This document shows positions 1 through 64,000 of a stretch of 64,000 nucleotides of DNA, one piece after another; positions within the stretch are counted from its first letter, which is position 1, and each line of letters starts with the position of its first letter. Location of the stretch: NCBI RefSeq assembly GCF_003991155.1, contig NZ_CP031293.1; one strand, 5' to 3'. A program made the translations under genes and the position numbers. Under the pieces are notes generated by a model that saw only the letters and a list, made by a program, of their open reading frames with translations, was not told the DNA's origin and ran no database searches. Source of the stretch: Escherichia coli (GTDB lineage: Bacteria > Pseudomonadota > Gammaproteobacteria > Enterobacterales > Enterobacteriaceae).

Positions 1-733
1 CGAAACGGTGGGTCTGGAAAAAACCTTTGTTATTTGGGGCGCGATTGTACTGGTGATGATTGTCTTTGGCGCAACGTTAATGAAAGATGCGCCGAAACAG
101 GAAGTGAAAACCAGCAATGGTGTGGTGGAGAAGGACTACACGCTGGCAGAGTCGATGCGTAAACCGCAGTACTGGATGTTAGCGGTTATGTTCCTGACTG
201 CGTGCATGAGTGGTCTGTATGTGATTGGTGTAGCGAAAGATATCGCTCAAAGTCTGGCGCATCTTGATGCAATTTCCGCAGCCAATGCTGTGACGGTTAT
301 TTCCATCGCCAACCTTTCTGGTCGTCTGGTGCTGGGTATTCTGTCTGACAAAATCGCCCGTATCCGTGTTATCACCATTGGTCAGGTGATATCGCTGGTG
401 GGTATGGCGGCCCTGCTGTTTGCACCATTGAATGCAGTGACGTTCTTTGCAGCGATTGCCTGCGTGGCGTTTAACTTTGGCGGCACTATCACGGTGTTCC
501 CGTCACTGGTCAGTGAGTTCTTCGGCCTCAATAACCTGGCGAAAAACTACGGTGTGATTTATCTCGGTTTCGGTATCGGCAGCATTTGTGGGTCGATTAT
601 CGCCTCACTGTTTGGCGGCTTCTATGTGACCTTCTACGTGATTTTCGCCCTGCTGATTCTGTCACTGGCGCTCTCTACGACGATTCGTCAGCCAGAGCAG
701 AAAGTATTGCGTGAAGCGCATGGCTCCCTTTAA
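1..733 (+). CDS. yhjX: MFS transporter YhjX (oxalate/formate antiporter family), 3' portion; 5' end lies outside the window
   Basis: ORF runs from the window edge to a stop at 733; multi-helix hydrophobic product; position upstream of eptB as in K-12. Identity from recall and context, not verified. Confidence 0.8.
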   Translation, partial: ETVGLEKTFVIWGAIVLVMIVFGATLMKDAPKQEVKTSNGVVEKDYTLAESMRKPQYWMLAVMFLTACMSGLYVIGVAKDIAQSLAHLDAISAANAVTVISIANLSGRLVLGILSDKIARIRVITIGQVISLVGMAALLFAPLNAVTFFAAIACVAFNFGGTITVFPSLVSEFFGLNNLAKNYGVIYLGFGIGSICGSIIASLFGGFYVTFYVIFALLILSLALSTTIRQPEQKVLREAHGSL

Positions 734-817
734 TCATCTGCCGCGAGCTACTGGGCTTTAACCTTAGTGTGAATCAAACGCTTCAACGCAATGTATAAAC
801 AATGACGCGTAAAATTT

Positions 818-840
818 GGGCCAGTTAACTGGCCCTTTTT
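818..840 (+). terminator. Rho-independent terminator after yhjX
   Basis: GGGCCAGTTAACTGGCCC hairpin followed by TTTTT. Confidence 0.6.
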
Positions 841-1056
841 ACTGCTTTTTGTAACGCTAAAGTCTCTTTTCAAACTTGCATTTTTGTAAATTTGTGCTTC
901 ATGCACACTCTTTCCCCACACTTTTTCCCTTTGCTGTGGTCTACTTATTCGCGCGTGTAGATTTTACTTATCTGACTACCTCCGCACTTTTCCCCTGCCG
1001 GGCCTGAAAAGCCGCTAAGCAGGGTGTTATCACCTGTTTGTCCAGGGTTTGTTTGC

Positions 1057-2748
1057 ATGAGATACATCAAATCGATTACACAGCAGAAGCTGAGCTTTTT
1101 GCTTGCAATCTATATTGGCCTTTTTATGAATGGCGCGGTTTTTTACCGCCGCTTCGGCAGCTATGCGCACGATTTTACCGTCTGGAAAGGTATTTCTGCT
1201 GTTGTTGAACTGGCCGCCACCGTACTGGTGACCTTCTTTTTACTGCGTCTTCTTTCGCTGTTTGGCCGCCGCAGCTGGCGTATTCTGGCATCGCTGGTGG
1301 TGCTCTTTTCCGCAGGTGCCAGCTATTACATGACCTTCCTTAATGTAGTCATTGGTTATGGCATCATCGCATCCGTCATGACCACCGATATCGACCTGTC
1401 AAAAGAAGTTGTTGGTCTGAACTTTATTCTCTGGTTAATCGCCGTAAGCGCGTTGCCTCTTATCCTTATCTGGAATAACCGCTGTCGTTACACCTTGCTC
1501 CGACAACTGCGAACCCCAGGGCAGCGTATTCGCAGCCTGGCGGTCGTCGTACTGGCAGGTATTATGGTTTGGGCACCGATTCGTTTGCTGGATATCCAGC
1601 AGAAGAAAGTGGAGAGGGCGACAGGTGTTGATTTGCCGAGTTATGGCGGCGTCGTCGCGAACTCTTATCTGCCATCAAACTGGCTTTCGGCATTAGGTCT
1701 TTATGCCTGGGCGCGGGTCGATGAATCTTCCGATAACAATTCTCTCCTTAACCCTGCGAAGAAGTTTACGTACCAGGCTCCACAAAACGTTGATGATACA
1801 TATGTCGTTTTCATTATTGGTGAAACCACGCGCTGGGATCATATGGGCATTTTCGGCTATGAACGCAATACCACACCGAAACTGGCTCAGGAGAAAAATC
1901 TGGCGGCGTTCCGTGGTTACTCCTGTGATACTGCAACCAAACTCTCACTGCGTTGCATGTTTGTACGTCAGGGTGGAGCAGAAGATAATCCGCAGCGCAC
2001 ATTAAAAGAACAGAACATTTTCGCGGTATTGAAGCAGTTAGGATTCAGTTCTGATCTCTACGCTATGCAAAGCGAAATGTGGTTCTACAGCAATACGATG
2101 GCGGACAACATTGCTTATCGTGAGCAGATTGGTGCGGAGCCACGTAACCGTGGCAAACCGGTAGATGATATGTTGCTGGTAGACGAAATGCAGCAGTCGC
2201 TGGGGCGCAACCCGGATGGTAAGCATCTGATCATTCTGCATACCAAAGGCTCACACTTTAACTACACCCAGCGTTACCCGCGCAGCTTTGCGCAGTGGAA
2301 GCCGGAATGTATTGGTGTTGATAGCGGCTGTACCAAAGCGCAGATGATCAACTCATACGACAACTCGGTGACCTATGTGGATCACTTTATTTCCAGCGTG
2401 ATTGATCAGGTTCGCAATAAGAAAGCGATTGTGTTCTATGCAGCTGACCACGGTGAGTCAATTAATGAACGCGAGCACCTGCACGGCACGCCGCGTGAAC
2501 TGGCACCGCCGGAACAGTTCCGTGTGCCGATGATGGTCTGGATGTCGGATAAATATCTGGAAAATCCGGTCAATGCGCAGGCATTTGCGCAGCTGAAAAA
2601 AGAAGCCGACATGAAAGTGCCACGCCGTCACGTAGAGCTGTACGACACCATCATGGGGTGTCTTGGCTATACTTCACCTGATGGTGGAATTAACGAAAAC
2701 AACAACTGGTGTCACATCCCGCAGGCAAAAGAGGCAGCGGCTAACTAA
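1057..2748 (+). CDS. eptB: Kdo2-lipid A phosphoethanolamine transferase EptB
   Basis: ORF 1024..2748; the product from the ATG at 1057 ([16 protein letters not shown]...) matches the recalled 563-aa EptB N-terminus; sulfatase-like C-terminal domain. Confidence 0.9.
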
Positions 2749-2798
2749 GAGGTCTGCTGACTTTCTCGCCGATCAAAAGGCATTTTGCTATTAAGGGA

Positions 2799-2827
2799 TT
2801 GACGAGGGCGTATCTGCGCAGTAAGAT
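2799..2827 (+). promoter_or_regulatory. Putative sigma70 promoter of proK (TTGACG, 17-bp spacer, TAAGAT, GC-rich discriminator)
   Basis: Hexamers read directly from the sequence about 12 bp upstream of the mature tRNA 5' end. Confidence 0.45.
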
Positions 2828-2839
2828 GCGCCCCGCATT

Positions 2840-2916
<77 letters not shown>

Positions 2917-2925
2917 AATTCGAAA

Positions 2926-2952
2926 AGCCTGCTCAACGAGCAGGCTTTTTTG
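2926..2952 (+). terminator. Rho-independent terminator after proK
   Basis: AGCCTGCTC-AAC-GAGCAGGCT hairpin followed by TTTTTT. Confidence 0.8.
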
Positions 2953-3006
2953 CATCTGTAACTCATGAGGAAGAGAACCTCCGGGGGCGGGGAGGTTCGA
3001 CTCGAC

Positions 3007-3092
3007 GTAGGCCTGATAAGACGCGCCAGCGTCGCATCAGGCAAATGTACCGGCCCATTGTCGGATGCGGCGCGACCGCCTTATCCGATCTA
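3007..3092. repeat. Pair of REP (repetitive extragenic palindromic) elements
   Basis: GTAGGCCTGATAAGACGCGCCAGCGTCGCATCAGGC and GTCGGATGCGGCGCGACCGCCTTATCCGATCTAC match the REP consensus. Confidence 0.7.
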
Positions 3093-3619
3093 CACACCAC
3101 ACATTTCCCTGCCAAATTTGCGCCCCATATCTCACTATCCATTAACGGATTTGTGACAGAAACCATTGTCTTTTTTTATATTTGCTTAAATCTTTTTTTG
3201 CGTTACTTATGGCTGGCGCTGGCATTTTCCGCTGTGCGTTTTAGCGTTCATGGTATTAATCGCTCAGATATCCACCTTTACCTCAGATTTTTTTCATTAA
3301 ATGCATAAAACTTAATCACCAAATGTTGCTAAATATTAAGCTGATTGTTCTGGTTGTGTTGGCGTAGCACAAATTTCTCTGCTGCAAATAGCTGTTTGAA
3401 GTTTTTTTAATCTTTGTTTGTGGATTCTCACCGTTGGTGTAAATCCCGGTTGGCTGTATTGACGTTTTCACATTCTGTTGACAGATTGTAGGTCACGAGG
3501 GGCATTTTATGGAGGATCCGCACTGTTACACTGATGTTAATTAGTACGGCATCCCCACCTCATAACGTTGACCCGACCGGGCAAAAAACAAAAAAGGTCA
3601 GGCAGCGACAACCCACTGC

Positions 3620-3650
3620 AAAGGGTTAAAACAACAAACATCACAATTGG
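3620..3650 (+). promoter_or_regulatory. C/A-rich leader segment upstream of the dppA ribosome-binding site; likely GcvB sRNA pairing site
   Basis: Sequence AAAACAACAAACATCACAATTGGAGCAG immediately 5' of the ATG. GcvB repression of dppA through C/A-rich leader sites is established knowledge; the exact extent is not determined here. Confidence 0.4.
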
Positions 3651-3659
3651 AGCAGAATA

Positions 3660-5267
3660 ATGCGTATTTCCTTGAAAAAGTCAGGGATGCTGAAGCTTGG
3701 TCTCAGCCTGGTGGCTATGACCGTCGCAGCAAGTGTTCAGGCTAAAACTCTGGTTTATTGCTCAGAAGGATCTCCGGAAGGGTTTAACCCGCAGCTGTTT
3801 ACCTCCGGCACCACCTATGACGCCTCTTCCGTACCGCTTTATAACCGCCTGGTTGAATTTAAAATCGGCACCACTGAAGTGATTCCGGGCCTCGCTGAAA
3901 AGTGGGAAGTCAGCGAAGACGGTAAAACCTATACCTTCCATCTGCGTAAAGGTGTGAAGTGGCATAACAACAAAGAATTCAAACCGACGCGCGAACTGAA
4001 CGCCGATGACGTGGTGTTCTCGTTCGATCGTCAGAAAAACGCGCAAAACCCGTACCATAAAGTTTCTGGCGGCAGCTACGAATACTTTGAAGGCATGGGC
4101 TTGCCGGAGCTGATCAGCGAAGTGAAAAAGGTGGACGACAACACCGTTCAGTTTGTGCTGACTCGCCCGGAAGCGCCGTTCCTCGCTGACCTGGCAATGG
4201 ACTTCGCCTCTATTCTGTCAAAAGAATATGCTGACGCGATGATGAAAGCCGGTACACCGGAAAAACTGGACCTCAACCCAATCGGTACCGGCCCGTTCCA
4301 GTTACAGCAGTACCAGAAAGATTCCCGTATTCGCTATAAAGCGTTTGATGGCTACTGGGGCACCAAACCGAAGATCGATACGCTGGTCTTCTCTATTACT
4401 CCTGACGCTTCCGTGCGTTATGCGAAATTGCAGAAGAACGAATGCCAGGTGATGCCGTACCCGAACCCGGCAGATATCGCCCGCATGAAGCAGGATAAAT
4501 CCATCAACCTGATGGAAATGCCGGGGCTGAATGTCGGTTATCTCTCGTATAACGTGCAGAAAAAACCACTCGATGACGTGAAAGTTCGCCAGGCTCTGAC
4601 CTACGCGGTGAACAAAGACGCCATCATCAAAGCAGTTTATCAGGGCGCGGGCATATCAGCGAAAAACCTGATCCCGCCAACCATGTGGGGCTATAACGAC
4701 GACGTTCAGGACTACACCTACGATCCTGAAAAAGCGAAAGCCTTGCTGAAAGAAGCGGGTCTGGAAAAAGGTTTCTCCATCGACTTGTGGGCAATGCCGG
4801 TACAACGTCCGTATAACCCGAACGCTCGCCGCATGGCGGAGATGATTCAGGCAGACTGGGCGAAAGTCGGCGTACAAGCGAAAATCGTTACCTACGAATG
4901 GGGTGAGTACCTCAAGCGTGCGAAAGATGGCGAGCATCAGACGGTAATGATGGGCTGGACTGGCGATAACGGGGATCCGGATAACTTCTTTGCCACCCTG
5001 TTCAGCTGCGCCGCCTCTGAACAAGGCTCCAACTACTCAAAATGGTGCTACAAACCGTTTGAAGATCTGATTCAACCGGCGCGTGCTACCGACGACCACA
5101 ATAAACGTGTTGAACTGTACAAACAAGCACAGGTCGTGATGCACGATCAGGCTCCGGCACTGATCATCGCTCACTCCACCGTGTTTGAACCGGTACGCAA
5201 AGAAGTTAAAGGCTATGTGGTTGATCCATTAGGCAAACATCACTTCGAAAATGTCTCTATCGAATAA
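3660..5267 (+). CDS. dppA: Periplasmic dipeptide-binding protein DppA
   Basis: 535-aa ORF with signal peptide; first gene of a five-gene ABC transporter operon. Confidence 0.95.
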   Translation: MRISLKKSGMLKLGLSLVAMTVAASVQAKTLVYCSEGSPEGFNPQLFTSGTTYDASSVPLYNRLVEFKIGTTEVIPGLAEKWEVSEDGKTYTFHLRKGVKWHNNKEFKPTRELNADDVVFSFDRQKNAQNPYHKVSGGSYEYFEGMGLPELISEVKKVDDNTVQFVLTRPEAPFLADLAMDFASILSKEYADAMMKAGTPEKLDLNPIGTGPFQLQQYQKDSRIRYKAFDGYWGTKPKIDTLVFSITPDASVRYAKLQKNECQVMPYPNPADIARMKQDKSINLMEMPGLNVGYLSYNVQKKPLDDVKVRQALTYAVNKDAIIKAVYQGAGISAKNLIPPTMWGYNDDVQDYTYDPEKAKALLKEAGLEKGFSIDLWAMPVQRPYNPNARRMAEMIQADWAKVGVQAKIVTYEWGEYLKRAKDGEHQTVMMGWTGDNGDPDNFFATLFSCAASEQGSNYSKWCYKPFEDLIQPARATDDHNKRVELYKQAQVVMHDQAPALIIAHSTVFEPVRKEVKGYVVDPLGKHHFENVSIE

Positions 5268-5417
5268 TTAAAAGCCATACCCGGTGGCGCTGTGCCTCTG
5301 CGTGCAGCGCCATCCGGCAGCAATACTTCATTCCCTGTCCCACAAGGGCGGGAATTGATTTGTGAGCAATACAGACACGCAGTTCCAGGCTGCGGGTCAT
5401 TATAGAGAATCCGGGTT

Positions 5418-6437
5418 ATGTTGCAGTTTATTCTCCGACGTTTGGGACTCGTCATCCCCACGTTTATCGGTATTACCCTTCTCACATTTGCCTTTGTCCA
5501 CATGATCCCGGGCGATCCGGTGATGATCATGGCGGGCGAACGTGGGATCTCCCCAGAGCGTCACGCGCAATTGCTGGCTGAACTCGGCTTAGATAAACCG
5601 ATGTGGCAGCAGTATCTCCATTACATTTGGGGCGTAATGCACGGTGATTTAGGCATTTCCATGAAAAGCCGCATCCCGGTATGGGAAGAGTTCGTGCCGC
5701 GCTTTCAGGCCACGCTGGAACTTGGCGTCTGCGCGATGATTTTTGCGACGGCAGTCGGTATTCCGGTTGGTGTGCTGGCTGCGGTTAAACGCGGTTCCAT
5801 TTTCGATCACACAGCGGTTGGCCTGGCGCTGACCGGCTACTCGATGCCAATTTTCTGGTGGGGCATGATGCTGATCATGCTGGTTTCGGTGCACTGGAAC
5901 CTGACGCCTGTCTCCGGTCGTGTGAGCGACATGGTGTTCCTCGATGATTCAAATCCGTTAACCGGTTTTATGCTGATCGACACCGCCATCTGGGGTGAAG
6001 ACGGTAACTTTATCGATGCCGTCGCCCATATGATCCTGCCCGCCATTGTGCTGGGTACCATCCCGCTGGCGGTCATTGTGCGTATGACGCGCTCCTCGAT
6101 GCTGGAAGTGCTGGGCGAAGATTATATCCGCACCGCGCGTGCCAAAGGTCTTACCCGGATGCGGGTGATTATCGTCCATGCGCTGCGTAACGCGATGCTG
6201 CCGGTGGTGACCGTTATCGGCCTGCAGGTGGGAACATTGCTGGCGGGGGCGATTCTGACTGAAACCATCTTCTCGTGGCCCGGTCTGGGGCGCTGGTTGA
6301 TTGACGCACTGCAACGCCGCGATTATCCGGTAGTGCAGGGCGGCGTATTGCTGGTGGCGACGATGATTATCCTCGTCAACCTGCTGGTCGATCTGCTGTA
6401 CGGCGTGGTGAACCCGCGTATTCGTCATAAGAAGTAA
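5418..6437 (+). CDS. dppB: Dipeptide ABC transporter permease DppB
   Basis: 339-aa polytopic membrane protein in the conserved operon position. Confidence 0.95.
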   Translation: MLQFILRRLGLVIPTFIGITLLTFAFVHMIPGDPVMIMAGERGISPERHAQLLAELGLDKPMWQQYLHYIWGVMHGDLGISMKSRIPVWEEFVPRFQATLELGVCAMIFATAVGIPVGVLAAVKRGSIFDHTAVGLALTGYSMPIFWWGMMLIMLVSVHWNLTPVSGRVSDMVFLDDSNPLTGFMLIDTAIWGEDGNFIDAVAHMILPAIVLGTIPLAVIVRMTRSSMLEVLGEDYIRTARAKGLTRMRVIIVHALRNAMLPVVTVIGLQVGTLLAGAILTETIFSWPGLGRWLIDALQRRDYPVVQGGVLLVATMIILVNLLVDLLYGVVNPRIRHKK

Positions 6438-6446
6438 GGGGACATC

Positions 6447-7349
6447 ATGTCACAGGTTACTGAAAATAAAGTGATTAGCGCACCGGTGCCGATGACCCCG
6501 TTACAGGAGTTCTGGCACTATTTTAAACGCAACAAAGGCGCGGTTGTCGGGCTGGTTTACGTCGTCATCGTGCTGTTTATCGCGATCTTTGCCAACTGGA
6601 TTGCACCCTATAACCCAGCGGAACAGTTCCGCGATGCACTGCTCGCCCCGCCAGCCTGGCAGGAAGGCGGCAGCATGGCGCACTTGCTGGGCACTGATGA
6701 CGTGGGGCGTGATGTGCTGTCGCGGCTGATGTACGGCGCGCGCTTGTCGCTGCTGGTTGGCTGTCTGGTAGTGGTGTTATCGCTGATTATGGGCGTTATT
6801 CTCGGCCTGATCGCTGGTTACTTTGGCGGTCTGGTCGATAACATCATCATGCGCGTGGTCGATATCATGCTGGCGCTGCCAAGTCTACTGCTGGCACTGG
6901 TGCTGGTGGCGATTTTCGGCCCGTCGATTGGTAACGCCGCGCTGGCGCTAACCTTCGTTGCGCTGCCGCATTATGTGCGCTTAACCCGCGCCGCCGTGCT
7001 GGTGGAAGTTAACCGCGATTACGTCACCGCGTCTCGCGTGGCGGGTGCCGGGGCAATGCGCCAGATGTTTATTAACATCTTCCCGAACTGCCTTGCGCCG
7101 CTGATTGTTCAGGCGTCGCTCGGTTTCTCTAACGCTATTCTCGATATGGCCGCCCTTGGCTTCCTCGGCATGGGGGCGCAGCCGCCAACGCCGGAGTGGG
7201 GCACCATGCTCTCTGACGTGTTGCAGTTCGCGCAAAGCGCCTGGTGGGTCGTGACCTTCCCGGGTCTGGCGATCCTGCTGACGGTGCTGGCATTTAACCT
7301 GATGGGTGACGGTCTGCGTGACGCGCTCGATCCCAAACTGAAGCAGTAA
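6447..7349 (+). CDS. dppC: Dipeptide ABC transporter permease DppC
   Basis: 300-aa membrane protein in the conserved operon position. Confidence 0.95.
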
Positions 7350-7359
7350 GAGGTTCGAG

Positions 7360-8343
7360 ATGGCGTTATTAAATATAGATAAATTATCGGTGCATTTCGG
7401 CGACGAAAGCGCACCGTTCCGCGCCGTAGACCGCATCAGCTACAGCGTAAAACAGGGCGAAGTGGTCGGGATTGTGGGTGAGTCCGGCTCTGGTAAGTCG
7501 GTCAGTTCACTGGCGATTATGGGGCTGATTGATTATCCGGGCCGCGTGATGGCGGAAAAGCTGGAGTTTAACGGTCAGGATTTACAGCGTATCTCAGAAA
7601 AAGAGCGCCGCAACCTGGTGGGTGCCGAAGTGGCGATGATCTTCCAGGACCCGATGACCAGCCTTAACCCGTGCTACACCGTGGGTTTCCAGATTATGGA
7701 AGCGATTAAGGTGCATCAGGGCGGCAACAAAAGTACCCGCCGTCAGCGGGCGATTGACCTGCTGAATCAGGTCGGTATTCCCGATCCGGCATCGCGTCTG
7801 GATGTTTACCCGCATCAGCTTTCCGGCGGCATGAGCCAGCGCGTGATGATCGCCATGGCGATTGCCTGTCGGCCAAAACTGCTGATTGCCGATGAACCAA
7901 CCACTGCGCTGGACGTGACCATTCAGGCGCAAATCATTGAACTACTGCTGGAGCTACAGCAGAAAGAGAACATGGCGCTGGTGTTAATTACCCATGACCT
8001 GGCGCTGGTGGCGGAAGCGGCACATAAAATCATCGTGATGTATGCAGGTCAGGTGGTGGAAACGGGCGATGCGCACGCCATCTTCCATGCGCCGCGTCAC
8101 CCGTATACTCAGGCATTGCTGCGTGCGCTGCCGGAATTTGCCCAGGACAAAGAACGTCTGGCGTCGTTGCCAGGTGTTGTTCCCGGCAAGTACGACCGTC
8201 CGAACGGCTGCCTGCTTAACCCGCGCTGCCCCTACGCCACTGACAAATGCCGCGCTGAAGAACCGGCGCTGAATATGCTCGCTGACGGGCGTCAGTCCAA
8301 ATGCCATTACCCACTTGATGATGCCGGGAGGCCGACACTATGA
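7360..8343 (+). CDS. dppD: Dipeptide ABC transporter ATPase DppD
   Basis: Walker [12 protein letters not shown] signature LSGGMSQR; 327 aa. Confidence 0.95.
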
Positions 8344-9344
8344 GTACGCATGAGGCCACCTCGCAACAACCGCTGTTGCAGGCTATCGACCTGAAAAAAC
8401 ATTATCCGGTGAAGAAAGGCATGTTCGCGCCGGAACGTCTGGTGAAGGCGCTGGATGGCGTTTCGTTTAACCTTGAACGTGGCAAAACGCTGGCAGTAGT
8501 AGGTGAATCTGGCTGCGGTAAATCGACCCTCGGTCGGTTACTGACGATGATCGAAACGCCCACCGGTGGTGAGCTGTATTACCAGGGGCAGGATCTGCTC
8601 AAGCACGATCCGCAGGCGCAGAAGTTGCGTCGGCAGAAAATCCAGATCGTCTTTCAGAATCCCTATGGTTCGCTAAATCCGCGTAAAAAAGTTGGGCAAA
8701 TTCTTGAAGAGCCGCTGCTTATTAATACCAGCTTAAGCAAAGATCAGCGTCGGGAAAAAGCCCTGTCGATGATGGCGAAAGTCGGCCTGAAAACCGAGCA
8801 TTACGACCGCTATCCGCATATGTTCTCCGGCGGTCAGCGTCAGCGTATCGCCATTGCCCGTGGTCTGATGCTCGACCCGGATGTGGTGATTGCCGATGAG
8901 CCGGTTTCCGCGCTGGACGTCTCAGTGCGTGCGCAGGTGCTGAATCTGATGATGGATTTGCAGCAGGAGTTGGGGCTGTCTTATGTCTTTATCTCCCACG
9001 ACCTGTCAGTGGTTGAGCACATTGCCGATGAAGTGATGGTGATGTACCTGGGCCGCTGCGTGGAGAAGGGAACGAAGGACCAAATCTTCAATAACCCGCG
9101 TCATCCGTACACTCAGGCGCTACTCTCCGCGACGCCGCGCCTGAACCCGGACGATCGCCGCGAGCGCATCAAGCTCACCGGTGAACTGCCAAGCCCGCTC
9201 AATCCACCGCCGGGCTGCGCGTTTAACGCCCGCTGTCGTCGGCGCTTCGGCCCCTGCACCCAGTTGCAGCCGCAGCTAAAAGACTACGGCGGTCAACTGG
9301 TAGCTTGTTTTGCTGTTGATCAGGATGAAAATCCGCAGCGTTAA
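8340..9344 (+). CDS. dppF: Dipeptide ABC transporter ATPase DppF
   Basis: Walker [10 protein letters not shown], signature [12 protein letters not shown] overlap with the dppD stop. Confidence 0.95.
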
Positions 9345-9348
9345 CTCA

Positions 9349-9377
9349 CAAAACCGGGGCCGTGCGCTCCGGTTTAC
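9349..9377. terminator. Hairpin between convergent dppF and yhjV (probable bidirectional terminator)
   Basis: AAACCGG...CCGGTTT stem-loop in the 29-bp gap, overlapping the yhjV stop codon. Confidence 0.55.
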
Positions 9378-10645
9378 TCAATCAGCTTCAACAGTGGCGA
9401 CAAGCATAGCAAAATGCCGTAAAGCAGAATCAGCCAGGCTTTAAATCCGCGAAGTTTTTCCAGTTGTGCGACTTTATAGATCAGGAAAAACGGAATGAGG
9501 CACGACACAATGCCATATAACGGGCTTCCCAACTGAAAGAACACCAGCACCGATACACGAAACGAAACCCAAATCGTCAACGTAATGACGATAAAAGCGC
9601 AGATCGCCAGAGTCAGCACGCGTGAATTAATTTTCCTGGTATCAATAATTCGGCTTAACAGATTGAGAATAATGCCTTTAATGGCCTCGTGGAAACCGAG
9701 ATAAATGCCAAAGAATGCGGTCAGTACGGCAAAGATATTCAGCACCGTAGAGGTGATATGAATGATATGCCCAGGGATCACCTGCGCGGCCAGTGCCAGT
9801 GCCGAGATATTTTGTTCAAAGGCAGAAACGGCTTCTTCGTGGCTAATTGAGAAGGTAAACGAAAAGGCAAAAAACAGGATCACCGCGATGAGCGTGACAT
9901 AACTAATTCGGTGGGTACGCAGCGCGAGCCGGGTTGCCAGTACTTTATCCGCTTCCCGTTTACGATAGGCAATATTCATTGGGTTAAGTACCTGAATAAA
10001 TACCGCAGAAAAGAAGCAAAAGGGAATGGTAAGCAGGACATCGCGGAAAAAGACGGAGGCTTGCGGGAAGGCGGTTATATTGGCGAAATTCCAGTGCGGG
10101 ATCATCGCAAAACCGAACACGACGATAATCCCTACTTTGACCACCACCATTGGCCCGGAAATCTTAAACAGTAATCGTTCACCACCAGACGCAATTGCCA
10201 CCAGTACGGCGAAAATGGCGACTTTATAAAGTAGAGATTGTGAAAGATCGGCATCGGTTAAACCGAAGGTTTTCAGGTACGAGGCGCTGTCGAAAACCAC
10301 GGAGAGAGAGTAGATAAAAATCCCGTGGATAATCATCAAAAAGTAGATAACCCCGAGGAAAATTCCCCAGTTCTTCCCCAGGTAATGACTGATAATATCG
10401 GTATAGTCATTACAGGAATCGCTTTTAGAAAGGGTTTTTAAATAAATGTCCTGCACTACCCAGGTGGCAGGATAAGCAATGATCGCTGCGGTAATAAATA
10501 CCCAAATTCCCTTCAAGCCAATTTGTACTGGCATCAGCACGGTTCCGGCACCAATCGCCATGCCTATGCATAATAAAACCCAGCCGAAGTCGTAGCGTGT
10601 AAACGGCAATTTCTGATCGTGTTTCGGTAGTGTGTTGTGCTGCAT
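9374..10645 (-). CDS. yhjV: Putative amino-acid transporter YhjV (HAAAP family)
   Basis: ORF 9374..10708; start placed at the internal ATG giving [11 protein letters not shown]... (423 aa), matching the recalled K-12 N-terminus; polytopic membrane protein. Confidence 0.85.
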
Positions 10646-11002
10646 AAAGTCCTGTCCAGAAAGAAGTCGGCCTCGCAAAAATGAATAAACCCAGTTTCTC
10701 TTGCGCAACAGGTGGAGAAGTCGAATACGCAGTATGTAAAAAATGAGGCAACAGATTCACTGGGGAGGTCGCGAGGAGGCGCAATTCTACAAAATTGCGC
10801 ATTTCACTACCAGTCTGGAGTCAGCCCGGATATGAACTGCAACTATTGCAAATAAAGAAATTAAGCTGGAATGCATCACGCAATGAGGAAGATTGCCGGG
10901 TGCTGACGGTAAAAAGCAATCGTAGAATCAGCGGCAAGCCGGAAAGGTTCCGGTGAGGCGCAATGTTGCGGGGGCTTAATCCCTGGTGGCATTGGTTGCT
11001 GG

Positions 11003-11072
11003 AGAGAGAAAACCCCCGCACGTTGCAGGTATGCACCTGACAACATCACGGGGGCTAATCTTGAACCTAGAC
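11003..11072 (-). ncRNA. rdlD: Rdl antisense antitoxin RNA, copy 1
   Basis: Minus-strand sequence GTCTAGGTTCAAGATTAGCCCCCGTGATGTTGTCAGG...CGTGCGGGGGTTTTCTCT matches the recalled RdlD sequence and ends in a terminator hairpin; ends approximate. Confidence 0.6.
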
Positions 11073-11120
11073 CACTCAAGAATAGCCGCGAAACGTTGTC
11101 ATTACAACACAGGCGGCTAT

Positions 11121-11228
11121 ATGACGCTCGCAGAACTGGGCATGGCCTTCTGGCATGATTTAGCGGCTCCGGTCATTGCTGGCATTCTTGCCAGCATGAT
11201 CGTGAACTGGCTGAACAAGCGGAAGTAA
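11121..11228 (+). CDS. ldrD: Type I toxin Ldr (35 aa: MTLAELGMAFWHDLAAPVIAGILASMIVNWLNKRK), copy 1
   Basis: 35-codon ORF at the 3' end of the repeat; peptide matches the recalled Ldr family sequence. Confidence 0.85.
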   Translation: MTLAELGMAFWHDLAAPVIAGILASMIVNWLNKRK

Positions 11229-11278
11229 CGTGTCAGACGGGCGTCAGGCTGCGGTAATGGCAATTTGCGCCCGGACCA

Positions 11279-11310
11279 GGCCGCAGGGATAAAACTCTGC
11301 GGCCTTTTTC
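11279..11310 (+). terminator. Rho-independent terminator of ldr copy 1
   Basis: GGCCGCAG / CTGCGGCC stem followed by TTTTT. Confidence 0.7.
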
Positions 11311-11485
11311 GTAAGAAAAAGGCAACGGTTGCAAGCGGATAATATTCTGCGGAATGGACAGCACAGAGTGAAGAAGTGACGGATTCCGGAACAGAAAAAC
11401 AGTCGTAGAATCAGCGGCAAGCCGGAAAGGTTCCGGTGAGGCGCAATGTTGCGGGGGCTTTATCCCTGGTGGCATTGGTTGCTGG

Positions 11486-11555
11486 AGAGAGAAAACCCCC
11501 GCACGTTGCAGTTATGCACCTGACAACACCACGGGGGCTAATCTTGACTCTAGAC
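11486..11555 (-). ncRNA. Rdl antisense antitoxin RNA, copy 2
   Basis: Paralogous to copy 1 with a few substitutions; ends approximate. Confidence 0.6.
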
Positions 11556-11603
11556 CACTCAAGAATAGCCGCGAAACGTTGTCATTACAACTCAGGCGGC
11601 TAT

Positions 11604-11711
11604 ATGACGCTCGCAGAGCTGGGCATGGCCTTCTGGCATGATTTAGCGGCTCCGGTCATTGCTGGCATTCTTGCCAGCATGATCGTGAACTGGCTGAACA
11701 AGCGGAAGTAA
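11604..11711 (+). CDS. Type I toxin Ldr, copy 2 (identical peptide)
   Basis: 35-codon ORF identical in amino-acid sequence to copy 1, with one synonymous change. Confidence 0.85.
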   Translation: MTLAELGMAFWHDLAAPVIAGILASMIVNWLNKRK

Positions 11712-11761
11712 CGTGTCAGACGGGCGTCAGGCTGCCGTAATGGCAAGTTGCGCCCGGATCA

Positions 11762-11792
11762 GGCCGCAGGGGTGAAACTCTGCGGCCTTTTT
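11762..11792 (+). terminator. Rho-independent terminator of ldr copy 2
   Basis: Same hairpin plus T-run as copy 1. Confidence 0.7.
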
Positions 11793-11797
11793 CGTTC

Positions 11798-13477
11798 TTA
11801 TTGCGGGTAAGGCACCCAGTCGCCGCCGTTCAGGCGAACGTACGGTTTATCCTGGTATTGAATAACTACTGCATTTGAGTTCTCGGAGACCGGTGCTGTT
11901 TGTGGCAACCCACTGGTGAGTTTTTTCCAGTCAACATTGTCTTCGGAGAAAATCTTGCCATCAAGAACGCGAACCACCAGATCGGAGATAGCCAAGAAGC
12001 TGCTCGGTTGGTCGATGACAATCGGTGCCCCCTGATGTGGTGCCTTCATGCCGAAGAATTTCACCCCAACGGGGACGTCTGTGATAGACGGGCTAGGGAT
12101 ATCACGTAGGCCAGATACCTGCATTCTGTCGCCCTTCAGCGCGCCGCCGTGTTCCGGCACCACGACCACCATCACTTTACGACCCGATTTCTCCAGTTCA
12201 GTAAAGAAGGCGTCCAGTTCATCAAAGAATTTCTGCGCCCGCGCTTTGTAATCCGCTGTTTTGCTGACGCCCGGATAATGGTTGCCGTCATGCAGTGGAA
12301 GCGTGTTGTAGAACGTGGCACTACGGCTGTTTTTATCTTTTTCGGTAACGTCCAGCCAGCGGTTAAGCACGGCGGTATCGTCATAAACCGGCGAACCATC
12401 AAAGCCCAGCAAAACAACCGGCAGATTTGTTTGATCCATCAATTCGGTCTGCATGCCGCCATTTTCGCGAACTTCTTTCAAAAAACCGCCGAACTGGCCG
12501 TTATGTCCCATCATCAGGTGCTGGGTAAAGCCCAGTTTCGACAGGTTATCAAACAGATAGCAGTCGTTATTTGCCGGTTGATACAGATTAGTGTGCGAAG
12601 TCTGCCCGCAGCTGGCGCGCAGTAAACGGATCGCCGCCGGGCCACTGTAGGAGGTGGCGGAGTTAAAGTTCTTGAACTCAATATCGAAATGCGACCACAG
12701 CGGATGCGACATCAACCCGGCGGCTTCAATATCCGACCAGGAAAGCGAACAGATATTAATCACCAGTAGTTCAAATGGCTGAGCATCAGCGGGCAGCGAA
12801 GACGGGAAGATTGATTTACGTTTCGCCTCCGCGTTATAGAAATTATTCAGCCAGGCGTTAAGGTTCGCCGTTGTTGGCGGTGCAGTTTGTGCGGGCATAT
12901 CACCCACTACCGGTGCGCCACCCGTCGCCGCAACGGTTGCCGCTGCGTTACCGCCCGTCGTTGTTACAGTGGTCGTTGGTTGACCGGCTGGCCACAAGGA
13001 GAAACTTGGTCCCGCCAGGGTAAGTACGTTCAGCCATAGCAGAATGGCAACCACAAAAACGGTAATGCGAATCCATTGTGACAGGAATAACCAGGCCACT
13101 AATAAAACAAAAATGGCCCCAATCATCTGCCAGTTAATAAAGCGTGTGACAAGGTCGATTAAATAATCGGTACTGAACCCCGCCACCTGCGAACCCTGGC
13201 TCATTATGCTTTCCGGGCCAGGCAACCAGGTGTCATGCCAGAACAAAGCAAAGCCGATCGGCAGGGCAATCCAGTGGCGTAAGCGATGCAGGCTGTAGCG
13301 CGGAATGGGCATCAGCAGAAACGCGGCAAACACCAGATTGAGGAGCGGATGGAAGTTAAGATATCCCGCCCACAACAGGCCGAACTTAACCAGAAAATAG
13401 AAGTTCCAGCCGGAAAGGCCGCGCCAGTATTGCCAGAGGGAAGAAGGCATGGCGGTATTTTGCGTAAATTGAGTCAT
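11798..13477 (-). CDS. bcsG: Cellulose phosphoethanolamine transferase BcsG
   Basis: 559-aa ORF with N-terminal transmembrane segments and a sulfatase-like domain; last gene of bcsEFG. Confidence 0.95.
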
Positions 13478-13665
13478 TTTTTGGTTGCCCTGGCTTTTTC
13501 CGTGCGGCGTAACGTCCCGGCCGGTTTAACATAACGAGGTTTAGCAAAGAACAAACGTAAGGTGTCGCGAATGCGTCGCAAAGAGTGCCGCGCCAGATAG
13601 CCCAGCGGGAAAAATATCAGTGCGCAAACGACAATAATTTCAATGATATCGCTGATGGTCATCAT
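13474..13665 (-). CDS. bcsF: Cellulose biosynthesis small membrane protein BcsF
   Basis: 63-aa ORF with one transmembrane helix, start/stop-coupled to bcsE and bcsG. Confidence 0.9.
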
Positions 13666-15233
13666 GATGAGCGCTCCACAGCATCATCTAACAGTCGCAT
13701 TGGTTCTGGTATTCGTCGCCAGTGGCGACCATCGTGCTCGGCATTGATGACCGGTTTAGAACTTTGCGTTAAAGGCAGCGGCATGCCCCATTGTTCTGGG
13801 GCAAGCAGGCGCATCTGCACCAGCTCGGCACTGATTTGATCATCTTCAAACCAGACCATACGGTTTGAGAAAATGTCGCCAGTAGGCAATGGGAAAATAT
13901 GATTCAACGCGGTATCCAGATCGTTAATCCGACAGAATGAGAGAAACAGCACCAGCCGATTACCGCCAATGGTCATGATATCGCCGGTGCGATTAGGGCG
14001 ACATAGCGTCAGGGCTTGCTCAACGCGGATACCCGGTACCGGACGTAGGGCAACCAGAACGCCTTTACCGTGGGCAGGTAATAGAGGGTTATTCATCATG
14101 TTGTTGACGGCATTACAGAACACATCCCACTTCTGGAAACCACGCAGTTTGAGCGGCTGGGTCATTGACAGCAAGGTAGTGATATCTTCCGGCACATAGC
14201 GACTAAACTTCTGCCCTTGCACGCTTTCGATCATCGTCAGACAGCGGGAGAGTGGGGCATTCCATGGGATAACCATATTTGCACCGCAGGCCAATAACAA
14301 ACGTTCATCGGTGGCGCGCAGGCTAGCGGTATTTTCCCGTACGAGGATTTTCATCGCACTACCGCGCTGGCGACGCAGAGTATGAATGCTGCGGGCCAGT
14401 GGCTCGATTTGCGCATTTTGTTGTAAAGAAAAGACCACCGTCGCCGCCTGAGCGGTACGGGCTTCATTAAACAGGACTTCGTTATTGTTGAACAGTTGCC
14501 AGTGTTCCGATAGCGGCGGCGCACCTTCAAGTACAGAAACATTACTCAGAATGCGTTTTTCGTCGCTGCGTGGTTGGATTTCCGCCTCTTGGTGTTGAAC
14601 TAATGTCCAGCAACCATTTTGTTGCTGAACGCTAAGCTGCTGACGGGCGCTGACCCCTTTTTCGTTGCACCAGAAAGCAATATCCAGCAAATGTTGGTCG
14701 CCCTGAAAACGCAAACTGGCAAGACCAAAAAGTGACCGGTATTCCTCAAGTAACAATGAAAATTGTTTATCGTTATTATTTCCGGAATTAATTACCAAAA
14801 GCGAACAATGGTTTAGCCGGCTCCATTTATTCATTTTATCCAACCATGAGCGAAGCCGCTCGGCAGGAATGTTTTGCCATGCATTATTTGCGCAAACAAG
14901 AATAAAAAGGTAATTATGGGGATCAATAGAACACTGCAAATCACGGGCCAAATAGTATAGACCTTTTTCATGATTTAGCATCGAAAATAATGTTATTTTT
15001 TCCGGCCCTTGAGAATCATCTAATTGAAAGATTTTCGCCGGATCGCTGTCCATGCTAATGACCGCGACGTGTGCGGTTTCAGCCTGGGATGCAATTGTTT
15101 GATTCGCCAGACTGATAGCATCTTCATGGCGATCGACGTTAAACCACCAGACGCCGCCTGCTGGCATATGTCGCAGCTCATCCCATAATGATGAGATACC
15201 GATAGAGAATACAGGGTCCACAATGTCCCTCAT
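13662..15233 (-). CDS. bcsE: Cyclic-di-GMP-binding cellulose biosynthesis protein BcsE
   Basis: 523-aa ORF divergent from bcsR; recognised by context and recalled sequence. Confidence 0.95.
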
Positions 15234-15504
15234 GTCAACATTTTGTCTGATTATCAGTTTACTAGCGAAAGCTAAGAAATAAACCTACCATTGAAATTAA
15301 AACTTATCAGATTTAGCATGTGAATCAATTTAGCAGGTCACAAGACGTGTGATTTTAGTCTTTTCGTTTTTAACTTTTTTTGTTGCGTAACGGAAAGTCA
15401 AAAAGTGAGCAAATTCCCGTCTCGCCGTAAACAATAAACCGGCGAAATGCTCACGGTTAGAATTGTCTCATGAACGGTGCGGTTATTTCATAGGGATCAA
15501 GCAA

Positions 15505-15693
15505 ATGAATAACAATGAACCAGATACTCTGCCTGATCCCGCGATAGGCTATATCTTCCAGAATGATATTTTGGCGTTAAAGCAGGCATTTTCACTGCCT
15601 GATATTGATTATGCCGATATTTCCCAACGCGAACAGTTGGCCGCGGCATTAAAACGCTGGCCGTTGCTGGCAGAGTTTGCGCAACAAAAGTAG
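15505..15693 (+). CDS. bcsR: Cellulose biosynthesis regulator BcsR (YhjR)
   Basis: 62-aa product MNNNEPDTLPDPAIGYIFQ... from the internal ATG of ORF 15463..15693. Confidence 0.85.
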   Translation: MNNNEPDTLPDPAIGYIFQNDILALKQAFSLPDIDYADISQREQLAAALKRWPLLAEFAQQK

Positions 15694-15704
15694 GGGATTG
15701 GTGA

Positions 15705-16457
15705 ATGGCCGTACTGGGATTGCAGGGGGTGCGGGGAGGCGTGGGGACAACAACCATCACCGCCGCATTAGCCTGGTCATTACAAATGTTGGGAGAAAAT
15801 GTCCTGGTGGTCGATGCCTGCCCGGACAACTTGTTGCGCCTGTCATTTAACGTTGATTTTACCCACCGTCAGGGCTGGGCCAGAGCTATGCTGGATGGCC
15901 AGGACTGGCGTGACGCTGGGTTGCGCTATACCTCGCAACTCGATTTGCTGCCTTTTGGTCAGTTATCCATTGAAGAACAAGAAAATCCACAGCACTGGCA
16001 AACCCGGCTGAGCGATATTTGCTCCGGCTTACAGCAACTAAAAGCCAGCGGGCGTTACCAGTGGATTTTAATTGACTTACCGCGTGATGCCTCACAGATA
16101 ACCCACCAGCTGCTGAGTTTGTGCGATCACTCGCTGGCAATCGTCAATGTGGATGCCAACTGCCATATCCGACTGCATCAGCAAGCGCTGCCGGATGGCG
16201 CGCATATTTTGATTAATGACTTCCGTATCGGCAGTCAGGTTCAGGACGATATTTACCAGCTTTGGTTGCAAAGCCAGCGCCGATTACTGCCAATACTCAT
16301 TCATCGTGATGAAGCGATGGCTCAATGCCTGGCGGCTAAGCAACCAGTCGGTGAATACCGCAGTGATGCGCTGGCGGCTGAAGAGATACTGACGCTGGCT
16401 AACTGGTGCCTGTTGAACTATTCCGGGCTGAAAACGCCAGTCGGGAGTGCATCATGA
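15705..16457 (+). CDS. bcsQ: Cellulose synthase localisation ATPase BcsQ, intact
   Basis: Uninterrupted 250-aa ORF; codon 6 is TTG (Leu); ParA/MinD-like P-loop GVRGGVGTTT. Confidence 0.95.
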   Translation: MAVLGLQGVRGGVGTTTITAALAWSLQMLGENVLVVDACPDNLLRLSFNVDFTHRQGWARAMLDGQDWRDAGLRYTSQLDLLPFGQLSIEEQENPQHWQTRLSDICSGLQQLKASGRYQWILIDLPRDASQITHQLLSLCDHSLAIVNVDANCHIRLHQQALPDGAHILINDFRIGSQVQDDIYQLWLQSQRRLLPILIHRDEAMAQCLAAKQPVGEYRSDALAAEEILTLANWCLLNYSGLKTPVGSAS

Positions 16458-19078
16458 GTATCCTGACCCGGTGGTTGCTTATCCCGCCGGTCAACGCGCG
16501 GCTTATCGGGCGTTATCGCGATTATCGTCGTCACGGTGCGTCGGCTTTCAGCGCGACGCTCGGCTGTTTTTGGTTGATCCTGGCCTGGATTTTTATTCCG
16601 CTGGAGCACCCGCGCTGGCAGCGTATTCGCGCAGAACATAAAAACCTGTATCCGCATATCAACGCCTCGCGTCCGCGTCCGCGTCCGCTGGACCCGGTCC
16701 GTTATCTCATTCAAACATGCTGGTTACTGATCGGTACATCGCGCAAAGAAACGCCGAAACCGCGCAGGCGGACATTTTCAGGTCTGCAGAATATTCGTGG
16801 ACGTTACCATCAATGGATGAACGAGCTGCCTGAGCGCGTTAGCCATAAAACACAGCATCTCGATGAGAAAAAAGAACTCGGCCATTTGAGCGCCGGGGCG
16901 CGGCGGTTGATCCTCGGTATCATCGTCACCTTCTCGCTGATTCTGGCGTTAATCTGCGTTACCCAGCCGTTTAACCCGCTGGCGCAGTTTATCTTCCTGA
17001 TGCTGCTGTGGGGTGTAGCGCTGATCGTACGGCGGATGCCGGGGCGCTTCTCGGCGCTAATGTTGATTGTGCTGTCGCTGACCGTTTCTTGCCGTTATAT
17101 CTGGTGGCGCTACACCTCTACGCTGAACTGGGACGATCCGGTCAGCCTGGTGTGCGGGCTTATTCTGCTGTTCGCCGAAACGTACGCGTGGATTGTGCTG
17201 GTGCTCGGTTACTTCCAGGTGGTATGGCCGCTGAATCGTCAGCCGGTGCCATTGCCGAAAGATATGTCGCTGTGGCCGTCGGTGGATATCTTTGTCCCGA
17301 CTTACAACGAAGATCTCAACGTGGTGAAAAATACGATTTACGCCTCGCTGGGTATCGACTGGCCGAAAGACAAGCTGAACATCTGGATCCTTGATGACGG
17401 CGGCAGGGAAGAGTTTCGCCAGTTTGCGCAAAACGTGGGGGTGAAATATATCGCCCGTACCACTCATGAACATGCGAAAGCGGGCAACATCAACAATGCG
17501 CTGAAATATGCCAAAGGCGAGTTCGTGTCGATTTTCGACTGCGACCACGTACCAACGCGATCGTTCCTGCAAATGACCATGGGCTGGTTCCTGAAAGAAA
17601 AACAGCTGGCGATGATGCAGACGCCGCACCACTTCTTCTCACCGGACCCGTTTGAACGCAACCTGGGACGTTTCCGTAAAACACCGAACGAAGGCACGCT
17701 GTTCTATGGTCTGGTGCAGGACGGCAACGATATGTGGGACGCCACCTTCTTCTGCGGTTCATGTGCGGTGATTCGCCGTAAACCGCTGGATGAAATTGGC
17801 GGCATTGCTGTCGAAACGGTAACTGAAGATGCGCATACTTCTCTGCGTTTGCACCGTCGTGGCTATACCTCCGCGTATATGCGTATTCCGCAGGCGGCGG
17901 GGCTGGCGACCGAAAGTCTGTCGGCGCATATCGGTCAGCGTATTCGCTGGGCGCGCGGGATGGTGCAAATCTTCCGTCTCGATAACCCGCTCACCGGTAA
18001 AGGGCTGAAGTTTGCTCAGCGGCTGTGCTATGTCAACGCCATGTTCCACTTCTTGTCGGGCATTCCACGACTGATCTTCCTGACTGCGCCGCTGGCGTTC
18101 CTGCTGCTGCATGCCTACATCATCTATGCGCCAGCGTTGATGATTGCCCTGTTCGTGCTGCCGCATATGATTCATGCCAGCCTGACCAACTCGAAGATCC
18201 AGGGCAAATATCGCCACTCTTTCTGGAGTGAAATCTACGAAACGGTGCTGGCGTGGTATATCGCACCACCGACGCTGGTGGCGCTGATTAACCCGCACAA
18301 AGGCAAATTTAACGTCACCGCCAAAGGTGGACTGGTGGAAGAAGAGTACGTCGACTGGGTGATCTCGCGGCCCTACATCTTCCTTGTTCTGCTCAACCTG
18401 GTGGGCGTTGCGGTAGGCATCTGGCGCTACTTCTATGGCCCGCCAACCGAGATGCTCACCGTGGTCGTCAGTATGGTGTGGGTATTCTACAACCTGATTG
18501 TTCTTGGCGGCGCAGTTGCGGTATCGGTAGAAAGCAAACAGGTACGCCGATCGCACCGCGTGGAGATGACGATGCCCGCGGCAATTGCCCGCGAAGATGG
18601 TCACCTCTTTTCATGTACCGTTCAGGATTTCTCCGACGGTGGTTTGGGGATCAAGATCAACGGTCAGGCGCAGATTCTGGAAGGGCAGAAAGTGAATCTG
18701 TTGCTTAAACGCGGTCAGCAGGAATACGTCTTCCCGACCCAGGTGGCGCGCGTGATGGGTAATGAAGTTGGGCTGAAATTAATGCCGCTCACCACCCAGC
18801 AACATATCGATTTTGTGCAGTGTACGTTTGCCCGTGCGGATACATGGGCGCTCTGGCAGGACAGCTATCCGGAAGATAAGCCGCTGGAAAGTCTGCTGGA
18901 TATTCTGAAGCTCGGCTTCCGTGGCTACCGCCATCTGGCGGAGTTTGCGCCTTCTTCGGTGAAGGGCATATTCCGTGTGCTGACTTCTCTGGTTTCCTGG
19001 GTTGTATCGTTTATTCCGCGCCGCCCGGAGCGGAGCGAAACGGCACAACCATCGGATCAGGCTTTGGCTCAACAATGA
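16454..19078 (+). CDS. bcsA: Cellulose synthase catalytic subunit BcsA
   Basis: MSILTRWLL... start overlapping the bcsQ stop (ATGA); glycosyltransferase-2 motifs and C-terminal PilZ domain; 874 aa. Confidence 0.95.
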   Translation: MSILTRWLLIPPVNARLIGRYRDYRRHGASAFSATLGCFWLILAWIFIPLEHPRWQRIRAEHKNLYPHINASRPRPRPLDPVRYLIQTCWLLIGTSRKETPKPRRRTFSGLQNIRGRYHQWMNELPERVSHKTQHLDEKKELGHLSAGARRLILGIIVTFSLILALICVTQPFNPLAQFIFLMLLWGVALIVRRMPGRFSALMLIVLSLTVSCRYIWWRYTSTLNWDDPVSLVCGLILLFAETYAWIVLVLGYFQVVWPLNRQPVPLPKDMSLWPSVDIFVPTYNEDLNVVKNTIYASLGIDWPKDKLNIWILDDGGREEFRQFAQNVGVKYIARTTHEHAKAGNINNALKYAKGEFVSIFDCDHVPTRSFLQMTMGWFLKEKQLAMMQTPHHFFSPDPFERNLGRFRKTPNEGTLFYGLVQDGNDMWDATFFCGSCAVIRRKPLDEIGGIAVETVTEDAHTSLRLHRRGYTSAYMRIPQAAGLATESLSAHIGQRIRWARGMVQIFRLDNPLTGKGLKFAQRLCYVNAMFHFLSGIPRLIFLTAPLAFLLLHAYIIYAPALMIALFVLPHMIHASLTNSKIQGKYRHSFWSEIYETVLAWYIAPPTLVALINPHKGKFNVTAKGGLVEEEYVDWVISRPYIFLVLLNLVGVAVGIWRYFYGPPTEMLTVVVSMVWVFYNLIVLGGAVAVSVESKQVRRSHRVEMTMPAAIAREDGHLFSCTVQDFSDGGLGIKINGQAQILEGQKVNLLLKRGQQEYVFPTQVARVMGNEVGLKLMPLTTQQHIDFVQCTFARADTWALWQDSYPEDKPLESLLDILKLGFRGYRHLAEFAPSSVKGIFRVLTSLVSWVVSFIPRRPERSETAQPSDQALAQQ

Positions 19079-19088
19079 TGATAACGCG

Positions 19089-21428
19089 ATGAAAAGAAAA
19101 CTATTCTGGATTTGTGCAGTGGCTATGGGGATGAGTGCGTTCCCCTCTTTCATGACGCAGGCGACGCCAGCAACGCAACCACTGATCAATGCTGAGCCAG
19201 CTGTAGCCGCCCAGACGGAACAAAATCCGCAGGTGGGGCAAGTGATGCCAGGCGTGCAGGGCGCTGATGCCCCCATCGTGGCGCAGAACGGTCCTTCGCG
19301 TGATGTGAAGCTGACCTTTGCGCAAATTGCGCCGCCGCCGGGCAGCATGGTGCTACGTGGCATTAACCCGAACGGCAGCATTGAGTTTGGTATGCGCAGC
19401 GATGAAGTGGTGACGAAGGCGATGCTCAACCTCGAATACACGCCATCGCCATCGTTACTGCCTGTCCAGTCGCAGTTAAAGGTTTATCTCAATGATGAGC
19501 TGATGGGCGTGCTGCCAGTGACCAAAGAACAGTTGGGTAAAAAAACGCTGGCGCAAATGCCCATTAACCCACTGTTTATTACCGACTTCAACCGTGTGCG
19601 GCTGGAGTTTGTCGGCCATTATCAGGACGTGTGCGAAAACCCGGCCAGCACCACGCTTTGGCTGGATGTTGGGCGGAGCAGTGGACTGGATTTGACCTAT
19701 CAGACCCTGAATGTGAAGAATGACCTGTCACACTTCCCGGTACCATTCTTTGACCCGCGTGATAACCGCACCAACACCTTGCCGATGGTCTTTGCGGGTG
19801 CCCCGGATGTTGGGCTCCAACAAGCATCTGCCATTGTCGCCTCGTGGTTTGGTTCGCGTTCTGGCTGGCGTGGGCAGAACTTCCCGGTGCTCTATAACCA
19901 ACTGCCGGATCGCAATGCCATTGTTTTTGCCACTAATGACAAACGGCCGGACTTCCTGCGCGATCATCCGGCGGTAAAAGCCCCGGTGATTGAAATGATC
20001 AACCATCCACAGAATCCTTACGTCAAACTGCTGGTGGTCTTTGGTCGTGACGACAAAGACCTGTTGCAGGCAGCGAAAGGTATCGCTCAGGGTAACATTC
20101 TGTTCCGTGGTGAAAGCGTGGTAGTGAATGAAGTGAAACCGCTGCTACCGCGTAAGCCGTACGATGCGCCGAACTGGGTGCGTACCGATCGTCCGGTCAC
20201 CTTTGGTGAACTGAAAACCTATGAAGAACAGTTACAATCCAGCGGTCTTGAGCCAGCAGCGATTAACGTTTCGCTAAATCTGCCGCCGGATCTCTACCTG
20301 ATGCGCAGTACCGGCATTGATATGGATATCAACTATCGCTACACCATGCCGCCGGTGAAAGACAGTTCGCGGATGGATATCAGCCTGAATAACCAGTTCC
20401 TGCAATCCTTCAACCTGAGCAGTAAACAGGAGGCGAACCGCCTGCTGCTGCGTATTCCGGTATTACAAGGTTTGCTGGATGGCAAAACGGATGTCTCTAT
20501 TCCGGCGCTGAAACTGGGCGCGACCAACCAGTTGCGGTTCGACTTTGAGTATATGAACCCGATGCCGGGCGGTTCGGTGGATAACTGTATTACCTTCCAG
20601 CCGGTGCAGAATCATGTGGTGATTGGTGACGACTCCACCATCGACTTCTCGAAGTATTACCACTTCATCCCGATGCCGGATCTACGCGCCTTTGCTAACG
20701 CGGGCTTCCCGTTCAGCCGGATGGCGGATCTGTCACAAACCATCACCGTGATGCCGAAAGCGCCTAACGAAGCACAGATGGAAACCTTGCTGAATACTGT
20801 TGGCTTTATCGGTGCGCAGACGGGCTTCCCGGCGATTAACCTGACGGTGACCGATGATGGCAGCACTATTCAGGGCAAAGATGCCGACATCATGATCGTC
20901 GGTGGTATCCCGGACAAACTGAAAGACGACAAGCAGATCGACCTGTTGGTGCAGGCGACCGAAAGCTGGGTGAAAACGCCGATGCGCCAGACCCCGTTCC
21001 CCGGCATTGTACCGGACGAGAGCGATCGCGCGGCAGAAACTCAGTCAACGCTGACCTCTTCCGGTGCGATGGCAGCGGTGATTGGCTTCCAGTCGCCGTA
21101 TAACGACCAGCGTAGCGTGATTGCGCTGCTGGCAGATAGCCCACGCGGTTATGAAATGCTTAACGATGCGGTGAACGATAGCGGCAAACGCGCCACCATG
21201 TTCGGTTCGGTCGCGGTGATCCGCGAGTCCGGTATCAATAGCCTACGCGTTGGCGACGTCTATTACGTTGGCCATCTGCCGTGGTTCGAACGCTTATGGT
21301 ATGCGCTGGCAAACCATCCGATTCTGCTGGCGGTGCTGGCGGCAATCAGCGTCGTGCTGCTGGCATGGGTACTGTGGCGTTTGCTGCGTATTATCAGCCG
21401 TCGTCGTCTTAACCCGGATAACGAGTAA
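19089..21428 (+). CDS. bcsB: Cellulose synthase periplasmic subunit BcsB
   Basis: MKRKLFWICAVAMG... signal peptide; 779 aa; C-terminal transmembrane anchor. Confidence 0.95.
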   Translation: MKRKLFWICAVAMGMSAFPSFMTQATPATQPLINAEPAVAAQTEQNPQVGQVMPGVQGADAPIVAQNGPSRDVKLTFAQIAPPPGSMVLRGINPNGSIEFGMRSDEVVTKAMLNLEYTPSPSLLPVQSQLKVYLNDELMGVLPVTKEQLGKKTLAQMPINPLFITDFNRVRLEFVGHYQDVCENPASTTLWLDVGRSSGLDLTYQTLNVKNDLSHFPVPFFDPRDNRTNTLPMVFAGAPDVGLQQASAIVASWFGSRSGWRGQNFPVLYNQLPDRNAIVFATNDKRPDFLRDHPAVKAPVIEMINHPQNPYVKLLVVFGRDDKDLLQAAKGIAQGNILFRGESVVVNEVKPLLPRKPYDAPNWVRTDRPVTFGELKTYEEQLQSSGLEPAAINVSLNLPPDLYLMRSTGIDMDINYRYTMPPVKDSSRMDISLNNQFLQSFNLSSKQEANRLLLRIPVLQGLLDGKTDVSIPALKLGATNQLRFDFEYMNPMPGGSVDNCITFQPVQNHVVIGDDSTIDFSKYYHFIPMPDLRAFANAGFPFSRMADLSQTITVMPKAPNEAQMETLLNTVGFIGAQTGFPAINLTVTDDGSTIQGKDADIMIVGGIPDKLKDDKQIDLLVQATESWVKTPMRQTPFPGIVPDESDRAAETQSTLTSSGAMAAVIGFQSPYNDQRSVIALLADSPRGYEMLNDAVNDSGKRATMFGSVAVIRESGINSLRVGDVYYVGHLPWFERLWYALANHPILLAVLAAISVVLLAWVLWRLLRIISRRRLNPDNE

Positions 21429-21434
21429 TTGAAG

Positions 21435-22541
21435 ATGAATGTGTTGCGTAGTGGACTCGTGACGATGCTGCTGCTGGCTGCCTTTAGTGTTCAGGCAGCC
21501 TGCAACTGGCCTGCCTGGGAGCAGTTCAAAAAGGATTACATCAGTCAGGAAGGGCGCGTCATTGACCCCAGCGACGCGCGTAAAATCACCACTTCCGAAG
21601 GGCAAAGTTACGGCATGTTCTTTGCCCTGGCGGCTAACGACCGTGCAGCTTTCGATAATATTCTCGACTGGACGCAGAACAATCTCGCTCAGGGTTCTTT
21701 AAAAGAACGTTTGCCCGCATGGCTGTGGGGCAAGAAAGAGAACAGTAAGTGGGAAGTGCTGGACAGCAATTCGGCCTCCGATGGTGATGTCTGGATGGCC
21801 TGGTCGTTGCTGGAGGCGGGGCGTTTGTGGAAAGAGCAGCGTTATACCGACATCGGCAGCGCGTTGTTAAAACGTATTGCGCGGGAGGAAGTGGTGACGG
21901 TGCCTGGGCTGGGTTCCATGTTGTTGCCGGGCAAAGTGGGATTTGCAGAGGATAACAGCTGGCGTTTTAACCCCAGCTACCTGCCGCCGACGCTGGCGCA
22001 GTATTTCACCCGCTTTGGCGCGCCGTGGACTACGCTGCGCGAAACCAATCAACGTTTATTGCTGGAAACCGCCCCGAAAGGCTTTTCGCCAGACTGGGTG
22101 CGCTATGAGAAAGACAAAGGCTGGCAGCTAAAAGCCGAAAAAACATTGATCAGCAGCTACGACGCGATCCGCGTTTACATGTGGGTAGGCATGATGCCTG
22201 ACAGCGATCCGCAAAAAGCGCGGATGCTCAACCGGTTTAAACCGATGGCGACATTCACCGAGAAAAACGGCTATCCGCCAGAAAAAGTGGATGTGGCTAC
22301 GGGGAAAGCGCAGGGTAAAGGACCGGTCGGTTTTTCTGCCGCCATGCTGCCCTTTTTACAAAACCGCGATGCACAGGCCGTTCAGCGCCAGCGCGTGGCC
22401 GATAACTTTCCCGGCAGCGATGCCTATTACAACTATGTGCTGACCCTGTTTGGACAAGGCTGGGATCAACACCGTTTCCGCTTCTCGACAAAAGGTGAGT
22501 TATTACCTGACTGGGGCCAGGAATGCGCAAATTCGCACTAA
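21435..22541 (+). CDS. bcsZ: Endo-1,4-beta-glucanase BcsZ (GH8)
   Basis: [21 protein letters not shown] signal peptide; 368 aa from the ATG at 21435. Confidence 0.9.
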
Positions 22542-25500
22542 ACATATTCACGCTTTCCCTCGGTCTGGCCGTCATGCCGATGGTCGAGGCAGCACCAACC
22601 GCTCAGCAACAGTTGCTGGAGCAAGTTCGGTTAGGCGAAGCGACCCATCGTGAAGACCTGGTGCAACAGTCGTTGTATCGTCTGGAACTTATTGATCCGA
22701 ATAACCCGGACGTCGTTGCCGCCCGTTTCCGTTCTCTGTTACGTCAGGGCGATATTGATGGCGCGCAAAAACAGCTCGATCGGCTGTCGCAGTTAGCGCC
22801 GAGTTCAAATGCGTATAAATCGTCGCGGACCACAATGTTGCTTTCCACGCCGGATGGTCGTCAGGCACTGCAACAGGCAAGATTGCAGGCGACTACTGGT
22901 CATGCAGAAGAAGCTGTGGCGAGTTACAACAAACTGTTCAACGGTGCGCCGCCGGAAGGTGACATTGCCGTCGAGTACTGGAGTACGGTGGCGAAAATTC
23001 CGGCTCGCCGTGGCGAAGCGATTAATCAGCTAAAACGCATTAATGCGGATACGCCGGGCAATACGGGCCTGCAAAACAATCTGGCGCTATTGCTGTTTAG
23101 TAGCGATCGCCGTGACGAAGGTTTTGCCGTCCTGGAACAGATGGCGAAATCAAACGCCGGGCGCGAAGGGGCCTCTAAAATCTGGTACGGGCAGATTAAA
23201 GACATGCCCGTCAGCGATGCCAGTGTGTCGGCGCTGAAAAAATATCTCTCGATCTTTAGTGATGGCGATAGCGTGGCGGCTGCGCAATCGCAACTGGCAG
23301 AACAGCAAAAACAGCTGGCCGATCCTGCTTTCCGCGCTCGTGCGCAAGGGTTAGCGGCGGTGGACTCTGGCATGGCGGGTAAAGCCATTCCCGAACTACA
23401 ACAGGCGGTGCGGGCAAACCCGAAAGACAGTGAGGCTCTGGGGGCGCTGGGCCAGGCGTATTCTCAGAAAGGCGATCGCGCCAATGCGGTGGCGAATCTG
23501 GAAAAAGCCCTCGCACTGGACCCGCACAGCAGCAACAACGACAAATGGAACAGTCTCCTGAAAGTAAACCGCTACTGGCTGGCAATCCAGCAGGGCGATG
23601 CTGCGCTGAAAGCCAATAATCCTGACCGGGCAGAACGCCTGTTCCAGCAGGCGCGTAATGTCGATAACACCGACAGCTATGCAGTGCTGGGGCTGGGCGA
23701 TGTGGCGATGGCGCGCAAAGATTACCCCGCCGCTGAACGCTATTACCAGCAGACGCTGCGTATGGACAGCGGCAACACTAACGCCGTGCGCGGGCTGGCG
23801 AATATTTACCGCCAGCAATCGCCAGAAAAAGCTGAAGCGTTTATCGCCTCGCTCTCTGCCAGTCAGCGGCGTAGCATTGATGATATCGAACGCAGCCTAC
23901 AAAACGACCGTCTGGCACAGCAGGCAGAGGCACTGGAAAACCAGGGCAAATGGGCGCAGGCGGCAGCACTTCAGCGGCAACGACTGGCGCTGGATCCCGG
24001 CAGCGTATGGATTACTTACCGACTTTCGCAGGATCTCTGGCAGGCCGGACAACGCAGCCAGGCTGATACATTAATGCGCAATCTGGCACAGCAGAAGCCG
24101 AACGACCCGGAGCAGGTTTACGCTTACGGGCTGTATCTCTCTGGTCATGACCAGGACAGAGCGGCGCTGGCGCATATCAACAGCCTGCCGCGCGCGCAAT
24201 GGAACAGCAATATTCAGGAACTGGTTAATCGCCTGCAAAGCGATCAGGTGCTGGAAACCGCTAATCGCCTGCGAGAAAACGGCAAAGAAGCTGAAGCGGA
24301 AGCGATGCTGCGCCAGCAACCACCTTCCACGCGCATAGACCTCACGCTGGCTGACTGGGCGCAACAACGACGTGATTACACCGCCGCTCGCGCTGCATAT
24401 CAGAATGTCCTGACGCGGGAGCCAACTAACGCCGACGCCATTCTTGGTCTGACGGAAGTGGATATTGCTGCTGGTGACAAAGCGGCGGCACGTAGCCAGC
24501 TGGCGAAACTGCCTGCCACCGATAACGCCTCGCTGAACACTCAGCGGCGCGTGGCGCTGGCGCAGGCGCAGCTTGGCGATACCGCAGCGGCGCAGCAGAC
24601 GTTTAATAAGTTGATCCCGCAGGCAAAATCTCAGCCACCGTCGATGGAAAGCGCGATGGTGCTGCGCGACGGTGCGAAGTTTGAAGCGCAGGCGGGCGAT
24701 CCAACGCAGGCGCTGGAAACCTACAAAGACGCCATGGTTGCATCCGGTGTGACCACGACGCGTCCGCAGGATAACGACACCTTTACCCGGCTGACCCGTA
24801 ACGACGAGAAAGATGACTGGCTGAAACGCGGCGTGCGCAGCGATGCAGCGGACCTCTATCGCCAGCAGGATCTTAACGTCACCCTTGAGCACGATTATTG
24901 GGGATCGAGCGGCACCGGTGGTTACTCCGATCTGAAAGCGCACACCACTATGTTGCAGGTGGACGCGCCGTATTCTGACGGGCGGATGTTCTTTCGCAGT
25001 GATTTCGTCAATATGAACGTCGGCAGTTTCTCCACTAATGCCGATGGCAAATGGGATGACAACTGGGGCACCTGTACATTACAGGACTGTAGCGGCAACC
25101 GCAGCCAGTCGGATTCCGGTGCCAGCGTGGCGGTTGGCTGGCGAAATGACGTCTGGAGCTGGGATATCGGCACCACGCCGATGGGCTTCAACGTGGTGGA
25201 TGTGGTCGGCGGCATCAGTTACAGCGATGATATCGGGCCGCTGGGTTACACCGTTAACGCCCACCGTCGGCCCATCTCCAGTTCTTTGCTGGCCTTTGGT
25301 GGGCAAAAAGACTCTCCGAGCAATACCGGGAAAAAATGGGGCGGCGTGCGTGCCGACGGCGTGGGGCTAAGCCTGAGCTACGATAAAGGTGAAGCAAACG
25401 GCGTCTGGGCATCGCTTAGTGGCGACCAGTTAACCGGTAAAAATGTCGAAGATAACTGGCGTGTGCGCTGGATGACGGGCTATTACTATAAGGTCATTAA

Positions 25501-25996
25501 CCAGAACAATCGCCGCGTCACAATCGGCCTGAACAACATGATCTGGCATTACGACAAAGACCTGAGTGGCTACTCACTCGGTCAGGGCGGTTACTACAGT
25601 CCGCAGGAATACCTGTCGTTTGCCATACCGGTGATGTGGCGGGAGCGCACGGAAAACTGGTCGTGGGAGCTGGGGGCGTCTGGATCGTGGTCGCATTCAC
25701 GCACCAAAACCATGCCGCGTTATCCGCTGATGAATCTGATCCCGAGCGACTGGCAGGAAGAAGCCGCACAACAATCCAACGATGGCGGCAGCAGTCAGGG
25801 CTTTGGCTACACGGCGCGGGCATTACTTGAACGACGTGTTACCTCCAACTGGTTTGTCGGCACGGCAATTGATATCCAGCAGGCAAAAGATTACGCACCC
25901 AGCCATTTCCTGCTCTACGTACGTTATTCCGCCGCCGGATGGCAGGGTGACATGGATTTACCGCCGCAGCCGCTGATACCTTACGCCGACTGGTAA
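22523..25996 (+). CDS. bcsC: Cellulose export outer-membrane protein BcsC (TPR domains plus beta-barrel)
   Basis: 1157-aa ORF overlapping the bcsZ 3' end by 19 bp. Confidence 0.95.
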
Positions 25997-26077
25997 GTTT
26001 TCAGATAGCGCCTCTCTTAATGCCGCTGCGATCGGGTATACTCGGGCGGCAATCTGGGATTTCCGGGGGGAGACAAT

Positions 26078-28066
26078 TTGCGCGTAAGTCGCTCGTTAAC
26101 AATCAAGCAGATGGCAATGGTGGCAGCCGTTGTCCTGGTGTTCGTTTTTATTTTTTGCACCGTTTTGCTGTTCCATCTGGTCCAGCAGAATCGCTATAAC
26201 ACGGCTACGCAACTGGAAAGCATTGCTCGCTCTGTCCGCGAACCCTTATCTTCTGCCATTTTGAAAGGCGATATTCCCGAAGCGGAAGCTATTCTTGCCA
26301 GCATTAAACCGGCAGGCGTGGTCAGCCGTGCCGATGTGGTGCTGCCTAACCAGTTCCAGGCGCTGCGTAAAAGTTTTATTCCAGAGCGTCCGGTGCCGGT
26401 AATGGTTACTCGCCTGTTTGAGCTACCGGTGCAAATCTCGCTGGGCGTTTACTCGCTGGAACGTCCGGCAAACCCGCAGCCAATTGCCTATCTGGTGCTA
26501 CAGGCGGATTCCTTCCGCATGTATAAGTTCGTGATGAGCACCCTCTCAACGTTAGTGACCATTTACTTACTTTTGTCGTTAATATTGACGGTGGCGATTA
26601 GCTGGTGCATTAACCGCCTGATTTTGCATCCATTACGCAATATTGCTCGCGAACTTAACGCCATCCCAGCCCAGGAGCTTGTTGGTCACCAACTGGCATT
26701 ACCGCGTCTGCATCAGGACGATGAAATCGGTATGTTGGTGCGCAGTTACAACCTCAACCAGCAATTGCTGCAGCGCCATTATGAAGAACAGAACGAAAAT
26801 GCGATGCGCTTCCCGGTGTCGGATTTGCCGAACAAAGCCTTGCTGATGGAGATGCTGGAGCAGGTGGTGGCGCGTAAACAAACCACCGCGCTGATGATCA
26901 TCACCTGTGAAACCCTGCGTGATACTGCGGGTGTGCTGAAAGAGGCGCAACGAGAAATTCTGCTGCTGACGCTGGTGGAAAAACTCAAATCGGTACTGTC
27001 GCCACGTATGATCCTCGCGCAGATTAGCGGTTATGACTTTGCTGTCATTGCCAACGGTGTACAGGAACCGTGGCACGCAATCACTTTGGGTCAGCAAGTG
27101 CTCACTATCATGAGCGAGCGCCTGCCGATTGAACGTATTCAACTCCGTCCGCACTGTAGCATTGGCGTGGCGATGTTCTACGGCGATCTCACCGCCGAAC
27201 AGCTTTACAGTCGCGCTATTTCTGCGGCATTTACCGCTCGCCATAAAGGCAAGAATCAGATTCAGTTCTTTGATCCGCAGCAGATGGAAGCCGCCCAACA
27301 GCGGTTGACGGAAGAGAGCGATATCCTTAATGCACTGGAAAATCATCAGTTTGCGATTTGGTTACAGCCACAGGTCGAGATGACCAGCGGTAAACTGGTC
27401 AGTGCGGAAGTGTTACTGCGTATCCAGCAACCGGATGGCAGTTGGGATCTGCCGGATGGCTTAATCGATCGCATTGAATGCTGTGGGCTGATGGTTACCG
27501 TTGGTCACTGGGTGCTGGAAGAGTCCTGTCGACTGCTTGCTGCCTGGCAAGAGCGCGGCATTATGCTGCCCTTGTCGGTAAACCTCTCAGCGCTGCAACT
27601 GATGCACCCGAATATGGTGGCGGATATGCTGGAACTGTTAACCCGCTATCGCATTCAGCCGGGAACACTGATTCTGGAAGTGACAGAAAGCCGACGTATT
27701 GACGACCCTCATGCTGCGGTGGCAATCCTCCGTCCGCTGCGCAATGCCGGAGTTCGGGTGGCGCTGGATGATTTCGGCATGGGCTATGCAGGGCTGCGTC
27801 AGCTGCAGCATATGAAATCGTTGCCAATCGACGTACTGAAAATCGACAAAATGTTTGTTGAAGGCTTGCCGGAAGATAGCAGCATGATTGCTGCAATTAT
27901 CATGTTGGCGCAAAGCCTGAACTTACAAATGATTGCCGAAGGCGTGGAGACTGAAGCACAACGCGACTGGCTGGCAAAAGCGGGCGTTGGTATTGCCCAG
28001 GGCTTCCTTTTTGCTCGCCCACTCCCTATTGAAATCTTCGAAGAGAGTTACCTGGAAGAAAAGTAG
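26078..28066 (+). CDS. pdeK: Cyclic-di-GMP phosphodiesterase PdeK (YhjK; HAMP-GGDEF-EAL)
   Basis: 662-aa ORF with TTG start and N-terminal transmembrane segments; EAL-domain motifs (EVTE, DDFG) visible in the C-terminal part. Confidence 0.9.
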
Positions 28067-28212
28067 CTACCCCAAACTGATTACAAAACTTTAAAAAGTG
28101 CTGGTTTGTGCGAGCCAGCTCAAACTTTTTAACCTTTTTGTTTCAATTATGATCCAGGTACATTTCTGTGATGTTGTCTGGGTGTTATTTTAAGGCCGCA
28201 GGTACCCCATAA

Positions 28213-29535
<1,323 letters not shown>

Positions 29536-29548
29536 TCTCACCACTTAT

Positions 29549-29583
29549 GCCCGCACTCCCTTCCCCGAGTGCGGGTGTTTGCG
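29549..29583 (+). terminator. Rho-independent terminator after dctA
   Basis: GCCCGCACTC...GAGTGCGGG hairpin followed by a T-rich tract. Confidence 0.7.
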
Positions 29584-29754
29584 CATAATTGACCCCTGTG
29601 CCTGAACTTACCACCTGGGTGAGTTCAGGTTTATTTCACTTCTTCCGTGACATTTTCATGTTCTTGCGGTCTAACACGAAGTGTTTTTAACGTCATTTAG
29701 ACTGACCGACAACGGCCAGTTTTTTATTACCAGGATAGTTGATCAGGGGTTCAC

Positions 29755-31251
29755 ATGCAGGGCACAAAAATTCGACTTTTAGCGGGCGGTTTGCTGATGA
29801 TGGCCACTGCTGGCTATGTGCAGGCAGATGCGCTCCAGCCTGATCCAGCATGGCAACAGGGGACGCTTTCCAACGGTTTACAGTGGCAAGTGCTGACTAC
29901 ACCCCAGCGTCCCAGCGATCGTGTTGAAATTCGCCTGCTGGTTAATACCGGTTCGCTCGCCGAAAGTACACAACAGAGCGGTTACAGCCACGCCATCCCT
30001 CGTATTGCGTTAACGCAAAGCGGTGGCCTTGACGCAGCGCAGGCGCGTTCATTGTGGCAGCAGGGGATCGACCCTAAACGCCCGATGCCGCCGGTAATTG
30101 TCTCTTATGACACCACGCTGTTTAATCTGAGTTTGCCCAATAACCGTAACGACTTGCTGAAAGAAGCGCTCTCTTATCTGGCAAATGCCACTGGCAAACT
30201 GACTATCACGCCAGAAACCATCAACCACGCGCTGCAAAGTCAGGACATGGTGGCAACCTGGCCTGCCGATACTAAAGAGGGCTGGTGGCGCTATCGTCTG
30301 AAAGGATCAACCTTGTTAGGTCACGATCCTGCCGATCCGCTGAAACAACCCGTTGAAGCGGAAAAGATTAAAGATTTCTATCAGAAATGGTACACCCCGG
30401 ATGCAATGACGCTGCTGGTGGTGGGAAACGTGGATGCGCGCTCGGTCGTCGACCAAATCAATAAAACGTTTGGCGAACTGAAAGGCAAACGTGAAACACC
30501 GGCTCCGGTGCCGACGCTTTCTCCGCTGCGTGCGGAAGCGGTGAGTATTATGACCGACGCGGTGCGTCAGGACCGGCTATCTATCATGTGGGATACGCCG
30601 TGGCAGCCGATTCGTGAATCAGCCGCACTGCTGCGCTACTGGCGTGCGGACCTGGCCCGTGAGGCGCTGTTCTGGCATGTTCAGCAAGCGTTAAGCGCCA
30701 GCAACAGTAAAGACATCGGTCTTGGATTTGACTGTCGTGTGCTGTATCTGCGTGCGCAGTGTGCCATCAACATCGAATCACCAAACGACAAGCTGAACAG
30801 CAACCTTAATCTGGTGGCGCGTGAACTGGCGAAGGTTCGCGATAAAGGTCTGCCGGAAGAAGAGTTCAATGCGTTAGTGGCGCAAAAGAAACTGGAGCTG
30901 CAGAAACTGTTTGCCGCCTATGCGCGAGCTGATACCGATATTTTGATGGGGCAGCGGATGCGTTCGTTGCAAAATCAGGTTGTCGATATCGCGCCGGAGC
31001 AGTATCAGAAATTGCGGCAGGATTTCCTTAATAGTCTGACGGTAGAGATGTTAAATCAGGATCTGCGCCAGCAGTTGTCGAACGATATGGCGTTAATACT
31101 GCTGCAGCCGAAAGGCGAGCCGGAATTTAACATGAAAGCGTTGCAGGCGGCCTGGGATCAAATCATGGCCCCATCGACTGCGGCTGCCGCCACATCTGTC
31201 GCCACGGATGACGTACATCCTGAAGTGACGGATATTCCACCTGTACAGTAA
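29755..31251 (+). CDS. yhjJ: Putative periplasmic M16-family peptidase-like protein YhjJ
   Basis: 498-aa ORF with signal peptide; recognised by context. Confidence 0.9.
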   Translation: MQGTKIRLLAGGLLMMATAGYVQADALQPDPAWQQGTLSNGLQWQVLTTPQRPSDRVEIRLLVNTGSLAESTQQSGYSHAIPRIALTQSGGLDAAQARSLWQQGIDPKRPMPPVIVSYDTTLFNLSLPNNRNDLLKEALSYLANATGKLTITPETINHALQSQDMVATWPADTKEGWWRYRLKGSTLLGHDPADPLKQPVEAEKIKDFYQKWYTPDAMTLLVVGNVDARSVVDQINKTFGELKGKRETPAPVPTLSPLRAEAVSIMTDAVRQDRLSIMWDTPWQPIRESAALLRYWRADLAREALFWHVQQALSASNSKDIGLGFDCRVLYLRAQCAINIESPNDKLNSNLNLVARELAKVRDKGLPEEEFNALVAQKKLELQKLFAAYARADTDILMGQRMRSLQNQVVDIAPEQYQKLRQDFLNSLTVEMLNQDLRQQLSNDMALILLQPKGEPEFNMKALQAAWDQIMAPSTAAAATSVATDDVHPEVTDIPPVQ

Positions 31252-31252
31252 T

Positions 31253-31332
31253 GCCTGATGGTGATGAGTTAGCACAACCATCAGGTATTTATGGATGAGC
31301 TGGATAGGGGGTAACACTCTATCCAGCCTTTT
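31253..31332. terminator. Two hairpins between convergent yhjJ and kdgK
   Basis: CCTGATGGT...ACCATCAGG and GCTGGATAG...CTATCCAGC stem-loops; the second is followed by a T-run on the plus strand. Confidence 0.5.
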
Positions 31333-31345
31333 GCATATGCTGCTT

Positions 31346-32275
31346 TTACGCTGGCATCGCTTCACGCGGGATAATCGCGCCGCGATACTGAATAACGGTA
31401 CTTGCGGTCAGGTGCCCGCGTTTCGCTGCGTCTTCCGCACTGCCGCCCGTCAAACGTACCGCCAGATAACCGGCACTGAAAGAGTCGCCAGCTGCGGTGG
31501 TATCGATCACTTTTTCTTTCGGCAGTTTTACCGCCGGAACATCCACTAACCCTTCGCCAGCAATGGACACCAGGCAAGAATCCGCCCCGCGTTTCACCAC
31601 CACTTCTTTCACGCCCGCGTTATGGGTGCGCGCAATGACGTCTTCCACCGGCTGTTGACCCCACAGCGCGTCTTCATCGTCCAGCGTCAGGAAGGCGATA
31701 TCCGTGCATTCCAGCATTTGTTGGTACACCTGCTGTGTCTCTTCTTTGCTGGCCCACAGGCGCGGACGATAGTTATTGTCGAAAATCACTTTTCCGCCGT
31801 TGGCGCGGCATTCGCGCAGCAGGGAAAGCAGCTTTTCGCGGCTGGTCGGGCTTAAGATCGCCAGGCTAATCCCGCTCAGGTAGAGATAATCGAAATTCGC
31901 CAGCTCTTCGCAAATCGCCGCGGATTGCTCACTCTCCAGCCAGAATTTGGCGGCGGCTTCGTTACGCCAGTAGTAGAACGTACGTTCGCCGGTGCTGTCG
32001 GTTTCAATGTAGTAAAGGCCCGGCAGACGGTTTTCCATCCGTTGGGTCAGGGAAGTATCAACGTTCTCGCCGTGCCAGGCGTCCAGCATCTGCTGGCTAA
32101 AACTGTCCGTTCCCAGCGCCGTTACGTAATGAACGGTTAATGCCGCAGGATCGACCTGACGGGCGATATAGACGGAAGTGTTCAGGGTATCTCCGCCGAA
32201 ACCGCGCTTAACGTCCGCGCCTTTCTCGGAAAGCTCAATCATGCATTCGCCAATCACGGCAATCTTTTTGGACAT
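31346..32275 (-). CDS. kdgK: 2-dehydro-3-deoxygluconokinase KdgK
   Basis: ORF 31346..32623; start placed at the ATG giving MSKKIAVIGECMIELSEKG... (309 aa); PfkB-family sugar kinase. Confidence 0.95.
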   Translation of the reverse strand: MSKKIAVIGECMIELSEKGADVKRGFGGDTLNTSVYIARQVDPAALTVHYVTALGTDSFSQQMLDAWHGENVDTSLTQRMENRLPGLYYIETDSTGERTFYYWRNEAAAKFWLESEQSAAICEELANFDYLYLSGISLAILSPTSREKLLSLLRECRANGGKVIFDNNYRPRLWASKEETQQVYQQMLECTDIAFLTLDDEDALWGQQPVEDVIARTHNAGVKEVVVKRGADSCLVSIAGEGLVDVPAVKLPKEKVIDTTAAGDSFSAGYLAVRLTGGSAEDAAKRGHLTASTVIQYRGAIIPREAMPA

Positions 32276-32341
32276 AGTCGTGAACCTGATCTGTAAAAAA
32301 TTAGCGTTAGTTTGCGCTGTGGTGGTTTGCTGGTCAACCAT

Positions 32342-32360
32342 ATTAAAACAGTGTTCCATT
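32342..32360. promoter_or_regulatory. Candidate KdgR operator upstream of kdgK
   Basis: ATTAAAACAGTGTTCCATT fits the KdgR consensus AATRAAAYRNYRTTTYAWT with two mismatches. Confidence 0.5.
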
Positions 32361-32431
32361 ATTTTTTTGAGCCAGAACGTATTCCTGAAAGATTCCGTTG
32401 TGGAGTGGGGAAATTTACCCCGGCCAGGCGG

Positions 32432-32458
32432 TAAAGTTCTGCCCTTGCGCGCCGATAA
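32432..32458 (+). promoter_or_regulatory. Sigma28 (FliA) promoter of pdeH
   Basis: TAAAGTTC - 11 bp - GCCGATAA, about 50 bp upstream of the pdeH ATG; matches the class 3 flagellar promoter consensus. Confidence 0.7.
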
Positions 32459-32506
32459 TCTTTGTCGAGTCCGGGCAGCATCACTTTTAAACACAGGACA
32501 TCTTTG

Positions 32507-33274
32507 ATGATAAGGCAGGTTATCCAGCGAATAAGCAACCCTGAAGCAAGCATCGAGAGCTTGCAGGAACGGCGTTTTTGGTTGCAGTGTGAGCGTGCTT
32601 ACACCTGGCAGCCGATCTATCAAACATGCGGGCGGTTAATGGCCGTGGAGCTATTAACGGTGGTCACGCATCCCTTGAACCCTTCGCAACGCCTGCCGCC
32701 GGATCGCTATTTTACTGAAATCACCGTTAGCCATCGGATGGAGGTTGTGAAAGAGCAGATTGATTTGCTGGCGCAAAAAGCCGACTTCTTTGTAGAGCAC
32801 GGCCTGCTGGCATCGGTCAATATTGATGGCCCTACGCTCATCGCCCTGCGTCAGCAACCAAAAATCCTGCGCCAGATTGAGGATCTTCCCTGGCTGCGTT
32901 TCGAACTGGTGGAACACATCCGCCTGCCGAAAGATTCAACCTTTGCCTCGATGTGTGAATTTGGCCCGCTGTGGCTGGATGATTTTGGTACCGGGATGGC
33001 AAATTTCTCTGCACTAAGTGAAGTGCGTTATGACTACATCAAAATCGCGCGAGAACTGTTTGTGATGCTGCGTCAGTCGCCGGAAGGACGCACACTCTTT
33101 TCTCAGCTTTTACATCTAATGAATCGCTATTGTCGCGGGGTGATTGTCGAGGGCGTAGAAACGCCGGAAGAGTGGCGTGATGTTCAGAACTCGCCCGCAT
33201 TCGCCGCACAAGGCTGGTTTCTTTCACGCCCGTCACCGATAGAAACGCTGAATACGGCGGTTCTGGCGCTATAA
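32507..33274 (+). CDS. pdeH: Cyclic-di-GMP phosphodiesterase PdeH (YhjH; EAL domain)
   Basis: 255-aa product MIRQVIQRISNPEAS... from the internal ATG of ORF 32462..33274. Confidence 0.9.
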   Translation: MIRQVIQRISNPEASIESLQERRFWLQCERAYTWQPIYQTCGRLMAVELLTVVTHPLNPSQRLPPDRYFTEITVSHRMEVVKEQIDLLAQKADFFVEHGLLASVNIDGPTLIALRQQPKILRQIEDLPWLRFELVEHIRLPKDSTFASMCEFGPLWLDDFGTGMANFSALSEVRYDYIKIARELFVMLRQSPEGRTLFSQLLHLMNRYCRGVIVEGVETPEEWRDVQNSPAFAAQGWFLSRPSPIETLNTAVLAL

Positions 33275-33343
33275 GCTGCCTCATTTTCCGCCTGGCTGGA
33301 CTATCTTTAGGACTGGCACAGGAAGAATATGAGGAAGCGAACG

Positions 33344-35404
33344 ATGAGCAAGGCAGGCAAAATAACCGCTGCGATTTCAGGGGCTTTCTTGTTGTTGATT
33401 GTCGTGGCGATCATTTTGATTGCAACTTTTGACTGGAATCGACTAAAACCGACCATCAACCAGAAAGTCTCTGCGGAGTTGAATCGTCCGTTCGCTATCC
33501 GTGGCGATCTGGGCGTGGTGTGGGAGCGGCAAAAGCAAGAAACTGGCTGGCGCAGCTGGGTGCCGTGGCCCCATGTACACGCGGAAGACATTATTCTTGG
33601 CAACCCACCAGATATTCCCGAAGTCACAATGGTGCATTTGCCACGCGTAGAGGCAACGCTGGCACCGTTGGCGCTGCTGACCAAAACGGTCTGGCTACCG
33701 TGGATCAAACTGGAAAAGCCCGACGCATGCCTGATTCGCCTCTCTGAAAAGAACAATAACTGGACCTTTAATCTCGCCAGCGATGACAACAAAGACACGA
33801 ATGCAAAGCCGTCGGCATGGTCGTTTCGGCTGGATAATATTCTGTTCGATCAAGGGCGGATCGCCATTGATGACAAAGTAAGCAAAGCGGATCTAGAAAT
33901 TTTTGTCGATCCGTTAGGCAAGCCGCTGCCGTTCAGCGAAGTTACTGGATCGAAAGGTAAAGCGGATAAAGAAAAGGTGGGCGATTACGTTTTTGGCCTG
34001 AAGGCGCAGGGACGTTATAAGGGAGAGCCGCTCACTGGTACGGGAAAAATAGGCGGTATGCTGGCGCTGCGTGGCGAAGGGACGCCGTTTCCGGTACAGG
34101 CTGATTTCCGCTCTGGTAACACCCGTGTTGCTTTTGATGGCGTTGTGAATGACCCAATGAAGATGGGTGGTGTCGATTTACGGCTTAAATTTTCTGGCGA
34201 TTCGCTGGGTGATCTCTATGAACTGACGGGCGTTCTGCTGCCCGATACCCCGCCGTTTGAAACGGATGGTCGGCTGGTAGCGAAAATCGACACTGAAAAA
34301 TCGTCGGTCTTTGATTATCGCGGCTTTAATGGGCGCATTGGCGATAGCGATATCCACGGTTCTCTGGTCTACACCACCGGCAAGCCACGACCAAAACTGG
34401 AAGGTGATGTCGAGTCGCGGCAATTGCGGCTGGCGGACCTGGGACCGTTGATTGGCGTTGATTCCGGGAAAGGAGCTGAAAAGTCGACACGGTCTGAACA
34501 GAAGAAGGGTGAAAAAAGCGTTCAGCCTGCGGGCAAAGTGCTGCCTTATGACCGCTTCGAAACCGATAAATGGGACGTTATGGATGCCGATGTTCGCTTC
34601 AAAGGGCGGCGCATTGAGCATGGCAGTAGCCTGCCGATTAGCGATCTTTCTACTCATATCATCCTCAAAAATGCTGACCTGCGCCTGCAACCGCTGAAAT
34701 TTGGCATGGCGGGCGGCAGCATTGCGGCGAATATTCATCTGGAAGGTGATAAAAAACCGATGCAAGGGCGGGCAGATATTCAGGCTCGTCGACTGAAACT
34801 GAAAGAACTGATGCCCGATGTGGAACTGATGCAGAAGACGCTGGGGGAAATGAACGGTGACGCGGAACTACGCGGTAGCGGTAACTCGGTGGCGGCGCTT
34901 TTAGGCAACAGTAACGGCAACCTGAAACTGTTGATGAATGACGGGCTGGTGAGCCGCAACCTGATGGAGATTGTCGGGCTGAATGTCGGCAACTACATTG
35001 TCGGTGCGATATTTGGTGACGATGAGGTGCGGGTGAACTGCGCGGCGGCGAATCTTGATATTGCCAACGGCGTGGCGCGCCCGCAGATCTTTGCTTTCGA
35101 TACTGAGAACGCGTTGATTAACGTTACCGGCACGGCAAGTTTTGCTTCGGAACAGCTGGATTTGACTATTGATCCGGAGAGTAAAGGAATTCGGATTATC
35201 ACACTGCGTTCGCCGCTGTATGTGCGTGGGACGTTTAAAAATCCGCAGGCTGGGGTGAAAGCCGGGCCGTTGATTGCTCGCGGAGCCGTCGCGGCGGCAC
35301 TGGCAACGCTGGTAACACCGGCGGCGGCGTTACTGGCGCTGATCTCTCCTTCCGAAGGGGAGGCTAATCAGTGTCGGACGATTTTGTCGCAGATGAAGAA
35401 GTGA
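33344..35404 (+). CDS. yhjG: AsmA-family protein YhjG
   Basis: ORF 33329..35404; the ATG at 33344 has the better Shine-Dalgarno (GAGGAAG) and gives 686 aa; 33329 is an alternative start. Confidence 0.85.
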   Translation: MSKAGKITAAISGAFLLLIVVAIILIATFDWNRLKPTINQKVSAELNRPFAIRGDLGVVWERQKQETGWRSWVPWPHVHAEDIILGNPPDIPEVTMVHLPRVEATLAPLALLTKTVWLPWIKLEKPDACLIRLSEKNNNWTFNLASDDNKDTNAKPSAWSFRLDNILFDQGRIAIDDKVSKADLEIFVDPLGKPLPFSEVTGSKGKADKEKVGDYVFGLKAQGRYKGEPLTGTGKIGGMLALRGEGTPFPVQADFRSGNTRVAFDGVVNDPMKMGGVDLRLKFSGDSLGDLYELTGVLLPDTPPFETDGRLVAKIDTEKSSVFDYRGFNGRIGDSDIHGSLVYTTGKPRPKLEGDVESRQLRLADLGPLIGVDSGKGAEKSTRSEQKKGEKSVQPAGKVLPYDRFETDKWDVMDADVRFKGRRIEHGSSLPISDLSTHIILKNADLRLQPLKFGMAGGSIAANIHLEGDKKPMQGRADIQARRLKLKELMPDVELMQKTLGEMNGDAELRGSGNSVAALLGNSNGNLKLLMNDGLVSRNLMEIVGLNVGNYIVGAIFGDDEVRVNCAAANLDIANGVARPQIFAFDTENALINVTGTASFASEQLDLTIDPESKGIRIITLRSPLYVRGTFKNPQAGVKAGPLIARGAVAAALATLVTPAAALLALISPSEGEANQCRTILSQMKK

Positions 35405-35409
35405 TGATA

Positions 35410-35575
35410 ATTGCCGGATGTCTGACATCCGGCAATTAAACAGATTTAGATTGTTGGCAAAGTGTGCTTTGTTCATGCCGGATGCGGCGTGAACGCCTCC
35501 GACTTACAAATCCTTGCTAATTCAATATATTGTATGGGAATTCAGGCCTGATAAGCGTAGCGCATCAGGCTTTTC
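35410..35575. repeat. Cluster of three REP-type palindromic elements
   Basis: ATTGCCGGATGTCTGACATCCGGCAAT, TGCCGGATGCGGCGTGAACGCCTCCGAC, AGGCCTGATAAGCGTAGCGCATCAGGC. Confidence 0.7.
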
Positions 35576-35582
35576 ACTCTTA

Positions 35583-47497: not shown

Positions 47498-47603
47498 AAA
47501 AAAAACCCGGCATAGGGGACCGGGAAGAGGATAGTCTGCCGTCTCCAGACTAATAAACCGTTATAACACTCCCTGTTGGCACGGGAAACTTTGTGCTCTC
47601 AGT
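47498..47603 (-). ncRNA. gadY: GadY small RNA
   Basis: Minus-strand sequence ACTGAGAGCACAAAGTTTCCCGTGCCAACAGGGAGTGTTATAACGG...CCTATGCCGGGTTTTTTTT matches the recalled GadY sequence and ends in a terminator. Confidence 0.8.
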
Positions 47604-47849
47604 AAGTTAAATATAACTTTTACTGGAAATAAGATCAGCCATTTTTTTATAAACATAAGCTATACGCTGTGCGAAAATATATTCGTGTTGCATTTACTTA
47701 TTGTCAATTAACTGTTATGCAAAACTACTTTGTGGATAAATTTTGGTCCTACCAAATCTGGCAGTTTTTGCGCTAAGAAACAGTCTGGCATCATTTCATT
47801 AGTATACTGAAATTGAAATAATCGCAGTAATGAAATATAAGGGATAGTC

Positions 47850-48578
47850 ATGACTCATGTCTGCTCGGTGATCCTCGTTCGTCGTTCATTCGATATTTAT
47901 CATGAACAGCAAAAAATATCGTTGCATAACGAGAGTATCCTGCTGCTGGATAAAAATTTGGCAGACGATTTTGCGTTTTGTTCACCGGATACACGACGAC
48001 TGGATATCGATGAGCTGACAGTTTGCCATTACTTACAAAATATTCGTCAGATACCACGCAATTTAGGGTTACATAGCAAAGACCGTCTGTTAATTAACCA
48101 GTCACCCCCCATGCCGCTGGTGACGGCGATTTTTGATAGTTTCAATGACTCCGGGGTAAATTCGCCGATACTGAGCAAAATGCTCTATCTTTCCTGTTTA
48201 TCGATGTTTTCTCATAAGAAAGAACTGATCCCCTTACTTTTCAATAGTATCAGTACTGTTTCAGGAAAAGTTGAACGCCTTATTAGCTTTGATATCGCCA
48301 AACGTTGGTATCTGCGCGATATTGCGGAAAGAATGTATACCAGCGAGAGTCTCATCAAAAAAAAGTTGCAGGATGAAAATACCTGTTTCAGTAAAATATT
48401 ACTCGCCTCCAGGATGTCGATGGCCAGACGATTACTCGAGTTACGTCAAATTCCTCTGCATACTATTGCGGAAAAATGTGGCTATAGCAGTACGTCGTAC
48501 TTTATAAACACATTTCGACAATATTATGGTGTAACACCACATCAGTTTGCGCAACATTCGCCAGGTACCTTTTCCTGA
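47850..48578 (+). CDS. gadW: AraC-family acid-resistance regulator GadW
   Basis: 242-aa ORF with C-terminal AraC HTH; position between gadX and mdtF. Confidence 0.9.
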   Translation: MTHVCSVILVRRSFDIYHEQQKISLHNESILLLDKNLADDFAFCSPDTRRLDIDELTVCHYLQNIRQIPRNLGLHSKDRLLINQSPPMPLVTAIFDSFNDSGVNSPILSKMLYLSCLSMFSHKKELIPLLFNSISTVSGKVERLISFDIAKRWYLRDIAERMYTSESLIKKKLQDENTCFSKILLASRMSMARRLLELRQIPLHTIAEKCGYSSTSYFINTFRQYYGVTPHQFAQHSPGTFS

Positions 48579-48940
48579 CATATTTTGCATTTGAATATTG
48601 GTCAGGATCTCACACCTGCTTCATGTGAAACTCTTCCCTGATGATTTCTGCCGGGCTACCGGCTAGTTCTCTTTCGCAGTTTGCCAGGCGGTATAGGTAT
48701 TTTCAGGAGGAAAAGACTCGGCATGTTTGGGATTATTAAGCTGACAATTCATACGATTACGGGAATGTGGGTCAGTATTGTGCTGTTCAAATTGATGACG
48801 AATGGCTGGAGTGGTTTCTACTTTCAGTGCTGTGTACTAAGCCTGGTATTCCTGACGGTTAGCTGGTTGTTGAGTGGTGAATGGTTAGCAGGAAAGAGTA
48901 AGGCTGAACCTTCACGTTCAACCTTACTCTCATTTACACG

Positions 48941-51900
48941 TTACGCTTTTTTAAAGCGGGCAAAGAGATGTTCCACTACAACGAAAAAGACCGGAACAAA
49001 GTAAATTGCCAGCACTGTTGCGGCAAACATCCCGCCCATTACGCCGGTACCTACCGCGTTTTGCGCGCCAGAACCGGCACCATGACTGATAACCAGCGGC
49101 AGCACGCCGAGAATAAAGGCCAGAGAGGTCATCAGGATTGGGCGTAAACGCATTCGCGCCGCTTCGATGATCGCCTCTATCGGCGTTTTCCCTTCTTTCT
49201 GCATCATCTCAACGGCAAATTCGACAATCAGGATGGCGTTTTTGGCGGAAAGCCCGATGGTGGTCAGCAAACCAACCTGGAAGTAGACGTCATTACTTAA
49301 GCCGCGTAGATCGGTGGCCAGTAATGCGCCAACGACGCCTAACGGAACAACCAACATCACCGAGAACGGAATTGACCAGCTTTCATAAAGTGCGGCGAGG
49401 GCGAGGAACACCACGACCAGTGAAATGGCATATAGCGCGGGAGCCTGGTTTGAGGATAACGCTTCCTGATACGACAGTCCGGTCCATGAGTAGCCGACGC
49501 CAGCCGGAAGTTTAGCGACCAGGTCTGCCATAAATTTCATGGCGTCACCGGTACTTTTCCCGGCCGCCGCTTCACCTAAAATCTCCATTGACGGGATGCC
49601 GTTGTAGCGTTCCAGTCGCGGTGAACCATAGGTCCATTCGGTAGACGAGTAGGCAGAAAGCGGTGCCATCGTGCCAGAGGCGTTGCGTACATACCATTGG
49701 TTGATGTTATCCGGCAACATACGGAACGGCGTGCCTGCCTGGACATACACTTTTTTCACCCGCCCCTGGTTGAGGAAGTCGTTCACGTAGCTGCTGCCGA
49801 AGGCGGTGGAAATTGTCTGGTTGATATCAGACAGCGCCACGCCCATAGCCTCGGCTTTCGCAGCGTTGACGTTCACTTTGAACATCGGCGTATCTTCCAG
49901 GCCGTTCGGGCGAACCCCGGTGACCTGATTCGGTGATTGCGCTGCCAGTGATAACAGCTCGTTTCGCGCCTGGGTTAGTTTTTCGTGCCCCAGGTTACCG
50001 TTGTCCAGCAGTTCCATATCAAAACCTGACGCGGTACCCAGTTCAGCCACCGCGGGTAAGTTGAACGGGAAGACGACGGCTTTATTGATACTGCTTAGCG
50101 CAATCATTGCCCGCTGAATAATCGCGGTAACCGAGTTTTCCTCGCCGACACGTTCAGACCACGGCTTGAGGCTGATAAACGCCAGACCGTTGTTTTGCCC
50201 CTGACCACTGAAGCCAAAGCCACCAACGGTAAACACCGACTGAACATTATTTTTCTCTTTTGTCAGATAATAATCCGTCACCTGTTGTAGCACTTTCGTG
50301 GTGTTAACCATGGTGGCACCGGAAGGTAACTGCGCGGTGGTCATAAATACCCCCTGATCCTCTTCTGGTAAGAAAGAGGTCGGCGTGCGCAGGAACAGCA
50401 CCGCCATCCCGGCGCAAATCAGGAGGTAGACCACCATGTAGCGACCGGTACAACGCAACAGCGAGCGGGTGCTATCGGTATAGTGCTGAGTTGATTTTTC
50501 AAACAGCGTGTTGAAGCGTGCGAACAGGGCGTTAGGTTTATGACCGCCTTCCGGCGCGGCTTTCAGAATGGTGGCGCACAGGGCAGGGGTCAGGCTCATT
50601 GCTACAAATACTGAAAGCAGCATGGAGGAGATCAGCGTGATGGAGAACTGGCGGTAGATCTCCCCGGTCGCACCGCTCATAAAGGCCATCGGCATAAACA
50701 CTGCGGAAAGAACAACGGCAATCCCGACCAGCGCACGTTGGATCTGCCCCATCGATTTATGCGTCGCTTCCTTCGGCGGTAGCTTATCTTCCGCAATGAC
50801 ACGCTCGACGTTCTCCACCACCACGATGGCGTCATCCACCAGTAACCCTATCGCCAGCACCATCCCGAACATAGTTAACGTGTTGATGGTGAAACCGACC
50901 GCCGACAAGATCGCAAACGTCCCGAGAATAACCACCGGTACGGCAATCGTCGGGATGATTGTGGCGCGGAAATTCTGCAAAAACAGATACATGACCAGGA
51001 AGACGAGGATGATAGCCTCAACCAGCGTTTTGAAAACTTCCTGAATAGAAATTTTGATAAACGGTGTGGTGTCGTAAGGATAAACCGTCTTCAGGCTTGC
51101 GGGGAAATAGGCTGATAAACGGTTCAGCTCCTCTTTCACCGCTCGCGAGGTATCCAGGGCGTTTGCTCCGGTAGCCAGTTTGATGGCGATCCCGGCAGCA
51201 GGTTTGCCGTTATAGCGCGCCACGGTGGAATAATCTTCCGCCCCAAGTTCGACGCGGGCGACATCACGCAGCAGCACTTGCGAACCATCTTGCTGAACTT
51301 TCAACAGGATTTTGCCAAATTCTTCCGGCGTTTGCAGACGCGTCTGCACAATGATCGAGGCGTTCAGTTGCTGGTCTGCCGCCTGTGGCATGCCACCCAG
51401 TTGACCACCGGAAATCTGGTTGTTTTGCACCTTAATCTGGGAAATAACATCGGAAGGTACCAGGTTATATTTATTGAGTTTTTGCGGGTCCAGCCAGATA
51501 CGCATGGCGTACTCGGAACCAAAGAGCTGTACGCTACCAACGCCCGCGGTACGGCTTAGCGGGTCTTTGATATTAGACGCTACATAGTCGGCGATATCGT
51601 ACTGGTTGAGGCTGCCGTTATCAGAAATAAACGCCGCTACCATCAGGATATTACTGCTCGACTTATCGACGCTAATCCCCTGCTGCTGCACCGCTTCAGG
51701 TAATGAAGGCATAGCGAGTTGCAGTTTATTTTGCACCTGAACCTGTGCGATATCAGGCGATGTCCCAGTCTCGAAGGTCAGAGTAATAGAGGCATTACCC
51801 GCCGCATCACTGGTTGAAGACATGTACATCAGGCCATCAAGCCCATTCATATTTTGCTCAATCACCTGAGTGGCCGAGTCTTCTACCGTTTGCGCATCGG

Positions 51901-52054
51901 CACCTGGATAGGTAGCGCTGACGGTAATGGTCGGTGGCGCAATCTGCGGATACTGCGCAACCGGTAAGTTCATGATCGCCAGACCACCTGCAAGCATCAT
52001 AATAATGGCAAGTACCCAGGCAAAAACCGGGCGATCAATAAAATAGTTAGCCAT
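48941..52054 (-). CDS. mdtF: RND multidrug efflux pump inner-membrane subunit MdtF
   Basis: 1037-aa AcrB-like ORF. Confidence 0.95.
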
Positions 52055-52078
52055 GAAAGTCCCCTTAAGCCTGCAACG

Positions 52079-53236
52079 TTATTGTTTCGATTCGGTGCTG
52101 GCGTTTTCCTGGCTGGAGGAAATTGCTCGTGCTTTGATACCCGGACGAATGCGTTGCAAACCGGAAACGATCACCCGATCGCCAGCCTGCAAGCCAGAGG
52201 TGACAACCCACTGGTCGCCGATGGCTTTGCTGGCTTCAATTTCGCGTAGCTGCACGACATCGTCTTTATCCAGAATGAGTGCCGTTGCTTTACCCTGGGC
52301 GTTGTGGGTGACGCCTTCCTGCGGCACCAGTAATACATTCTGGCGGCTACCTTCATCCACTAATGCCGTGACATACATGCCAGGCAGCAAGTCACCATTT
52401 GGGTTGGGGAAAATCGCCCGTAACGTCACGGAGCCCGTGGTTTCATCTACCGTTGGGTCGGAGAATTTCAGCGTGCCAGTCTGGCTGTAACGTTTACCAT
52501 TTTCCAGATTGAGCTGTACTGGCGTACTGCCCTGAACCTGTTTGATTTGCCCACTGGCGACCTCTTCTTTCATGCGCAAGAAATCCTGCACCGACTGCGT
52601 GAGATCGACATAAATCGGGTCCAGACGTTGTACGGTAACCAGCGAATCTGCCTGATTAGCGGTAACGAGTGCGCCGACGGTCACCGACGATTTCCCGCTG
52701 ACGCCCGTAATCGGCGAGGTGACATTTGCGTATTGCAGGTTGATAGTCGCCTGTTCAACAGCCGCTTTGGCGACGGTGACATTGGCTTCTGCTTCATTCA
52801 ACTGGGTGCGCGCGGTGTCGTAATCCTGACGGCTAACGTAGTTGGTCTTCAGCAACGATGCCTGGCGGTTAAAGGTGATGCGGGCATTGCTGGCGGTAGA
52901 GAGCGCTTTCGCCAGCGAGCCTTTGGCGGAGTTCAGCTCTGCCTGTAAAGGCGCAGGATCAATCTGATACAGCGAATCGCCCTGGTTCACTTTATCGCCT
53001 TCGATAAAGTTGCGTTTAATGATAATACCGCCCACCTGGGGACGTATCTCGGCAACTTCATAAGGAACGGTTCTACCAGGCAATTCGCTCAACACATTGA
53101 CCGAACCGGGGGAGAGTGTGACGACACCGACCTCAGGCGTCATGGCGGCGGCGTTTTCCGCCGATTTGTCATCGCAGGCGGTGAGCATCGCGCCGCAGAA
53201 TAACAACGGTATTAACAGTTTTCTTCTTCTGTTCAT
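52079..53236 (-). CDS. mdtE: RND efflux membrane-fusion protein MdtE
   Basis: 385-aa lipoprotein-type periplasmic adaptor (signal peptide ending LTAC). Confidence 0.95.
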   Translation of the reverse strand: MNRRRKLLIPLLFCGAMLTACDDKSAENAAAMTPEVGVVTLSPGSVNVLSELPGRTVPYEVAEIRPQVGGIIIKRNFIEGDKVNQGDSLYQIDPAPLQAELNSAKGSLAKALSTASNARITFNRQASLLKTNYVSRQDYDTARTQLNEAEANVTVAKAAVEQATINLQYANVTSPITGVSGKSSVTVGALVTANQADSLVTVQRLDPIYVDLTQSVQDFLRMKEEVASGQIKQVQGSTPVQLNLENGKRYSQTGTLKFSDPTVDETTGSVTLRAIFPNPNGDLLPGMYVTALVDEGSRQNVLLVPQEGVTHNAQGKATALILDKDDVVQLREIEASKAIGDQWVVTSGLQAGDRVIVSGLQRIRPGIKARAISSSQENASTESKQ

Positions 53237-53574
53237 TTTAGTCCCTGAAAATTCTTGAGAAATAACGGTTCTTTAAATTGCGCGCGAGGAGAGATATGAG
53301 GGATTTACAGACCAGCGGCATAGTGGGGTTGTCAGCCAGTAAGATGGGATGCAAGCACAGTGATCGACATGGTGAGGTCAACGACAAAAAAAATGTTGCC
53401 GTTCTGCCAACAGTTTCTGCCAGCATTCGGGCAACGAAGGGTTCTACTGGTGGATACACATACCAGGGGAATAAAGTCGTTTTCGTCTCTCCTTCAATAA
53501 TCACCGGGGGTATTGAAATCAGCATCTGCATCCCTCGTCATGCCAGCCATCAATTTCAGTTGCTTATGTCCTTA

Positions 53575-54102
53575 CTAAAAATAAGATGTGATACCCAGGG
53601 TGACGATGTCGCTCATACGTCTTAATTTCAGCTTGTACATAATGTTGAATTTCTGAATCTTTAATGTTTGTTGCGAAATGTTGAGCGTTGACGTGATATT
53701 GCTTTCATTTTTGTTTTTCAGAATCAGTTGCATAATTTTGAACTGATTATGTGAAAAACATAGTTGTGAATTCTTATGGGGCAAGTGTTTACCATAAGTA
53801 ATCTCAAGAAGATTTTTGATACTTTCTTTACGGCTGACAAAATAAATAGGCGCTTTAGCTTTTAGTTTACTGATGTGATAAGGTGCCAAAACAATAATTC
53901 TCTCGGCATCTAATTTCTCCAGAAATTTAATCGCTTCTTCATCAAGGATATGATTGTGATAGGTATCAATGATAACCTTGAAGGGTTTATTGCCTACTTT
54001 TTTGATCTCTGACAGGGAATTGATTTTTATCATTTCGTGATTATCTTTCAACTGCCAAAAGCCCTGTAAAAGAAAAGAATCTTTCGTCATGAGAAAAATC
54101 AT
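53575..54102 (-). CDS. gadE: LuxR-family acid-resistance master activator GadE
   Basis: 175-aa product MIFLMTKDSFLLQGFWQ... from the internal ATG of ORF 53575..54180. Confidence 0.9.
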   Translation of the reverse strand: MIFLMTKDSFLLQGFWQLKDNHEMIKINSLSEIKKVGNKPFKVIIDTYHNHILDEEAIKFLEKLDAERIIVLAPYHISKLKAKAPIYFVSRKESIKNLLEITYGKHLPHKNSQLCFSHNQFKIMQLILKNKNESNITSTLNISQQTLKIQKFNIMYKLKLRRMSDIVTLGITSYF

Positions 54103-54899
54103 AACTTGCTCCTTAGCCGTTATCGTTTCGAACATGTCATCCTTTTCATTATTTACATCCTTGTCCGAATCGTTGTTCAATATAGTAAACGCCTATAAGA
54201 ACTTTGCCCTTCGTGAACTAATACGTCTATTAACACTAATCAATACTTCAGATTTATCCATCACGCACTCCATATATTGATCCTAAGTAAGATTCCTGGT
54301 TGTTATCAGTTTGTAACCAGTAAACAAAAGGTTAACTTTTGCGGATTACTGCCCAAGAATAAGTTATCAATAACCAGTTTGTGATCTCTGAAGAATATTA
54401 CTAAAGTTAAAATGTAATCCGATTTAAATATCGAGTCTCCTTGTTTCGACTTAGGCTGGCAATTGGATTGCCAGCTTTCTTTTAACGCATTGAAATTACC
54501 TGATTAAATAACTCATTCATGTCTTCAGGTTTTTATATAGCGTCTGGAGACACGGATATTTATGCAATGTAATCAACGCCAGTTGCAAAAAAATGAACCC
54601 GGATTACTTATTTAACCGCCTATAGCATCAACGCTTACGGAACTCTTTGTTCACTTTCCCACAGCACTTTTAAAACATTAAACCTGACCACGGAAAATAT
54701 CAGCCATGATAATGTTTGAAATGGCTAATTTGCCATGGAATGAAAAAATCAGATTAAATTCAGTAGGTTGAAATAATCAACAGCAGGCAATTGTTTCAAT
54801 GATAGTGCGTAATTGAACTGAAACACTGTATAGCTAAGAGAGTATTAACTGGATCATAGTCACTTAATGTGACTATGATCCAAGTGGAAATAGGGATAA

Positions 54900-55472
54900 T
54901 TATTGCTTTTTAACGAACAAACTGGCGAAGCTGAACAGACTGGCGGCGCTAAATATCAGTTCAATTCCCACCAGTGTGGAAACCAGCGTTACCGACACCA
55001 TCGGCGTAGCACCAAGGAATATCCAGGCAATGACGATATCCAGCACACCAATAACGAGCTGTAGCCAACTGCCTTTCATTGAACGCTGACGATACCAACT
55101 CATCAGGCGAATAACCCCTGCCACACAGAACAAACCGGCAATAAATGCCGCAATGGCAAAAATGCCCAGCTCTGGTGCGCGGATGAAGAAATAGCCGATC
55201 AATAAATAGGCGACTGCGACGAGGAAACCGGATAATACCGGCCAGAAATTATGACTGCGGTTGCTGAATAACCCGACAATAAGCGCAATACCCGAGCAGA
55301 TTAATAATGCACCCACTACTGTGCTTAAAATATCGCCAGAGACGAACGGAAAACTGATACACAGCAACCCGACGATAAACAGCAGCACGGCAATAAACTG
55401 GATTGCTCTGCGATGTTTTTTAAGCATCTCCAGATCAAACTTCAAAATTGTTGCCTTATCTATATATAACAT
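54900..55472 (-). CDS. hdeD: Acid-resistance membrane protein HdeD
   Basis: 190-aa multi-helix membrane protein divergent from hdeAB. Confidence 0.9.
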   Translation of the reverse strand: MLYIDKATILKFDLEMLKKHRRAIQFIAVLLFIVGLLCISFPFVSGDILSTVVGALLICSGIALIVGLFSNRSHNFWPVLSGFLVAVAYLLIGYFFIRAPELGIFAIAAFIAGLFCVAGVIRLMSWYRQRSMKGSWLQLVIGVLDIVIAWIFLGATPMVSVTLVSTLVGIELIFSAASLFSFASLFVKKQ

Positions 55473-55726
55473 AGAACCACCCTATAAAATTAAGAAGAAA
55501 ATCCCCTGCTATCAATCTATGCCAAAAACGCGTGTAAGAATGCAGTCGATTTAATAAAAATTTCCTAATTACAGTATCTGATGCATCTGTAACTCATTGT
55601 ATTGAAATAAAAATATCTGATTTTGATATTTTCCATCAACATGACATATACAGAAAACCAGGTTATAACCTCAGTGTCGAAATTGATTCGTGACGGCTCT
55701 TTCACTTTATAGTTGAGGATATTACG

Positions 55727-56059
55727 ATGAAAAAAGTATTAGGCGTTATTCTTGGTGGTCTGCTTCTTCTGCCAGTAGTGAGCAATGCAGCGGATGCACA
55801 AAAAGCAGCTGATAACAAAAAACCGGTCAACTCCTGGACCTGTGAAGATTTCCTGGCTGTGGACGAATCCTTCCAGCCAACTGCAGTTGGTTTTGCTGAA
55901 GCACTGAACAACAAAGATAAACCAGAAGATGCGGTTTTAGATGTTCAGGGTATTGCAACCGTAACCCCAGCTATCGTTCAGGCTTGTACTCAGGATAAAA
56001 AAGCCAGCTTTAAAGATAAAGTTAAAGGCGAATGGGACAAAATTAAGAAAGATATGTAA
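55727..56059 (+). CDS. hdeA: Periplasmic acid-stress chaperone HdeA
   Basis: 110-aa ORF with signal peptide MKKVLGVILGGLLLLPVVSNA. Confidence 0.95.
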   Translation: MKKVLGVILGGLLLLPVVSNAADAQKAADNKKPVNSWTCEDFLAVDESFQPTAVGFAEALNNKDKPEDAVLDVQGIATVTPAIVQACTQDKKASFKDKVKGEWDKIKKDM

Positions 56060-56174
56060 TTCCGGGAATGCGTTACATCGTATTTCCTTGCATATTGAAC
56101 AGGCCGGAATATCTTCTTTAAAAGCAGCTATTCCTCCTGTTTGTATATAATCTCTATATTGAATGGGTTACAAA

Positions 56175-56501
56175 ATGAACATTTCATCTCTCCGTAAAGC
56201 GTTTATTTTTATGGGCGCTGTAGCGGCTTTGTCACTGGTGAACGCACAATCTGCGCTGGCAGCCAATGAATCCGCTAAAGATATGACCTGCCAGGAATTT
56301 ATTGATCTGAATCCAAAGGCAATGACACCAGTTGCGTGGTGGATGCTGCATGAAGAAACAGTATATAAAGGTGGCGATACCGTTACTTTAAATGAAACCG
56401 ATCTCACTCAAATTCCTAAAGTGATCGAATACTGCAAGAAAAACCCGCAGAAAAATTTGTATACCTTCAAAAATCAAGCATCTAATGACTTGCCGAATTA
56501 A
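56175..56501 (+). CDS. hdeB: Periplasmic acid-stress chaperone HdeB
   Basis: 108-aa product MNISSLRKAFIFMGAVAALSLVNA... from the internal ATG of ORF 56163..56501. Confidence 0.9.
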   Translation: MNISSLRKAFIFMGAVAALSLVNAQSALAANESAKDMTCQEFIDLNPKAMTPVAWWMLHEETVYKGGDTVTLNETDLTQIPKVIEYCKKNPQKNLYTFKNQASNDLPN

Positions 56502-56517
56502 TAAGGTACAAGTAAAA

Positions 56518-56556
56518 AGGAGTAGCAAGTTGAGCCATCTTGCTGCTCCTTTTTGC
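56518..56556 (+). terminator. Hairpin plus T-run after hdeB
   Basis: AGGAGTAGCAAG...CTTGCTGCTCCT followed by TTTTGC. Confidence 0.5.
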
Positions 56557-56564
56557 ATTTTTAT

Positions 56565-57212
56565 ATGACAGCAGAATTTATTATACGACTTATACTTGCG
56601 GTAATTGCCTGTGGCGCTATTGGCATGGAAAGGCAAATGCGCGGCAAAGGAGCAGGGTTACGCACACATGTATTAATTGGCATGGGAAGCGCCCTGTTTA
56701 TGATTGTTTCGAAATATGGTTTTGCTGACGTGCTGTCTTTAGGTCACGTCGGACTGGACCCCAGCCGTATTGCTGCTCAGGTGGTGACGGGCGTCGGGTT
56801 TATCGGTGCAGGTAACATTCTCGTTCGTAACCAAAATATTGTAGGTCTGACGACGGCAGCGGATATCTGGGTGACCGCCGCCATTGGTATGGTTATTGGC
56901 AGCGGTATGTACGAACTGGGTATTTATGGTTCAGTGATGACCTTGCTGGTGCTGGAAGTCTTCCATCAATTAACCTTCCGCCTGATGAACAAAAATTACC
57001 ATTTACAGCTGACATTAGTGAACGGTAATACGGTATCAATGCTCGACTGGTTTAAGCAGCAAAAAATAAAAACGGATTTAGTTTCGTTGCAGGAAAATGA
57101 AGATCATGAAGTGGTCGCCATTGATATCCAGCTTCATGCCACGACGTCGATAGAAGATCTGTTGCGATTATTAAAAGGTATGGCAGGGGTGAAAGGTGTT
57201 TCAATTAGCTAA
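56565..57212 (+). CDS. yhiD: MgtC-family inner-membrane protein YhiD
   Basis: 215-aa product MTAEFIIRLILAVIACGAIGMERQ... from the internal ATG. Confidence 0.85.
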   Translation: MTAEFIIRLILAVIACGAIGMERQMRGKGAGLRTHVLIGMGSALFMIVSKYGFADVLSLGHVGLDPSRIAAQVVTGVGFIGAGNILVRNQNIVGLTTAADIWVTAAIGMVIGSGMYELGIYGSVMTLLVLEVFHQLTFRLMNKNYHLQLTLVNGNTVSMLDWFKQQKIKTDLVSLQENEDHEVVAIDIQLHATTSIEDLLRLLKGMAGVKGVSIS

Positions 57213-57263
57213 TCTGTATAGTTATTTATTCGCAGGAGTACCAGTGCGGTACTCCTGTTGGTT

Positions 57264-58034
57264 TTAATGATCGAGGACGATCAGTGGTGAATGGTTGGCA
57301 GGATCTTTAAGTACGGTAATATCCGCGCCGTAGAGCATGGTCAGCGCCTGCTGTGTCAATACGTCCTGCGGCTTACCATTTGCGATAACCTTTCCTTTTT
57401 GCATTAATACAACACGGTCTGCATAACGCGCGGCAAGATTTAGATCGTGCAATACGCAACAAACATTGAACTGCCGTTCGTGAACTAACTGGCGTAATAA
57501 ACGAAACAAGTGCTGCTGATGGTGAATATCCAGCGCCGAAGTTGGTTCATCAAGAAATAACCATTTCGGTGAGGGAGTAGGTTCCCAGAGTTGTACCAGC
57601 AGGCGCGCTAATTGCACGCGCTGTTGTTCACCACCGGATAATTGCCGATAGTCGCGGTTTGCTAACGCCTGACAGTCACATAACGCCATTATTTGTGCTG
57701 TTTCATTATCCTGATTACCAGTGCGATGCGGATGCCGCCCCATCTGGATAACTTCTTGTACGCTGAATGGAAACGCCATGTGGCTATTTTGACGCATCAC
57801 GGCCCGGTGTTTCGCCAGTTCAGTAATCGACCATTCATTTAATGGCTTATTAAACAACCGACATTCGCCGCTATCAGGTTGAAGATAGCCGGTTAGCTGG
57901 CGAAGCAGCGTAGATTTTCCCGCACCATTAGGGCCGAGGATGGCAACAATTTCCCCACCGGGAAAAGTCAGCGAGACATTATCAGTCAGACGCCGCCCCT
58001 GAAGGCTATAAACCAGATTCTGGGCGCTGATCAT
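57264..58034 (-). CDS. chuV: Haemin ABC transporter ATPase ChuV (ShuV/HmuV)
   Basis: Start placed at [16 protein letters not shown]... (256 aa), overlapping the chuU stop (ATGA); Walker [10 protein letters not shown], signature LSGGEQQR. Confidence 0.85.
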
Positions 58035-59023
58035 GTGATCCTCCGGTTGCGCAGAATCAACCACATAAAATAAGGGCCACCAAGCAGGCTGGTTAATAAT
58101 CCCACGGGCATTTCTGCTGGCTGTACCAGCGTGCGGGCAAGCGTGTCTGCCATCAGCAATAAACAGGCTCCGGCGAGGGCGGAACAAGGGATTAGCCAGC
58201 GGTGATTTGCCCCGGTAGTCATGCGAATCAGATGCGGGATCACCAGGCCAATAAAGCCGATAATGCCGCTTACCGATACGGCAGCACCAACGAGCAGTGA
58301 GCTCACTAACAGTAATTGCTGGCGTTTACGCTTCACGTTCACGCCGAGGTAGTGGGCTTCTTCATCACCGAGCTGCAGTAAATTCAGCGTTCCGGCGAGA
58401 CAAGTTGTTGCGATAATGGCCGGTAGGATGAATGAACTGGCAACCAATAACGTCGGCCATTGCGCCTGTCCAAGATTGCCCATCATCCACAATGTGAGTT
58501 GTCGTAGCTGCTGCTCATCGCCGATATAGCTCAGGATGCCGATCGCTGCGCCGCACAGGGCATTGATGGCGATACCGGCGAGTAATAATTGCATCATGCT
58601 GCCATCGCGATGGCGCTGCGTGATGAGAAAAATGATGGTGCAGACCACTAAACTTCCGGCAATGGCAAACACCATTTGCTCATAGAGCACCAGCACCACT
58701 GGGAAGGAGAAGGGCAGCACAATAGCAACGCCAACCATTAATGCAGAACCGCTACTGACGCCAAGTAATCCAGGGTCAGCCATTGGGTTGCGAAAAAGCC
58801 CTTGCATAATTACCCCGGCGGTTGCCAACGCTGCACCTACCAGCACCGCCAGCAAAACCCGTGGTAGACGAATATTGAGCCAGATATCGCGGTATTCCTC
58901 ATCAAAAAGGGCATCAAAACTGATCTTTAACGCTCCCTGACTGGCACCAAACAGCACCAGAGCGAGCAATAATAGTGATAGCCCCATAAAGACCCTGGCG
59001 GAAGAGAGTGAATCCTTGAGCAC
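58031..59023 (-). CDS. chuU: Haemin ABC transporter permease ChuU (ShuU)
   Basis: 330-aa FecCD-family permease. Confidence 0.9.
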
Positions 59024-59071
59024 GCAAAACTCCGTTACGACATTACGGCGCGGACATACCGCGCCGGGGGA

Positions 59072-59695
59072 TCACGCCGGTTTCAGGTCCGGTTCAATCA
59101 GACTGTAGACCTGCTGGTTAAGTGCTGGCGCATTTGCCAGTTCATGGATATGTGCGGCGACATCGGCACGGTGAACAAAACCATGACACTCCTGATTTTG
59201 TATCCGTTGTGCTTTGCCCGTTGCCGCACCATCAAGCAGACCGCCAGGGCGGAGAATGGCATAATCAAGCTGGCTGGTTTGCAACCAGCTTTCCGCCAGC
59301 GTTTTTTCCCGTACCGCCTGACCAAACGCAGCCTTTGCCCGCTCTGATAAAAACGGCCAGCTATCGCCGCATCCCAAAGAGGTCACCAGAATCATGCGAC
59401 TGATGCCAGCCTTCTCGGCCTCGTCAATCACTGTTCTGTGCGCCAGATAATCCTGAGCTCCGCCCATTGTTGAGATGATAAGCGCATCCGGGCCAGCTGC
59501 GCGGCAAGCAGCCGCGACTACGCTGGCATCACAGGCGTCGCCTGTAAAAACCTTTACGCCTTGTTGCGCCAGTTTCGTGGCGGCATCAGCATGACGAATG
59601 ACAGCAACGACCGGACGTTGTTCCGCCAGCGCCAGTTCAAGCGTTCTGGCACCCACACCTTTTCCGCCTGCGCCAAAGAGTAGCCACGGCGTCAT
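59072..59695 (-). CDS. chuY: ChuY, NAD(P)-binding reductase of the haem-utilisation cluster
   Basis: 207-aa ORF with Rossmann-type N-terminus; conserved position between chuX and chuU. Confidence 0.8.
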   Translation of the reverse strand: MTPWLLFGAGGKGVGARTLELALAEQRPVVAVIRHADAATKLAQQGVKVFTGDACDASVVAAACRAAGPDALIISTMGGAQDYLAHRTVIDEAEKAGISRMILVTSLGCGDSWPFLSERAKAAFGQAVREKTLAESWLQTSQLDYAILRPGGLLDGAATGKAQRIQNQECHGFVHRADVAAHIHELANAPALNQQVYSLIEPDLKPA

Positions 59696-60189
59696 CAGGC
59701 GTGTTCCTTTAACGATGCTGCCAGAGCATGGAAGGCGCTGACCTGTTCGCTCAGGAGCTGACGATGGTCATCCCTGCCGAGGAAGATTTTCAGCATTGCG
59801 CTGCCTTCTTTGTTGAAAAAGAGAATGGATGCGGTGTCCATGCCCATAAATTTACGTTCGATCAAGGCAATATGTGTGCAGTTTTCTGCTTTGATATGCC
59901 CGGACATGCCGTGCTTTCCGCGTAGGTTGAAATAGCCGTGGCGGTGGAAACCCGAAGGCAGTTCGCCGCTAAATTCGAGGATGACATCGGCAGTATGTAC
60001 TAACGTGGTGACGTTGCCCCATTCGCAGACGGTATCCCAGACAGTATCGAATTTATCACCTGACACAACAGTCGGAGAGGGCAGATTTTTCACTACCTCC
60101 AGCAGCGTGGTGTTGTATTGTTCGGCGATCGCCTCCAGCGTACCGTCCGGCTCCGTTTTCAAAAATTCCTGTAACGAGACATGGCTCAT
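59695..60189 (-). CDS. chuX: ChuX, haem-utilisation carrier protein
   Basis: 164-aa ORF in the conserved position. Confidence 0.8.
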   Translation of the reverse strand: MSHVSLQEFLKTEPDGTLEAIAEQYNTTLLEVVKNLPSPTVVSGDKFDTVWDTVCEWGNVTTLVHTADVILEFSGELPSGFHRHGYFNLRGKHGMSGHIKAENCTHIALIERKFMGMDTASILFFNKEGSAMLKIFLGRDDHRQLLSEQVSAFHALAASLKEHA

Positions 60190-60201
60190 AAATCACTCCT
60201 G

Positions 60202-61539
60202 TTATGGTTTTTCAAGCGCAATTGCTGGCGCATTAAGTACCTGAATCAGTTCATTAAGAGACTGCAAAATGTTGCTTGCCCAGAAACGACCTTCATTGGT
60301 CAACCGCAGACACGTTGACGCATCGCGGCTTAAGCCTTTTTGGTGCCACTGGGCCAGTAACGGCGCGAGTTTTTCGGCATGTGGCGTAAGTTCGTCCAGC
60401 GGTACACGCGCCGTTTCAATGCCCGACTGCAAGGTATGACGCCACTGCGCGTTACGTTCGGCGTTACGCATGATCATCATCAGCGGTTTTTTGCCTGCCG
60501 CGACGGATTCATGCCAGGTCTGAAGATTGCGTTCGTTCATCCAGGAGTAACCATTAATCGAACCACCGGCTCCAGAACCAAAGGCCAGACAATCGGCACC
60601 TTGTTTAATCAGCAGGTTATAGAGATTGCGTTCGCGTGTGGTACGGCCCCAGTGGCTGTTACTGATGCAGCGCCAACCGGCATCGTCCATAAAATCACAC
60701 CCTTGCAGGTAAAGATCGCGACGTTCTGCCGGAGAGGGCACGGTAGTGCGCCCATTTTCCACGGCTTTGCCCAGCGGTGTATTGGGCAGGACATTGAGCG
60801 CATAGAGATCGACGCCGTCGAGACCGATATCGCGGGCAATAGCCAGATCTTCTCCCCAGGTTTGCGCATCCTGACCCGGCAGACCAAACAGCAGGTCACA
60901 GACCACCGCGGCACGGTCGCGTTTGACCAGGCTTTCCATAAACGCAATAGCGGTTGGGCCATCCGAGGTGCGGGCCATTTTCTTGCGGATTTTGCTGTTA
61001 AACGACTGAATACCAATTGAGAAGCGGTTTGCTCCTGCATCAAGGCAAGCATCGATTCGCTCAGCGTCAAAATTCAGTACCCGGCCTTCGATAGTGATTT
61101 CACAATCAGGGGCCAGTGGCAGCTTTTCTCGTAATGTGGTGATGATTCTGGCCAAATCGTGTGCCGAAAGCGCGGAAGGCGTACCGCCACCGAAATAGAC
61201 CGCGTGGATGGGGGCAGACTGATGCAATACGCTGTCTGCTTCCCGTTCTATTTCACGAATCAGGGCGTCGGTATAATGAGCACACGCATCTTCATTAAAA
61301 CGGTTCTGATAAAAACCACAAAACGTGCAGTGTGTTGCACAAAAAGGAATGTGTAGATAAACCAGTCGCTTACGTGGTGATACCGTTTGATTGAGCATCT
61401 CTTGCCAGGTCTGTGCCAGTTGCTCTTTGGCAACTGGAATGGCCCCACGAAACGGCATCATGGCGCGCCTGTCTTTAAAGGGCTGATCACCGTCTAAAGC
61501 AAAATGTGGCGTGAGATCCAGGGTGTTATTTGTGTTCAT
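60202..61539 (-). CDS. chuW: ChuW, radical-SAM haem-degrading enzyme (HemN-like)
   Basis: 445-aa ORF with radical-SAM motif CATHCTFC. Confidence 0.9.
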   Translation of the reverse strand: MNTNNTLDLTPHFALDGDQPFKDRRAMMPFRGAIPVAKEQLAQTWQEMLNQTVSPRKRLVYLHIPFCATHCTFCGFYQNRFNEDACAHYTDALIREIEREADSVLHQSAPIHAVYFGGGTPSALSAHDLARIITTLREKLPLAPDCEITIEGRVLNFDAERIDACLDAGANRFSIGIQSFNSKIRKKMARTSDGPTAIAFMESLVKRDRAAVVCDLLFGLPGQDAQTWGEDLAIARDIGLDGVDLYALNVLPNTPLGKAVENGRTTVPSPAERRDLYLQGCDFMDDAGWRCISNSHWGRTTRERNLYNLLIKQGADCLAFGSGAGGSINGYSWMNERNLQTWHESVAAGKKPLMMIMRNAERNAQWRHTLQSGIETARVPLDELTPHAEKLAPLLAQWHQKGLSRDASTCLRLTNEGRFWASNILQSLNELIQVLNAPAIALEKP

Positions 61540-61558
61540 TCGTCTGATTTAAATCCAT

Positions 61559-62392
61559 TTATTGCGGCCAAAGCTGCTGGTGTAAAGACTCAACGACATC
61601 AGCAATACGCGGACCCATTCCCAGAATCAGGTTTTGATCAACGGTGATAATGCGCTGGTTCTTCCAGGCGGCGGTGTGGGTAATTCCGGCAATAGAACGT
61701 AGCCGATTAATATCGCCATCGACCATTTGTGAGGTGACGACAATCACTTCAGGGTTAGCCGCAATCAGCGATTCCGCGCTGTAGCTTTTGTACTGCTGGT
61801 GGGTAGCGACGTTTTCTGCTCCGGCAAGCGAAAGAATGGCGTCCGCGACGCTGCCTTTACCGGCAACCTGTGGCGCACTTCCGCCTGCGGAGAGAATAAA
61901 CATGGCTTTAACCGGGGCTTTTTTGGCCGCCACGTTTTGCTGTACTCGCTCCAGGCGTTGGTTGATCTGTGTCACCAGCGCCTCGCCTTGTTCAGGAACC
62001 TGTAGCGTTTTTGCCAGTTGGCGAATGTTGGCGTACATCTGCTCAAGGGTGGCAGGCACACGCGGCAGGGTGACGACGTTGACTTTCTGCGCTCGTAGTT
62101 GGTCGAGCACAATTTGTGGCCCGGCATCCTGCCAGGTAATTACGCTATCCGGGCGAAGTGACAAAATGCCTTCGCTGCTGAGTTGTTTCCAGTAACCAAT
62201 ATGCGGCAGTCTGGCGGTTTCTGGTGGATAAGATGTCGTTTCATCGACACCAACCACGCGTTTGCCAGCGCCCATCGCGTAGATTAGCTCCGTCAGCGAT
62301 CCTCCTGCGACCACGATACGTTCGGCAGCCGTTACGCTAAAAGTCCAGCTAAGAGCCAGTAATGCCGTAAACAATTTTTTTCGTTTTACCAT
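61559..62392 (-). CDS. chuT: Periplasmic haemin-binding protein ChuT (ShuT)
   Basis: Start placed at MVKRKKLFTALLALSWTFSVTAA (Sec-type signal peptide); an upstream ATG at 62473 is an alternative; the ORF-track start at 62551 lies upstream of the Fur box and is unlikely. Confidence 0.75.
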   Translation of the reverse strand: MVKRKKLFTALLALSWTFSVTAAERIVVAGGSLTELIYAMGAGKRVVGVDETTSYPPETARLPHIGYWKQLSSEGILSLRPDSVITWQDAGPQIVLDQLRAQKVNVVTLPRVPATLEQMYANIRQLAKTLQVPEQGEALVTQINQRLERVQQNVAAKKAPVKAMFILSAGGSAPQVAGKGSVADAILSLAGAENVATHQQYKSYSAESLIAANPEVIVVTSQMVDGDINRLRSIAGITHTAAWKNQRIITVDQNLILGMGPRIADVVESLHQQLWPQ

Positions 62393-62497
62393 GGTCTTCG
62401 CGGCAGAGACCACGGCTGAAATACATAACGTTAGTGGGGAAAAAAGAAACGGCCTGGTGATGATCCTTGGCATAATGTGAGAACTCTTATCAAATTG

Positions 62498-62519
62498 AGA
62501 ATGATCATGATTATCATTT
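62498..62519. promoter_or_regulatory. Fur box in the chuT promoter region
   Basis: GAGAATGATCATGATTATCATT resembles the Fur consensus GATAATGATAATCATTATC. Confidence 0.6.
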
Positions 62520-62847
62520 GAGTTATATATGAAATACAACCGTCGATTCAATACGCACGGCGTTACAAGCGTATTTATTTTTGATTTTTATCAAGATGCT
62601 TCGTCAGCTAATGTTCTTGTTACCGATTAAATTTCAGCGCGGGAAAAAGCTGAGAACCCGGAGATATCGCGGCTTGCAGAGCAAAGAGAAGAGAAAATTA
62701 TCACTGTTAACGACAACGTTTTGTGATGAGGTTGTGGGGGGATAGTCATAAACACAGGATGGTTTTCTGGATGCTGGATAGATTTCATAACCCCCTGTTT
62801 ATTGTGTTAATGGCGGTTAAAAAAAGCTTGATCATAAAAAATTGATC

Positions 62848-62866
62848 GATAATAATTCTCATTATC
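62848..62866. promoter_or_regulatory. Fur box in the chuA promoter region
   Basis: GATAATAATTCTCATTATC matches the Fur consensus closely. Confidence 0.65.
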
Positions 62867-63124
62867 ACGTTTGAGTTTAACAAAATATGACATCATGGAT
62901 AACAAAATCATATCTTTTGTAAGGGAAAACGCACAGCACTCTTCACTTCAGACGTGGCGTACTACTTTGCCTGACAAAGAGGGCGTGCTTTTGCTGAATT
63001 ATCAGAAATATTCGGCAATTTTACGGGATATATACGCTAATAGCTTCCCGTGGTGATATCTAATCATTTGAATTGTAAATAAATTTATTTTTCGCCAGCC
63101 ACCCCGGTATTAACCCAGGCAGCC

Positions 63125-63156
63125 AGCATTTTTTATTTTCCTCATGGAGAATCGCT
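63125..63156 (+). promoter_or_regulatory. Candidate FourU-type RNA thermometer around the chuA Shine-Dalgarno
   Basis: U-runs (TTTTTTATTTTCC) directly 5' of CATGGAGA (the SD) could pair with it. A FourU thermometer in the shuA/chuA leader is established knowledge; the fold was not computed. Confidence 0.35.
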
Positions 63157-64000
63157 ATGTCACGTCCGCAATTTACCTCGTTGCGTTTGAGTTTGTTGGC
63201 TTTGGCTGTTTCTGCCACCTTGCCAACATTTGCTTTTGCTACTGAAACCATGACCGTTACGGCAACCGGGAATGCACGTAGTTCCTTCGAAGCGCCTATG
63301 ATGGTCAGCGTTATCGACACTTCCGCTCCTGAAAATCAAACGGCTACTTCAGCCACCGATCTGCTGCGTCATGTTCCTGGAATTACTCTTGATGGTACCG
63401 GACGAACCAACGGTCAGGATGTAAATATGCGTGGCTATGATCATCGCGGCGTGCTGGTTCTTGTCGATGGTGTTCGCCAGGGAACGGATACCGGACACCT
63501 GAATGGCACTTTTCTCGATCCGGCGCTGATCAAGCGTGTTGAGATTGTTCGCGGACCTTCAGCATTACTGTATGGCAGTGGCGCGCTGGGTGGAGTGATC
63601 TCCTACGATACGGTCGATGCAAAAGATTTATTGCAGGAAGGACAACGCAGTGGTTTTCGTGTCTTTGGTACTGGCGGCACGGGGGACCATAGCCTGGGAT
63701 TAGGCGCGAGCGCGTTTGGGCGAACTGAAAATCTGGATGGTATTGTGGCCTGGTCCAGTCGCGATCGGGGTGATTTACGCCAGAGCAATGGTGAAACCGC
63801 GCCGAATGACGAGTCCATTAATAACATGCTGGCGAAAGGGACCTGGCAAATTGATTCAGCCCAGTCTCTGAGCGGTTTAGTGCGTTACTACAACAACGAC
63901 GCGCGTGAACCAAAAAATCCGCAGACTGTTGAGGCTTCTGATAGCAGCAACCCGATGGTTGATCGTTCAACAATTCAACGCGATGCGCAGCTTTCTTATA
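63157..64000 (+). CDS. chuA: TonB-dependent outer-membrane haem receptor ChuA (ShuA), 5' portion; continues beyond the window
   Basis: Open frame from the ATG at 63157 (MSRPQFTSLRLSLLALAVSATLPTFAFA, TonB box ETMTVTA) to the window edge without a stop; SD GGAG 7 nt upstream. Confidence 0.9.
   Translation, partial: MSRPQFTSLRLSLLALAVSATLPTFAFATETMTVTATGNARSSFEAPMMVSVIDTSAPENQTATSATDLLRHVPGITLDGTGRTNGQDVNMRGYDHRGVLVLVDGVRQGTDTGHLNGTFLDPALIKRVEIVRGPSALLYGSGALGGVISYDTVDAKDLLQEGQRSGFRVFGTGGTGDHSLGLGASAFGRTENLDGIVAWSSRDRGDLRQSNGETAPNDESINNMLAKGTWQIDSAQSLSGLVRYYNNDAREPKNPQTVEASDSSNPMVDRSTIQRDAQLSY

What the first reader, a model, noticed from the sequence alone, without database searches (positions are those of the whole stretch)
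10919..11795. Tandem duplication of the ldr/rdl type I toxin-antitoxin unit where K-12 has a single copy
Two head-to-tail repeats of about 390 bp (10919..11312 and 11404..11795) each carry a 35-codon ldr toxin ORF (11121..11228 and 11604..11711), an antisense rdl RNA and a terminator, separated by about 90 bp of unique sequence. The yhjV-bcsG gap is about 1.15 kb here against roughly 0.67 kb as I recall it in K-12, consistent with one extra unit. Tandem LDR arrays are known at the ldrABC locus in K-12, so this locus appears able to expand and contract by unequal recombination.
Basis: partly seen in the sequence, partly recalled or inferred. Interest (0 to 1): 0.5.

Follow-up and report, generated by a model that had tools for sequence, protein, structure and literature searches.

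The report
Two-unit ldrD/rdlD toxin-antitoxin array
The yhjV-bcsG gap of this E. coli carries two tandem copies of the well-known Ldr/Rdl small-toxin/antisense-RNA module, an ordinary state of a locus holding one to five copies across strains, and K-12's single copy is the shrunken form.

Summary
Two 393-bp cores (10920..11312 and 11403..11795) differ at 12 positions and are separated by a 90-bp spacer, giving a 483-bp period. Each core carries a 35-codon Ldr ORF (Pfam Ldr_toxin, 93 bits), an Rfam rdlD match on the opposite strand (90 and 79 bits) and a terminator-like hairpin. K-12 records carry exactly one unit, in a 669-bp gap against 1152 bp here.

The framing needs reversing. 3299 of 5426 complete E. 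coli genomes (61%) hold at least one inter-unit spacer, so they have two or more units, and some have up to five. An even sample gave 23, 8, 16 and 10 genomes with 1, 2, 3 and 4 units.

The window's two units are old paralogues, not a fresh duplicate. Each is closer to positional counterparts in other strains than to its neighbour. Homologous two-unit arrays occur in two other Escherichia species-level representatives.

K-12's single unit is identical to the third unit of the E. coli B three-unit array, and the flanks are identical too. K-12 is therefore a recent 966-bp collapse.

RefSeq annotates these arrays routinely, and lineage-specific Ldr duplication was published in 2010. The finding is real, ordinary and of low novelty.

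The parts
9374..10645 (-). yhjV (aromatic amino acid transporter family), left flank of the array
   Evidence: RefSeq annotation of the identical region in NZ_CP029747.1, mapped to the window. The ORF is and tblastn.
10838..10919 (+). Leader of unit 1, a diverged homologue of the inter-unit spacer
   Evidence: local alignment of 10838-10914 with the spacer scores 20, against a shuffle mean of 11.1 and maximum of 18; the orthologous upstream regions of other Escherichia are 89-96% identical to it and about 60% identical to the spacer.
10920..11312 (+). Unit 1 core (393 bp): ldr mRNA region with 5' UTR, ORF and terminator
   Evidence: 97% identical to 11403..11795. The nearest relatives are first-position units of other arrays.
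10963..11040 (+). 25-codon leader ORF in the ldr 5' UTR (candidate for the proposed ldrX), unit 1
   Evidence: The N-terminal MLRGL..LLERENPRTL is conserved across Escherichia, Citrobacter, Kluyvera, Salmonella and Pseudocitrobacter. A GAGG lies 4 nt upstream. Coding status is not established, because a +1 G indel in some units shifts the frame.
11007..11072 (-). rdl antisense antitoxin RNA, copy 1
   Evidence: Rfam RF01813 rdlD, 90.4 bits against a gathering score of 50, full length 1-66. It folds as a hairpin plus U-tail, -31.7 kcal/mol, z = -4.9. A terminator-like site lies on the minus strand.
11121..11228 (+). ldr toxin ORF, copy 1 (35 aa, equal to WP_001295224.1)
   Evidence: Pfam PF13940 Ldr_toxin, 93.2 bits, E = 9.5e-27.
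11278..11310 (+). Intrinsic-terminator-like hairpin plus T-run ending unit 1
   Evidence: 11 pairs, 8 of them G-C, then TTTTT.
11313..11402 (+). 90-bp inter-unit spacer, the marker of a multi-unit array
   Evidence: It is absent from single-unit K-12 (94% coverage in 2 pieces). It is present in 3299 of 5426 genomes.
11403..11795 (+). Unit 2 core (393 bp)
   Evidence: The nearest relatives are the K-12 single unit and the last units of three-unit arrays, at 9 differences.
11446..11523 (+). 25-codon leader ORF (ldrX candidate), unit 2
11490..11555 (-). rdl antisense antitoxin RNA, copy 2. It differs from copy 1 at 4 of 66 positions, and one change breaks an apical stem pair.
   Evidence: Rfam rdlD 78.7 bits. 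Fold -26.3 kcal/mol, z = -3.3.
11604..11711 (+). ldr toxin ORF, copy 2. The peptide is identical, with one synonymous difference from copy 1.
11761..11793 (+). Intrinsic-terminator-like hairpin plus T-run ending unit 2
11798..13477 (-). bcsG (cellulose biosynthesis), right flank; intact here
   Evidence: It is annotated as bcsG in related records.

Best explanation
This is a two-unit allele of the LDR-D (ldrD/rdlD) type I toxin-antitoxin array that sits between yhjV and bcsG in E. coli and its relatives. Each 483-bp period consists of a leader or spacer of about 90 bp and a 393-bp core. From what is established for K-12 LDR-D, each period is expected to make two transcripts. One is a long-leader mRNA for a 35-aa membrane toxin. 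The other is a 66-nt antisense RNA, Rdl, transcribed from the opposite strand of the 5' UTR, which blocks toxin synthesis. The array is old, and its units are diverged paralogues. Copy number moves in whole 483-bp steps by unequal homologous recombination between units, which also produces mosaic units. The window's state (a first-type unit plus a last-type unit) is one common outcome. K-12's single unit is a recent collapse of a B-like three-unit array. Shown here: the anatomy, family membership by sequence and structure, the population distribution, unit relationships and the K-12/B comparison. Inferred: expression of both units, toxicity, antisense control and the recombination mechanism.
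For: Anatomy is given.

Locus identity and annotation come, where both ORFs are annotated as 'type I toxin-antitoxin system toxin Ldr family protein' between yhjV and bcsG.

For copy number, one search used a flank-only query on rows taken at even steps down the ranking, and converted the record spans to unit numbers. With H41 and H97 resolved by hand, the counts were 23, 8, 16 and 10 chromosomes with 1, 2, 3 and 4 units, all in 483/484-bp steps. One search found 3299 of 5426 genomes with at least one spacer, 6990 chromosomal spacers in total and at most 4 per genome.

On age, the units differ at 12 of 393 positions. Unit 1 is 6 differences from the first unit of a four-unit array. Unit 2 is 9 differences from the K-12 unit and from the last units of three-unit arrays. 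The spacer is 78-83% conserved in the two-unit arrays of Escherichia sp. E1V33 and E. coli SCPM-O-B-8794, both GTDB species representatives.

On contraction, the K-12 unit is 100% identical to unit 3 of B strain Nico21(DE3), with 0 differences in 400 nt on each side. B units 1 and 2 differ from unit 3 by 11 and 20 substitutions, so they cannot be recent duplicates of it.

The mechanism of the module (LdrD toxic when overproduced, RdlD neutralising, antisense to the 5' UTR) is as summarised from Kawano et al. 2002 in PMC4147584.
Against: No expression data exist for this strain. The simple sigma-70 scan found no promoter-like site in either unit, so I could not place the ldr or rdl promoters. 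The sequence upstream of the two cores is only about 60% alike, so the units may not be expressed equally.

The copy-number figures come from RefSeq complete genomes, which over-represent laboratory K-12 and B derivatives, O157:H7 and clinical clones. They are not population frequencies.

The specificity of the spacer query to this locus is inferred, not checked genome by genome. It rests on two points: the share of genomes without a spacer (39%) matches the single-unit share of the sample (40%), and the LdrA-type junctions in L056 did not match.

Unequal crossing-over is inferred from step size and mosaicism. Replication slippage or gene conversion would leave similar traces.
Confidence: 0.9

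Rival explanations
1. A recent, strain-specific tandem duplication of a single K-12-like ldrD unit, the reading implied by the finding's title.
For: K-12 has one unit and the window has two, differing by exactly one 483-bp period. The two toxin peptides are identical.
Against: The units differ at 12 of 393 positions (3.1%). That exceeds the 1.9% flank divergence between the window and K-12. Each unit is closer to units in other genomes than to its neighbour. The spacer has diverged to about 60% identity from its source sequence. Homologous two-unit arrays exist in other Escherichia species-level representatives. 61% of complete genomes are multi-unit.
Confidence: 0.04
2. An assembly artefact, meaning a false expansion of a repeat.
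For: Tandem repeats of about 0.5 kb are a known source of assembly error. One published study suspected assembly error at the other ldr locus (PMC7232551). An E. albertii short-read contig breaks inside this unit.
Against: The two units are distinguishable at 12 sites plus a spacer. An independent complete genome (NZ_CP029747.1) has the identical 1301-bp sequence. Thousands of complete genomes carry 2-5 units with consistent spacing. No reads are available to test this directly.
Confidence: 0.01
3. The array is kept multi-unit because the units are functionally distinct cognate pairs. Divergence concentrated in the Rdl/5'-UTR pairing region would let each Rdl control mainly its own ldr mRNA, as with Sib/Ibs, so copy number and unit content tune toxin regulation. 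This rival concerns why the array persists, not what it is.
For: Across 26 units from 11 genomes, variable columns are enriched in the 66-nt rdl region: 15 of 66 against 38 of 329 elsewhere (Fisher p = 0.027). At least four rdl-region haplotypes recur and co-occur within arrays. The window's two Rdl differ at 4 of 66 positions, two of them in the 5' single-stranded tail. Cognate-only repression is documented for the tandem Sib/Ibs family (PMC2943612, abstract).
Against: The enrichment is weak and the units are not independent samples. Four mismatches in 66 nt may not prevent cross-pairing. The toxins are nearly identical, so no toxin diversification is evident. 39% of genomes manage with one unit. 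No experiment addresses Rdl specificity.
Confidence: 0.2

Closest known systems
LDR-D (ldrD/rdlD) of E. coli K-12 (Kawano et al. 2002, as summarised in PMC4147584)
   Same: It occupies the same locus (yhjV-bcsG) with the same architecture. The toxin differs by one residue (L3 here, F3 in K-12). Rfam rdlD matches in full. Unit 2 differs from the K-12 unit at 9 of 393 positions.
   Different: There are two units instead of one, joined by a 90-bp spacer that K-12 lacks. K-12's state is a 966-bp contraction of a B-like three-unit array.
LDR-A/B/C tandem array (ldrABC/rdlABC) at chaA-kdsA in K-12
   Same: It is a tandem head-to-tail array of Ldr/Rdl units in one intergenic region. Copy number also varies between strains at that locus (PMC7232551).
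   Different: It sits at a different locus and belongs to a different toxin subgroup (MTLAQFAM.FWHDLAAPILAGIITAAIV.WWRNRK). The period is about 535-539 bp against 483 bp here. Fozo 2010 places the LdrD and LdrB groups as an old duplication in enterobacteria.
Other tandemly repeated chromosomal type I loci: ibs/sib and zor/orz
   Same: These are small hydrophobic toxins with cis-antisense RNAs, repeated in one intergenic region. For zor/orz, copy number differs between E. coli strains: 0.5 to 4 copies over 2212 genomes (PMC11264685).
   Different: The toxin families are different. Sib overlaps the whole ORF, whereas Rdl covers only the 5' UTR (PMC8594479). In the library searched I found no comparable published genome-wide survey of the ldrD locus.
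hok/sok
   Same: It has a long-leader toxin mRNA with an antisense RNA against the leader. Both have a leader ORF: mok is established for hok/sok, and ldrX is proposed for ldr/rdl (PMC4147584, PMC8594479). Weak Rfam 'sok' matches fall on the ldr leader (26.5 and 22.3 bits).
   Different: Those matches are far below the gathering score of 59. The toxin family is different. ldrX-dependent control of ldr has not been demonstrated.

Membership tests
Ldr/Rdl (LDR) type I toxin-antitoxin | A 35-aa hydrophobic toxin of the Ldr family | tested here: met
   Pfam PF13940 Ldr_toxin, 93.2 bits against a cutoff of 27, covering 1-35 of 35. Both ORFs are identical to RefSeq WP_001295224.1. NCBIfam has no model that matches.
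Ldr/Rdl (LDR) type I toxin-antitoxin | A cis-encoded antisense RNA of about 60-66 nt opposite the 5' UTR that does not overlap the ORF or its ribosome-binding site | tested here: met
   Rfam rdlD at 90.4 and 78.7 bits against a gathering score of 50, both full length, on the minus strand. Each ends 49 nt upstream of its ldr ATG. Both fold as a hairpin with a U-tail.
Ldr/Rdl (LDR) type I toxin-antitoxin | A toxin mRNA ending at an intrinsic terminator just after the ORF | tested here: met
   Terminator-like hairpins at 11278-11305 and 11761-11788, each followed by a T-run. This is a consensus match only.
Ldr/Rdl (LDR) type I toxin-antitoxin | Own promoters for ldr and rdl in each unit | tested here: inconclusive
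   The sigma-70 consensus scan found none in 10640-11830. By eye, TTGTAA-17-TATTCT lies upstream of each rdl 5' end, matching 8 of 12 positions and so below the tool's threshold. The ldr transcription start was not located.
Ldr/Rdl (LDR) type I toxin-antitoxin | Toxin overproduction kills or arrests cells, and the cognate Rdl relieves it | not testable with these tools
   This is known for K-12 LdrD/RdlD (PMC4147584). The toxin here differs from K-12 LdrD by one residue.
Ldr/Rdl (LDR) type I toxin-antitoxin | Organisation as long direct repeats of about 0.5 kb | tested here: met
   A 483-bp period with two units at 97% identity over 393 bp.
LDR-D locus (orthologue of K-12 ldrD) | Position between yhjV and bcsG, with the toxin in the LdrD group (..AFWHDLAAPVIAGILAS..NWLNKRK) | tested here: met
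   Flanking genes. Peptide comparison.
hok/sok-like leader-ORF control (proposed ldrX) | A conserved translated leader ORF whose translation is blocked by the antisense RNA | tested here: inconclusive
   An ORF starting 158 nt upstream of ldr, with a GAGG Shine-Dalgarno-like motif and a conserved N-terminus, is present in most units and genera. Its end varies, and a +1 G in some units shifts its frame. Conservation could reflect RNA structure rather than coding. Pfam has no match.

The most novel reading that the evidence does not exclude
The yhjV-bcsG array may be a recombining cassette system rather than passive repeats. It would consist of diverged Ldr/Rdl cognate pairs whose antisense-pairing region is the fastest-changing part. 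Unequal crossing-over would continually reshuffle which Rdl specificities, and how many toxin genes, a strain carries. In rare cases recombination with the ldrABC array on the other side of the chromosome would produce large rearrangements, as the hybrid D-type/A-type array in one BL21(DE3) assembly suggests.
Probability: 0.15. Interest if true: 0.4.

Novelty: already known. Interest (0 to 1): 0.15.

Why it matters
The finding matters mostly as a correction of perspective. The K-12 reference, on which nearly all Ldr/Rdl work was done, carries the contracted form of this locus: one unit, recently collapsed from a B-like three-unit array. Most sequenced E. coli carry two to five diverged units.

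Three practical consequences follow. Deleting 'ldrD' in non-K-12 strains removes only part of the system. Short-read assemblies and qPCR will miscount these genes. Any phenotype ascribed to LdrD dosage should take copy number into account.

It does not reveal a new kind of system.

Tried and rejected
- **Locus search with the peptide:** I replaced it with a degenerate DNA pattern for FWHDLAAP. That pattern misses copies with a changed motif; no E. fergusonii locus was returned, for example.
- **ORF-finding script:** my first regular expression was wrong and found nothing. It was fixed.
- **Promoters:** the scan found none, so the promoters are left unplaced.
- **NCBIfam:** no match for the toxin.
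- **Extended 65-aa Ldr:** I considered an in-frame upstream ATG, 90 nt before ldr, that would give a 65-aa protein. I rejected it as a conserved feature. The ATG is lost in one unit, a stop follows it in two of 26 units, and it is absent in most other genera.
- **Rfam 'sok' matches:** the matches on the ldr leader (26.5 and 22.3 bits against a gathering score of 59) were treated as below threshold.
- **20-nt similarity:** 10766-10785 resembles 10945-10964 (family D2). The upstream-versus-unit alignment did not exceed shuffles (score 12 against a mean of 11.6), so I treat it as chance.
- **Downstream flank:** it shows no homology with the spacer (score 8 against a mean of 7.3).
- **Collapse of a relative's larger array:** I could not show that the window's own two-unit array derives from a close relative's larger array. 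The nearest units differ by 6 and 9 substitutions.

Full report
**What is there**

The sequence between yhjV (minus strand, 9374..10645 by the RefSeq start) and bcsG (minus strand, 11798..13477) is 1152 nt long. It contains two head-to-tail repeats.

The repeat finder reports a direct repeat of at least 300 nt at 97% identity with 483-nt spacing. The pairwise alignment shows uninterrupted similarity from 10920 to 11312 against 11403 to 11795. That is 393 nt with 12 substitutions and no indel. The 90 nt between them (11313..11402) form a spacer.

Each core contains the following:
- A 35-codon ORF at 11121..11228 and 11604..11711. The peptide is identical in both, MTLAELGMAFWHDLAAPVIAGILASMIVNWLNKRK. 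It matches Pfam Ldr_toxin at 93.2 bits.
- A full-length Rfam rdlD match on the opposite strand, 49 nt upstream of the ORF. These lie at 11007..11072 (90.4 bits) and 11490..11555 (78.7 bits), against a gathering score of 50. Both fold as a hairpin with a U-tail.
- A GC-rich hairpin with a T-run after the ORF, at 11278-11305 and 11761-11788.

**The spacer is not unique sequence**

A local alignment places spacer positions 9-87 on 10838-10914, immediately upstream of unit 1. The score is 20, against a mean of 11.1 and a maximum of 18 in 300 shuffles. Global alignments put the identity at about 60%.

The repeating period is therefore 483 bp: a leader of about 90 bp plus a 393-bp core. The leader part has diverged far more than the core. 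No homology was found between the spacer and the bcsG side.

**Comparison with K-12**

K-12 derivatives (C600, DH1, BW25113, MG1655, W3110, JM109) carry one unit. Their gap is 669 nt, exactly 483 nt shorter than here, and they lack the spacer.

**How common is this**

A query made only of the two 2.5-kb flanks lets the record span report the length of the interval. Rows were taken at even steps down the ranking of 5426 matching records. Fifty-eight were chromosomal rows that spanned both flanks, and converted their spans to unit numbers. H41 (an IS4 inside bcsG) and H97 were then classified by hand.

| Units | Rows in the sample |
|---|---|
| 1 | 23 |
| 2 | 8 |
| 3 | 16 |
| 4 | 10 |
| Unclear | 1 |

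All intervals change in steps of 483 or 484 bp.

A second, exact count used the spacer with 20 nt on each side as the query. 3299 of 5426 complete genomes (61%) contain it. There are 6990 chromosomal occurrences and at most four in any one genome, which means five units.

The two estimates agree: the sample gives 40% single-unit genomes and the spacer count gives 39% without a spacer. If every genome has at least one unit, the mean is about 2.3 units.

The window's exact sequence is rare. Only 34-36 records are at least 99% identical, and one complete genome, NZ_CP029747.1, is identical over 1301 bp.

RefSeq complete genomes are a biased sample, so these are not population frequencies. Even so, multi-unit arrays are plainly not an exception.

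**Age and relationships of the units**

I extracted 26 units from the window and ten reference loci and compared them.

- The window's two units differ at 12 positions (3.1%). That is more than the 1.9% flank divergence between the window and K-12.
- Unit 1 is closest to first-position units: 6 differences from the first unit of a four-unit array.
- Unit 2 is closest to the K-12 unit and to the last units of three-unit arrays: 9 differences.
- The table of variable sites shows mosaic units. The 3' ends correlate with position, last against non-last. Several rdl-region haplotypes recur in different combinations.

A degenerate DNA pattern for FWHDLAAP was scanned over one genome per species, followed by tblastn with YhjV and BcsG. 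An ldr gene lies next to bcsG in several Escherichia species, in Citrobacter, in Salmonella enterica subsp. arizonae and diarizonae, in Pseudocitrobacter and in Kluyvera.

Two-unit arrays with a 483/484-bp period occur in Escherichia sp. E1V33 and in E. coli SCPM-O-B-8794, a separate GTDB species representative. Their spacers are 78-83% identical to the window's. Kluyvera sichuanensis has three units next to bcsG with periods of 496 and 532 bp.

The multi-unit organisation therefore predates the diversification of E. coli.

**Direct evidence for contraction**

E. coli B derivative Nico21(DE3) has three units at this locus. The K-12 unit is identical at all 393 positions to B's third unit. The 400 nt on either side of the array are also identical between K-12 and B. 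B's units 1 and 2 differ from unit 3 by 11 and 20 substitutions.

Two diverged units cannot have arisen in B by recent duplication of unit 3. The difference is therefore a 966-bp deletion (two periods) on the K-12 side. Units 1 and 3 are identical over their first 126 positions, which provides the homology for such an exchange.

It also reverses the polarity: K-12 is the derived, contracted state.

**How it most likely works**

By membership in the Ldr/Rdl family, each unit should produce two transcripts. One is a long-leader mRNA for a small membrane toxin. The other is an antisense RNA against that leader which prevents toxin synthesis.

For K-12 LdrD/RdlD, toxicity and its relief by the cognate RNA are established. 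The mechanism is thought to resemble hok/sok, possibly through a leader ORF called ldrX (PMC4147584; PMC8594479).

Neither expression nor toxicity can be tested here, and the consensus scan placed no promoters. The sequence upstream of the two cores is only about 60% alike, so equal expression of the two units is not assured.

**A possible functional twist**

Variable columns among the 26 units are enriched in the 66-nt rdl region: 15 of 66 against 38 of 329 elsewhere (Fisher p = 0.027). The window's two Rdl differ at 4 of 66 positions. Two of these are in the 5' single-stranded tail and one breaks an apical stem pair.

In the tandem Sib/Ibs family, repression is cognate-specific (PMC2943612). 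The same could hold here. The evidence is weak, however, because the units are not independent and the number of mismatches is small.

**What is already known**

- RefSeq annotates both ORFs as Ldr family toxins in this and thousands of other genomes.
- Fozo et al. 2010 listed Ldr counts that differ between strains, for example 10 in Shigella sonnei Ss046 and 4 in O157:H7 EDL933. They inferred an old LdrD/LdrB split followed by lineage-specific duplications and losses, and used tandem repetition of ldr-rdl as a search criterion (PMC2887945).
- A 2024 survey did for zor/orz, tisB and shoB what could be done for ldr, but did not cover ldr (PMC11264685).
- In the library searched I found no paper dedicated to copy number at the ldrD locus.

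**Verdict**

The feature is real, is not an assembly artefact, and is an ordinary allele of a known, annotated, copy-number-variable type I toxin-antitoxin array. The useful residue is the corrected polarity (K-12 is a recent collapse) and the numbers for the locus. Interest is low.

Noticed in passing
L056 (NZ_CP081489.1, BL21(DE3)) 1429..2998: This assembly has a hybrid array. An IS1A is followed by two LdrD-type units, then two LdrA/B/C-type units (MTLAQFAMTFWHDLAAPILAGIITAAIVGWWRNRK), then a tuf pseudogene. yhjV and bcsG are not adjacent. It looks like recombination between the ldrD-locus and ldrABC-locus arrays, or a misassembly. If real, LDR repeats can mediate large chromosomal rearrangements.
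   Followed up: partly
window 10963..11040 and 11446..11523 (+): A 25-codon ORF lies in the ldr 5' UTR, with a GAGG 4 nt upstream. Its N-terminus (MLRGL.P..H.LLERENPRTL) is conserved across Escherichia, Citrobacter, Kluyvera, Salmonella and Pseudocitrobacter and in both the LdrD and LdrA groups. It is probably the proposed ldrX leader. Its 3' end is variable, and a +1 G in some units fuses it to the ldr frame, so the conservation may reflect RNA structure rather than coding.
   Followed up: partly
L012 (E. albertii NBRC 107761 contig NZ_BBMY01000211.1, 2423 nt): The contig ends inside the ldr unit next to bcsG. This is the kind of break a short-read assembler makes at a tandem repeat, so E. 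albertii may also be multi-unit here. Draft assemblies will undercount these genes.
   Followed up: no
L054 (Bacillus sp. EB106-08-02-XG196, 503-nt contig, coverage 0.66): A tiny low-coverage contig in a Bacillus assembly carries an E. coli-type ldrD (MPFAELGMAFWHDLAAPVIAGILASMIVNWLNKRK). It is almost certainly contamination of that assembly.
   Followed up: no
L001 4199..7157 (NZ_CP029747.1) and H41 (NZ_CP115358.1), corresponding to window bcsG 11798..13477: The two records closest to the window at this locus both have bcsG interrupted by an insertion sequence: IS621 in 2016C-3878 and IS4 in CUVET19-1704. The window's bcsG is intact at 559 aa.
   Followed up: no
L057 1179..2805 (NZ_CP124492.1): One river isolate has a three-gene HipA-like type II toxin-antitoxin cassette (HTH protein, HipA N-terminal domain protein, HipA family toxin) inserted between dppF and yhjV. 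It lies next to a three-unit ldr array, and bcsG carries an internal stop.
   Followed up: no
H40 (NZ_CP195449.1, 195-kb plasmid) 122138..122501: An Ldr-family unit about 81% identical to the window's unit lies on a plasmid. 28 plasmid places were found. Fozo 2010 argued that type I loci are not spread horizontally, so plasmid-borne copies may deserve a look.
   Followed up: no
window 47493..47606 (-), 53386..53457 (-), 3010..3090 (-), 2840..2913 (+), 63128..63159 (+): Rfam matches above gathering score elsewhere in the window are GadY, ES205 sRNA, naRNA4, a tRNA and the shuA/chuA 5'-UTR thermoregulator. The last implies a chuA-positive E. coli background.
   Followed up: no

What the first reader, a model, noticed from the sequence alone, without database searches (positions are those of the whole stretch)
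11003..11555. The two Rdl antitoxin RNAs differ at several positions while the two Ldr toxin peptides are identical
In the rdl antisense region, copy 1 reads GCAGGTATGCACCTGACAACATCACGGGGGCTAATCTTGAACCTAGAC and copy 2 reads GCAGTTATGCACCTGACAACACCACGGGGGCTAATCTTGACTCTAGAC, about four substitutions in roughly 50 nt. The toxin ORFs differ only by one synonymous change. Type I antitoxin RNAs act in cis-encoded, sequence-specific fashion, so the two units may not cross-regulate. The pattern suggests purifying selection on the peptide with drift or diversification of the RNA partner.
Basis: seen in the sequence. Interest (0 to 1): 0.35.

Follow-up and report, generated by a model that had tools for sequence, protein, structure and literature searches.

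The report
Tandem ldrD/rdlD toxin-antitoxin copies, different recognition alleles
Two tandem copies of the known E. coli Ldr/Rdl toxin-antitoxin module encode the same toxin but different antitoxin RNAs, and two of the four RNA differences lie in a short tail-and-loop contact that comes in a few old, recurring versions, never repeated within one array in my sample.

Summary
Window 10912-11795 holds two 483-bp LDR-D units between yhjV and bcsG. The two 35-aa Ldr peptides are identical, with one synonymous difference. The two 66-nt Rdl RNAs (Rfam rdlD, 90.4 and 78.7 bits) differ at nt 7, 8, 27 and 44.

For this pair alone the contrast is not significant (4/66 against 2.0 expected, P=0.13).

In 99 LDR-D units from 43 Escherichia loci the signal is real but local. 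Diversity peaks at Rdl nt 1-9 and the 13-nt apical loop of a covariation-supported hairpin in the ldr leader. There pi is 0.22, against piS 0.08 and piN/piS 0.10 in the ORF. Only 8 loop alleles occur. No two units in one array share an allele (0/90 pairs, against 16.5% between arrays). Five alleles recur exactly in Klebsiella, Citrobacter, Kluyvera, Pseudocitrobacter or Salmonella, although the unit flanks are only about 75% identical. So this is maintained diversity, not drift.

The window carries alleles A and E. E is the K-12 rdlD type. Nt 27 is a common polymorphism. Nt 44 is private to 34 of 5,426 genomes and weakens the hairpin.

Insulation is unproven. Non-cognate duplexes remain very stable, and A/E is among the least orthogonal pairs. 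The system is known; the allele pattern is a modest new lead.

The parts
10912..11312 (+). LDR-D-type repeat unit 1 (yhjV-proximal): ldr mRNA region with embedded antisense rdl
   Evidence: Direct repeat D1, 483-nt spacing, 97% identity. Alignment A1. 393-nt core 10920-11312 used for population alignments.
11395..11795 (+). LDR-D-type repeat unit 2 (bcsG-proximal). Its Rdl is the K-12 RdlD sequence plus one change.
   Evidence: Comparison with K-12 rdlD (b4454) from NC_000913.3.
11121..11228 (+). ldr toxin ORF, copy 1 (35 aa)
   Evidence: ORF list and translation. RefSeq annotates the identical protein WP_001295224.1 as an Ldr family toxin. Pfam PF13940 Ldr_toxin is on record for this exact peptide.
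11604..11711 (+). ldr toxin ORF, copy 2. Identical peptide; one synonymous difference (11618 G vs 11135 A).
11007..11072 (-). rdl antitoxin RNA, copy 1 (66 nt): 5' single-stranded tail nt 1-16, then a long stem-loop that doubles as the terminator
   Evidence: Rfam RF01813, 90.4 bits, full length. MFE -31.7 kcal/mol, nt 1-10 P(unpaired) 0.93. Terminator-like hairpin plus U run on the - strand.
11490..11555 (-). rdl antitoxin RNA, copy 2. It differs from copy 1 at nt 7, 8, 27 and 44. The nt 44 C>A change breaks a G-C pair in the apical stem.
   Evidence: Rfam 78.7 bits with a flagged non-canonical pair. MFE -26.3 kcal/mol, against -29.5 for K-12 RdlD. The allele with T at 11512 is exact in only 34 records.
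11054..11086 (+). Hairpin in the ldr1 mRNA leader. Core stem 11059-63/11077-81, predicted 13-nt apical loop 11064-11076 (allele A, AACCTAGACCACT). Loop nt 11064-11072 are complementary to Rdl nt 1-9.
   Evidence: RNAalifold on E. coli units. P(unpaired) is 0.85 for the loop and 0.01 for the stem in full-length mRNA. Covariation on 44 unique hairpins from 8 genera.
11537..11569 (+). The same hairpin in the ldr2 leader. Loop 11547-11559 (allele E, ACTCTAGACCACT, the K-12 type).
   Evidence: The exact 65-nt context is found in 2,072 of 5,426 genomes. The copy-1 context is found in 445.
11278..11310 (+). ldr1 intrinsic terminator
   Evidence: Terminator scan: 11-bp stem, 8 G-C pairs, T run.
11761..11793 (+). 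ldr2 intrinsic terminator

Best explanation
The region is a two-unit tandem array of the known chromosomal type I toxin-antitoxin module ldrD/rdlD (the LDR-D locus between yhjV and bcsG). Each unit makes a long-leader mRNA for a 35-aa membrane toxin and, from the opposite strand of that leader, a 66-nt Rdl RNA. Rdl base-pairs with the leader and blocks toxin synthesis; this is established for K-12 ldrD/rdlD in the literature. The step I infer is how the first contact forms. The single-stranded 5' tail of Rdl (nt 1-9) docks onto the 13-nt apical loop of a conserved hairpin in the ldr leader, and pairing then spreads. This tail-loop contact is the one hypervariable spot of the unit. It exists as a small set of discrete alleles that are conserved as blocks across Enterobacteriaceae, while the rest of the unit is homogenised within each genome. 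Co-resident units never carried the same allele in my Escherichia LDR-D sample. The window carries alleles A and E, which differ at Rdl nt 7-8. These two substitutions are therefore a difference in a probable specificity determinant and should reduce, though probably not abolish, cross-recognition. The third substitution (nt 27) is a common polymorphism in an internal loop. The fourth (nt 44) is a recent lineage-private change that weakens the Rdl2 apical stem. The identical peptides reflect purifying selection on the toxin.
For: Identity of the module: Rfam rdlD hits, Pfam Ldr_toxin and RefSeq Ldr annotation, synteny with K-12 ldrD/rdlD, and copy-2 Rdl equal to K-12 RdlD plus C44A. [quoted passage not shown] An RNase III-dependent dsRNA forms at the ldrD/rdlD overlap (PMC7373196). 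Localised diversity: a 16-nt sliding pi peaks at 11056-11079 (0.22), against piS 0.080, piN 0.008 and a next peak of 0.105. The Rdl tail has pi 0.18 and the stem-loop 0.036. The LDR-ABC group shows the same pattern (tail 0.154, ORF 0.028). Structure: the consensus fold puts the variable block in a hairpin loop, the loop is 0.79-0.85 unpaired, and Rdl nt 1-10 are 0.93 unpaired. In the stem, 95.8% of cells are paired, against 28-55% for slid controls, with compensatory UA/CG, GC/AU and UA/CG changes; 11 cells change on both sides, against 2.5+-1.3 in shuffles. The right arm lies upstream of Rdl +1, so the hairpin belongs to the mRNA only. Alleles: 8 loop alleles in 99 units. Identical pairs number 0/90 within arrays, against 16.5% between arrays. 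With one genome per distinct architecture the count is 0/54 against 7.6 expected (P about 2e-4), and allele order varies among arrays. Sharing across genera: 14 of 29 non-Escherichia hairpins carry an exact E. coli 9-mer (5 alleles), against 3.8+-1.6 under column shuffling. Flanks cluster by genus: 96-97% within E. coli, 89-98% within Klebsiella, 74-77% between them. Energetics: the tail-loop helix is -12.7/-13.0 cognate and -8.3/-8.6 non-cognate. Over all 8 alleles the cognate mean is -12.6 and the non-cognate mean -5.3. Precedent: the Sib target-recognition domains lie in the variable regions of that family and set cognate-only repression (PMC2943612). A 3-nt V1 block in the 5' single-stranded end of OrzO sets specificity (PMC3919570).
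Against: No experiment here shows that the tail-loop contact nucleates binding or that alleles discriminate. Non-cognate full duplexes are still predicted at -121 to -124 kcal/mol, and net binding to the folded leader at -58 to -66. A/E is one of the least orthogonal allele pairs; 6-7 of 9 tail-loop pairs survive. The variable block extends 4 nt beyond the annotated Rdl 5' end (11073, 11075, 11076 vary), which Rdl pairing does not explain. Identical tails do co-reside elsewhere: K-12 rdlB/rdlC, E. whittamii L065 and Kluyvera cryocrescens L069. The genomes sampled are phylogenetically related, so the permutation P values are optimistic. The leader transcription start was assumed, and the promoter scan found nothing at its threshold. 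In the 200-nt leader-only fold the loop is only 0.46-0.55 unpaired.
Confidence: 0.6

Rival explanations
1. Neutral variation with no functional consequence. The four differences sit where a structured antisense RNA tolerates change (unpaired tail, internal loop, near the apical loop). Both Rdl RNAs repress both ldr mRNAs, and the identical peptides only reflect a short, constrained ORF.
For: The pair-level enrichment is not significant, and the 3' UTR is equally divergent. All recurrent variable Rdl positions are unpaired in the Rfam consensus. Non-cognate duplexes remain very stable. Arrays with identical tails exist.
Against: Loop diversity is about 2.7 times the synonymous diversity, and about 10 times the divergence of the rest of the unit. 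The same multi-site alleles recur across genera with about 75% flank identity, far more often than column shuffling predicts. There were 0/90 identical pairs within arrays although allele order is shuffled.
Confidence: 0.22
2. Copy 2's antitoxin is decaying. The private C44A change destabilises the Rdl2 hairpin, so unit 2 increasingly depends on cross-protection by Rdl1 or is on its way to loss.
For: MFE is -26.3 kcal/mol, against -29.5 for K-12 RdlD and -31.7 for Rdl1. The Rfam score drops from 90.4 to 78.7 bits with a flagged broken pair. The allele is confined to 34 genomes.
Against: The score is still 28 bits above the gathering threshold. The long outer stem and U tract, which form the terminator, are intact. 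The toxin ORF, leader and cognate complementarity are intact. The change persists in a clade of 34 complete genomes from several hosts and countries.
Confidence: 0.08
3. The hypervariable loop serves the sense strand or the rdl promoter rather than Rdl recognition. Possible roles are a ribosome standby or nuclease entry site in the ldr leader, or the discriminator and start-site region of the rdl promoter, whose variants tune expression of each copy.
For: The variable block is centred on the Rdl start site and extends 4 nt upstream of it. The hairpin's right arm overlaps the rdl -10-like TATTCT, as read directly from the sequence. The hairpin exists only in the mRNA.
Against: Most variable positions (11064-11070) are inside Rdl. 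Expression tuning does not predict discrete alleles conserved as blocks across genera, nor their non-repetition within arrays. Compensatory changes link Rdl nt 10-14 to the region upstream of +1, which a promoter role does not explain.
Confidence: 0.1

Closest known systems
ldrD/rdlD (LDR-D) of E. coli K-12 (Kawano et al. 2002; reviewed in PMC4147584, PMC8167048)
   Same: Same locus (yhjV-bcsG), same architecture, and a 35-aa toxin differing at one residue (L3 vs F3). The Rdl of unit 2 differs from K-12 RdlD at one nucleotide.
   Different: K-12 has one unit and the window has two. The median in 5,396 complete E. coli genomes is two and the maximum five. Unit 1 carries a different tail-loop allele (A), and its rdl is not annotated in RefSeq.
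Sib/Ibs type I family: target-recognition domains TRD1/TRD2 (Han et al. 2010, PMC2943612)
   Same: Highly similar cis-encoded paralogues in one genome. The recognition elements are single-stranded and coincide with the most variable parts of the family. In Sib/Ibs that variability gives cognate-only repression.
   Different: Sib overlaps the whole ibs ORF and has two recognition domains. Rdl overlaps only the leader and shows one variable tail. Discrimination has been shown experimentally for Sib and only inferred here.
zorO-orzO / zorP-orzP (Wen et al. 2014, PMC3919570)
   Same: A tandemly duplicated type I locus with near-identical toxins. A 3-nt block (V1) in the 5' single-stranded end of the sRNA decides which mRNA is repressed. 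A 5(2)11 pairing pattern failed to repress, which resembles the 6(2)... pattern of Rdl1 on ldr2.
   Different: Orz is trans-encoded with only 18 nt of complementarity. Rdl retains 62 of 66 complementary nt with the non-cognate leader, so mismatches may matter less.
hok/sok (and the mok leader ORF)
   Same: The antisense RNA targets the leader rather than the toxin RBS. A single-stranded 5' tail of the antisense meeting a structured target is the textbook recognition mode (my own knowledge). Reviews state that Ldr/Rdl is thought to work like hok/sok through a leader ORF, ldrX (PMC4147584, PMC8594479).
   Different: The toxins are unrelated (Ldr belongs to the Fst/Ldr superfamily, PMC2887945). 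The ldrX coupling is a hypothesis and could not be located unambiguously here.

Membership tests
Ldr/Rdl type I toxin-antitoxin (LDR repeats) | Short (about 35 aa) hydrophobic Ldr toxin with the conserved Trp and a charged C-terminus | tested here: met
   Both ORFs encode MTLAELGMAFWHDLAAPVIAGILASMIVNWLNKRK. Pfam PF13940 Ldr_toxin is on record for this exact peptide, and RefSeq names it an Ldr family toxin.
Ldr/Rdl type I toxin-antitoxin (LDR repeats) | Antisense sRNA matching the rdlD covariance model | tested here: met
   RF01813, full length, 90.4 and 78.7 bits against a gathering score of 50.
Ldr/Rdl type I toxin-antitoxin (LDR repeats) | The sRNA is cis-encoded opposite the 5' UTR and does not overlap the toxin RBS or ORF | tested here: met
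   Rdl lies at 11007-11072 and the ORF starts at 11121, a 48-nt gap. Unit 2 is the same.
Ldr/Rdl type I toxin-antitoxin (LDR repeats) | Roughly 500-bp long direct repeat organisation at the K-12 LDR-D position | tested here: met
   483-bp tandem units between yhjV and bcsG.
Ldr/Rdl type I toxin-antitoxin (LDR repeats) | The toxin kills on overexpression and the cognate Rdl rescues | not testable with these tools
   Known for K-12 LdrD/RdlD from the literature (PMC4147584). Not tested for these two alleles.
Ldr/Rdl type I toxin-antitoxin (LDR repeats) | Both RNAs are transcribed from their own promoters | tested here: inconclusive
   The consensus promoter scan found no site at its threshold. 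TAGAAT (10924-10929) and, on the - strand, TATTCT (11086-11081) can be read in the sequence. The spacer upstream of rdl differs from K-12 at no more than one of the variable positions.
Paralogue-discriminating antisense families (Sib/Ibs TRD type, Orz V1 type) | Sequence variation among co-resident paralogues concentrated in single-stranded recognition elements | tested here: met
   pi is 0.18-0.22 in the Rdl tail and leader loop, against 0.03 elsewhere. The tail is 0.93 and the loop 0.79-0.85 unpaired. There were 0/90 identical pairs within arrays.
Paralogue-discriminating antisense families (Sib/Ibs TRD type, Orz V1 type) | Cognate-only repression, transferable by swapping the variable element | not testable with these tools
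   Only predicted energies are available: tail-loop -12.7/-13.0 cognate against -8.3/-8.6 non-cognate.
hok/sok-like leader-ORF coupling (mok/ldrX) | A leader ORF whose start is covered by the antisense RNA and which overlaps the toxin translation initiation region | tested here: inconclusive
   The in-frame ATG at 11031 is covered by Rdl but is absent in 12 of 47 LDR-D units and is at another position in LDR-ABC. A conserved 25-codon ORF (10963-11040) has a Shine-Dalgarno sequence but ends 80 nt before the ldr ATG.

The most novel reading that the evidence does not exclude
The Rdl 5' tail and the apical loop of a conserved ldr-leader hairpin form a specificity code. A small repertoire of ancient alleles (at least 8 in Escherichia LDR-D, 5 of them shared exactly with other genera) is kept distinct by selection while gene conversion homogenises the rest of each unit. 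Tandem Ldr/Rdl modules in one genome are therefore mutually orthogonal. One possible reason is that a unit whose stable toxin mRNA is not covered by a neighbour's Rdl cannot be deleted without cost.
Probability: 0.35. Interest if true: 0.6.

Novelty: new member of a known kind. Interest (0 to 1): 0.4.

Why it matters
The locus itself is ordinary: a known toxin-antitoxin module in its usual place. Why enterobacterial chromosomes keep several nearly identical type I toxin-antitoxin copies side by side is an open question. Whether the copies are independent has been tested only for Sib/Ibs and Zor/Orz. The data here nominate a specific 9-13-nt element as the Ldr/Rdl discrimination determinant. 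They also give a ready set of natural alleles, including close (A/E) and distant (A/D) pairs, for swap experiments. Finally, they show a signature of concerted evolution that spares one short element. If confirmed, this would extend the 'variable recognition domain' principle to a third family and offer natural orthogonal antisense pairs for synthetic biology.

Tried and rejected
1. Pair-level statistics (binomial, Fisher) were run to ask whether rdl is enriched for substitutions. The result was not significant, so the case rests on population data.

2. The consensus promoter scan of 10750-11850 found no site. The transcription starts of ldr and rdl are therefore taken from the K-12 annotation and the Rfam model ends, or assumed (ldr +1 near 10936).

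3. I looked for ldrX. The in-frame ATG at 11031 was rejected as a conserved leader-ORF start because it is lost in 12 of 47 units and sits elsewhere in LDR-ABC. The conserved 25-codon ORF does not overlap the ldr initiation region as reviews describe ldrX. This is left unresolved.

4. Kawano 2002 (Mol Microbiol and DNA Res), Kawano 2012 and Fozo 2008 are not in the held library. I cannot exclude that the variable tail or the leader hairpin was already described there. Searches for rdlA/B/C and for Ldr/Rdl cross-talk found no paper on Rdl specificity.

5. A YUNR U-turn motif in the loop, read by eye, is present in alleles A, C, E and F (CUAG or CUGA) but not within the loops of B and D. It is not used as evidence.

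6. A single ancestral ordered array followed by deletions was considered as the explanation for within-array distinctness. It was rejected as sufficient because allele order differs among arrays (for example A-D-C-B, E-F-B-A, B-D-C-E, F-A-B).

7. Recent horizontal transfer was considered as the explanation for alleles shared across genera. It was rejected because flanks cluster by genus and the hairpin stems carry genus-specific compensatory changes.

Full report
**What is at the coordinates**

The window is E. coli chromosome. Positions 10700-11900 match strain 2016C-3878 at 100%. In that strain RefSeq annotates dppF, yhjV, two 'type I toxin-antitoxin system toxin Ldr family' genes and bcsG. 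In K-12 the same intergenic position holds the single ldrD/rdlD module.

The repeat finder reports a direct repeat with 483-nt spacing and 97% identity. Aligning the two units shows homology from about 10912 to 11312 and from 11395 to 11795.

Rfam's rdlD model (RF01813) matches full length on the minus strand at 11007-11072 (90.4 bits) and at 11490-11555 (78.7 bits). The gathering score is 50. The ldr ORFs lie at 11121-11228 and 11604-11711. Pfam Ldr_toxin is on record for the exact peptide. Each unit ends in a strong terminator-like hairpin, and each rdl has its own hairpin plus U tract.

**Check of the observation**

The quoted strings are exact.

The two Rdl RNAs differ at four positions:
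- nt 7-8, GU in copy 1 and AG in copy 2 (+ strand 11066-11065)
- nt 27, A/G (11046)
- nt 44, C/A (11029)

The ORFs differ only at 11135 (GAA/GAG), and the peptides are identical.

Over the 393 aligned nt there are 12 differences: leader 1/87, rdl 4/66, spacer 1/48, ORF 1/108, 3' UTR 5/84. Four in rdl against 2.0 expected gives P=0.13. Fisher's test of rdl against ORF gives P=0.069.

So the description is right, but this pair alone does not exceed chance, and the 3' UTR is just as divergent.

**A conceptual point**

Rdl is transcribed from the opposite strand of its own target. Each substitution therefore changes both partners. Both cognate duplexes remain perfect (-139.0 and -138.9 kcal/mol). 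The RNA cannot drift away from its own mRNA. It can only drift away from the other copy's mRNA.

**Where the four changes come from**

Copy 2's Rdl is K-12 RdlD plus C44A.

In 29 LDR-D units from 14 strains, the T at 11029/11512 occurs only in the window. An exact 61-nt context is found in 34 of 5,426 complete genomes, the same number that match the whole locus at 99% or better. The change breaks a G-C pair in the apical stem. MFE is -26.3 kcal/mol, against -29.5 for K-12 RdlD.

The other three positions are common polymorphisms. The copy-1 tail context is exact in 445 genomes and the copy-2 (K-12-type) context in 2,072.

LDR-D copy number is 1-5 per genome with a median of 2. The two-unit state is therefore typical, and K-12's single unit is not.

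**Population pattern**

In the 29-unit alignment, nucleotide diversity by region is:

| Region | pi |
|---|---|
| Leader | 0.026 |
| ORF | 0.026 |
| Rdl stem-loop | 0.036 |
| 3' UTR | 0.046 |
| Rdl nt 1-16 | 0.18 |

A 16-nt sliding window peaks sharply at 11056-11079 (0.22). The next peak is 0.105, in the terminator loop. In the ORF, piS is 0.080 and piN 0.008, a ratio of 0.10.

The peptide is thus under purifying selection. One short block is about 2.7 times more diverse than synonymous sites.

The LDR-ABC group (23 units) shows the same picture: tail 0.154, ORF 0.028.

**What the variable block is**

RNAalifold on the sense strand puts it in the apical loop of a hairpin. This holds for both the 200-nt leader and the full mRNA. 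The stem is 11059-63/11077-81, extendable to 11054/11086 with one A·A mismatch. The loop is 11064-11076.

In the full-length ensemble the loop is 0.79-0.85 unpaired and the stem 0.01-0.10 unpaired. Rdl nt 1-10 are 0.93 unpaired.

A scan of one genome per species found rdl cores in Citrobacter, Klebsiella, Kluyvera, Pseudocitrobacter, Atlantibacter, Pluralibacter and Salmonella arizonae/diarizonae. Those checked score 69.6-90 bits on the Rfam model.

On 44 unique hairpins:
- 95.8% of cells form standard pairs, against 28-55% when the partner is slid.
- Compensatory changes occur: UA to CG in 7 sequences, GC to AU in one, UA to CG in 3.
- Eleven cells change on both sides, against 2.5+-1.3 in shuffles (0 of 500 reached the observed value).

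The seven Klebsiella sequences may represent one event, so the number of independent events is small. Other genera use further registers with the same logic, such as CTTTG/CAAAG and AACTTG/CAAGTT.

The right arm lies upstream of Rdl +1. The hairpin is therefore a feature of the ldr mRNA, and its loop presents the complement of Rdl nt 1-9.

**Alleles**

In 99 LDR-D units from 43 Escherichia loci there are only eight loop sequences:

| Allele | Loop sequence | Units |
|---|---|---|
| A | AACCTAGACCACT | 26 |
| B | AACCCAAACAACT | 16 |
| C | AACCTGAACAACT | 15 |
| D | CATCCAAACAATA | 14 |
| E | ACTCTAGACCACT | 13 |
| F | CATCTAGACCATT | 12 |
| G | AACCTACACAACT | 2 |
| H | AACCTTAACAACT | 1 |

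There are 23 array architectures with variable order. No array contains an allele twice. That is 0 of 90 within-array pairs, against 16.5% of between-array pairs. With one genome per architecture the count is 0 of 54 against 7.6 expected, permutation P about 2e-4. The genomes are related, so these P values are optimistic.

The window's array is A-E.

**Not drift**

With the hairpin removed, unit flanks cluster by genus:
- 96-97% within E. coli
- 89-98% within Klebsiella, and 94-98% within a single Klebsiella genome
- 74-77% between E. coli and Klebsiella

Yet 14 of 29 non-Escherichia hairpins carry a 9-mer identical to an E. coli LDR-D allele. Five alleles are shared (A, B, C, E, F), against 3.8+-1.6 expected when columns are shuffled (none of 20,000 shuffles reached 14).

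One reading is that old alleles escape the gene conversion that homogenises the flanks. The other is that the same few sequences are repeatedly re-evolved. Both require selection on the loop/tail sequence.

**Consequences for cross-regulation in the window**

| Interaction | Cognate (kcal/mol) | Non-cognate (kcal/mol) |
|---|---|---|
| Full duplex | -139 | -121 to -124 |
| Binding to the folded 215-nt leader | -75/-81 | -58/-66 |
| Tail-loop helix | -12.7/-13.0 | -8.3/-8.6 |

In the non-cognate tail-loop helix, 6-7 of 9 pairs survive. Across the eight alleles the cognate mean is -12.6 and the non-cognate mean -5.3. A/E is among the least orthogonal pairs.

Thermodynamics therefore allows cross-binding. 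Any insulation would be kinetic, and for A/E probably partial.

Precedents show that small differences in single-stranded elements can decide specificity. The Sib recognition domains lie in the family's variable regions (PMC2943612). A 3-nt V1 block in OrzO decides zorO repression, and a 5(2)11 pairing pattern fails (PMC3919570). Orz, however, has only 18 nt of complementarity in total.

**Weak points**

- The variable block extends four nt beyond the annotated Rdl 5' end.
- Identical tails co-reside in K-12 rdlB/rdlC, in E. whittamii and in Kluyvera cryocrescens.
- The ldr transcription start was assumed, and the promoter scan was negative.
- The primary Ldr/Rdl papers are not in the held library, so prior description cannot be excluded.

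**Verdict**

The finding is a correct description of a known system. Its interpretation is partly right, and it becomes meaningful only in population context. Two of the four substitutions distinguish two members of a small, old, non-repeating set of tail-loop alleles, which probably act as the specificity determinant of Ldr/Rdl modules. The module is known. The allele pattern is a moderate, testable lead.

Noticed in passing
window 10963-11040 and 11446-11523 (+): A 25-codon ORF (MLRGL[N/Y]PWWHWLLERENPRTLQ[V/L]CT) sits in the ldr leader with a GGTGAGG Shine-Dalgarno-like sequence 5 nt upstream. Its 3' end overlaps the 3' half of Rdl. Its first 21 residues recur, with single substitutions, in all 47 LDR-D units and in 21 of 23 LDR-ABC units. 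It does not overlap the ldr start as reviews describe ldrX, and the conservation may simply reflect RNA-structure constraint.
   Followed up: partly
window 10986-11228 and 11436-11711 (+): The ldr reading frame stays open 141-195 nt upstream of the ldr ATG in 35 of 47 LDR-D units. There is an in-frame ATG 90 nt upstream (11031), inside the Rdl-covered region. That ATG is absent in 12 of 47 units.
   Followed up: partly
window 10957-10964 with about 11262-11270 (+): The consensus fold of the full-length ldr mRNA predicts long-range pairing between the 5' leader (GGCGCAAU, just before the leader ORF start) and the 3' UTR. This is reminiscent of the fold-back inhibition element of hok mRNA.
   Followed up: no
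window 11798-13477 (-) vs L001 4099-7057: The best-matching genome (2016C-3878) has an IS621 transposase inserted in bcsG. The window's bcsG is an intact 559-codon ORF, so the window comes from a close relative rather than that strain.
   Followed up: no
L076, L055, L091, L067 (Klebsiella, Atlantibacter): Tandem arrays of 2-3 Ldr/Rdl units with distinct tails also occur outside Escherichia. All copies in a Klebsiella genome share the genus-specific CTCG/CGAG stem, a signature of concerted evolution.
   Followed up: partly
L015 (plasmid p23AR0151A, 195 kb): A chaA-ldr-kdsA-sirB1 chromosomal segment, including an LDR-ABC-type unit, is carried on a large plasmid.
   Followed up: no
L077 (503-bp contig labelled Bacillus sp.): An E. 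coli-type rdl/ldr leader sequence (allele B) sits on a tiny, low-coverage contig of a Bacillus assembly. This is most likely contamination.
   Followed up: no
window 47493-47606(-), 53386-53457(-), 63128-63159(+), 3010-3090(-), 2840-2913(+): Other Rfam hits in the window are GadY, ES205, the shuA/chuA 5' UTR thermoregulator (so the strain carries the chu haem-uptake locus that, to my knowledge, K-12 lacks), naRNA4 and a tRNA.
   Followed up: no

Follow-up and report, generated by a model that had tools for sequence, protein, structure and literature searches.

Laboratory K-12 strains of Escherichia coli carry a stop codon early in bcsQ, and the question raised by this locus is whether its bcsQ and the remaining cellulose synthesis (bcs) genes are intact and, if so, what this says about cellulose production. 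The window, by which we mean the whole 64-kb stretch of DNA that was analysed, extends from the yhjX/eptB side, by way of dpp, bcs and gad/hde, as far as chuA. The reading that we favour, with a probability of roughly 0.93, is that it holds an ordinary wild-type Bcs locus that would confer the capacity for phosphoethanolamine-cellulose, the only departure being an Arg-Pro (RP) expansion in BcsA.

bcsQ and its sixth codon

15705..16457, + strand: bcsQ, MinD/ParA-like ATPase subunit of the cellulose secretion system; ATG start and 250 uninterrupted codons in the ORF list and translation
15720..15722, + strand: bcsQ codon 6, TTG (Leu); TAG in K-12

A preliminary description of this DNA had presented bcsQ as an uninterrupted ORF of 250 codons with TTG (Leu) at codon 6, where K-12 has a TAG stop. 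The first point was borne out by the ORF list, the translation and a Pfam match over the full length, and the second by direct comparison with MG1655 (NC_000913.3), in which codon 6 is TAG and the gene is annotated as a pseudogene. The gene opens with ATG GCC GTA CTG GGA TTG, and codon 6 was the sole mismatch to MG1655 within the 120 nt compared around the site. The window thus has TTG and not the K-12-type pseudogene allele (TAG at codon 6, 17 T>A). Across the whole gene, 16 nucleotide differences from K-12 were counted, and the encoded protein changes at three positions (stop6Leu, M197I and E207Q).

We then considered the identity of the encoded protein. BcsQ matched the Pfam family CBP_BcsQ (PF06564) over profile positions 1-234 of 234 (E=8.8e-114), and its score of 379.3 bits against a curated cut-off of 21.3 places it within this family of SIMIBI ATPases. 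Its end-to-end alignment with the crystallised E. coli BcsQ (PDB 6YBU/6YAR) was identical at 246/250 positions, and the match to MinD (4V02) was weaker than that to the solved BcsQ. The N-terminal segment MAVLGLQGVRGGVGTTT, which holds both Leu6 and the P-loop, was identical to that of the crystallised protein; the P-loop itself, GVRGGVGTTT, occupies residues 8-17 exactly as in PDB 6YBU. The gene was also found where bcsQ is expected in the operon, between bcsR (15505-15693) and bcsA (from 16454). Judged by the Pfam and crystallised-protein matches, the ORF at 15705-16457 is clearly a genuine gene. Work on strain 1094, as cited in PMC5944007, describes ATP binding, dimerisation with BcsR and polar localisation of BcsQ and a requirement for it in cellulose synthesis.

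To assess how frequent the two codon 6 alleles are, exact matches of a 61-mer centred on this codon were counted in a set of 5,426 complete E. coli genomes. The TTG version found in the window was encountered in 3,552 of them and the K-12 (TAG) version in 348-349, while most other genomes mismatched the TTG 61-mer at a different position. Genomes with TAG, comprising the 60 first listed and 60 evenly sampled from 348, all looked like laboratory strains of K-12, strains derived from these or transconjugants; in the even sample every chromosome measured 4.46-4.76 Mb, and most bore laboratory, K-12 or transconjugant labels. Over a 1.2-kb segment around bcsQ (15400-16600), the window was matched at 100% identity by more than 30 wild isolates of human, cattle, poultry, dog and wastewater origin. 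On these counts TTG is the normal, majority state of E. coli and its contrast with K-12 is trivial, and the TAG allele appears to be confined to K-12 laboratory derivatives.

The occurrence of the K-12 TAG allele in natural isolates of the ST10 complex was also considered and rejected, since the 60 genomes sampled evenly from the 348 with an exact TAG match gave no evidence of it outside the K-12 lineage. A BcsQ nonsense mutation is reported to be common to ST167, ST617 and ST744 (PMC10881479), and it is presumably different from the K-12 TAG.

The remaining bcs genes and adjoining phosphodiesterases

15505..15693, + strand: bcsR (yhjR), 62 aa, first gene of the bcsRQABZC operon; colinear with K-12, one substitution (V23L); Pfam PF10945
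16454..19078, + strand: bcsA, cellulose synthase catalytic subunit, 874 aa; colinear with K-12 except for a 6-bp insertion; GT2 and PilZ domains
19089..21428, + strand: bcsB, periplasmic subunit, 779 aa; colinear with K-12, 8 substitutions; Pfam PF03170, E=1.2e-223
21435..22541, + strand: bcsZ, GH8 endoglucanase, 368 aa; colinear with K-12, 3 substitutions; full-length Pfam PF01270
22523..25996, + strand: bcsC, outer-membrane TPR/porin subunit, 1157 aa; colinear with K-12, 8 substitutions; Pfam BCSC_C and TPR
13662..15233, - strand: bcsE, c-di-GMP-binding regulator, 523 aa; colinear with K-12, 7 substitutions; full-length Pfam PF10995; RTGD at 415
13474..13665, - strand: bcsF, membrane protein, 63 aa; 100% identical to K-12; Pfam PF11120
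11798..13477, - strand: bcsG, phosphoethanolamine transferase, 559 aa, intact; colinear with K-12, 6 substitutions; Pfam PF11658; Ser278 present
15234..15504: divergent bcsE-bcsR intergenic (promoter) region, 271 nt (272 nt in K-12)
26078..28066, + strand: pdeK (annotated hmsP), c-di-GMP phosphodiesterase adjoining the operon, 662 aa, intact; Pfam GAPES3, HAMP, GGDEF and EAL
32507-33274: pdeH, intact and identical to the copy in strain MRY15-117

When the nine bcs genes (bcsRQABZC and bcsEFG) were aligned from start to stop with their K-12 counterparts, all lengths were equal except that of bcsA (874 versus 872 aa). No internal stops, frameshifts or insertion sequences were found in these nine alignments, and the sole indel was in frame. 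The Pfam matches of the nine proteins were all full length, with 0-8 substitutions each relative to K-12. The earlier statement that the other bcs genes are full length therefore stands, although the two-codon expansion of bcsA had been overlooked in it, and its mention of bcsG and bcsE was confirmed by intact genes with Ser278 and RTGD in place. It had also allowed for a missed frameshift or stop in bcsQ or bcsA as the finding that would overturn it; the alignment with K-12 revealed none in either gene.

The sequence motifs expected of a working synthase were present as well. In BcsA, the catalytic motifs DxD, TED and QxxRW were found as DCD at 362, TED at 457 and QRIRW at 495, and the c-di-GMP-binding PilZ motifs RxxxR and DxSxxG as RRSHR at 698 and DFSDGG at 725. 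Both the catalytic Ser278 of BcsG and the N-terminal BcsG-docking domain of BcsA were identified, this domain carrying the RP insertion and the substitution A93T. The arrangement is that of E. coli-type Bcs loci, with divergent and uninterrupted bcsRQABZC and bcsEFG. The bcsQ stop and the bcsA start overlap by 4 nt as ATGA, which would fit translational coupling of the two genes. Relative to K-12, the region between bcsE and bcsR differed at five positions, namely four SNPs and one A fewer in the run directly 5' of the bcsR ATG; its part at 15400-15504 was identical in many wild strains, and the whole region was identical in MRY15-117.

The intact bcsQ and the other eight bcs genes thus represent an ordinary and already well-described state, found in nearly all E. 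coli other than the laboratory strains of K-12 descent. An intact bcsQ is the E. coli default, the nonsense allele of K-12 has counted as a textbook exception since 2013, and the finding has little significance of its own.

PdeK has been described as a local c-di-GMP sink at the cellulose synthase (PMC7397504). The copy in the window was colinear with K-12, with three substitutions that all lie outside the EAL-domain motifs. One of its changes, G599E, was considered as a hit on an EAL-domain catalytic motif and rejected because the position lies outside the motifs.

The hexanucleotide repeat of bcsA

16668..16688, + strand: hexanucleotide tandem repeat in bcsA, CGTCCG x3; Tandem Repeats Finder, period 6, 3.5 copies, 100% match

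Comparison with K-12 and strain 2016C-3878 traced the additional length of bcsA (2,625 bp versus 2,619 bp in K-12) to an in-frame 6-bp expansion of this repeat, which encodes RPRPRP (codons ~73-78) in place of RPRP at K-12 residues 73-76. Because the expansion is in frame, the statement that the gene is intact is unaffected by it. Among complete E. coli genomes, two copies of CGTCCG were found in about 5,280, three copies in 18 and one copy in 9, and the 18 genomes with three copies are scattered over lineages that include O157:H7 and O55:H7. The exact 874-aa BcsA was encountered on 16 public contigs, which come from a metagenome and from isolates assembled independently of one another. In an 8.6-kb segment around bcsA, two of the 16 were identical to the window throughout, while two others (L008 and L010) encode the same 874-aa BcsA on another DNA background, where bcsA departs from that of the window at 29 positions, all of them synonymous because the encoded protein is identical. 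The same protein on a different background indicates that the three-copy expansion recurs independently. The bcsA of L008 and L010 also illustrates strong purifying selection on BcsA.

The possibility that the expansion, or indeed the intactness of the locus, is an assembly or sequencing artefact deserves mention given that short tandem repeats are classic sites of indel errors. We regard its probability as negligible, and for the expansion we reject it outright: the 874-aa protein recurs on 16 contigs and in a second lineage with the 29 synonymous differences, and elsewhere in the locus the window matches several complete genomes exactly.

A further question is whether the expansion has any effect on BcsA. 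Its N-terminal domain of about 140 residues docks the BcsG trimer, with BcsG contacts at BcsA residues 8-10, 47-50 and 92-93 and with helix alpha5 at residues 81-88 (PMC11379886). All four differences between the BcsA of the window and that of K-12 fall in this domain. An RP insertion at 73-76 would therefore lengthen the alpha4-alpha5 loop and alter no reported BcsG contact. The expansion is most likely a neutral slippage polymorphism.

It was noted separately that the substitution A93T (window 16730-16732) is common to the whole lineage and lies at residues 92-93, a predicted contact to the nearest BcsG protomer (PMC11379886).

Near-identical strains and disruptions of bcsG

L001, 7120-10078; L004, 599-3717; L005, 1082-4200: bcsG of close relatives, corresponding to window 11798-13477

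Over about 61 kb, the window and MRY15-117 (NZ_AP017617.1) aligned with 0 mismatches and were set apart only by the 6-bp gap in bcsA and one IS621. Several near-identical genomes carry a disrupted bcsG, so an intact copy of this gene is not universal in the lineage. In 2016C-3878, bcsG is interrupted by IS621, and in UID2309220009 and CUVET19-1704 it is interrupted at about codon 122 by IS4 in opposite orientations. The match of EC0585 falls into three pieces like that of CUVET19-1704, and this match pattern points to an IS4 beneath it. Since the copies of several clone-mates are broken by insertion sequences, the whole bcsG of the window has a small added value.

These disruptions bear on an alternative in which the RP expansion shifts the docking geometry of BcsG and so changes how extensively the glucan is modified with phosphoethanolamine, without halting its synthesis. 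The insertion does lie between alpha4 and alpha5 of the domain by which BcsA recruits the BcsG trimer (PMC11379886), it is the only change relative to MRY15-117 in the 61 kb apart from the one IS621, and bcsG is broken by IS621 or IS4 in clone-mates. The reported contacts, however, are at 8-10, 47-50 and 92-93 and not at 73-76, and the presence of one to three copies in scattered lineages fits a tolerant loop with simple slippage. We therefore consider such an effect highly improbable, and slightly more improbable still is the broader proposal that the repeat is a recurrent slippage site that tunes BcsA-BcsG docking and hence the degree of modification. Were that proposal true, the repeated loss of bcsG to IS621 and IS4 in this clone would hint at selection on the modification of cellulose rather than on its synthesis. 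The repeat polymorphism of BcsA may serve as a minor lead for studies of BcsA-BcsG docking.

Capacity for cellulose production and its expression

Experiments on K-12 derivatives give the codon 6 difference its meaning. AR3110 is W3110 in which bcsQ codon 6 was changed from TAG to TTG, and this single change gives cellulose proficiency (PMC7397504; PMC5014196; PMC5944007). Because TAG to TTG alone is sufficient in W3110, the other K-12 bcs alleles must be functional (PMC7397504, PMC5014196), and because TTG is the codon used in the AR3110 repair, the bcsQ of the window has a known functional codon. The preliminary description had given the K-12 stop as polar on bcsA and bcsB; secondary sources bear out only the repair from TAG to TTG, and for the nature of the defect PMC5944007 allows either that BcsQ function is lost or that the stop is polar on the genes downstream.

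The steps by which the locus would act are drawn from the literature on AR3110, a K-12 derivative, and on strain 1094. The window provides a complete wild-type E. coli Bcs locus, with an intact bcsQ leading into bcsA, bcsB, bcsZ and bcsC and with a complete divergent bcsEFG. DgcC would supply c-di-GMP under RpoS/MlrA/CsgD control, BcsA-BcsB would polymerise the glucan, BcsG would add phosphoethanolamine under the control of BcsE/BcsF, and BcsC would export the product; the synthase would require BcsR and BcsQ for its assembly and expression. It is from the uninterrupted genes taken together with this published mechanism that a genetic capacity for phosphoethanolamine-cellulose is predicted.

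Capacity and production are separate matters, and here the preliminary description, which had called the locus fully functional unlike K-12 and predicted that the strain produces cellulose, was only partly upheld. Its reading of the genotype agrees with the nine uninterrupted genes and their motifs, and its step to production goes beyond the window. BL21 and H10407 give no calcofluor signal although all their bcs genes are present and free of premature stops (PMC5944007), so intact bcs genes are insufficient for cellulose. Actual production of the polymer would depend on genes beyond the window: activation of the synthase depends specifically on c-di-GMP made by DgcC (AdrA) under the RpoS/MlrA/CsgD cascade (PMC7397504), and csgD, dgcC, rpoS and mlrA all lie outside the 64 kb.

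An intact locus in a strain that is cellulose-negative or weak under standard conditions therefore has to be weighed, the cause being either regulation outside the window (the csgD promoter, rpoS, mlrA, dgcC or phosphodiesterases) or limiting missense changes. Besides the precedent of BL21 and H10407 and the dependence on DgcC, this outcome draws on the nearby pdeK and pdeH, both of which are intact, and on the frequent and convergent loss of cellulose across E. coli sequence types (PMC10881479). The window itself, however, shows no defect; all motifs checked are intact and the bcs promoter region departs from K-12 at only five positions. We consider a negative or weak phenotype possible but unlikely. 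By a rough personal estimate rather than a computed one, cellulose would probably be detectable at 28 C, and this is held with distinctly less confidence than the wild-type reading of the locus. The practical value of the analysis lies in annotation, and the strain is a reasonable candidate for biofilm phenotyping.

Other features of the window

11007-11072 and 11490-11555, - strand: rdlD RNAs
11604-11711 and 11121-11228: ldr ORFs
47493-47606: GadY sRNA, intact, adjoining gadX

Several further features were recorded along the window. Two ldr/rdl type I toxin-antitoxin modules lie in tandem at 11007-11711, compared with one in K-12 (ldrD/rdlD), and a third copy appears to be present in some relatives. 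The gadX gene (~45881-47481) appears to be split by IS1, as judged from the 100% identity with MRY15-117, whose gadX fragments flank an IS1B transposase. At ~3010-3090, just 3' of a tRNA-Pro gene, an uninterrupted naRNA4/REP-type element corresponds to the empty site of the IS621 found in MRY15-117. The chu haem-uptake locus (62000-64000), with the shuA/chuA 5' UTR thermoregulator at 63128-63159, adjoins the hde/gad acid island. Its presence assigns the strain to a chuA-positive phylogroup and not to group A like K-12.

Comparison with known systems

The closest functional counterpart is AR3110, the reference producer of phosphoethanolamine-cellulose, with which the window shares gene order, TTG at codon 6 and nine intact bcs genes (PMC7397504). 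The two differ by nucleotide identities of 96.8-100% per gene and by 0-8 amino-acid substitutions per protein; AR3110 BcsA is without the two-residue insertion, and the window comes from a chuA-positive lineage, unlike AR3110. The MG1655/W3110 locus has the same flanking genes as the window (dpp, yhjV, ldr/rdl, pdeK and dctA), but these strains carry TAG at codon 6 and are cellulose-negative, whereas the window carries TTG. The missense differences between the window and K-12 include BcsZ S63F.

At the level of the single protein, the crystallised BcsQ of the BcsRQ complex (PDB 6YBU, 6YAR, 6YB3) aligned over 250 residues and has the same N-terminal P-loop region, and the window BcsQ departs from it by four substitutions (N172D, M197I, E207Q and K249A). 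At the level of the whole locus, MRY15-117 and its clone-mates (MRY15-131, CS6L, TL20 and CREC-544) have bcsQ, bcsR, bcsE, bcsF, bcsG, bcsB, bcsZ and bcsC identical to those of the window. They differ from it in bcsA, where they have two copies of the hexamer and 872 aa compared with three copies and 874 aa in the window, and MRY15-117 carries an extra IS621 at the site matching window ~3010, which is without it.

Follow-up and report, generated by a model that had tools for sequence, protein, structure and literature searches.

A recent one-unit gain, most likely by replication slippage, in the CGTCCG repeat of Escherichia coli bcsA

The cellulose synthase gene bcsA in a 64,000-nt stretch of Escherichia coli DNA (the window) carries three perfect CGTCCG units. 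It is very probable that a two-unit repeat has recently gained one unit here, most likely by slippage, at a site where rare length variants recur and with a small or nil effect on function. The allele is a real but ordinary polymorphism. Every property that can be checked in sequence would place it among the coding-region short tandem repeats whose length varies by slippage.

Direct reading of positions 16670-16687 on the plus strand returned cgtccgcgtccgcgtccg / CGTCCGCGTCCGCGTCCG, that is, three perfect head-to-tail copies of the hexamer, in frame within a plus-strand open reading frame. An earlier reading of this DNA from its sequence alone had thus been correct in calling three tandem units encoding RPRPRP, as it was in assigning the gene and its protein length of 874 aa. 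The position of the extra unit inside 16668-16688 is unassignable: alignment to E. coli 2016C-3878 sets a 6-nt gap at 16668-16673, which is equivalent to any other placement in the tract. A period scan of the 64-kb window found no other perfect hexamer in three copies, and 100 mononucleotide shuffles of the window contained none.

The open reading frame as listed opens at an upstream GTG (16406; 890 aa), and translation from the ATG at 16454 (MSILTRW...) gives the 874-aa protein, with its stop at 19078. This exact protein is on record as E. coli AZR87129.1, named ‘UDP-forming cellulose synthase catalytic subunit’ by NCBI, and it matches the Pfam families Glycos_transf_2 (GT2), Cellulose_synt and PilZ; its structural model is of high confidence. 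It has the layout of an E. coli-type (type II Bcs) BcsA, with a GT2 catalytic domain, a C-terminal PilZ domain and an N-terminal extension of ~140-150 residues made of short amphipathic helices, and it aligns to E. coli BcsA in the PDB from residue 1. The operon context, read from the window’s open reading frames and collinear with the annotated 2016C-3878 locus, is bcsRQABZC with divergent bcsEFG. All bcs genes within the window are full length and the cluster is intact.

Table 1. Features of the bcs locus in the window, with the evidence for each.
Feature	Position	Strand	Basis and remarks
bcsG, phosphoethanolamine transferase, 559 aa, intact	11798..13477	-	ORF; collinear with 2016C-3878 annotation, without that strain’s IS621
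bcsQ, 250 aa, intact (unlike K-12)	15705..16457	+	4-nt overlap with bcsA start
bcsA, UDP-forming cellulose synthase catalytic subunit, 874 aa + stop	16454..19078	+	ORF; AZR87129.1; Pfam; bcsA annotation in matching genomes
BcsA N-terminal domain, aa 1-151 (1-149 in K-12 numbering)	16454..16906	+	PMC11379886, PMC11470070; predicted helices
alpha4-alpha5 loop, aa 66-79, YPHINASRPRPRPL	16649..16690	+	AlphaFold2 and conserved motif; 14 residues here, 12 in the two-unit protein
Full period-6 tract, 21 nt, 3.5 copies, 100% matches	16668..16688	+	Period scan and Tandem Repeats Finder
CGTCCG x3, encoding R73-P74-R75-P76-R77-P78 (RPRPRP) of BcsA	16670..16687	+	Codon table against K-12
Helix alpha5, aa 80-94	16691..16735	+	AlphaFold2 model

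Several other elements were matched in the window. Two rdlD antitoxin RNA matches adjoin bcsG (11007-11072 and 11490-11555, minus strand) and correspond to the two genes for Ldr-family type I toxins in the annotation of the relative 2016C-3878. An Rfam match at 63128-63159 (plus strand) is the shuA/chuA 5′ UTR thermoregulator and suggests a chuA-positive strain. Further Rfam matches are GadY (47493-47606), the ES205 sRNA (53386-53457) and naRNA4 (3010-3090), all on the minus strand, and a tRNA match at 2840-2913 (plus strand) is tRNA-Pro by the relative’s annotation.

Comparison with K-12 MG1655 isolates the extra unit. There, bcsA spans 2,619 nt and encodes 872 aa (WP_000025892.1) with CGTCCG twice and RPRP, as the sequence-only reading had stated, so that the difference here is exactly one unit; gene, operon position and domain organisation are as in the window. 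The same reading had allowed that reference genes might also prove to carry three units, and K-12 carries two. The K-12 bcsQ call falls 8 codons short of that in other genomes, whereas the bcsQ of the window is intact. Three distinct sequences of E. coli BcsA are represented in the PDB by six entries, 9FMV, 9B8V and 7LBY among them; all have RPRP and show a 2-residue gap when aligned with the window protein. That protein differs from them over the N-terminal 200 aa by L41M, T94A and T106A (window numbering) besides the repeat.

Units were then counted across the species, as had been proposed, in 5,426 complete E. coli genomes queried with probes of one, two, three or four units with 40-nt flanks. 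The locus was present in 5,316, and the identity bands agreed across the four probe searches (18+17=35). Two units were found in about 5,280 genomes (99.3%), three in 18 complete RefSeq genomes (~0.34%; a one-unit gain), one in 17 (~0.32%; a one-unit loss) and four in none. The synthetic four-unit query gave no full-length match, its high-identity matches being partial alignments to one-unit genomes and to strain MIN10. Alleles differ by whole units, and the 40-nt flanks match at 100%. A literature search returned no published description of a bcsA repeat polymorphism; the extra-unit allele is already in public databases, where the alleles are annotated.

MIN10 (E. coli O126:H45, NZ_CP069677) was considered as a further length allele and rejected, as its partial match reflects a 1,159-bp deletion (locus L033, about 3000) that begins at bcsR codon 3, takes in bcsQ and ends within bcsA. 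The right endpoint of this deletion lies 1 nt inside the CGTCCG repeat, with no microhomology at the junction.

In the window’s own lineage, the gain is very recent. The full bcsA gene, a query of 2,625 bases, retrieved relatives whose 2,619 bases are 99.8% identical to it. The nearest complete relative, 2016C-3878, shows no SNP across window positions 1-39078 (~39 kb) and departs from the window there only in lacking the 6-nt unit and in carrying an IS621 insertion. It is the absence of any substitution that makes the event a very recent one. The insertion (IS621, IS110-like) splits bcsG in 2016C-3878 (NZ_CP029747; L022 14378-15642; window equivalent about 12095-12109). Relaxed selection through loss of BcsG is inapplicable to the window, which lacks this IS621 and retains an intact bcsG.

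Beyond this lineage, the same change has recurred in unrelated strains. Local haplotypes were compared in a subset of the variant genomes, 16 of the 18 with three units and 7 of the 17 with one. Within 150 bp of the repeat, 6 haplotypes with three units can be told apart; the number rises to 8 at 300 bp and to 9 at 600 bp. Conversely, the K-12 haplotype occurs with three units (PD7), two (K-12) and one (SC516 and M159-1), and a second mixed haplotype joins 7_33_80A (three units) with 99_0288 (one unit). Many haplotypes with three units, and one haplotype with all three lengths, show that single units have been gained and lost in place, repeatedly and in unrelated strains. This is homoplasy and not one inherited event; it rules out the spread of a single allele and is what slippage by one unit at a short perfect repeat would predict. 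A second lineage (L002, L004) has the same BcsA, identical over all 874 aa, but differs from window positions 16454-19078 by 29 SNPs, all synonymous, a combination that shows both strong purifying selection on BcsA and an independent origin of three units. In the other three-unit alleles (WP_001684944.1, WP_000025924.1, WP_113396719.1 and WP_062874280.1) and the one-unit alleles (WP_072643177.1, WP_097765687.1, WP_059338703.1 and WP_242817535.1), exactly one unit is changed and the flanks are unchanged. The other length alleles lie on different SNP backgrounds, separated from the window by 113-152 differences in about 7.3 kb, and are therefore of independent origin.

Damaged bcs genes were seen in a number of variant carriers: bcsQ has an internal stop in an O157:H7 group and in 2014C-3061, bcsB a frameshift or stop in the WP8-S17 group and APEC E14033, bcsE a stop in SC516 and M159-1 (the latter also with IS1 at bcsR), and bcsA an internal stop in ET5. 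Both two-unit comparators are likewise damaged or altered, 2016C-3878 by IS621 in bcsG and K-12 in its shorter bcsQ, whereas the window cluster is intact. A link between variant alleles and decay of the bcs operon was considered, and no such claim is made. Another in-frame repeat-type change within bcsA was noted in the one-unit strain SCU-104 (NZ_CP053284), where a 24-nt tandem duplication near aa 643 doubles ILLNLVGV and yields an 878-aa protein.

Replication slippage is the most likely mechanism, judged from the allele pattern, with the reservation that two units make a very short tract for slippage and that other routes to short tandem duplication or deletion are indistinguishable from it. 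The slipped-strand mispairing offered by the sequence-only reading is thus retained as the best explanation, given that one-, two- and three-unit alleles recur on both unrelated and identical haplotypes. On this account, the ancestral tract in E. coli bcsA would have been CGTCCG CGTCCG with partial units on either side; slippage during replication in the recent ancestry of the strain would have added one unit; and the gain would have inserted Arg-Pro in frame at a turn of the BcsA N-terminal domain. The tract would gain or lose a unit at a low rate, every variant remaining rare. The repeat itself seems to be a by-product of a conserved peptide. RPRP is encoded by CGCCCG twice in Salmonella (a perfect repeat), by AGG CCG CGG CCG in Enterobacter and by CGT CCG CGC CCG in Kosakonia; given these imperfect versions in the latter two genera, it is the peptide that is conserved and not the DNA, and the E. 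coli DNA repeat exists because the conserved RPRP is written twice with one codon pair.

The setting of the repeat in the protein bears on its effect. Cryo-EM and AlphaFold work describes the N-terminal domain of E. coli-type BcsA (~149 residues) as short amphipathic helices on the cytosolic face of the membrane that recruit three copies of BcsG, as a trimer (PMC11379886, PMC11470070). The repeat falls within this cytosol-facing domain, which agrees with its earlier placement in an N-terminal cytoplasmic segment (PMC11379886). The BcsG contacts of BcsA are residues 8-10, 47-50 and 92-93, and helix alpha5, residues 81-88 in K-12, packs on a C-terminal SxxPRxP motif (PMC11379886). RPRP, at residues 73-76 in K-12, forms part of the alpha4-alpha5 turn directly before alpha5 and has no published contact with BcsG.

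AlphaFold2 models were made of both alleles (mean pLDDT about 88); they are monomers without BcsG and say nothing direct about recruitment. Helices predicted for the three-unit protein (2-8, 11-26, 31-47, 53-65 and 80-94) match the five helices described for the domain (PMC11379886). Helix alpha4 spans residues 53-65 in both models. The loop after it comprises residues 66-77 (12 residues) with two units versus 66-79 (14 residues) with three, and alpha5 moves from 78-92 to 80-94, keeping its length of 15 residues. For residues 71-80, pLDDT is about 82 with two units versus about 67 with three, a fall that may reflect only the absence of homologues with the insertion. The three-unit BcsA would probably fold and work, as no change is predicted in the helices on either side, the loop gains two residues and the bcs cluster is intact.

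Among relatives, the turn shows a fixed length. A protein search with the N-terminal domain alone returned mostly frameshifted fragments that aligned poorly and was replaced by a full-length search and by a search of representatives at 50% identity; the motif was found in 118 full-length cluster representatives, covering Escherichia, Salmonella, Citrobacter, Enterobacter, Kosakonia, Yokenella and Pseudescherichia. In 117 of these 118 enterobacterial sequences, the motif [YF]PHI..x[RK]PRPLD[PA]xRY contains exactly two [R/K]-P units, the sole exception being the window’s own BcsA, and PRPLD is invariant. Homologues of 45-54% identity had no indel at the turn, and their residues vary (KPRIGD, RPRLGD, KPRLFD, NWRPGD). 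The domain is described as otherwise weakly conserved (PMC11470070). Turn length is thus strongly conserved inside it, and the invariant loop length counts against full neutrality of an extra unit.

Because turn length is so strongly conserved, we do not endorse the earlier judgement that the extra Arg-Pro is probably neutral. Neutrality is not established where the two-unit length is fixed in Enterobacteriaceae and in distant homologues, the domain recruits BcsG and each variant stays at or below about 0.3%; from these comparisons, a mild cost is as plausible as neutrality. The strongest alternative to the account above departs from the slippage explanation in fitness effect only: a longer turn beside helix alpha5, in a place where length is constrained, would weaken packing between the N-terminal domain and the C-terminus, or the recruitment of BcsG, such that variants arise repeatedly and selection removes them. 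We regard this as possible but on balance doubtful. It would accommodate the near-universal two-unit turn, the rarity of both variants, with another length fixed in no genus, the alpha5 contact and BcsG recruitment by the domain, and the lower local pLDDT of the three-unit model. The published BcsG contacts, however, do not include residues 73-76, three-unit clones persist and are widely spread (an O157:H7 group in the UK, USA and Korea; another group in Japan, China and Switzerland), and a low mutation rate under neutrality would explain rarity equally well. Rarity together with conservation fits neutrality with infrequent mutation as well as it fits mild purifying selection. A severe defect from the third unit is unlikely, because three-unit clones persist across continents and the bcs cluster of the window is intact. 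Any effect of the third unit is probably small.

Simple-sequence contingency loci underlie phase variation in Haemophilus, Neisseria and Campylobacter, and bcsA resembles these in its recurrent repeat-mediated length change within a gene. Unlike them, it has a very short tract whose unit is a multiple of 3, its expression is not switched, and its variants are rare. A phase-variable contingency locus was considered and rejected on these grounds, as a 6-nt unit keeps the frame and none of the proteins of 870, 872 and 874 aa is truncated; a long hypermutable tract was likewise rejected, as the tract has one to three units and one allele predominates. That unit number is nonetheless switched to adjust BcsG recruitment or the pEtN modification of cellulose we consider highly improbable. 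Gains and losses do recur at one site inside a partner-recruiting domain, but the range of lengths is narrow, in-frame changes switch nothing on or off, nearly all genomes share one allele, and the peptide is retained in other genera that lack a perfect repeat in the DNA.

Hexanucleotide VNTR loci, some in coding sequence and changing by whole units through slippage, serve MLVA typing of E. coli O157:H7; such loci have many units and are highly polymorphic. The bcsA tract shares with them a short tandem repeat that changes by whole units, but with its one to three units and a Simpson diversity of ~0.013 (calculated from the allele counts) it does not fill that role. The sequence-only reading had proposed it as a useful strain marker. 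This holds in so far as the tract separates the clone from its nearest complete-genome relative; as a general typing marker it is weak, because one allele is found in nearly all genomes and the minority alleles are homoplastic.

Origin of the three-unit allele in one event, followed by spread through homologous recombination, is extremely improbable. E. coli recombines, and the three-unit WP_062874280.1 is common to RM9088, PD7 and 7_33_80A. Yet the SNPs that flank the repeat to either side within 150 bp differ among carriers, two carriers match two-unit strains exactly over at least 600 bp (PD7 and K-12; the window and 2016C-3878, the latter over 39 kb), and all carriers together have no short identical tract around the repeat in common. 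An error of sequencing or assembly can be dismissed as the least probable reading of all, with the identical 874-aa protein called on 16 contigs (NCBI, ENA and Logan assemblies) and three units present in 18 complete genomes; to our knowledge, gains of perfect 6-nt units are not a typical error of sequencing platforms.

The finding matters little for genome biology, being a textbook small in-frame repeat polymorphism. It does offer a clean natural case in which a repeat of minimal length, two units, has repeatedly gained or lost one, and for which over 5,000 complete genomes supply the allele frequencies. The one- and three-unit alleles are also ready-made natural mutants of a length-invariant turn, cheap to test in laboratories that work on pEtN-cellulose. 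One very unlikely idea that they could address is that turn length sets the geometry of the N-terminal domain, the C-terminal hairpin and the BcsG trimer, with alleles that gain or lose Arg-Pro tuning pEtN on cellulose; if true, this would amount to natural, low-frequency tuning of biofilm matrix chemistry.

What the first reader, a model, noticed from the sequence alone, without database searches (positions are those of the whole stretch)
48723..49004. Unannotated 93-codon ORF between gadW and mdtF, overlapping the mdtF 3' end on the opposite strand
In the 362-bp gadW-mdtF gap, an ATG at 48723 preceded by AGGAGG (48705..48710, 12-nt spacing) opens a frame encoding a product with two hydrophobic segments (MFGIIKLTIHTITGMWVSIVLFKLMTNGWSGFYFQCCVLSLVFLTVSWLL...). 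It runs 64 bp into the convergent mdtF 3' end. Against it: the SD spacing is long, it uses several rare codons (AGA, CTA, GGA), and I do not recall a gene here. It could still be a small membrane protein or just the gadW 3' UTR.
Basis: seen in the sequence. Interest (0 to 1): 0.25.

Follow-up and report, generated by a model that had tools for sequence, protein, structure and literature searches.

The report
Unannotated acid-induced small membrane protein gene
The ORF is a real, conserved E. coli gene for a 93-residue two-helix membrane protein just after the acid-resistance regulator gadW; it was already reported in 2023 as "sORF15" but is still missing from genome annotations, and its function is unknown.

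Summary
An ATG at 48723 opens a 93-codon frame ending at 49004. AGGAGG sits at 48705-48710, 12 nt upstream. The gadW-mdtF gap is 362 bp and the frame overlaps the mdtF 3' end by 64 nt.

The ORF is not new. It is sORF15 of Schumacher et al. 2023 (PMC10746267), found by ribosome profiling in the gadW 3' UTR. It was induced about 16-fold at pH 4.4 and detected as a FLAG-tagged protein. RefSeq K-12 and PGAP still do not annotate it.

My comparisons show protein-level purifying selection:
- The frame is 282 nt, with no indel or stop, in eight Escherichia lineages out to E. albertii.
- The SD and its 12-nt spacer length are kept in all of them.
- dN/dS is about 0.08-0.28 outside the mdtF overlap, against about 1 in control frames.
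- 59 of 60 evenly sampled E. coli genomes keep the exact length.
- E. fergusonii has a 54-residue syntenic ortholog consisting only of the two-helix core.

Codons 58-70 also encode a conserved minus-strand hairpin, probably the mdtF terminator. Codons 73-93 are fixed by MdtF, because the third codon positions of the two genes coincide.

No homolog, domain or structure exists outside Escherichia. A role as an accessory to MdtEF or GadC is only inference.

The parts
48705..48710 (+). Shine-Dalgarno AGGAGG of sORF15, 12 nt before the ATG
   Evidence: Read directly. The block TTTTCAGGAGGAAAA and the 12-nt spacer length are the same in all 8 Escherichia lineages, while the IGR upstream is only 75-77% identical in the four most divergent lineages.
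48723..49004 (+). sORF15 coding sequence (93 codons plus TAA), a small two-TM inner-membrane protein
   Evidence: ORF. It is identical in position to sORF15 at NC_000913.3:3663464-3663745(-), with one residue changed (R65C in K-12). Published evidence: RPF log2FC 4.2 and RNA log2FC 4.0 at pH 4.4, and a FLAG Western blot. It is intact in 8 lineages with dN/dS 0.07-0.20 over the full length.
48723..48887 (+). Codons 1-55: the conserved two-helix core (TM1 about residues 3-25, loop TNGWSG, TM2 about 32-52) with the invariant motif GWSGF-F-CC
   Evidence: dN/dS is 0.03-0.19. AF2 gives helices 2-26 and 32-57 with pLDDT 72-80. This is the only part kept in the 54-aa E. fergusonii ortholog P0050.
48894..48931 (-). 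16-bp stem, 6-nt loop hairpin 10 nt after the mdtF stop, followed by CUCUUUCCUGCU. Probably the mdtF intrinsic terminator, embedded in sORF15 codons 58-70.
   Evidence: MFE fold: z = -2.1 for the 166-nt region; hairpin-containing 66-nt segments fold at -22 to -28 kcal/mol in all 8 lineages. 15-16 of 16 pairs are kept on the - strand against 14 on the + strand, with one compensatory double change in L006. The simple terminator scan missed it because the U-tract is interrupted.
48941..49004 (.). 64-nt antisense overlap of sORF15 codons 73-93 with the last 21 codons plus stop of mdtF. The third codon positions of the two genes coincide.
   Evidence: Coordinates. Both sets of third positions fall on coordinates equal to 2 mod 3 (arithmetic on those coordinates). 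There are zero non-synonymous differences in this part in every pair, which MdtF constraint alone explains.
47850..48578 (+). gadW, the upstream gene whose transcript carries sORF15
   Evidence: The paper places sORF15 in the gadW 3' UTR. GadW RPF log2FC is 3.03 against 4.21 for sORF15.
48941..52054 (-). mdtF (RND efflux permease), convergent neighbour
48650..48673 (+). GCCGG-gcta-CCGGC hairpin plus TAGTTCTCTT. Possibly a weak or leaky terminator between gadW and sORF15.
   Evidence: It is the only terminator-like site the scan found, and about 0.8 are expected by chance. The stem is partly kept in other lineages and partly deleted in L004. Function not shown.
48625..48666 (+). sORF14 (13 aa, GTG start), the second published candidate in this spacer. 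Not conserved as a peptide.
   Evidence: Coordinates from Table S7 of PMC10746267. In other lineages the frame gives products of 6 to 126 aa, and the GTG is GTA in L005.

Best explanation
The ORF is a genuine protein-coding gene, the same as the published sORF15.

Shown or published: it is transcribed on the gadW mRNA and induced at pH 4.4. It is translated from the ATG at 48723 using the conserved AGGAGG.

Inferred from hydropathy, the AF2 model and the positive-inside rule: the 93-residue protein inserts in the inner membrane as a helical hairpin. The N-terminus and the very basic C-terminal tail (11 K/R against 2 D/E) face the cytoplasm. The short invariant loop TNGWSG faces the periplasm.

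Selection acts on the two-helix core, codons 1-55. The rest of the reading frame is laid over other signals:
- Codons 58-70 run across the minus-strand hairpin that probably terminates mdtF.
- Codons 73-93 run antisense through the end of mdtF, with wobble positions aligned.

The tail sequence is therefore largely dictated by mdtF. The tail is absent from the E. fergusonii ortholog.

Function is inferred only. Like other small membrane proteins of stress regulons, the core most probably binds and modulates a larger membrane protein of the acid response. The RND pump MdtEF-TolC next door (by analogy with AcrZ and AcrB) and the antiporter GadC are the obvious candidates. I put the claim that this is a real, selected small membrane protein gene at about 0.85-0.9, and any specific partner at no more than about 0.2.
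For: - Identity with sORF15: same coordinates and sequence apart from one residue.
- Published expression (PMC10746267): RPF log2FC 4.21 (padj 1e-38), RNA log2FC 4.03 at pH 4.4 against pH 7.6, continuous coverage, and a FLAG-tagged product from a construct carrying only 15 native nt upstream of the ATG.
- Frame integrity: 282 nt without indel or stop in window, K-12, L003-L008, out to E. whittamii and E. albertii. The upstream spacer has indels and 75-77% identity in the four most divergent lineages.
- Selection on codons 1-72: dS 0.82 and dN 0.064 between E. coli and E. albertii (Fisher 1e-10). Omega is 0.08-0.28 in the ORF frame and about 0.5-3 in three of the five control frames tested. The one other low frame is the wobble-aligned antisense frame, which has 3 stops; the remaining antisense frame is intermediate (0.5-1.3). 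Variable columns by codon position are 20/14/41.
- The SD block and the spacer length are the same in all lineages.
- Population sample: 59 of 60 evenly spread complete E. coli genomes match the 311-nt query over exactly 311 nt. The three most divergent ones fetched are intact with 0-1 residue changes.
- E. fergusonii: a syntenic 54-aa ORF (gadW-like gene, then the ORF, then convergent mdtF) shares 21 of 48 aligned residues (20 of 41 by BLASTP). pN is 0.26-0.30 against saturated pS of 0.95.
- Fold: AF2 gives helices 2-26, 32-57 and 65-89. Charge distribution.
Against: - No functional data exist.
- The Western blot came from arabinose-driven plasmid expression, not the native locus, and all translation evidence comes from one study.
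- The SD-to-ATG spacing of 12 nt is longer than optimal.
- The ORF has no homolog outside Escherichia and matches no Pfam, NCBIfam or PDB entry.
- PGAP and the curated K-12 record do not call it.
- Some predicted proteins in public collections carry frameshifted or truncated C-termini (P0026, P0032, P0039, P0033). One sampled genome has an IS3 insertion in the ORF. Loss is therefore tolerated at least occasionally.
- The E. fergusonii copy has a GTG start and no recognisable SD.
- Codons 56-72 show relaxed omega, up to 0.8.
- If gadW transcripts ended at the 48894-48931 hairpin they would lack the stop codon. The 3' end of the + strand transcript is not known.
- The lineages compared are few and related, and the sequence is short, so omega values are rough.
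Confidence: 0.85

Rival explanations
1. Pervasive translation of the gadW 3' UTR. Ribosomes load on a chance SD and ATG, and the peptide has no function. The ORF survives because the sequences compared are close relatives.
For: An ORF of this length arises in 3.5% of random sequences of this composition. The family is restricted to one genus and matches no known family. The SD spacing is long. Frameshifted variants and an IS insertion occur.
Against: Synonymous divergence is high (dS 0.7-0.8 to E. albertii, saturated to E. fergusonii), yet dN is 0.05-0.15, there are no indels, and the SD is kept unchanged. The non-coding spacer next to it diverges faster and has indels. The frameshift allele checked was absent from all 5426 complete genomes, while the wild-type control found 4952. 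This suggests that at least some frameshifted predictions come from draft-assembly errors.
Confidence: 0.06
2. The conservation reflects RNA-level functions of the convergent region rather than a protein. Candidates are the mdtF terminator and 3' UTR, antisense pairing between the gadW and mdtF transcripts, and the mdtF coding constraint.
For: Codons 58-70 coincide with a conserved minus-strand hairpin that shows a compensatory change. Codons 73-93 are fully explained by MdtF constraint, since the wobble positions are aligned and Nd = 0. No terminator was found that would stop either transcript before they overlap.
Against: This accounts only for the last third of the ORF. Codons 1-55 lie outside the hairpin and outside mdtF, and they show the lowest omega (0.03-0.19), third-position-biased change and an invariant peptide motif. 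The 152-nt stretch upstream of the ORF (48579-48730, the IGR through the first codons) has no unusual RNA structure (z = +1.3); codons 1-55 themselves were not folded separately. The E. fergusonii ortholog keeps the peptide core with a quite different nucleotide sequence (58% nt identity).
Confidence: 0.05
3. A type I toxin-like small hydrophobic protein, whose expression is held in check by the overlapping antisense mdtF transcript.
For: It is a small hydrophobic membrane protein with a 3' antisense overlap to another transcript.
Against: It has two TM helices and 93 residues, not a single TM of under 60. No dedicated antisense sRNA or Rfam family lies in the spacer apart from GadY, which is elsewhere. 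There is no Pfam match to toxin families. Arabinose induction for 1 h gave a detectable product, and no toxicity was reported. It sits as the last cistron of a regulator transcript rather than as a separate cassette.
Confidence: 0.03

Closest known systems
sORF15 of E. coli K-12 MG1655 (Schumacher et al. 2023, mSystems 8:e01037-23, PMC10746267)
   Same: It is the same gene. It has the same position between gadW and mdtF, the same start and stop, and a 93-aa product that differs at one residue (R65 here, C65 in K-12).
   Different: Nothing material differs. The paper gave expression evidence, topology and AF2 predictions but no selection analysis. It reported homologs above 80% identity in Vibrio, Klebsiella, Salmonella and Enterococcus. 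I could not reproduce that. Two exhaustive protein searches returned only Escherichia-type sequences, so those hits are probably mislabelled or contaminated records (my inference).
AcrZ (49-aa inner-membrane protein that binds the RND permease AcrB and is co-regulated with acrAB)
   Same: Both are small inner-membrane proteins of E. coli expressed under the same stress programme as an RND pump. Here the pump gene is the immediate neighbour. The original authors also suggested MdtF as a possible partner.
   Different: There is no sequence relationship: no Pfam family matched at E <= 10. sORF15 has two TM helices rather than one and is twice the length. Binding to MdtF is untested. acrZ is not adjacent to acrAB, whereas this gene overlaps mdtF.
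Other stress-induced small membrane regulators of E. coli (MgtS, MgrB, SgrT, KdpF, CydX and the like; from general knowledge)
   Same: All are short hydrophobic proteins, induced by a specific stress, encoded in or beside the regulon they act on, and long missed by annotation.
   Different: Those are mostly single-TM proteins of under 60 aa with known partners. sORF15 has no known partner and is confined to the genus Escherichia.
Convergent 3'-3' overlapping gene pairs with embedded or bidirectional terminators
   Same: The stop codon of one gene lies inside the other gene. The terminator hairpin of the partner lies inside the coding sequence. The codon phase aligns the wobble positions, which minimises mutual constraint.
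   Different: In most such pairs the overlap is only a few nucleotides. Here it is 64 nt, plus a 38-nt hairpin. The extension looks lineage-specific, because E. fergusonii ends the ORF before its own, different terminator hairpin.

Membership tests
sORF15 (Schumacher et al. 2023) | Located at NC_000913.3:3663464-3663745 (-), between gadW and mdtF, with ATG start and TAA stop | tested here: met
   The window-to-K-12 alignment is 99% identical with the same ORF boundaries. Coordinates and sequence come from Table S7.
sORF15 (Schumacher et al. 2023) | Product MFGIIKLTIHTITGMW...KKTGTK, 93 aa | tested here: met
   92 of 93 residues are identical, with R65 here and C65 in K-12.
sORF15 (Schumacher et al. 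2023) | Ribosome occupancy and induction at pH 4.4 | not testable with these tools
   Taken from the paper for K-12. Not measured for the strain of this window, in which gadX is additionally disrupted by IS1.
Protein-coding gene under purifying selection | Reading frame kept open and in register in diverged relatives | tested here: met
   8 of 8 Escherichia lineages have 282 nt with no indel or stop. 59 of 60 spread E. coli genomes show no net length change.
Protein-coding gene under purifying selection | dN/dS well below 1 in the claimed frame and not in control frames | tested here: met
   Omega is 0.08-0.28 against about 0.5-3 in three of the five control frames (one antisense frame is intermediate, 0.5-1.3). 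The wobble-aligned antisense frame is also low, as expected, but has 3 stops.
AcrZ-like RND pump accessory proteins | Sequence membership in the AcrZ family | tested here: not met
   hmmscan against Pfam-A and NCBIfam at E <= 10 matched no family.
AcrZ-like RND pump accessory proteins | Single TM helix of about 49 aa | tested here: not met
   There are two TM helices plus a third predicted helix in 93 aa.
AcrZ-like RND pump accessory proteins | Physical binding to the RND permease and an effect on substrate range | not testable with these tools
   No interaction data exist. The structure tool reports no interface measure, so a fusion or complex model was not attempted.
AcrZ-like RND pump accessory proteins | Co-regulation with the pump | tested here: inconclusive
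   Literature only. sORF15 and gadW are induced at pH 4.4. gadW and gadE-mdtEF both belong to the YdeO regulon (PMC4222967). No direct comparison of sORF15 and mdtF levels was available.
Type I toxin small proteins | Single-TM peptide under 60 aa with a dedicated antisense sRNA, toxic when overexpressed | tested here: not met
   It has 93 aa and two TM helices. No sRNA family lies in the spacer. No toxin family matched. Toxicity itself was not tested.

The most novel reading that the evidence does not exclude
sORF15 is a dedicated, acid-induced accessory subunit of the neighbouring MdtEF-TolC efflux pump (a two-helix functional analogue of AcrZ) or of the GadC antiporter. Its gene has grown over the mdtF terminator and 3' end, so that convergent transcription of gadW-sORF15 and gadE-mdtEF couples the expression of pump and accessory through RNA overlap.
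Probability: 0.15. Interest if true: 0.55.

Novelty: already known. Interest (0 to 1): 0.3.

Why it matters
The acid fitness island of E. coli is among the most studied stress loci in bacteria. Even so, this conserved gene inside it is absent from RefSeq and PGAP annotation, so it is invisible to most genome-wide screens and knock-out collections.

The selection evidence assembled here raises sORF15 from a ribosome-profiling candidate to a gene that deserves a name and an annotation. It also shows which part matters: the 55-residue two-helix core with the GWSGF-F-CC motif.

The layout has practical consequences. Deletions or C-terminal tags of either mdtF or sORF15 will damage the other gene or its terminator. 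This should be considered when interpreting existing mdtF and gadW mutants.

If the protein proves to modulate MdtEF or GadC, it would add a component to acid resistance and efflux control.

Tried and rejected
- **Remote homology.** I ran a word-indexed search of 5.8 billion protein clusters and a profile HMM search of 1.84 billion representatives using residues 1-72 only. The restriction avoids spurious matches to antisense translations of RND pump 3' ends. I also searched Pfam, NCBIfam and PDB sequences. Nothing turned up outside Escherichia. The only divergent relative is the E. fergusonii 54-mer.
- **Rfam.** A scan of 46000-50000 found only GadY, upstream of gadW. No known RNA family lies in the gadW-mdtF spacer.
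- **Promoter and terminator scans**. No sigma-70-like promoter was found. The only terminator-like site is a weak 5-bp GC hairpin at 48650. The scan missed the strong minus-strand hairpin, which RNA folding revealed.
- **Structured RNA upstream of the ORF.** The IGR from the gadW stop through the start codon is not more stable than shuffles (z = +1.3). Rejected.
- **Antisense frame as the real gene.** Its omega is equally low because the wobble positions are shared, but it has 3 stops. Rejected.
- **The 107-codon TTG-extended version (48681).** Not favoured. The conserved SD lies inside it, the stretch upstream of the SD diverges like non-coding DNA, and the published construct lacking the TTG still gave product.
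- **Frameshift allele count.** The GGAAAG-to-GGAAG allele inferred from P0032 and P0026 had no match in 5426 complete genomes, while the wild-type control matched 4952.
- **AlphaFold model of an sORF15-linker-MdtF fusion.** Considered but not run, because the tool returns no interface or PAE information.
- **Follow-up literature.** Searches for a later paper naming or characterising sORF15 found none.
Full report
**1. What is in the sequence**

The window is E. coli. The queried 501-nt stretch is 100% identical to strain 2016C-3878 and near-identical to O157 strains. The acid fitness island is in the reverse orientation relative to K-12.

gadW lies at 47850..48578 (+) and mdtF at 48941..52054 (-). 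The GadY sRNA matches at 47493..47606 (-).

Every element of the finding is correct:
- The gap between gadW and mdtF is 362 bp.
- AGGAGG lies at 48705-48710, followed by a 12-nt spacer.
- The ATG is at 48723 and the TAA ends at 49004, giving 93 codons.
- The frame overlaps the mdtF 3' end by 64 nt.
- The product has two hydrophobic segments.

No CDS is annotated here in NC_000913.3 or in any of about 90 PGAP-annotated genomes listed.

Length alone is weak evidence. 3.5% of first-order Markov sequences of this region contain an ATG ORF of at least 93 codons.

**2. It has already been described**

A full-text search led to Schumacher et al. 2023 (mSystems, PMC10746267). Their Table S7 lists sORF15 at NC_000913.3:3663464-3663745 (-), 282 nt, ATG to TAA. 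The K-12 sequence corresponds to this ORF with one residue changed (C65 in K-12, R65 here).

The paper reports the following:
- The authors found it by eye in the gadW 3' UTR in Ribo-seq data.
- At pH 4.4 against pH 7.6, RPF log2FC was 4.21 (padj 1e-38) and RNA log2FC was 4.03, with translation efficiency unchanged.
- DeepTMHMM predicted two TM helices.
- A 3xFLAG fusion was detected by Western blot. It was expressed from pBAD24 with only the 15 native nucleotides upstream of the ATG.
- GadW itself had RPF log2FC 3.03.

I found no later paper that names or characterises the protein.

**3. New evidence: protein-level purifying selection**

Using GadW as a neutral probe, I fetched the orthologous gadW-mdtF interval from six Escherichia species-level representatives:
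- an E. coli strain (L003)
- Escherichia sp. MOD1-EC7003 (L004)
- the divergent "E. coli" E69 (L005)
- Escherichia sp. E1V33 (L006)
- E. whittamii (L007)
- E. albertii (L008)

The main results, with K-12 and the window added, are:
- **Frame.** All eight sequences have a 282-nt frame with no indel and no stop.
- **Start signals.** The block TTTTCAGGAGGAAAA and the 12-nt spacer length are the same in all eight.
- **Contrast with the spacer.** The spacer between the gadW stop and the SD has indels. It is only 75-77% identical in the four most divergent lineages, against 82-89% for the ORF.
- **dN/dS.** Nei-Gojobori estimates on codons 1-72, outside the mdtF overlap, give dS 0.82 and dN 0.064 for E. 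coli against E. albertii (omega 0.08, Fisher p 1e-10). Across the pairs tested, omega is 0.08-0.28.
- **Control frames.** The other two + frames and one antisense frame give omega of roughly 0.5-3, and a second antisense frame is intermediate (0.5-1.3). The one antisense frame that is also low shares its wobble positions with the ORF and contains three stops.
- **Codon position.** Variable columns fall 20/14/41 on positions 1/2/3.

**4. Within E. coli**

5411 of 5426 complete genomes carry the region. I took 60 records at even steps down the ranking. In 59 of them the 311-nt query aligns over exactly 311 nt of the record, so there is no net indel.

The remaining record has an IS3-family element inserted after codon 41. 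The three most divergent genomes I fetched encode the protein with 0-1 substitutions.

Public protein collections do contain C-terminally frameshifted or truncated versions (P0026, P0032, P0033, P0039). Several of these need multiple homopolymer length changes, some of them inside mdtF. The GGAAAG-to-GGAAG allele behind two of them is absent from all complete genomes, while the wild-type control found 4952. I therefore think many of them are assembly errors, though occasional real loss clearly happens.

**5. A divergent ortholog defines the core**

I searched 1.84 billion representative proteins with a profile of residues 1-72. Only copies of this same protein came back, plus one genuinely divergent relative.

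That relative is P0050, 54 aa, from E. fergusonii ATCC 35469 (CU928158). Its context is syntenic:
- a GadW-like regulator (62% identity), followed 19 nt later by the small ORF
- a hairpin GGCCGGtttCCCGGCC after the ORF
- a convergent mdtF (93% identity), then mdtE, a GadE-like gene, and hdeD, hdeA and hdeB

The peptides share 21 of 48 aligned residues (20 of 41 in the BLASTP alignment). These include the invariant G28-W-S-G-F32, F34 and C36-C37 (E. coli numbering). pN is 0.26-0.30 against a saturated pS of about 0.95.

The E. fergusonii protein ends just after TM2, does not overlap mdtF, uses GTG and has no obvious SD. The selected unit is therefore the two-helix hairpin. This fits the omega profile in the other lineages: 0.03-0.19 for codons 1-55 and 0 to 0.8 for codons 56-72.

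**6. Anatomy of the 3' third**

- **Hairpin.** Folding the minus strand downstream of the mdtF stop shows a perfect 16-bp stem with a 6-nt loop at 48894-48931, followed by CUCUUUCCUGCU. The 66-nt segments containing it fold at -22 to -28 kcal/mol in all eight lineages. It keeps 15-16 of 16 pairs on the minus strand but only 14 on the plus strand, because G-U pairs become C-A mismatches. L006 carries a compensatory T-to-C and A-to-G double change. This is most simply the mdtF terminator. It occupies sORF15 codons 58-70, the segment where protein constraint is relaxed.
- **Overlap.** Codons 73-93 are antisense to the last 21 codons of mdtF. Both genes have their third positions on the same nucleotides. 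The total absence of non-synonymous change there is thus explained by MdtF and says nothing about sORF15.
- **Tail.** The K/R-rich tail (11 K/R, 2 D/E) is what the antisense of a hydrophobic TM12 gives. It fits a cytoplasmic location.
- **Transcript ends.** No terminator-like site follows the sORF15 stop on the + strand. The two convergent transcripts therefore probably overlap. The real 3' ends are unknown.

**7. Structure and relatives**

AlphaFold2 with the 10-sequence alignment gives helices 2-26, 32-57 and 65-89. pLDDT is 72-80 over the hairpin and below 55 over most of the tail. This agrees with the paper.

No Pfam, NCBIfam or PDB sequence match exists. The paper's statement that homologs above 80% identity occur in Vibrio, Klebsiella, Salmonella and Enterococcus is not borne out by my searches. 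Every named hit is Escherichia. I regard those as mislabelled records, which is inference.

**8. How it probably works**

- **Shown or published:** transcription with gadW, acid induction, translation from 48723.
- **Shown here:** selection on the peptide core across the genus, and conserved start signals.
- **Inferred:** an N-in, C-in hairpin in the inner membrane, acting by binding a larger membrane protein of the acid response.

MdtEF-TolC is one candidate, being the neighbour and allowing the AcrZ-AcrB analogy. GadC is the other. Both were already suggested by the original authors.

Membership in the AcrZ family is rejected: there is no sequence match, and there are two TM helices rather than one. 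The functional analogy remains open.

**9. Rivals**

- **Non-functional pervasive translation** is contradicted by omega and by conservation of the SD.
- **An RNA-only explanation** accounts for the last third of the ORF but not for codons 1-55.
- **A type I toxin** is unlikely from size, topology and context.

**10. Verdict**

The gene is already in the literature, so novelty is low.

The value added here is fourfold:
- the selection evidence
- the genus-wide distribution, including the truncated E. fergusonii form
- the layered layout of CDS, terminator hairpin and antisense mdtF end
- the point that current annotations and mutant designs ignore this gene

Noticed in passing
window 48623-48628 (+), overlapping the sORF14 start at 48625: The hexamer ATGTGA, a start codon immediately followed by a stop, is kept as a start-stop in all 8 Escherichia lineages (ATGTAA in L005, GTGTGA in E. 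albertii). The published sORF14 peptide, by contrast, is not conserved: its frame gives 6 to 126 aa, and the GTG is lost in L005. The ribosome density assigned to sORF14 might belong to a start-stop site. This could also be chance.
   Followed up: partly
window 48894-48931 (-): A strong, conserved 16-bp hairpin lies 10 nt after the mdtF stop. It pairs better on the minus strand and shows one compensatory change. It lies inside sORF15 codons 58-70 and is probably the mdtF terminator. The simple terminator scan did not detect it.
   Followed up: yes
window 46038-46735 (+) and 46753-47481: ORFs of IS1 insA/insB size (91 and 167 aa) sit inside gadX, leaving an N-terminally truncated gadX. The best-matching strain 2016C-3878 has the same arrangement, annotated as IS1B plus a gadX pseudogene. 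In this strain gadW and sORF15 cannot be read through from an intact gadX transcript.
   Followed up: partly
window 48579-48722 (gadW-sORF15 spacer): Genomic SELEX (Shimada et al. 2017, PMC5493296) lists RpoH and RpoE holoenzyme binding peaks in the convergent mdtF-gadW spacer, where no promoter would be expected. sORF15 RNA and RPF are induced somewhat more than gadW (log2FC 4.0-4.2 against 3.0). Both hint at a separate promoter, or at regulated read-through of the 48650-48673 hairpin. No sigma-70 promoter was found.
   Followed up: no
L014 8166-8206 (E. fergusonii): Between the 54-aa ortholog and mdtF, E. fergusonii has a different GC-rich hairpin (GGCCGGtttCCCGGCC). It is followed by a T-rich run on the mdtF strand. 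The terminator has therefore been replaced between lineages, and the E. coli-type ORF extension runs across its own version.
   Followed up: partly
L002 (strain 2016C-3878), locus tags around gadW and mdtF: The locus tags jump from BEN53_RS21425 (mdtF) to RS21435 (gadW), skipping RS21430. An earlier PGAP run may have called and later dropped a gene in this gap. GenBank submissions do hold 'hypothetical protein' entries for this ORF (P0009, P0011, P0022).
   Followed up: no
L010 (strain SW070912) 1182-2410: An IS3-family element is inserted in sORF15 after codon 41, between gadW and mdtF. This is a natural knock-out strain that could be used for phenotyping.
   Followed up: partly

Follow-up and report, generated by a model that had tools for sequence, protein, structure and literature searches.

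The chu haem-uptake locus as a probable old, non-mobile allele at the yhiD–dctR site of the Escherichia acid fitness island

The haem-uptake cluster that closes a 64,000-nucleotide stretch of Escherichia coli DNA (hereafter the window) is, very probably, the chu (shu) haem locus, O-island 140, present at its single conserved site between yhiD and dctR as an old, non-mobile allele. Nothing we found speaks against identifying the locus as chu. The arrangement is already known: the shu locus was described by Wyckoff et al. 1998, a source we take as it is cited in PMC5799925 and PMC4746246, and it has since been treated as O-island 140 and in the 2018 xenoGI study (PMC5799925, PMC10540162, PMC9144400). 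The position of chu in the acid fitness island has likewise been described before, and the location itself offers the field nothing new. To this published picture we make a modest addition, a base-exact definition of both alleles at the site. We also report that the short sequence occupying the empty site is conserved across species, which bears on how the presence or absence of chuA is read in evolutionary terms. The gene is one of the four Clermont phylotyping PCR markers, and the chu system is acknowledged as a virulence factor in both extraintestinal and enterohaemorrhagic E. coli.

Gene content and control of the cluster

The last acid-fitness-island gene ahead of the chu DNA is yhiD (56565–57212, plus strand), a member of the MgtC/SapB family supported by its open reading frame (ORF), by NCBIfam NF007431 (398 bits) and by the RefSeq annotation. 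It is followed on the minus strand by chuV, a haem ABC transporter ATPase (57264–58034; ORF, RefSeq and NCBIfam NF010068 with 395 bits, cutoff 261), and chuU, the haem ABC transporter permease (58031–59023; ORF, RefSeq and NCBIfam search). Next on that strand come chuY, an anaerobilin reductase placed by RefSeq annotation (59072–59695; no match in the NCBIfam HMM search), and chuX (HutX), a cytosolic haem carrier (59695–60189; TIGR04108, 210 bits, and RefSeq). The strand continues with chuW (HutW), a radical-SAM anaerobic haem-degrading methyltransferase (60202–61539; TIGR04107, 570 bits, and RefSeq), and chuT, a periplasmic haem-binding protein (61559–62473; ORF, RefSeq and NCBIfam search). 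On the plus strand lies chuA, the TonB-dependent haem/haemoglobin receptor, cut by the window end after its first 281 codons (63157–64000; RefSeq, NCBIfam and primers). The Clermont chuA primers, with sequences taken from PMC10132334, match it exactly and bound a 288-bp amplicon at 63392–63679. The remaining gene, chuS, falls outside the window, at 16789–17817 of an identical record (L001).

Both the genes present and their arrangement, chuV-U-Y-X-W-T divergent from chuA(-chuS), are those of the chu locus. An earlier note, written from the letters of the window, had placed the yhiD stop at 57212 and the chuV stop at 57264 and had given the same gene order; ORFs and RefSeq agree on all of these. 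ChuV, ChuX and ChuW give NCBIfam equivalog matches above cutoff, and gene names agree with RefSeq record NZ_CP029747.1, which is 100% identical over 48400–64000. For chuT the annotated start is 62473, and a Met at 62392 opens a signal-peptide-like sequence; judged from these features, the Met at 62392 is more likely to be the true start.

The protein families identified, together with the literature cited, suggest how the system works. ChuA would import haem through the outer membrane in a TonB-driven step, and ChuT, ChuU and ChuV would carry it through the periplasm and inner membrane. ChuS would degrade haem aerobically, while ChuW, ChuX and ChuY would do so anaerobically and so release iron.

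Between the two transcription units lies a divergent chuT/chuA control region of 680–760 bp. When we scanned the whole 64 kb with a 19-bp Fur consensus, the five best matches all fell in this spacer, as expected from the Fur-box-containing divergent promoter region proposed earlier; in shuffled sequence, 0.1 hits reach 15 matches or better. One or two predicted Fur boxes (62497–62521; 16/19 and 15/19 matches) lie at the chuT promoter. A further predicted box at 62848–62866 (17/19, the top match in the 64 kb) overlaps a promoter-like site for chuA found by promoter scan at 62828–62856. By consensus match, then, both divergent promoters carry putative Fur sites.

The promoter-like site implies a chuA leader of ~290 nt, which falls within the 278–342 nt measured for shuA (PMC3660397). 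Spanning the ribosome-binding site and start codon, at 63128–63159 on the plus strand, is a match to the shuA/chuA FourU RNA thermometer (Rfam RF02597; gathering score 58, observed score 60.1 bits, E 1.2e-7). The FourU hairpin UUUUCCUCAUGGAGAA is present in the computed fold, and score and fold together place a FourU element at the chuA ribosome-binding site. Control of shuA/chuA by Fur and FourU has been reported (PMC3660397). Under such control, Fur would repress the chuT and chuA promoters under iron-replete conditions, and at low temperature the hairpin in the ~290-nt leader would block translation.

Junctions and setting in the acid fitness island

The chu DNA is chromosomal and lies between yhiD and dctR (yhiF), two convergent genes of the acid fitness island, matching the reported insertion of O-island 140 between yhiF and yhiD (PMC10540162). 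The cluster had been said to abut the acid fitness island. The coordinates of that statement hold, but chu is embedded in the island, between the acid-island genes yhiD and dctR; in the identical record chuS, dctR and slp come just beyond the window end. Similarly, a single contiguous block of about 20 kb had been proposed, which fits the 19.9 kb inside the window and falls short of the whole gadA-to-slp block of ~23.4 kb. For the acid fitness island, a length of 22.7 kb has been published for EDL933 and one of 13.6 kb for MG1655 (PMC9144400). In base composition it is the flanks that stand out: GC is 50.5% in chu and 51–52% in the window, against 39.5% in gadE–yhiD and 42.7% in dctR–slp; chu itself does not show the departure from host composition expected of an integrase-mobilised island.

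The spacer between yhiD and chuV measures 51 bp (57213–57263), where the earlier note had estimated about 50 bp. In MG1655 just 41 bp separate yhiD from dctR, in line with the absence of the cluster from K-12 that the same note had claimed. The comparison with K-12 that it suggested gives an exact insertion point. Homology is lost 5 bp past the yhiD stop, at a left breakpoint marked by TCTGT (57213–57217), the final 5 bp common to the K-12 empty site, and is regained at the dctR stop. Direct comparison and BLAST both place the breakpoint here; in chu-positive genomes the BLAST match of the K-12 junction runs as far as query base 110, 5 bp beyond the stop codon. The chu-specific DNA (O-island 140), delimited by comparison with K-12 and by GC, occupies 57218–64000 in the window. 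In full it comprises 9,059 bp (L001 8819–17877), its right end being equivalent to window position 66276, and K-12 has a 36-bp filler there instead. The event is no plain insertion: the 36 bp are a different sequence.

Just inside the left breakpoint, in island DNA, the plus strand carries a predicted intrinsic-terminator hairpin (57232–57258) with an 11-bp stem followed by TGGTTTT, recovered by terminator scan and by folding (−19.6 kcal/mol, z −3.8). Its orientation suits termination of yhiD. The K-12 filler has no comparable fold (z about 0), and folding predicts a strong hairpin at both island ends. The left hairpin also folds on the minus (chuV) strand, where it has no U-tract, so termination on that strand may be weak.

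Weak termination of this kind would suit a functional reading of the co-location, under which being neighbours would bring haem uptake and acid resistance under common regulation, for example by shared silencing or by chuV read-through antisense to yhiD–hdeBA. Reports summarised in PMC10540162 point the same way, with chu up-regulated together with acid-fitness-island genes under acid stress and in macrophages. We nevertheless consider this coupling improbable, given the strong hairpin at each island end, the separate promoters with predicted Fur control, and the many genomes (3,179) that keep the acid island without chu.

Distribution and probable age of the two alleles

The cluster is carried by 2,238 of 5,426 complete E. 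coli genomes (about 41%), always on the chromosome, and 3,179 of the 5,426 have the K-12-type empty site. The left junction is the same, at 95.9% identity or more, in 2,235 of the 2,238 carriers. Homology across 57264–64000, the finding that would speak against an island absent from chu-negative strains, was seen in those 2,238 genomes only; K-12 strains matched the junction query over its yhiD part alone and gave nothing beyond yhiD. The nearest non-identical chu sequence found belongs to SMS-3-5, which we take to be of phylogroup F, and the carriers presumably include the basal lineages B2, F and E. A list of phylogroups B2, D and E, as first proposed for the cluster, is incomplete, leaving out F and G.

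Could chu be a conventional site-specific mobile island that has since lost its integrase and attachment sites? Its boundaries are sharp and fall at two stop codons, and a related operon can evidently be mobilised: Providencia rettgeri plasmids (pNR1418-2, NZ_LC507075.1) carry a six-gene chuTWXYUV-like operon that keeps the chu order and spacing and shares 76% of its nucleotides with chu over 5 kb. That operon lies by ISCR1 and adjoins a class 1 integron with blaIMP-70; it differs from chu in having its receptor gene co-oriented with the operon and in lacking both chuS and the acid-island flanks. The signatures of mobility are nonetheless missing from the E. coli locus, as the earlier note had anticipated for integrase, tRNA and repeat scar. 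No integrase appears in the RefSeq annotation of the identical record, scanning 23.6 kb in and around the island for tRNA genes gave none, and a search for direct or inverted repeats pairing the two island ends, including the far end, was empty. The phage search gave no chu match. Among the 5,426 genomes E. coli plasmids held no chu copy, the sole two 'plasmid' matches being 4.9-Mb records that are really chromosomes, and all 2,235 full copies sit at one site; neither a copy with these ends elsewhere on a chromosome nor a circular excised form was seen. A formerly mobile island is accordingly a highly improbable account of the locus.

Evidence from beyond E. coli comes from five informative loci, and it shows both states of the spacer. 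In three other Escherichia genomes that represent GTDB species (L003, L004 and L006), the left breakpoint is again where chu DNA begins; the whole cluster and the island-end hairpin are present in L003 and L004, and L006 retains chuA–chuS alone. The site is empty in E. whittamii (L005) and Escherichia sp. E1V33 (L007). The K-12 filler aligns with the fillers of these two genomes gapless and in register, with 21 of 35 positions identical (shuffle p about 0.0005), in one ungapped 35-nt alignment of short sequences. Because the filler is homologous across species, we regard the empty site as an old allele and not as the scar of a recent clean deletion.

That deletion is the most direct competing account: an E. 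coli ancestor would have had chu, and the K-12-type absence would stem from one recent, clean loss of 9 kb. It would accommodate the presence of chu in about 41% of genomes, presumably including the basal lineages (B2, F and E), and its occurrence at this site in further Escherichia species. The xenoGI study names insertion followed by clean deletion as one possibility. We think it unlikely. A de novo deletion would not recreate 36 bp that have a homologue in the empty sites of E. whittamii and Escherichia sp. E1V33, and those 36 bp are absent from the island ends: when the filler was aligned locally to each end with two scoring schemes and shuffled controls, no alignment reached significance (lowest p 0.046 in 21 tests). 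Citrobacter, moreover, has a convergent pair of yhiD and a dctR-like gene without chu; no alignment of its spacer to the filler was obtained. As candidate traces of a deletion scar or duplicated target we considered TGTGCGG-AGG in L003 and a 4-bp TCTG microhomology, and rejected both when they failed shuffle-tested alignment.

The same loci bear on a suggestion of the xenoGI paper, that the acid-resistance genes and chu were gained jointly, in a single transfer of one island. xenoGI infers an identical last common ancestor for the two gene sets, and chu and its flanks are similarly diverged between species. This joint arrival is hard to square with the mosaic GC content of the region, with old empty alleles in at least two other species, and with Citrobacter, which has hdeDAB along with yhiD and the dctR-like gene but not chu; we give it little credence.

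Our preferred reading of the origin is that chu would be one of two old alleles of the yhiD–dctR spacer and no self-mobile island. The first is the 9,059 bp of chu, bounded on either side by a predicted terminator hairpin, and the second a filler of 36–41 bp; each occurs in E. coli and also elsewhere in the genus. The chu genes have diverged to a similar extent as their neighbours: between L001 and L003 or L004 the chu genes are 90–96% identical, and the flanking genes are 85–95% (L003) and 91–98% (L004) identical. The state of a given lineage could then reflect inheritance, or allele exchange by homologous recombination through the flanks, so that movement by integrase or transposase would be unneeded. 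The flanking genes cluster by species and not by allele, a grouping that fits allele exchange, incomplete lineage sorting or repeated independent loss alike. The stronger version, in which presence or absence of chu is a polymorphism that predates E. coli and whose two alleles (9 kb of chu or ~36–41 bp of conserved filler) persist in several Escherichia species and are swapped whole by homologous recombination through the acid-island flanks, we put forward tentatively, as possible rather than probable. If true, such a two-allele polymorphism would account for a phylogenetic distribution remarked on as 'puzzling' since 1998, and the chuA phylotyping marker would show which allele a strain carries instead of recording that the genes were gained or lost.

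Relation to known haem loci

Orthologous or related loci are known from several organisms. Vibrio hutWXZ/hutBCD and Yersinia hmu share families with chu (the HutW/HutX equivalogs, a BtuCDF-type ABC importer and a TonB-dependent receptor), but they lie in other genomic contexts, ChuS and ChuY are unlike HutZ, and these systems are distant homologues only. The shu locus of Shigella dysenteriae is orthologous and shares Fur control and the FourU leader thermometer (Rfam RF02597; PMC3660397). O-island 140/chu of E. coli O157:H7 EDL933 (chuS chuA / chuT chuW chuX chuY chuU chuV) has the same gene set, order and orientation and the same insertion point between yhiD and dctR (yhiF). Over 57264–64000 the two are 96.3% identical, an allelic divergence of only about 3.7%. 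The present strain differs additionally in nearby gadX, within the gadA-to-slp block, where an IS1 element splits the gene.

Boundaries and content of the chu cluster

The gene yhiD ends at 57212 (ORF list and sequence) and is followed by a 51-bp spacer (57213-57263), beyond which six genes run on the minus strand from 57264 to about 62473. Several RefSeq chromosomes match 56400-64000 at 100% identity, and one of these, NZ_CP029747.1, does so over 48400-64000; its annotation gives the order yhiD, haem ABC ATPase (chuV), chuU, chuY, chuX/hutX, chuW/hutW and chuT, then chuA and chuS. NCBIfam equivalog models matched ChuV (395 bits, cutoff 261), HutX (210 bits, cutoff 110) and HutW (570 bits, cutoff 400), and NCBIfam identifies the truncated chuA as the N-terminus of a TonB-dependent haem receptor. 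ORFs, annotation and protein families bear out the earlier note on the yhiD stop (57212), the chuV stop (57264) and the order chuV-U-Y-X-W-T then chuA. Exact matches to the Clermont chuA primers at 63392 and 63679 place the standard 288-bp phylotyping amplicon inside the window.

In K-12 MG1655, yhiD and dctR are convergent and adjacent, with 41 bp between them. Base-by-base comparison with K-12 sets the left break 5 bp past the yhiD stop codon, after TAA-TCTGT, and the right break at the dctR stop codon. Between these breaks the window lineage carries 9,059 bp (from 57218; positions 8819-17877 in L001, a database record identical across chu that runs past the window end), whereas K-12 carries an unrelated 36-bp filler, GTGGCAGCGTAGCCAGACTCACCGTAAGCCTGAAAT. 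The comparison proposed earlier therefore yields exact breaks, but describes a replacement rather than a plain insertion. When the K-12 junction was used as a BLAST query, bases 1-110 and 146-241 matched chu-positive genomes, giving the same breaks genome-wide. The cluster does not abut the acid fitness island (AFI), as had been supposed, but is nested within it; the acid, efflux and haem block is contiguous as claimed, although it totals about 23.4 kb rather than 20 kb.

Strong hairpins are predicted at both island ends: on the left at 57232-57258 (stem of 11 bp, T-tract on the yhiD strand, z-score -3.8), and on the right downstream of chuS, at about 17829-17862 of L001 (z -3.5). Folding the K-12 filler gave no significant structure. 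The GC content of the island (50.5%) is ordinary for E. coli, and that of its AFI flanks is atypical (39.5% for gadE-yhiD, 42.7% for dctR-slp). We found no tRNA in the 23.6 kb around the island, no annotated integrase or transposase inside or beside it, no phage match to chu and no plasmid copy of chu among 5,426 complete E. coli genomes. These scans agree with the earlier description of a roughly 50-bp junction free of integrase, tRNA or repeat scar, and the suggested search for direct repeats at the far end, extended to inverted ones, found none paired with the left.

The placement of chu within the AFI is already published, in descriptions that reportedly originate with Wyckoff et al. 1998. 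What we add is an exact definition of the alleles, together with evidence for cross-species conservation of the filler at empty sites; the earlier observation is confirmed, and its interpretation, with minor corrections, is supported. In EDL933 the AFI spans about 22.7 kb, compared with 13.6 kb in MG1655 (PMC9144400), and a bioRxiv paper describes the same arrangement.

Two alleles, probably old, at one site

Across the 5,426 genomes, 2,238 matched 57264-64000, always on the chromosome and essentially at full length in 2,235; the left junction was the same as in the window in 2,235 (identity at least 95.9%). Another 3,179 had the K-12-type empty junction, so the site is essentially two-state. 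Only the yhiD portion of the junction query matched K-12 strains, and chu-negative genomes held no sequence homologous to 57264-64000, in line with the expected absence from K-12. Carriers include 536 and NRG 857C (which we take to be phylogroup B2), SMS-3-5 (presumably F), and O157:H7 and O145:H28 strains (presumably E); the assignment of chu to B2/D/E omits F and G.

Scanning a single genome from each GTDB species for YhiD gave five informative Escherichia loci, a small sample outside E. coli. In two (L003, L004) the cluster is complete; both its position and its junction sequence are those of the window lineage. Their chu genes are 90-96% identical to those of the window lineage and their flanking genes 85-95% (L003) and 91-98% (L004), so chu has diverged alongside its neighbours and is not a recent arrival. 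Escherichia sp. MOD1-EC7003 keeps chuA-chuS alone, an ERIC-like repeat replacing chuTWXYUV. This deletion (5885-6405 of that locus) begins at most 3 bp from the island's left edge, and a second, inverted ERIC-like copy lies in the chuA leader.

E. whittamii and Escherichia sp. E1V33 have empty sites whose fillers align with that of K-12 ungapped from end to end (21/35 identical, shuffle p ~0.0005), and in Citrobacter yhiD and a dctR-like gene form a convergent pair that lacks chu. We considered whether the empty site is a fresh scar of clean deletion. On the few genomes sampled outside E. coli this is unlikely, since the filler is conserved across species and unlike the island ends (no significant similarity to either under two scoring schemes). 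Within this small sample outside E. coli, both states are old, and the K-12-like empty state is itself an allele with a separate history.

The chuT-chuA control region

The five top Fur-consensus matches of the entire 64 kb all fall in the chuT-chuA spacer, as the postulated divergent, Fur-box-containing promoter region would predict. The best predicted box, at 62848-62866, matches 17/19 consensus positions, and boxes at 62497-62521 match 16/19 and 15/19; shuffled sequence gave ~0.1 matches at 15 or more positions. The first overlaps a promoter-like site (62828-62856), from which the chuA leader would measure ~290 nt; for shuA, RT-PCR gave a leader length of 278-342 nt (PMC3660397). The Rfam shuA/chuA thermoregulator matches at 63128-63159 (60.1 bits, gathering score 58), and in its predicted fold a UUUU stretch pairs with the ribosome-binding site. 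In S. dysenteriae and E. coli, this element was shown by mutagenesis to give 25/37 C control (PMC3660397).

The RefSeq chuT start (62473) lies only 24 nt from a Fur box. A Met at 62392 opens the signal-peptide-like MVKRKKLFTALLALSWTFSVTAAE, giving a 277-aa product, and the RefSeq version probably carries 27 extra codons at its start.

Neighbouring loci and database records

The AFI activator gene gadX (45881-47481) is interrupted about 100 nt into the gene by IS1 (45984-46750), with the 9-bp target duplication GTGATCTGG on either side (45975-45983 and 46751-46759); the insertion may alter acid-resistance regulation. Only 45 of the 5,426 genomes share the junction, and the first 30 of them listed have many members in common with the strains 100% identical over chu, so it marks one lineage. 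In the closest record, 2016C-3878, bcsG is split by IS621; the window has no such insertion (about 12095-12109), and its bcsG appears intact, so the window belongs to a sister strain of that record. An Rfam match to the sRNA ES205 (106.5 bits; 53386-53457, minus strand) lies just downstream of gadE, where K-12 annotates the sRNA GadF.

A Providencia rettgeri plasmid (AP025671.1) carries, at 5088-14269 of the retrieved locus, a chuTWXYUV-like operon and a TonB receptor gene. This segment has the gene order of the window at 76% nucleotide identity and directly adjoins ISCR1 of a class 1 integron with blaIMP-70; a resistance plasmid has thus acquired a haem-utilisation operon. An 8.6-kb contig titled Flavobacterium paronense CECT 8460 holds hdeD, hdeA, hdeB, yhiD, chuV and chuU with frameshift-like noise and is almost certainly E. 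coli contamination of that assembly. The sole full-length chu matches in PLSDB, NZ_CP141089.1 and NZ_CP134663.1, are ~4.9 Mb "plasmids" that are E. coli chromosomes. Past slp, L001 has a stretch of 30-35% GC (19373-22604) before arsC and arsB, encoding a 407-aa hypothetical protein, a permease and an ArsR-family regulator; at the equivalent position K-12 has yhiS disrupted by IS5.

Follow-up and report, generated by a model that had tools for sequence, protein, structure and literature searches.

The chuT gene of Escherichia coli raises the question of which of three in-frame codons begins its translation. In the 64 000-nucleotide stretch of DNA analysed here (contig NZ_CP031293.1 of assembly GCF_003991155.1; hereafter the window), chuT is encoded on the minus strand and ends with a stop codon at 61559; chuW is found downstream, and chuA, whose ATG is at 63157, is divergent. 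Over the 2.5 kb that were compared, the window shows 100% identity to E. coli 2016C-3878. The longest open reading frame, as given by the list of reading frames and the sequence, runs from 62551 to 61559, begins with TTG and encodes 330 residues. A preliminary description of this DNA had pointed to three in-frame starts, all of which are present in the list and in the sequence.

TTG at 62551, minus strand: first candidate start, giving 330 residues
ATG at 62473 (62471..62473), minus strand: second candidate start, giving 304 residues (MPRIITRPF...)
ATG at 62392 (62390..62392), minus strand: third candidate start and codon 28 of the 304-residue form, giving 277 residues, with MVKRKKLFTALLALSWTFSVTAA preceding ERIVV

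The locus is found in 2236 of 5426 complete E. coli genomes. An exact-protein look-up in public databases found that the 330-, 304- and 277-residue proteins of the window allele have all been deposited (on 16, at least 1000 and 22 contigs, respectively), and the ambiguity over the chuT start in annotations is real. The 304-residue form was the RefSeq chuT in each of the 14 genome records opened. Some GenBank records, apparently including the GenBank version of this genome, carry the 330-residue form with TTG; the RefSeq version begins at ATG 62473.

Much of what bears on this question comes from the orthologue shuT of Shigella dysenteriae, for which the regulatory architecture has already been published. 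There, 5′-RACE showed 42 transcribed nucleotides to precede the start codon, RT-PCR succeeded with primer F2 but not with F3 or F4, and the promoter insert of the pT-lacZ construct consisted of 26 nt upstream of the promoter plus the 36-nt promoter (Wei, Kouse & Murphy 2017, PMC5458455). The shuT Fur box occupies +1 to +19, its first base being +1; it bound Fur in EMSA, a 5-nt truncation abolished iron control, and qRT-PCR in a fur deletion strain showed the iron response to be fur-dependent (PMC5458455). The oligonucleotides of that study could be placed on the window with zero or one mismatch, which gives the following layout.

62577..62516, minus strand: pT-lacZ promoter-only insert, a mapped shuT oligonucleotide
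62551..62531, minus strand: primer F3, which begins exactly at the TTG and gave no cDNA product
62546..62551, minus strand: -35 hexamer TTGAAT of the chuT promoter, from the published promoter insert mapped onto the window and from reading of the sequence
62522..62527, minus strand: -10 hexamer TATAAC, read from the sequence, with a spacing that fits the mapped +1
62515, minus strand: transcription start (+1), transferred from S. dysenteriae shuT
62515..62462, minus strand: T7 template described as full UTR plus five codons, placed with one mismatch
62497..62515, minus strand: Fur box GATAATCATGATCATTCTC, +1 to +19 of the transcript, with three mismatches to the consensus
62501..62479, minus strand: primer F2, a mapped shuT oligonucleotide

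Since 62516 is the last base of the promoter insert and 62515 the first of the T7 template, +1 corresponds to 62515 and the published start codon to the ATG at 62473. The arrangement TTGAAT, 18 nt, TATAAC, 6 nt, G(+1) can be read directly from the sequence, and the -35 hexamer opens with the TTG at 62551, which lies 36 nt before the mapped +1. Compared with S. dysenteriae shuT, a single nucleotide differs across promoter, Fur box and UTR, and it lies in the UTR; the region 62600-62480 is nearly invariant across Escherichia. It should be noted that a consensus promoter scan missed the chuT promoter because its -10 hexamer ends in C and not T, so that the scan gives no evidence either way.

Searching the 64-kb window with the 19-bp Fur consensus (GATAATGATAATCATTATC) and allowing up to three mismatches gave two sites, at 62497..62515 and, on the chuA side, at 62848..62866, as against no match in 100 shuffles; the chuT-side box is well beyond chance. 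A near-consensus 19-bp site is therefore seen to overlap the transcription start. In the preliminary description the same box had been drawn a few bases longer, at 62498..62519, and about 25 nt upstream of the second start; the distance from the end of the box to ATG 62473 is 23 nt. The conclusion drawn there, that almost no room is left before 62473 for a UTR and a Shine-Dalgarno (SD) sequence, does not hold, because it took the Fur box to lie upstream of the transcript, of which it forms the first 19 nt. With +1 at the first base of the box, the ATG is preceded by a 42-nt UTR that holds an SD sequence. Iron- and Fur-dependent transcription of this chuT would carry over from the identical site in S. 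dysenteriae.

The 42-nt UTR is also expected to act at the level of translation.

62471..62515, minus strand: 42-nt 5′ UTR plus AUG, a predicted hsp17-like single-hairpin RNA thermometer, identical to the shuT UTR at 41 of 42 positions
62484..62488, minus strand: SD-like AAGAG at UTR positions 28-32, read from the sequence, 10 nt before the AUG

The UTR in the window has C instead of U at +39 and otherwise matches the tested shuT UTR, with the same predicted fold: the SD region (A29-U33) is paired to A14-U18, and positions 2-3 are paired to the AUG (minimum free energy -3.5 kcal/mol). In structural terms it is a short UTR with one hairpin, in which the SD is predicted to be paired with an upstream anti-SD. 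The hairpin is no more stable than that of shuffled sequence (z = +1.09), as expected for a thermometer, and the fold alone is consequently no evidence. The computed energy needed to open positions -15 to +15 around 62473 falls from 7.3 kcal/mol at 25 °C to 5.5 kcal/mol at 37 °C, which is only suggestive. Experimentally, the shuT UTR and ATG placed before a gfp gene without its own start (pXG10) led to production of Gfp, which responded to iron, Fur and temperature and was higher at 37 °C than at 25 °C at an unchanged mRNA level (PMC5458455). A U15A/U16C mutant of the UTR was made to destabilise the hairpin, RNase T1 probing found the two Gs of AAGAG accessible at 37 °C, AAGAG is the ribosome-binding site in the published model, and the authors class the element as hsp17-like; the start codon itself was taken from annotation (PMC5458455).

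The ATG at 62473 is conserved in all Escherichia lineages examined. We consider that it is probably the principal chuT start, giving a precursor of 304 residues. Transcription start, Fur dependence, thermometer and initiation in reporter fusions have been demonstrated for S. dysenteriae shuT and would be expected to transfer to the window allele, as would the use of 62473 as the start in its native mRNA. The reading is weakened by an SD that forms a poor duplex with the 3′ end of 16S rRNA (-2.4 kcal/mol) and lies 10 nt from the AUG, and by an atypical leader in the 304-residue form; moreover, all the direct experiments behind 62473 used S. dysenteriae rather than the window allele, which bears the third ATG.

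Comparison with other genera indicates how the gene may have come to depend on this start. Close orthologues from Citrobacter, Kluyvera, Raoultella, Klebsiella and related genera are 77-85% identical, have 274-279 residues and start with MKKL, and the outgroup orthologues start 2 nt after the stop of a gene for a TonB-dependent receptor. On these alignments the MKKL start is judged to be the ancestral start of chuT.

62380..62381, minus strand: junction of a 9-nt in-frame deletion by which the ancestral start was removed, placed by alignment (other Escherichia have AGTTCCATG)

The 9-nt gap is seen when the window and O157 are aligned with E69, SCPM and Escherichia albertii, and the outgroups have ATG AAA AAA (MKK) in its place. 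The ancestral ATG survives in E. albertii and in E69 and SCPM-O-B-8794, divergent genomes that carry the label E. coli; in all three the promoter, Fur box, UTR and in-frame ATG upstream of it are present as well. Its deletion is most readily explained if translation already began at the upstream ATG. On the alignments, E. coli proper lost the ancestral chuT start through the 9-nt deletion, and it probably now depends on the upstream ATG. Two further observations concern this region. In E. albertii and the two divergent Escherichia genomes there are two tandem ATGs at the upstream start. In Citrobacter, Kluyvera and their relatives, hmuT directly follows the TonB-dependent receptor gene (stop, 2 nt, ATG), and hence is without a promoter of its own. 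The divergent arrangement of chuA and chuT, each with its own Fur box and thermometer, is a rearrangement specific to the genus Escherichia.

The third candidate, ATG 62392, lies three codons upstream of the position of the lost ancestral start. The preliminary description had preferred it, on the grounds that it gives a canonical Sec signal peptide; by heuristics the N-terminus is indeed canonical, and it begins within three codons of the starts of orthologues in other genera. As a general start for chuT or shuT the preference cannot be sustained, since about 45% of chu-positive E. coli have GCG, GCA or ACG at this codon. The alleles at codon 28 are as follows.

ATG: window type (796 genomes, exact 41-mer), 536 type and KFu014 type, together about 55% of 2233 genomes
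ACG: O145:H28 type
GCG: 526 genomes
GCA: 310 genomes, including O157:H7, plus a 60-genome subtype

The 60-genome subtype has GCA without the CGT change and was recovered by the GCG and GCA searches alike at 95-99% identity. The 141-mer of the ATG type is shared by 1093 genomes at 99% identity or more, and carriers of this allele include the present strain and B2 lineages such as ST131, 536 and ATCC 25922. Codon 28 is ACG in E69, ACA in SCPM and GCG in E. albertii, and the third ATG is best read as a derived, single-step change (ACG to ATG) and not as a conserved start. Genomes with Ala or Thr at this codon, approximately 45% of the 2233 chu-positive ones, accordingly have no further ATG after 62473 and before the mature N-terminus. 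This matters for the experimental literature: an exact-sequence look-up found a leader with Ala-28 joined to the exact mature sequence of crystallised ShuT (2R7A) on 374 contigs, and none in which that mature sequence followed a leader with Met-28 or Thr-28, so that the strains used for all the ShuT biochemistry and regulation likewise lack such an ATG. Two other codons were considered as starts in shuT-type alleles and rejected, namely GTG at codon 21 and TTG at codon 34. Both lack an SD; moreover, the GTG is not conserved across the genus, and the TTG gives a leader without a positive n-region.

The protein encoded from 62473 has an unusual leader, the parts of which are as follows.

62393..62470, minus strand: extension, codons 2-27, comprising N1 (MPRIITR), H1 (PFLFSPLTLCISAVVSAA) and the start of N2; absent outside Escherichia
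62324..62380, minus strand: ancestral signal-peptide core (KKLFTALLALSWTFSVTAA) with a predicted signal-peptidase site between TAA and ER; aligns with the signal peptides of orthologues
61559..62323, minus strand: mature ChuT, the periplasmic haem-binding protein, plus stop codon, identified from ShuT 2R7A and Pfam matches

The leader of the 304-residue form has 50 residues: MPRIITR and PFLFSPLTLCISAVVSAA are followed by KTMVKRKK (N2), LFTALLALSWTFSV (H2) and TAA (C). Orthologues outside Escherichia have, in every case, leaders of 20-23 residues. The uncharged stretch of the extension, residues 8-25, has a mean Kyte-Doolittle hydropathy of 1.75, and under the positive-inside rule a leader with KTMVKRKK between its two hydrophobic segments is open to mis-insertion. 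By heuristics for Sec signal peptides cut by SPase I, which look for K/R in the n-region, an uncharged h-region of about 7-17 residues and small residues at -3 and -1, the 277-residue N-terminus fits perfectly, and the 304-residue leader is the same module placed after a second n-h module. Across Escherichia, pN/pS is 0.4-0.9 in the extension, 0.06-0.2 in the signal-peptide core (deep comparisons) and 0.04-0.13 in the mature part, a pattern that points to purifying selection on the second module and almost neutral evolution of the first. The low ratio in the second module indicates that export still relies on the ancestral signal, with the extension as a tolerated addition. The extension frame is open in five Escherichia lineages; the probability of finding no stop was about 0.3 in shuffled sequences and frame +2 is open too, so that the open frame is uninformative and sequence evolution alone is no proof that the extension is translated.

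Other kinds of leader were sought in this region. A lipobox follows the consensus [LVI][ASTVI][GAS]C; the leader has none, its LTLC having Leu at position -1, and the SCPM lineage carries Gly in place of the Cys. No twin-arginine (Tat) motif is present in the extension, and a Pfam scan of the 330-residue translation matched only Peripla_BP_2 (2e-34) and no ESPR domain. The mature protein aligns with ShuT 2R7A over residues 75-330 of the 330-residue translation (E = 2.4e-161), with three mismatches over 256 residues; the crystallised protein begins AAERIVV. Both its membership of Peripla_BP_2 and the tyrosine in its HIGYW motif mark it as a haem-binding periplasmic protein. That tyrosine, the haem ligand, is residue 94 when numbered from 62473, which is the numbering of the ShuT structural literature and speaks for this start. 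Literature searches for N-terminal sequencing of ShuT, for the Tyr94 numbering and for the transcription start of E. coli chuT returned nothing usable. In two genomes PGAP calls chuT/shuT frameshifted: O157 strain Al Ain has a 1-nt deletion in the C-run of the extension, at codons 12-13, and MS20657 has a short duplication in the signal peptide. Both changes could be homopolymer sequencing errors; the Al Ain deletion, if real, would amount to a natural experiment on the need for translation of the extension.

The remaining readings differ from ours in the use that they make of the other two candidate codons. For ATG 62392 the local RNA structure has to be considered.

62388..62416, minus strand: allele-specific predicted hairpin that pairs the third ATG and the bases upstream of it (minimum free energy -15.8 kcal/mol, z = -3.07)

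It may be supposed that strains with the ATG allele initiate at both 62473 and 62392, in which case B2-type strains would also make a canonical 277-residue precursor, the synthesis of which would partly evade the thermometer. We regard this as unlikely, although it has some attractions: the third ATG yields a textbook n-h-c signal peptide within three codons of the ancestral start, the codons after it are A-rich, the allele is at least tolerated, being carried by about 55% of chu-positive genomes, and ribosomes elongating from 62473 would transiently melt the hairpin. Against it, the SD complementarity of 62392 (-2.2 kcal/mol) lies about 15 nt upstream, out of usable range. SD strength alone (-2.4 kcal/mol for 62473, -2.2 kcal/mol for 62392) cannot tell the two ATGs apart; only their position and local structure can. 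Opening positions -15 to +15 at 37 °C is computed to cost 15.2 kcal/mol at 62392 as compared with 5.5 kcal/mol at 62473, approximately 10 more, and only one of 200 shuffles folds as well as the hairpin. The O157 allele folds differently at this site (-9.7 kcal/mol, z = -0.25). The window-type hairpin requires both ATG at codon 28 and GTC, in place of GCC, at codon 22; the structure of the 536-type allele, which has GCC and ATG, is weaker (opening energy 11.4 versus 15.2 kcal/mol), and the codon 22 change of the window allele thus strengthens the hairpin instead of weakening it. A promoter scan of 62392-62515 found no internal promoter-like site. A related proposal is that the ACG to ATG change recreated a start beside the deleted one in about half of chu-positive E. 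coli, with a second precursor of 277 residues as the outcome and the 304-residue two-part leader as a separate case; this we consider distinctly unlikely.

The preference expressed in the preliminary description goes further, making ATG 62392 the sole start in this allele, 62473-62393 an untranslated leader and the 304-residue annotation over-extended. A length of 277 residues is the norm of the family (VcHutB has 277 residues with a signal peptide of 23, and the orthologues have 274-279), the extension is weakly constrained, and the BtuF family model aligns only from about residue 59 of the 330-residue form. Nevertheless, the shuT UTR with the equivalent of ATG 62473 initiates translation in vivo in fusions, shuT-type alleles without an ATG at codon 28 encode a working, crystallised protein, and ribosomes would in any case use an in-frame AUG that lies upstream, has an SD and is followed by no stop before 62392. 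Given also the poor context of 62392 in the window allele, with no usable SD and a position inside a stable hairpin, we find exclusive use of this codon very unlikely. The opposite extreme, initiation at TTG 62551 as in some GenBank records, has in its favour that it gives the longest reading frame and was the choice of gene callers on 16 contigs. It is, however, hardly credible: the codon belongs to the -35 hexamer upstream of the mapped +1, primer F3, which begins exactly there, gave no cDNA product, no SD is found (+0.6 kcal/mol), the upstream frame of E69 contains a stop, and the additional residues (MNRRLYFIYNSNDNHDHSQFDKSSHI) are no more than a translation of promoter, Fur box and UTR sequence. 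The earlier suspicion that the longer forms are over-extended is therefore borne out for the 330-residue form, whose TTG is untranscribed, and is contradicted for the 304-residue form by transcript mapping, reporter fusions and the comparison of alleles.

Taking 62473 as the principal start, expression of chuT may be envisaged as follows. A sigma-70 promoter, TTGAAT (62551-62546), 18 nt, TATAAC (62527-62522), would start the transcript at 62515. When iron is plentiful, Fur bound to the first 19 transcribed nucleotides (62515-62497) would block RNA polymerase. In the 42-nt leader a weak hairpin would pair AAGAG (62488-62484) and the AUG, and would melt at 37 °C. Translation would then proceed mainly from ATG 62473 to give the 304-residue precursor with its two-part leader of 50 residues, the ancestral Sec signal-peptide part of which would be cut before ERIVV. 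On this scheme the TTG at 62551 would be promoter DNA and no codon, and ATG 62392 a lineage-specific ACG to ATG substitution contributing little or nothing as an independent start.

It is useful to compare this arrangement with known systems. The S. dysenteriae shuT locus (PMC5458455) is that of a sister lineage, with the same -35, -10, Fur box, start and first codons, and a UTR one base apart; it differs from the window allele, which has ATG for GCA or GCG at codon 28 and GTC for GCC at codon 22, and these changes account for the extra strong hairpin. The mature domain is that of the haem-binding proteins HmuT, PhuT, HutB and BhuT (cluster A-II, Peripla_BP_2), with E values of 1e-45 to 1e-31 for PhuT, HmuT, BhuT and HutB, and the ancestral signal peptide, KK-LF..TAA before ER, is also shared. 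Members of this family have leaders of 20-23 residues with an MKKL start, whereas in Escherichia chuT is served by a promoter of its own and by an in-frame ATG further upstream. The ESPR extended signal peptides of autotransporters have the layout N1-H1-N2-H2-C. The ChuT leader shares this five-part layout but shows no sequence similarity to them, its passenger is a small binding protein and its extension is poorly conserved. The UTR resembles Synechocystis hsp17-type thermometers in that the whole of a short UTR is one weak, AU/GU-rich hairpin pairing the SD; it differs in that the chuT element is absent from Rfam, the only match in the window being the FourU element of chuA/shuA at 63128-63159.

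The chuA side of the intergenic region has its own set of elements.

62848..62866, plus strand: chuA-side Fur box, with two mismatches to the consensus
62828..62856, plus strand: promoter-like TTGATC, 17 nt, AATAAT, overlapped by the Fur box
63128..63159, plus strand: shuA_thermo FourU thermometer (Rfam RF02597, 60.1 bits), just before the chuA ATG at 63157

The chuA UTR of EHEC is reported to be 291 nt long (PMC9002310); a UTR of this length is assumed here for the window, which would place the chuA +1 near 62866, about 350 nt from that of chuT. An E. coli-type shuT of approximately 98% identity was also found on metagenome-assembled contigs labelled Collinsella sp. and Bacteroides heparinolyticus, which are almost certainly mis-binned.

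The analysis confirms that the iron-plus-temperature control module of shuT is present, essentially unchanged, in E. coli chuT. Its practical value lies in annotation: the 304-residue RefSeq form is the one that agrees with experiment, and records with 330 residues translate promoter and Fur-box DNA and should be trimmed; the mature ChuT is the same whichever ATG serves as start. The new points are small and evolutionary, namely the deletion of a start codon, a polymorphic third ATG and an unusually long leader. Were ATG 62392 used, synthesis of the 277-residue ChuT would bypass the thermometer in the 5′ UTR, making temperature control and export allele-specific. The 304-residue precursor, if it is indeed made, would be a case of a small periplasmic protein with a two-part leader of 50 residues born of the loss of a start codon.
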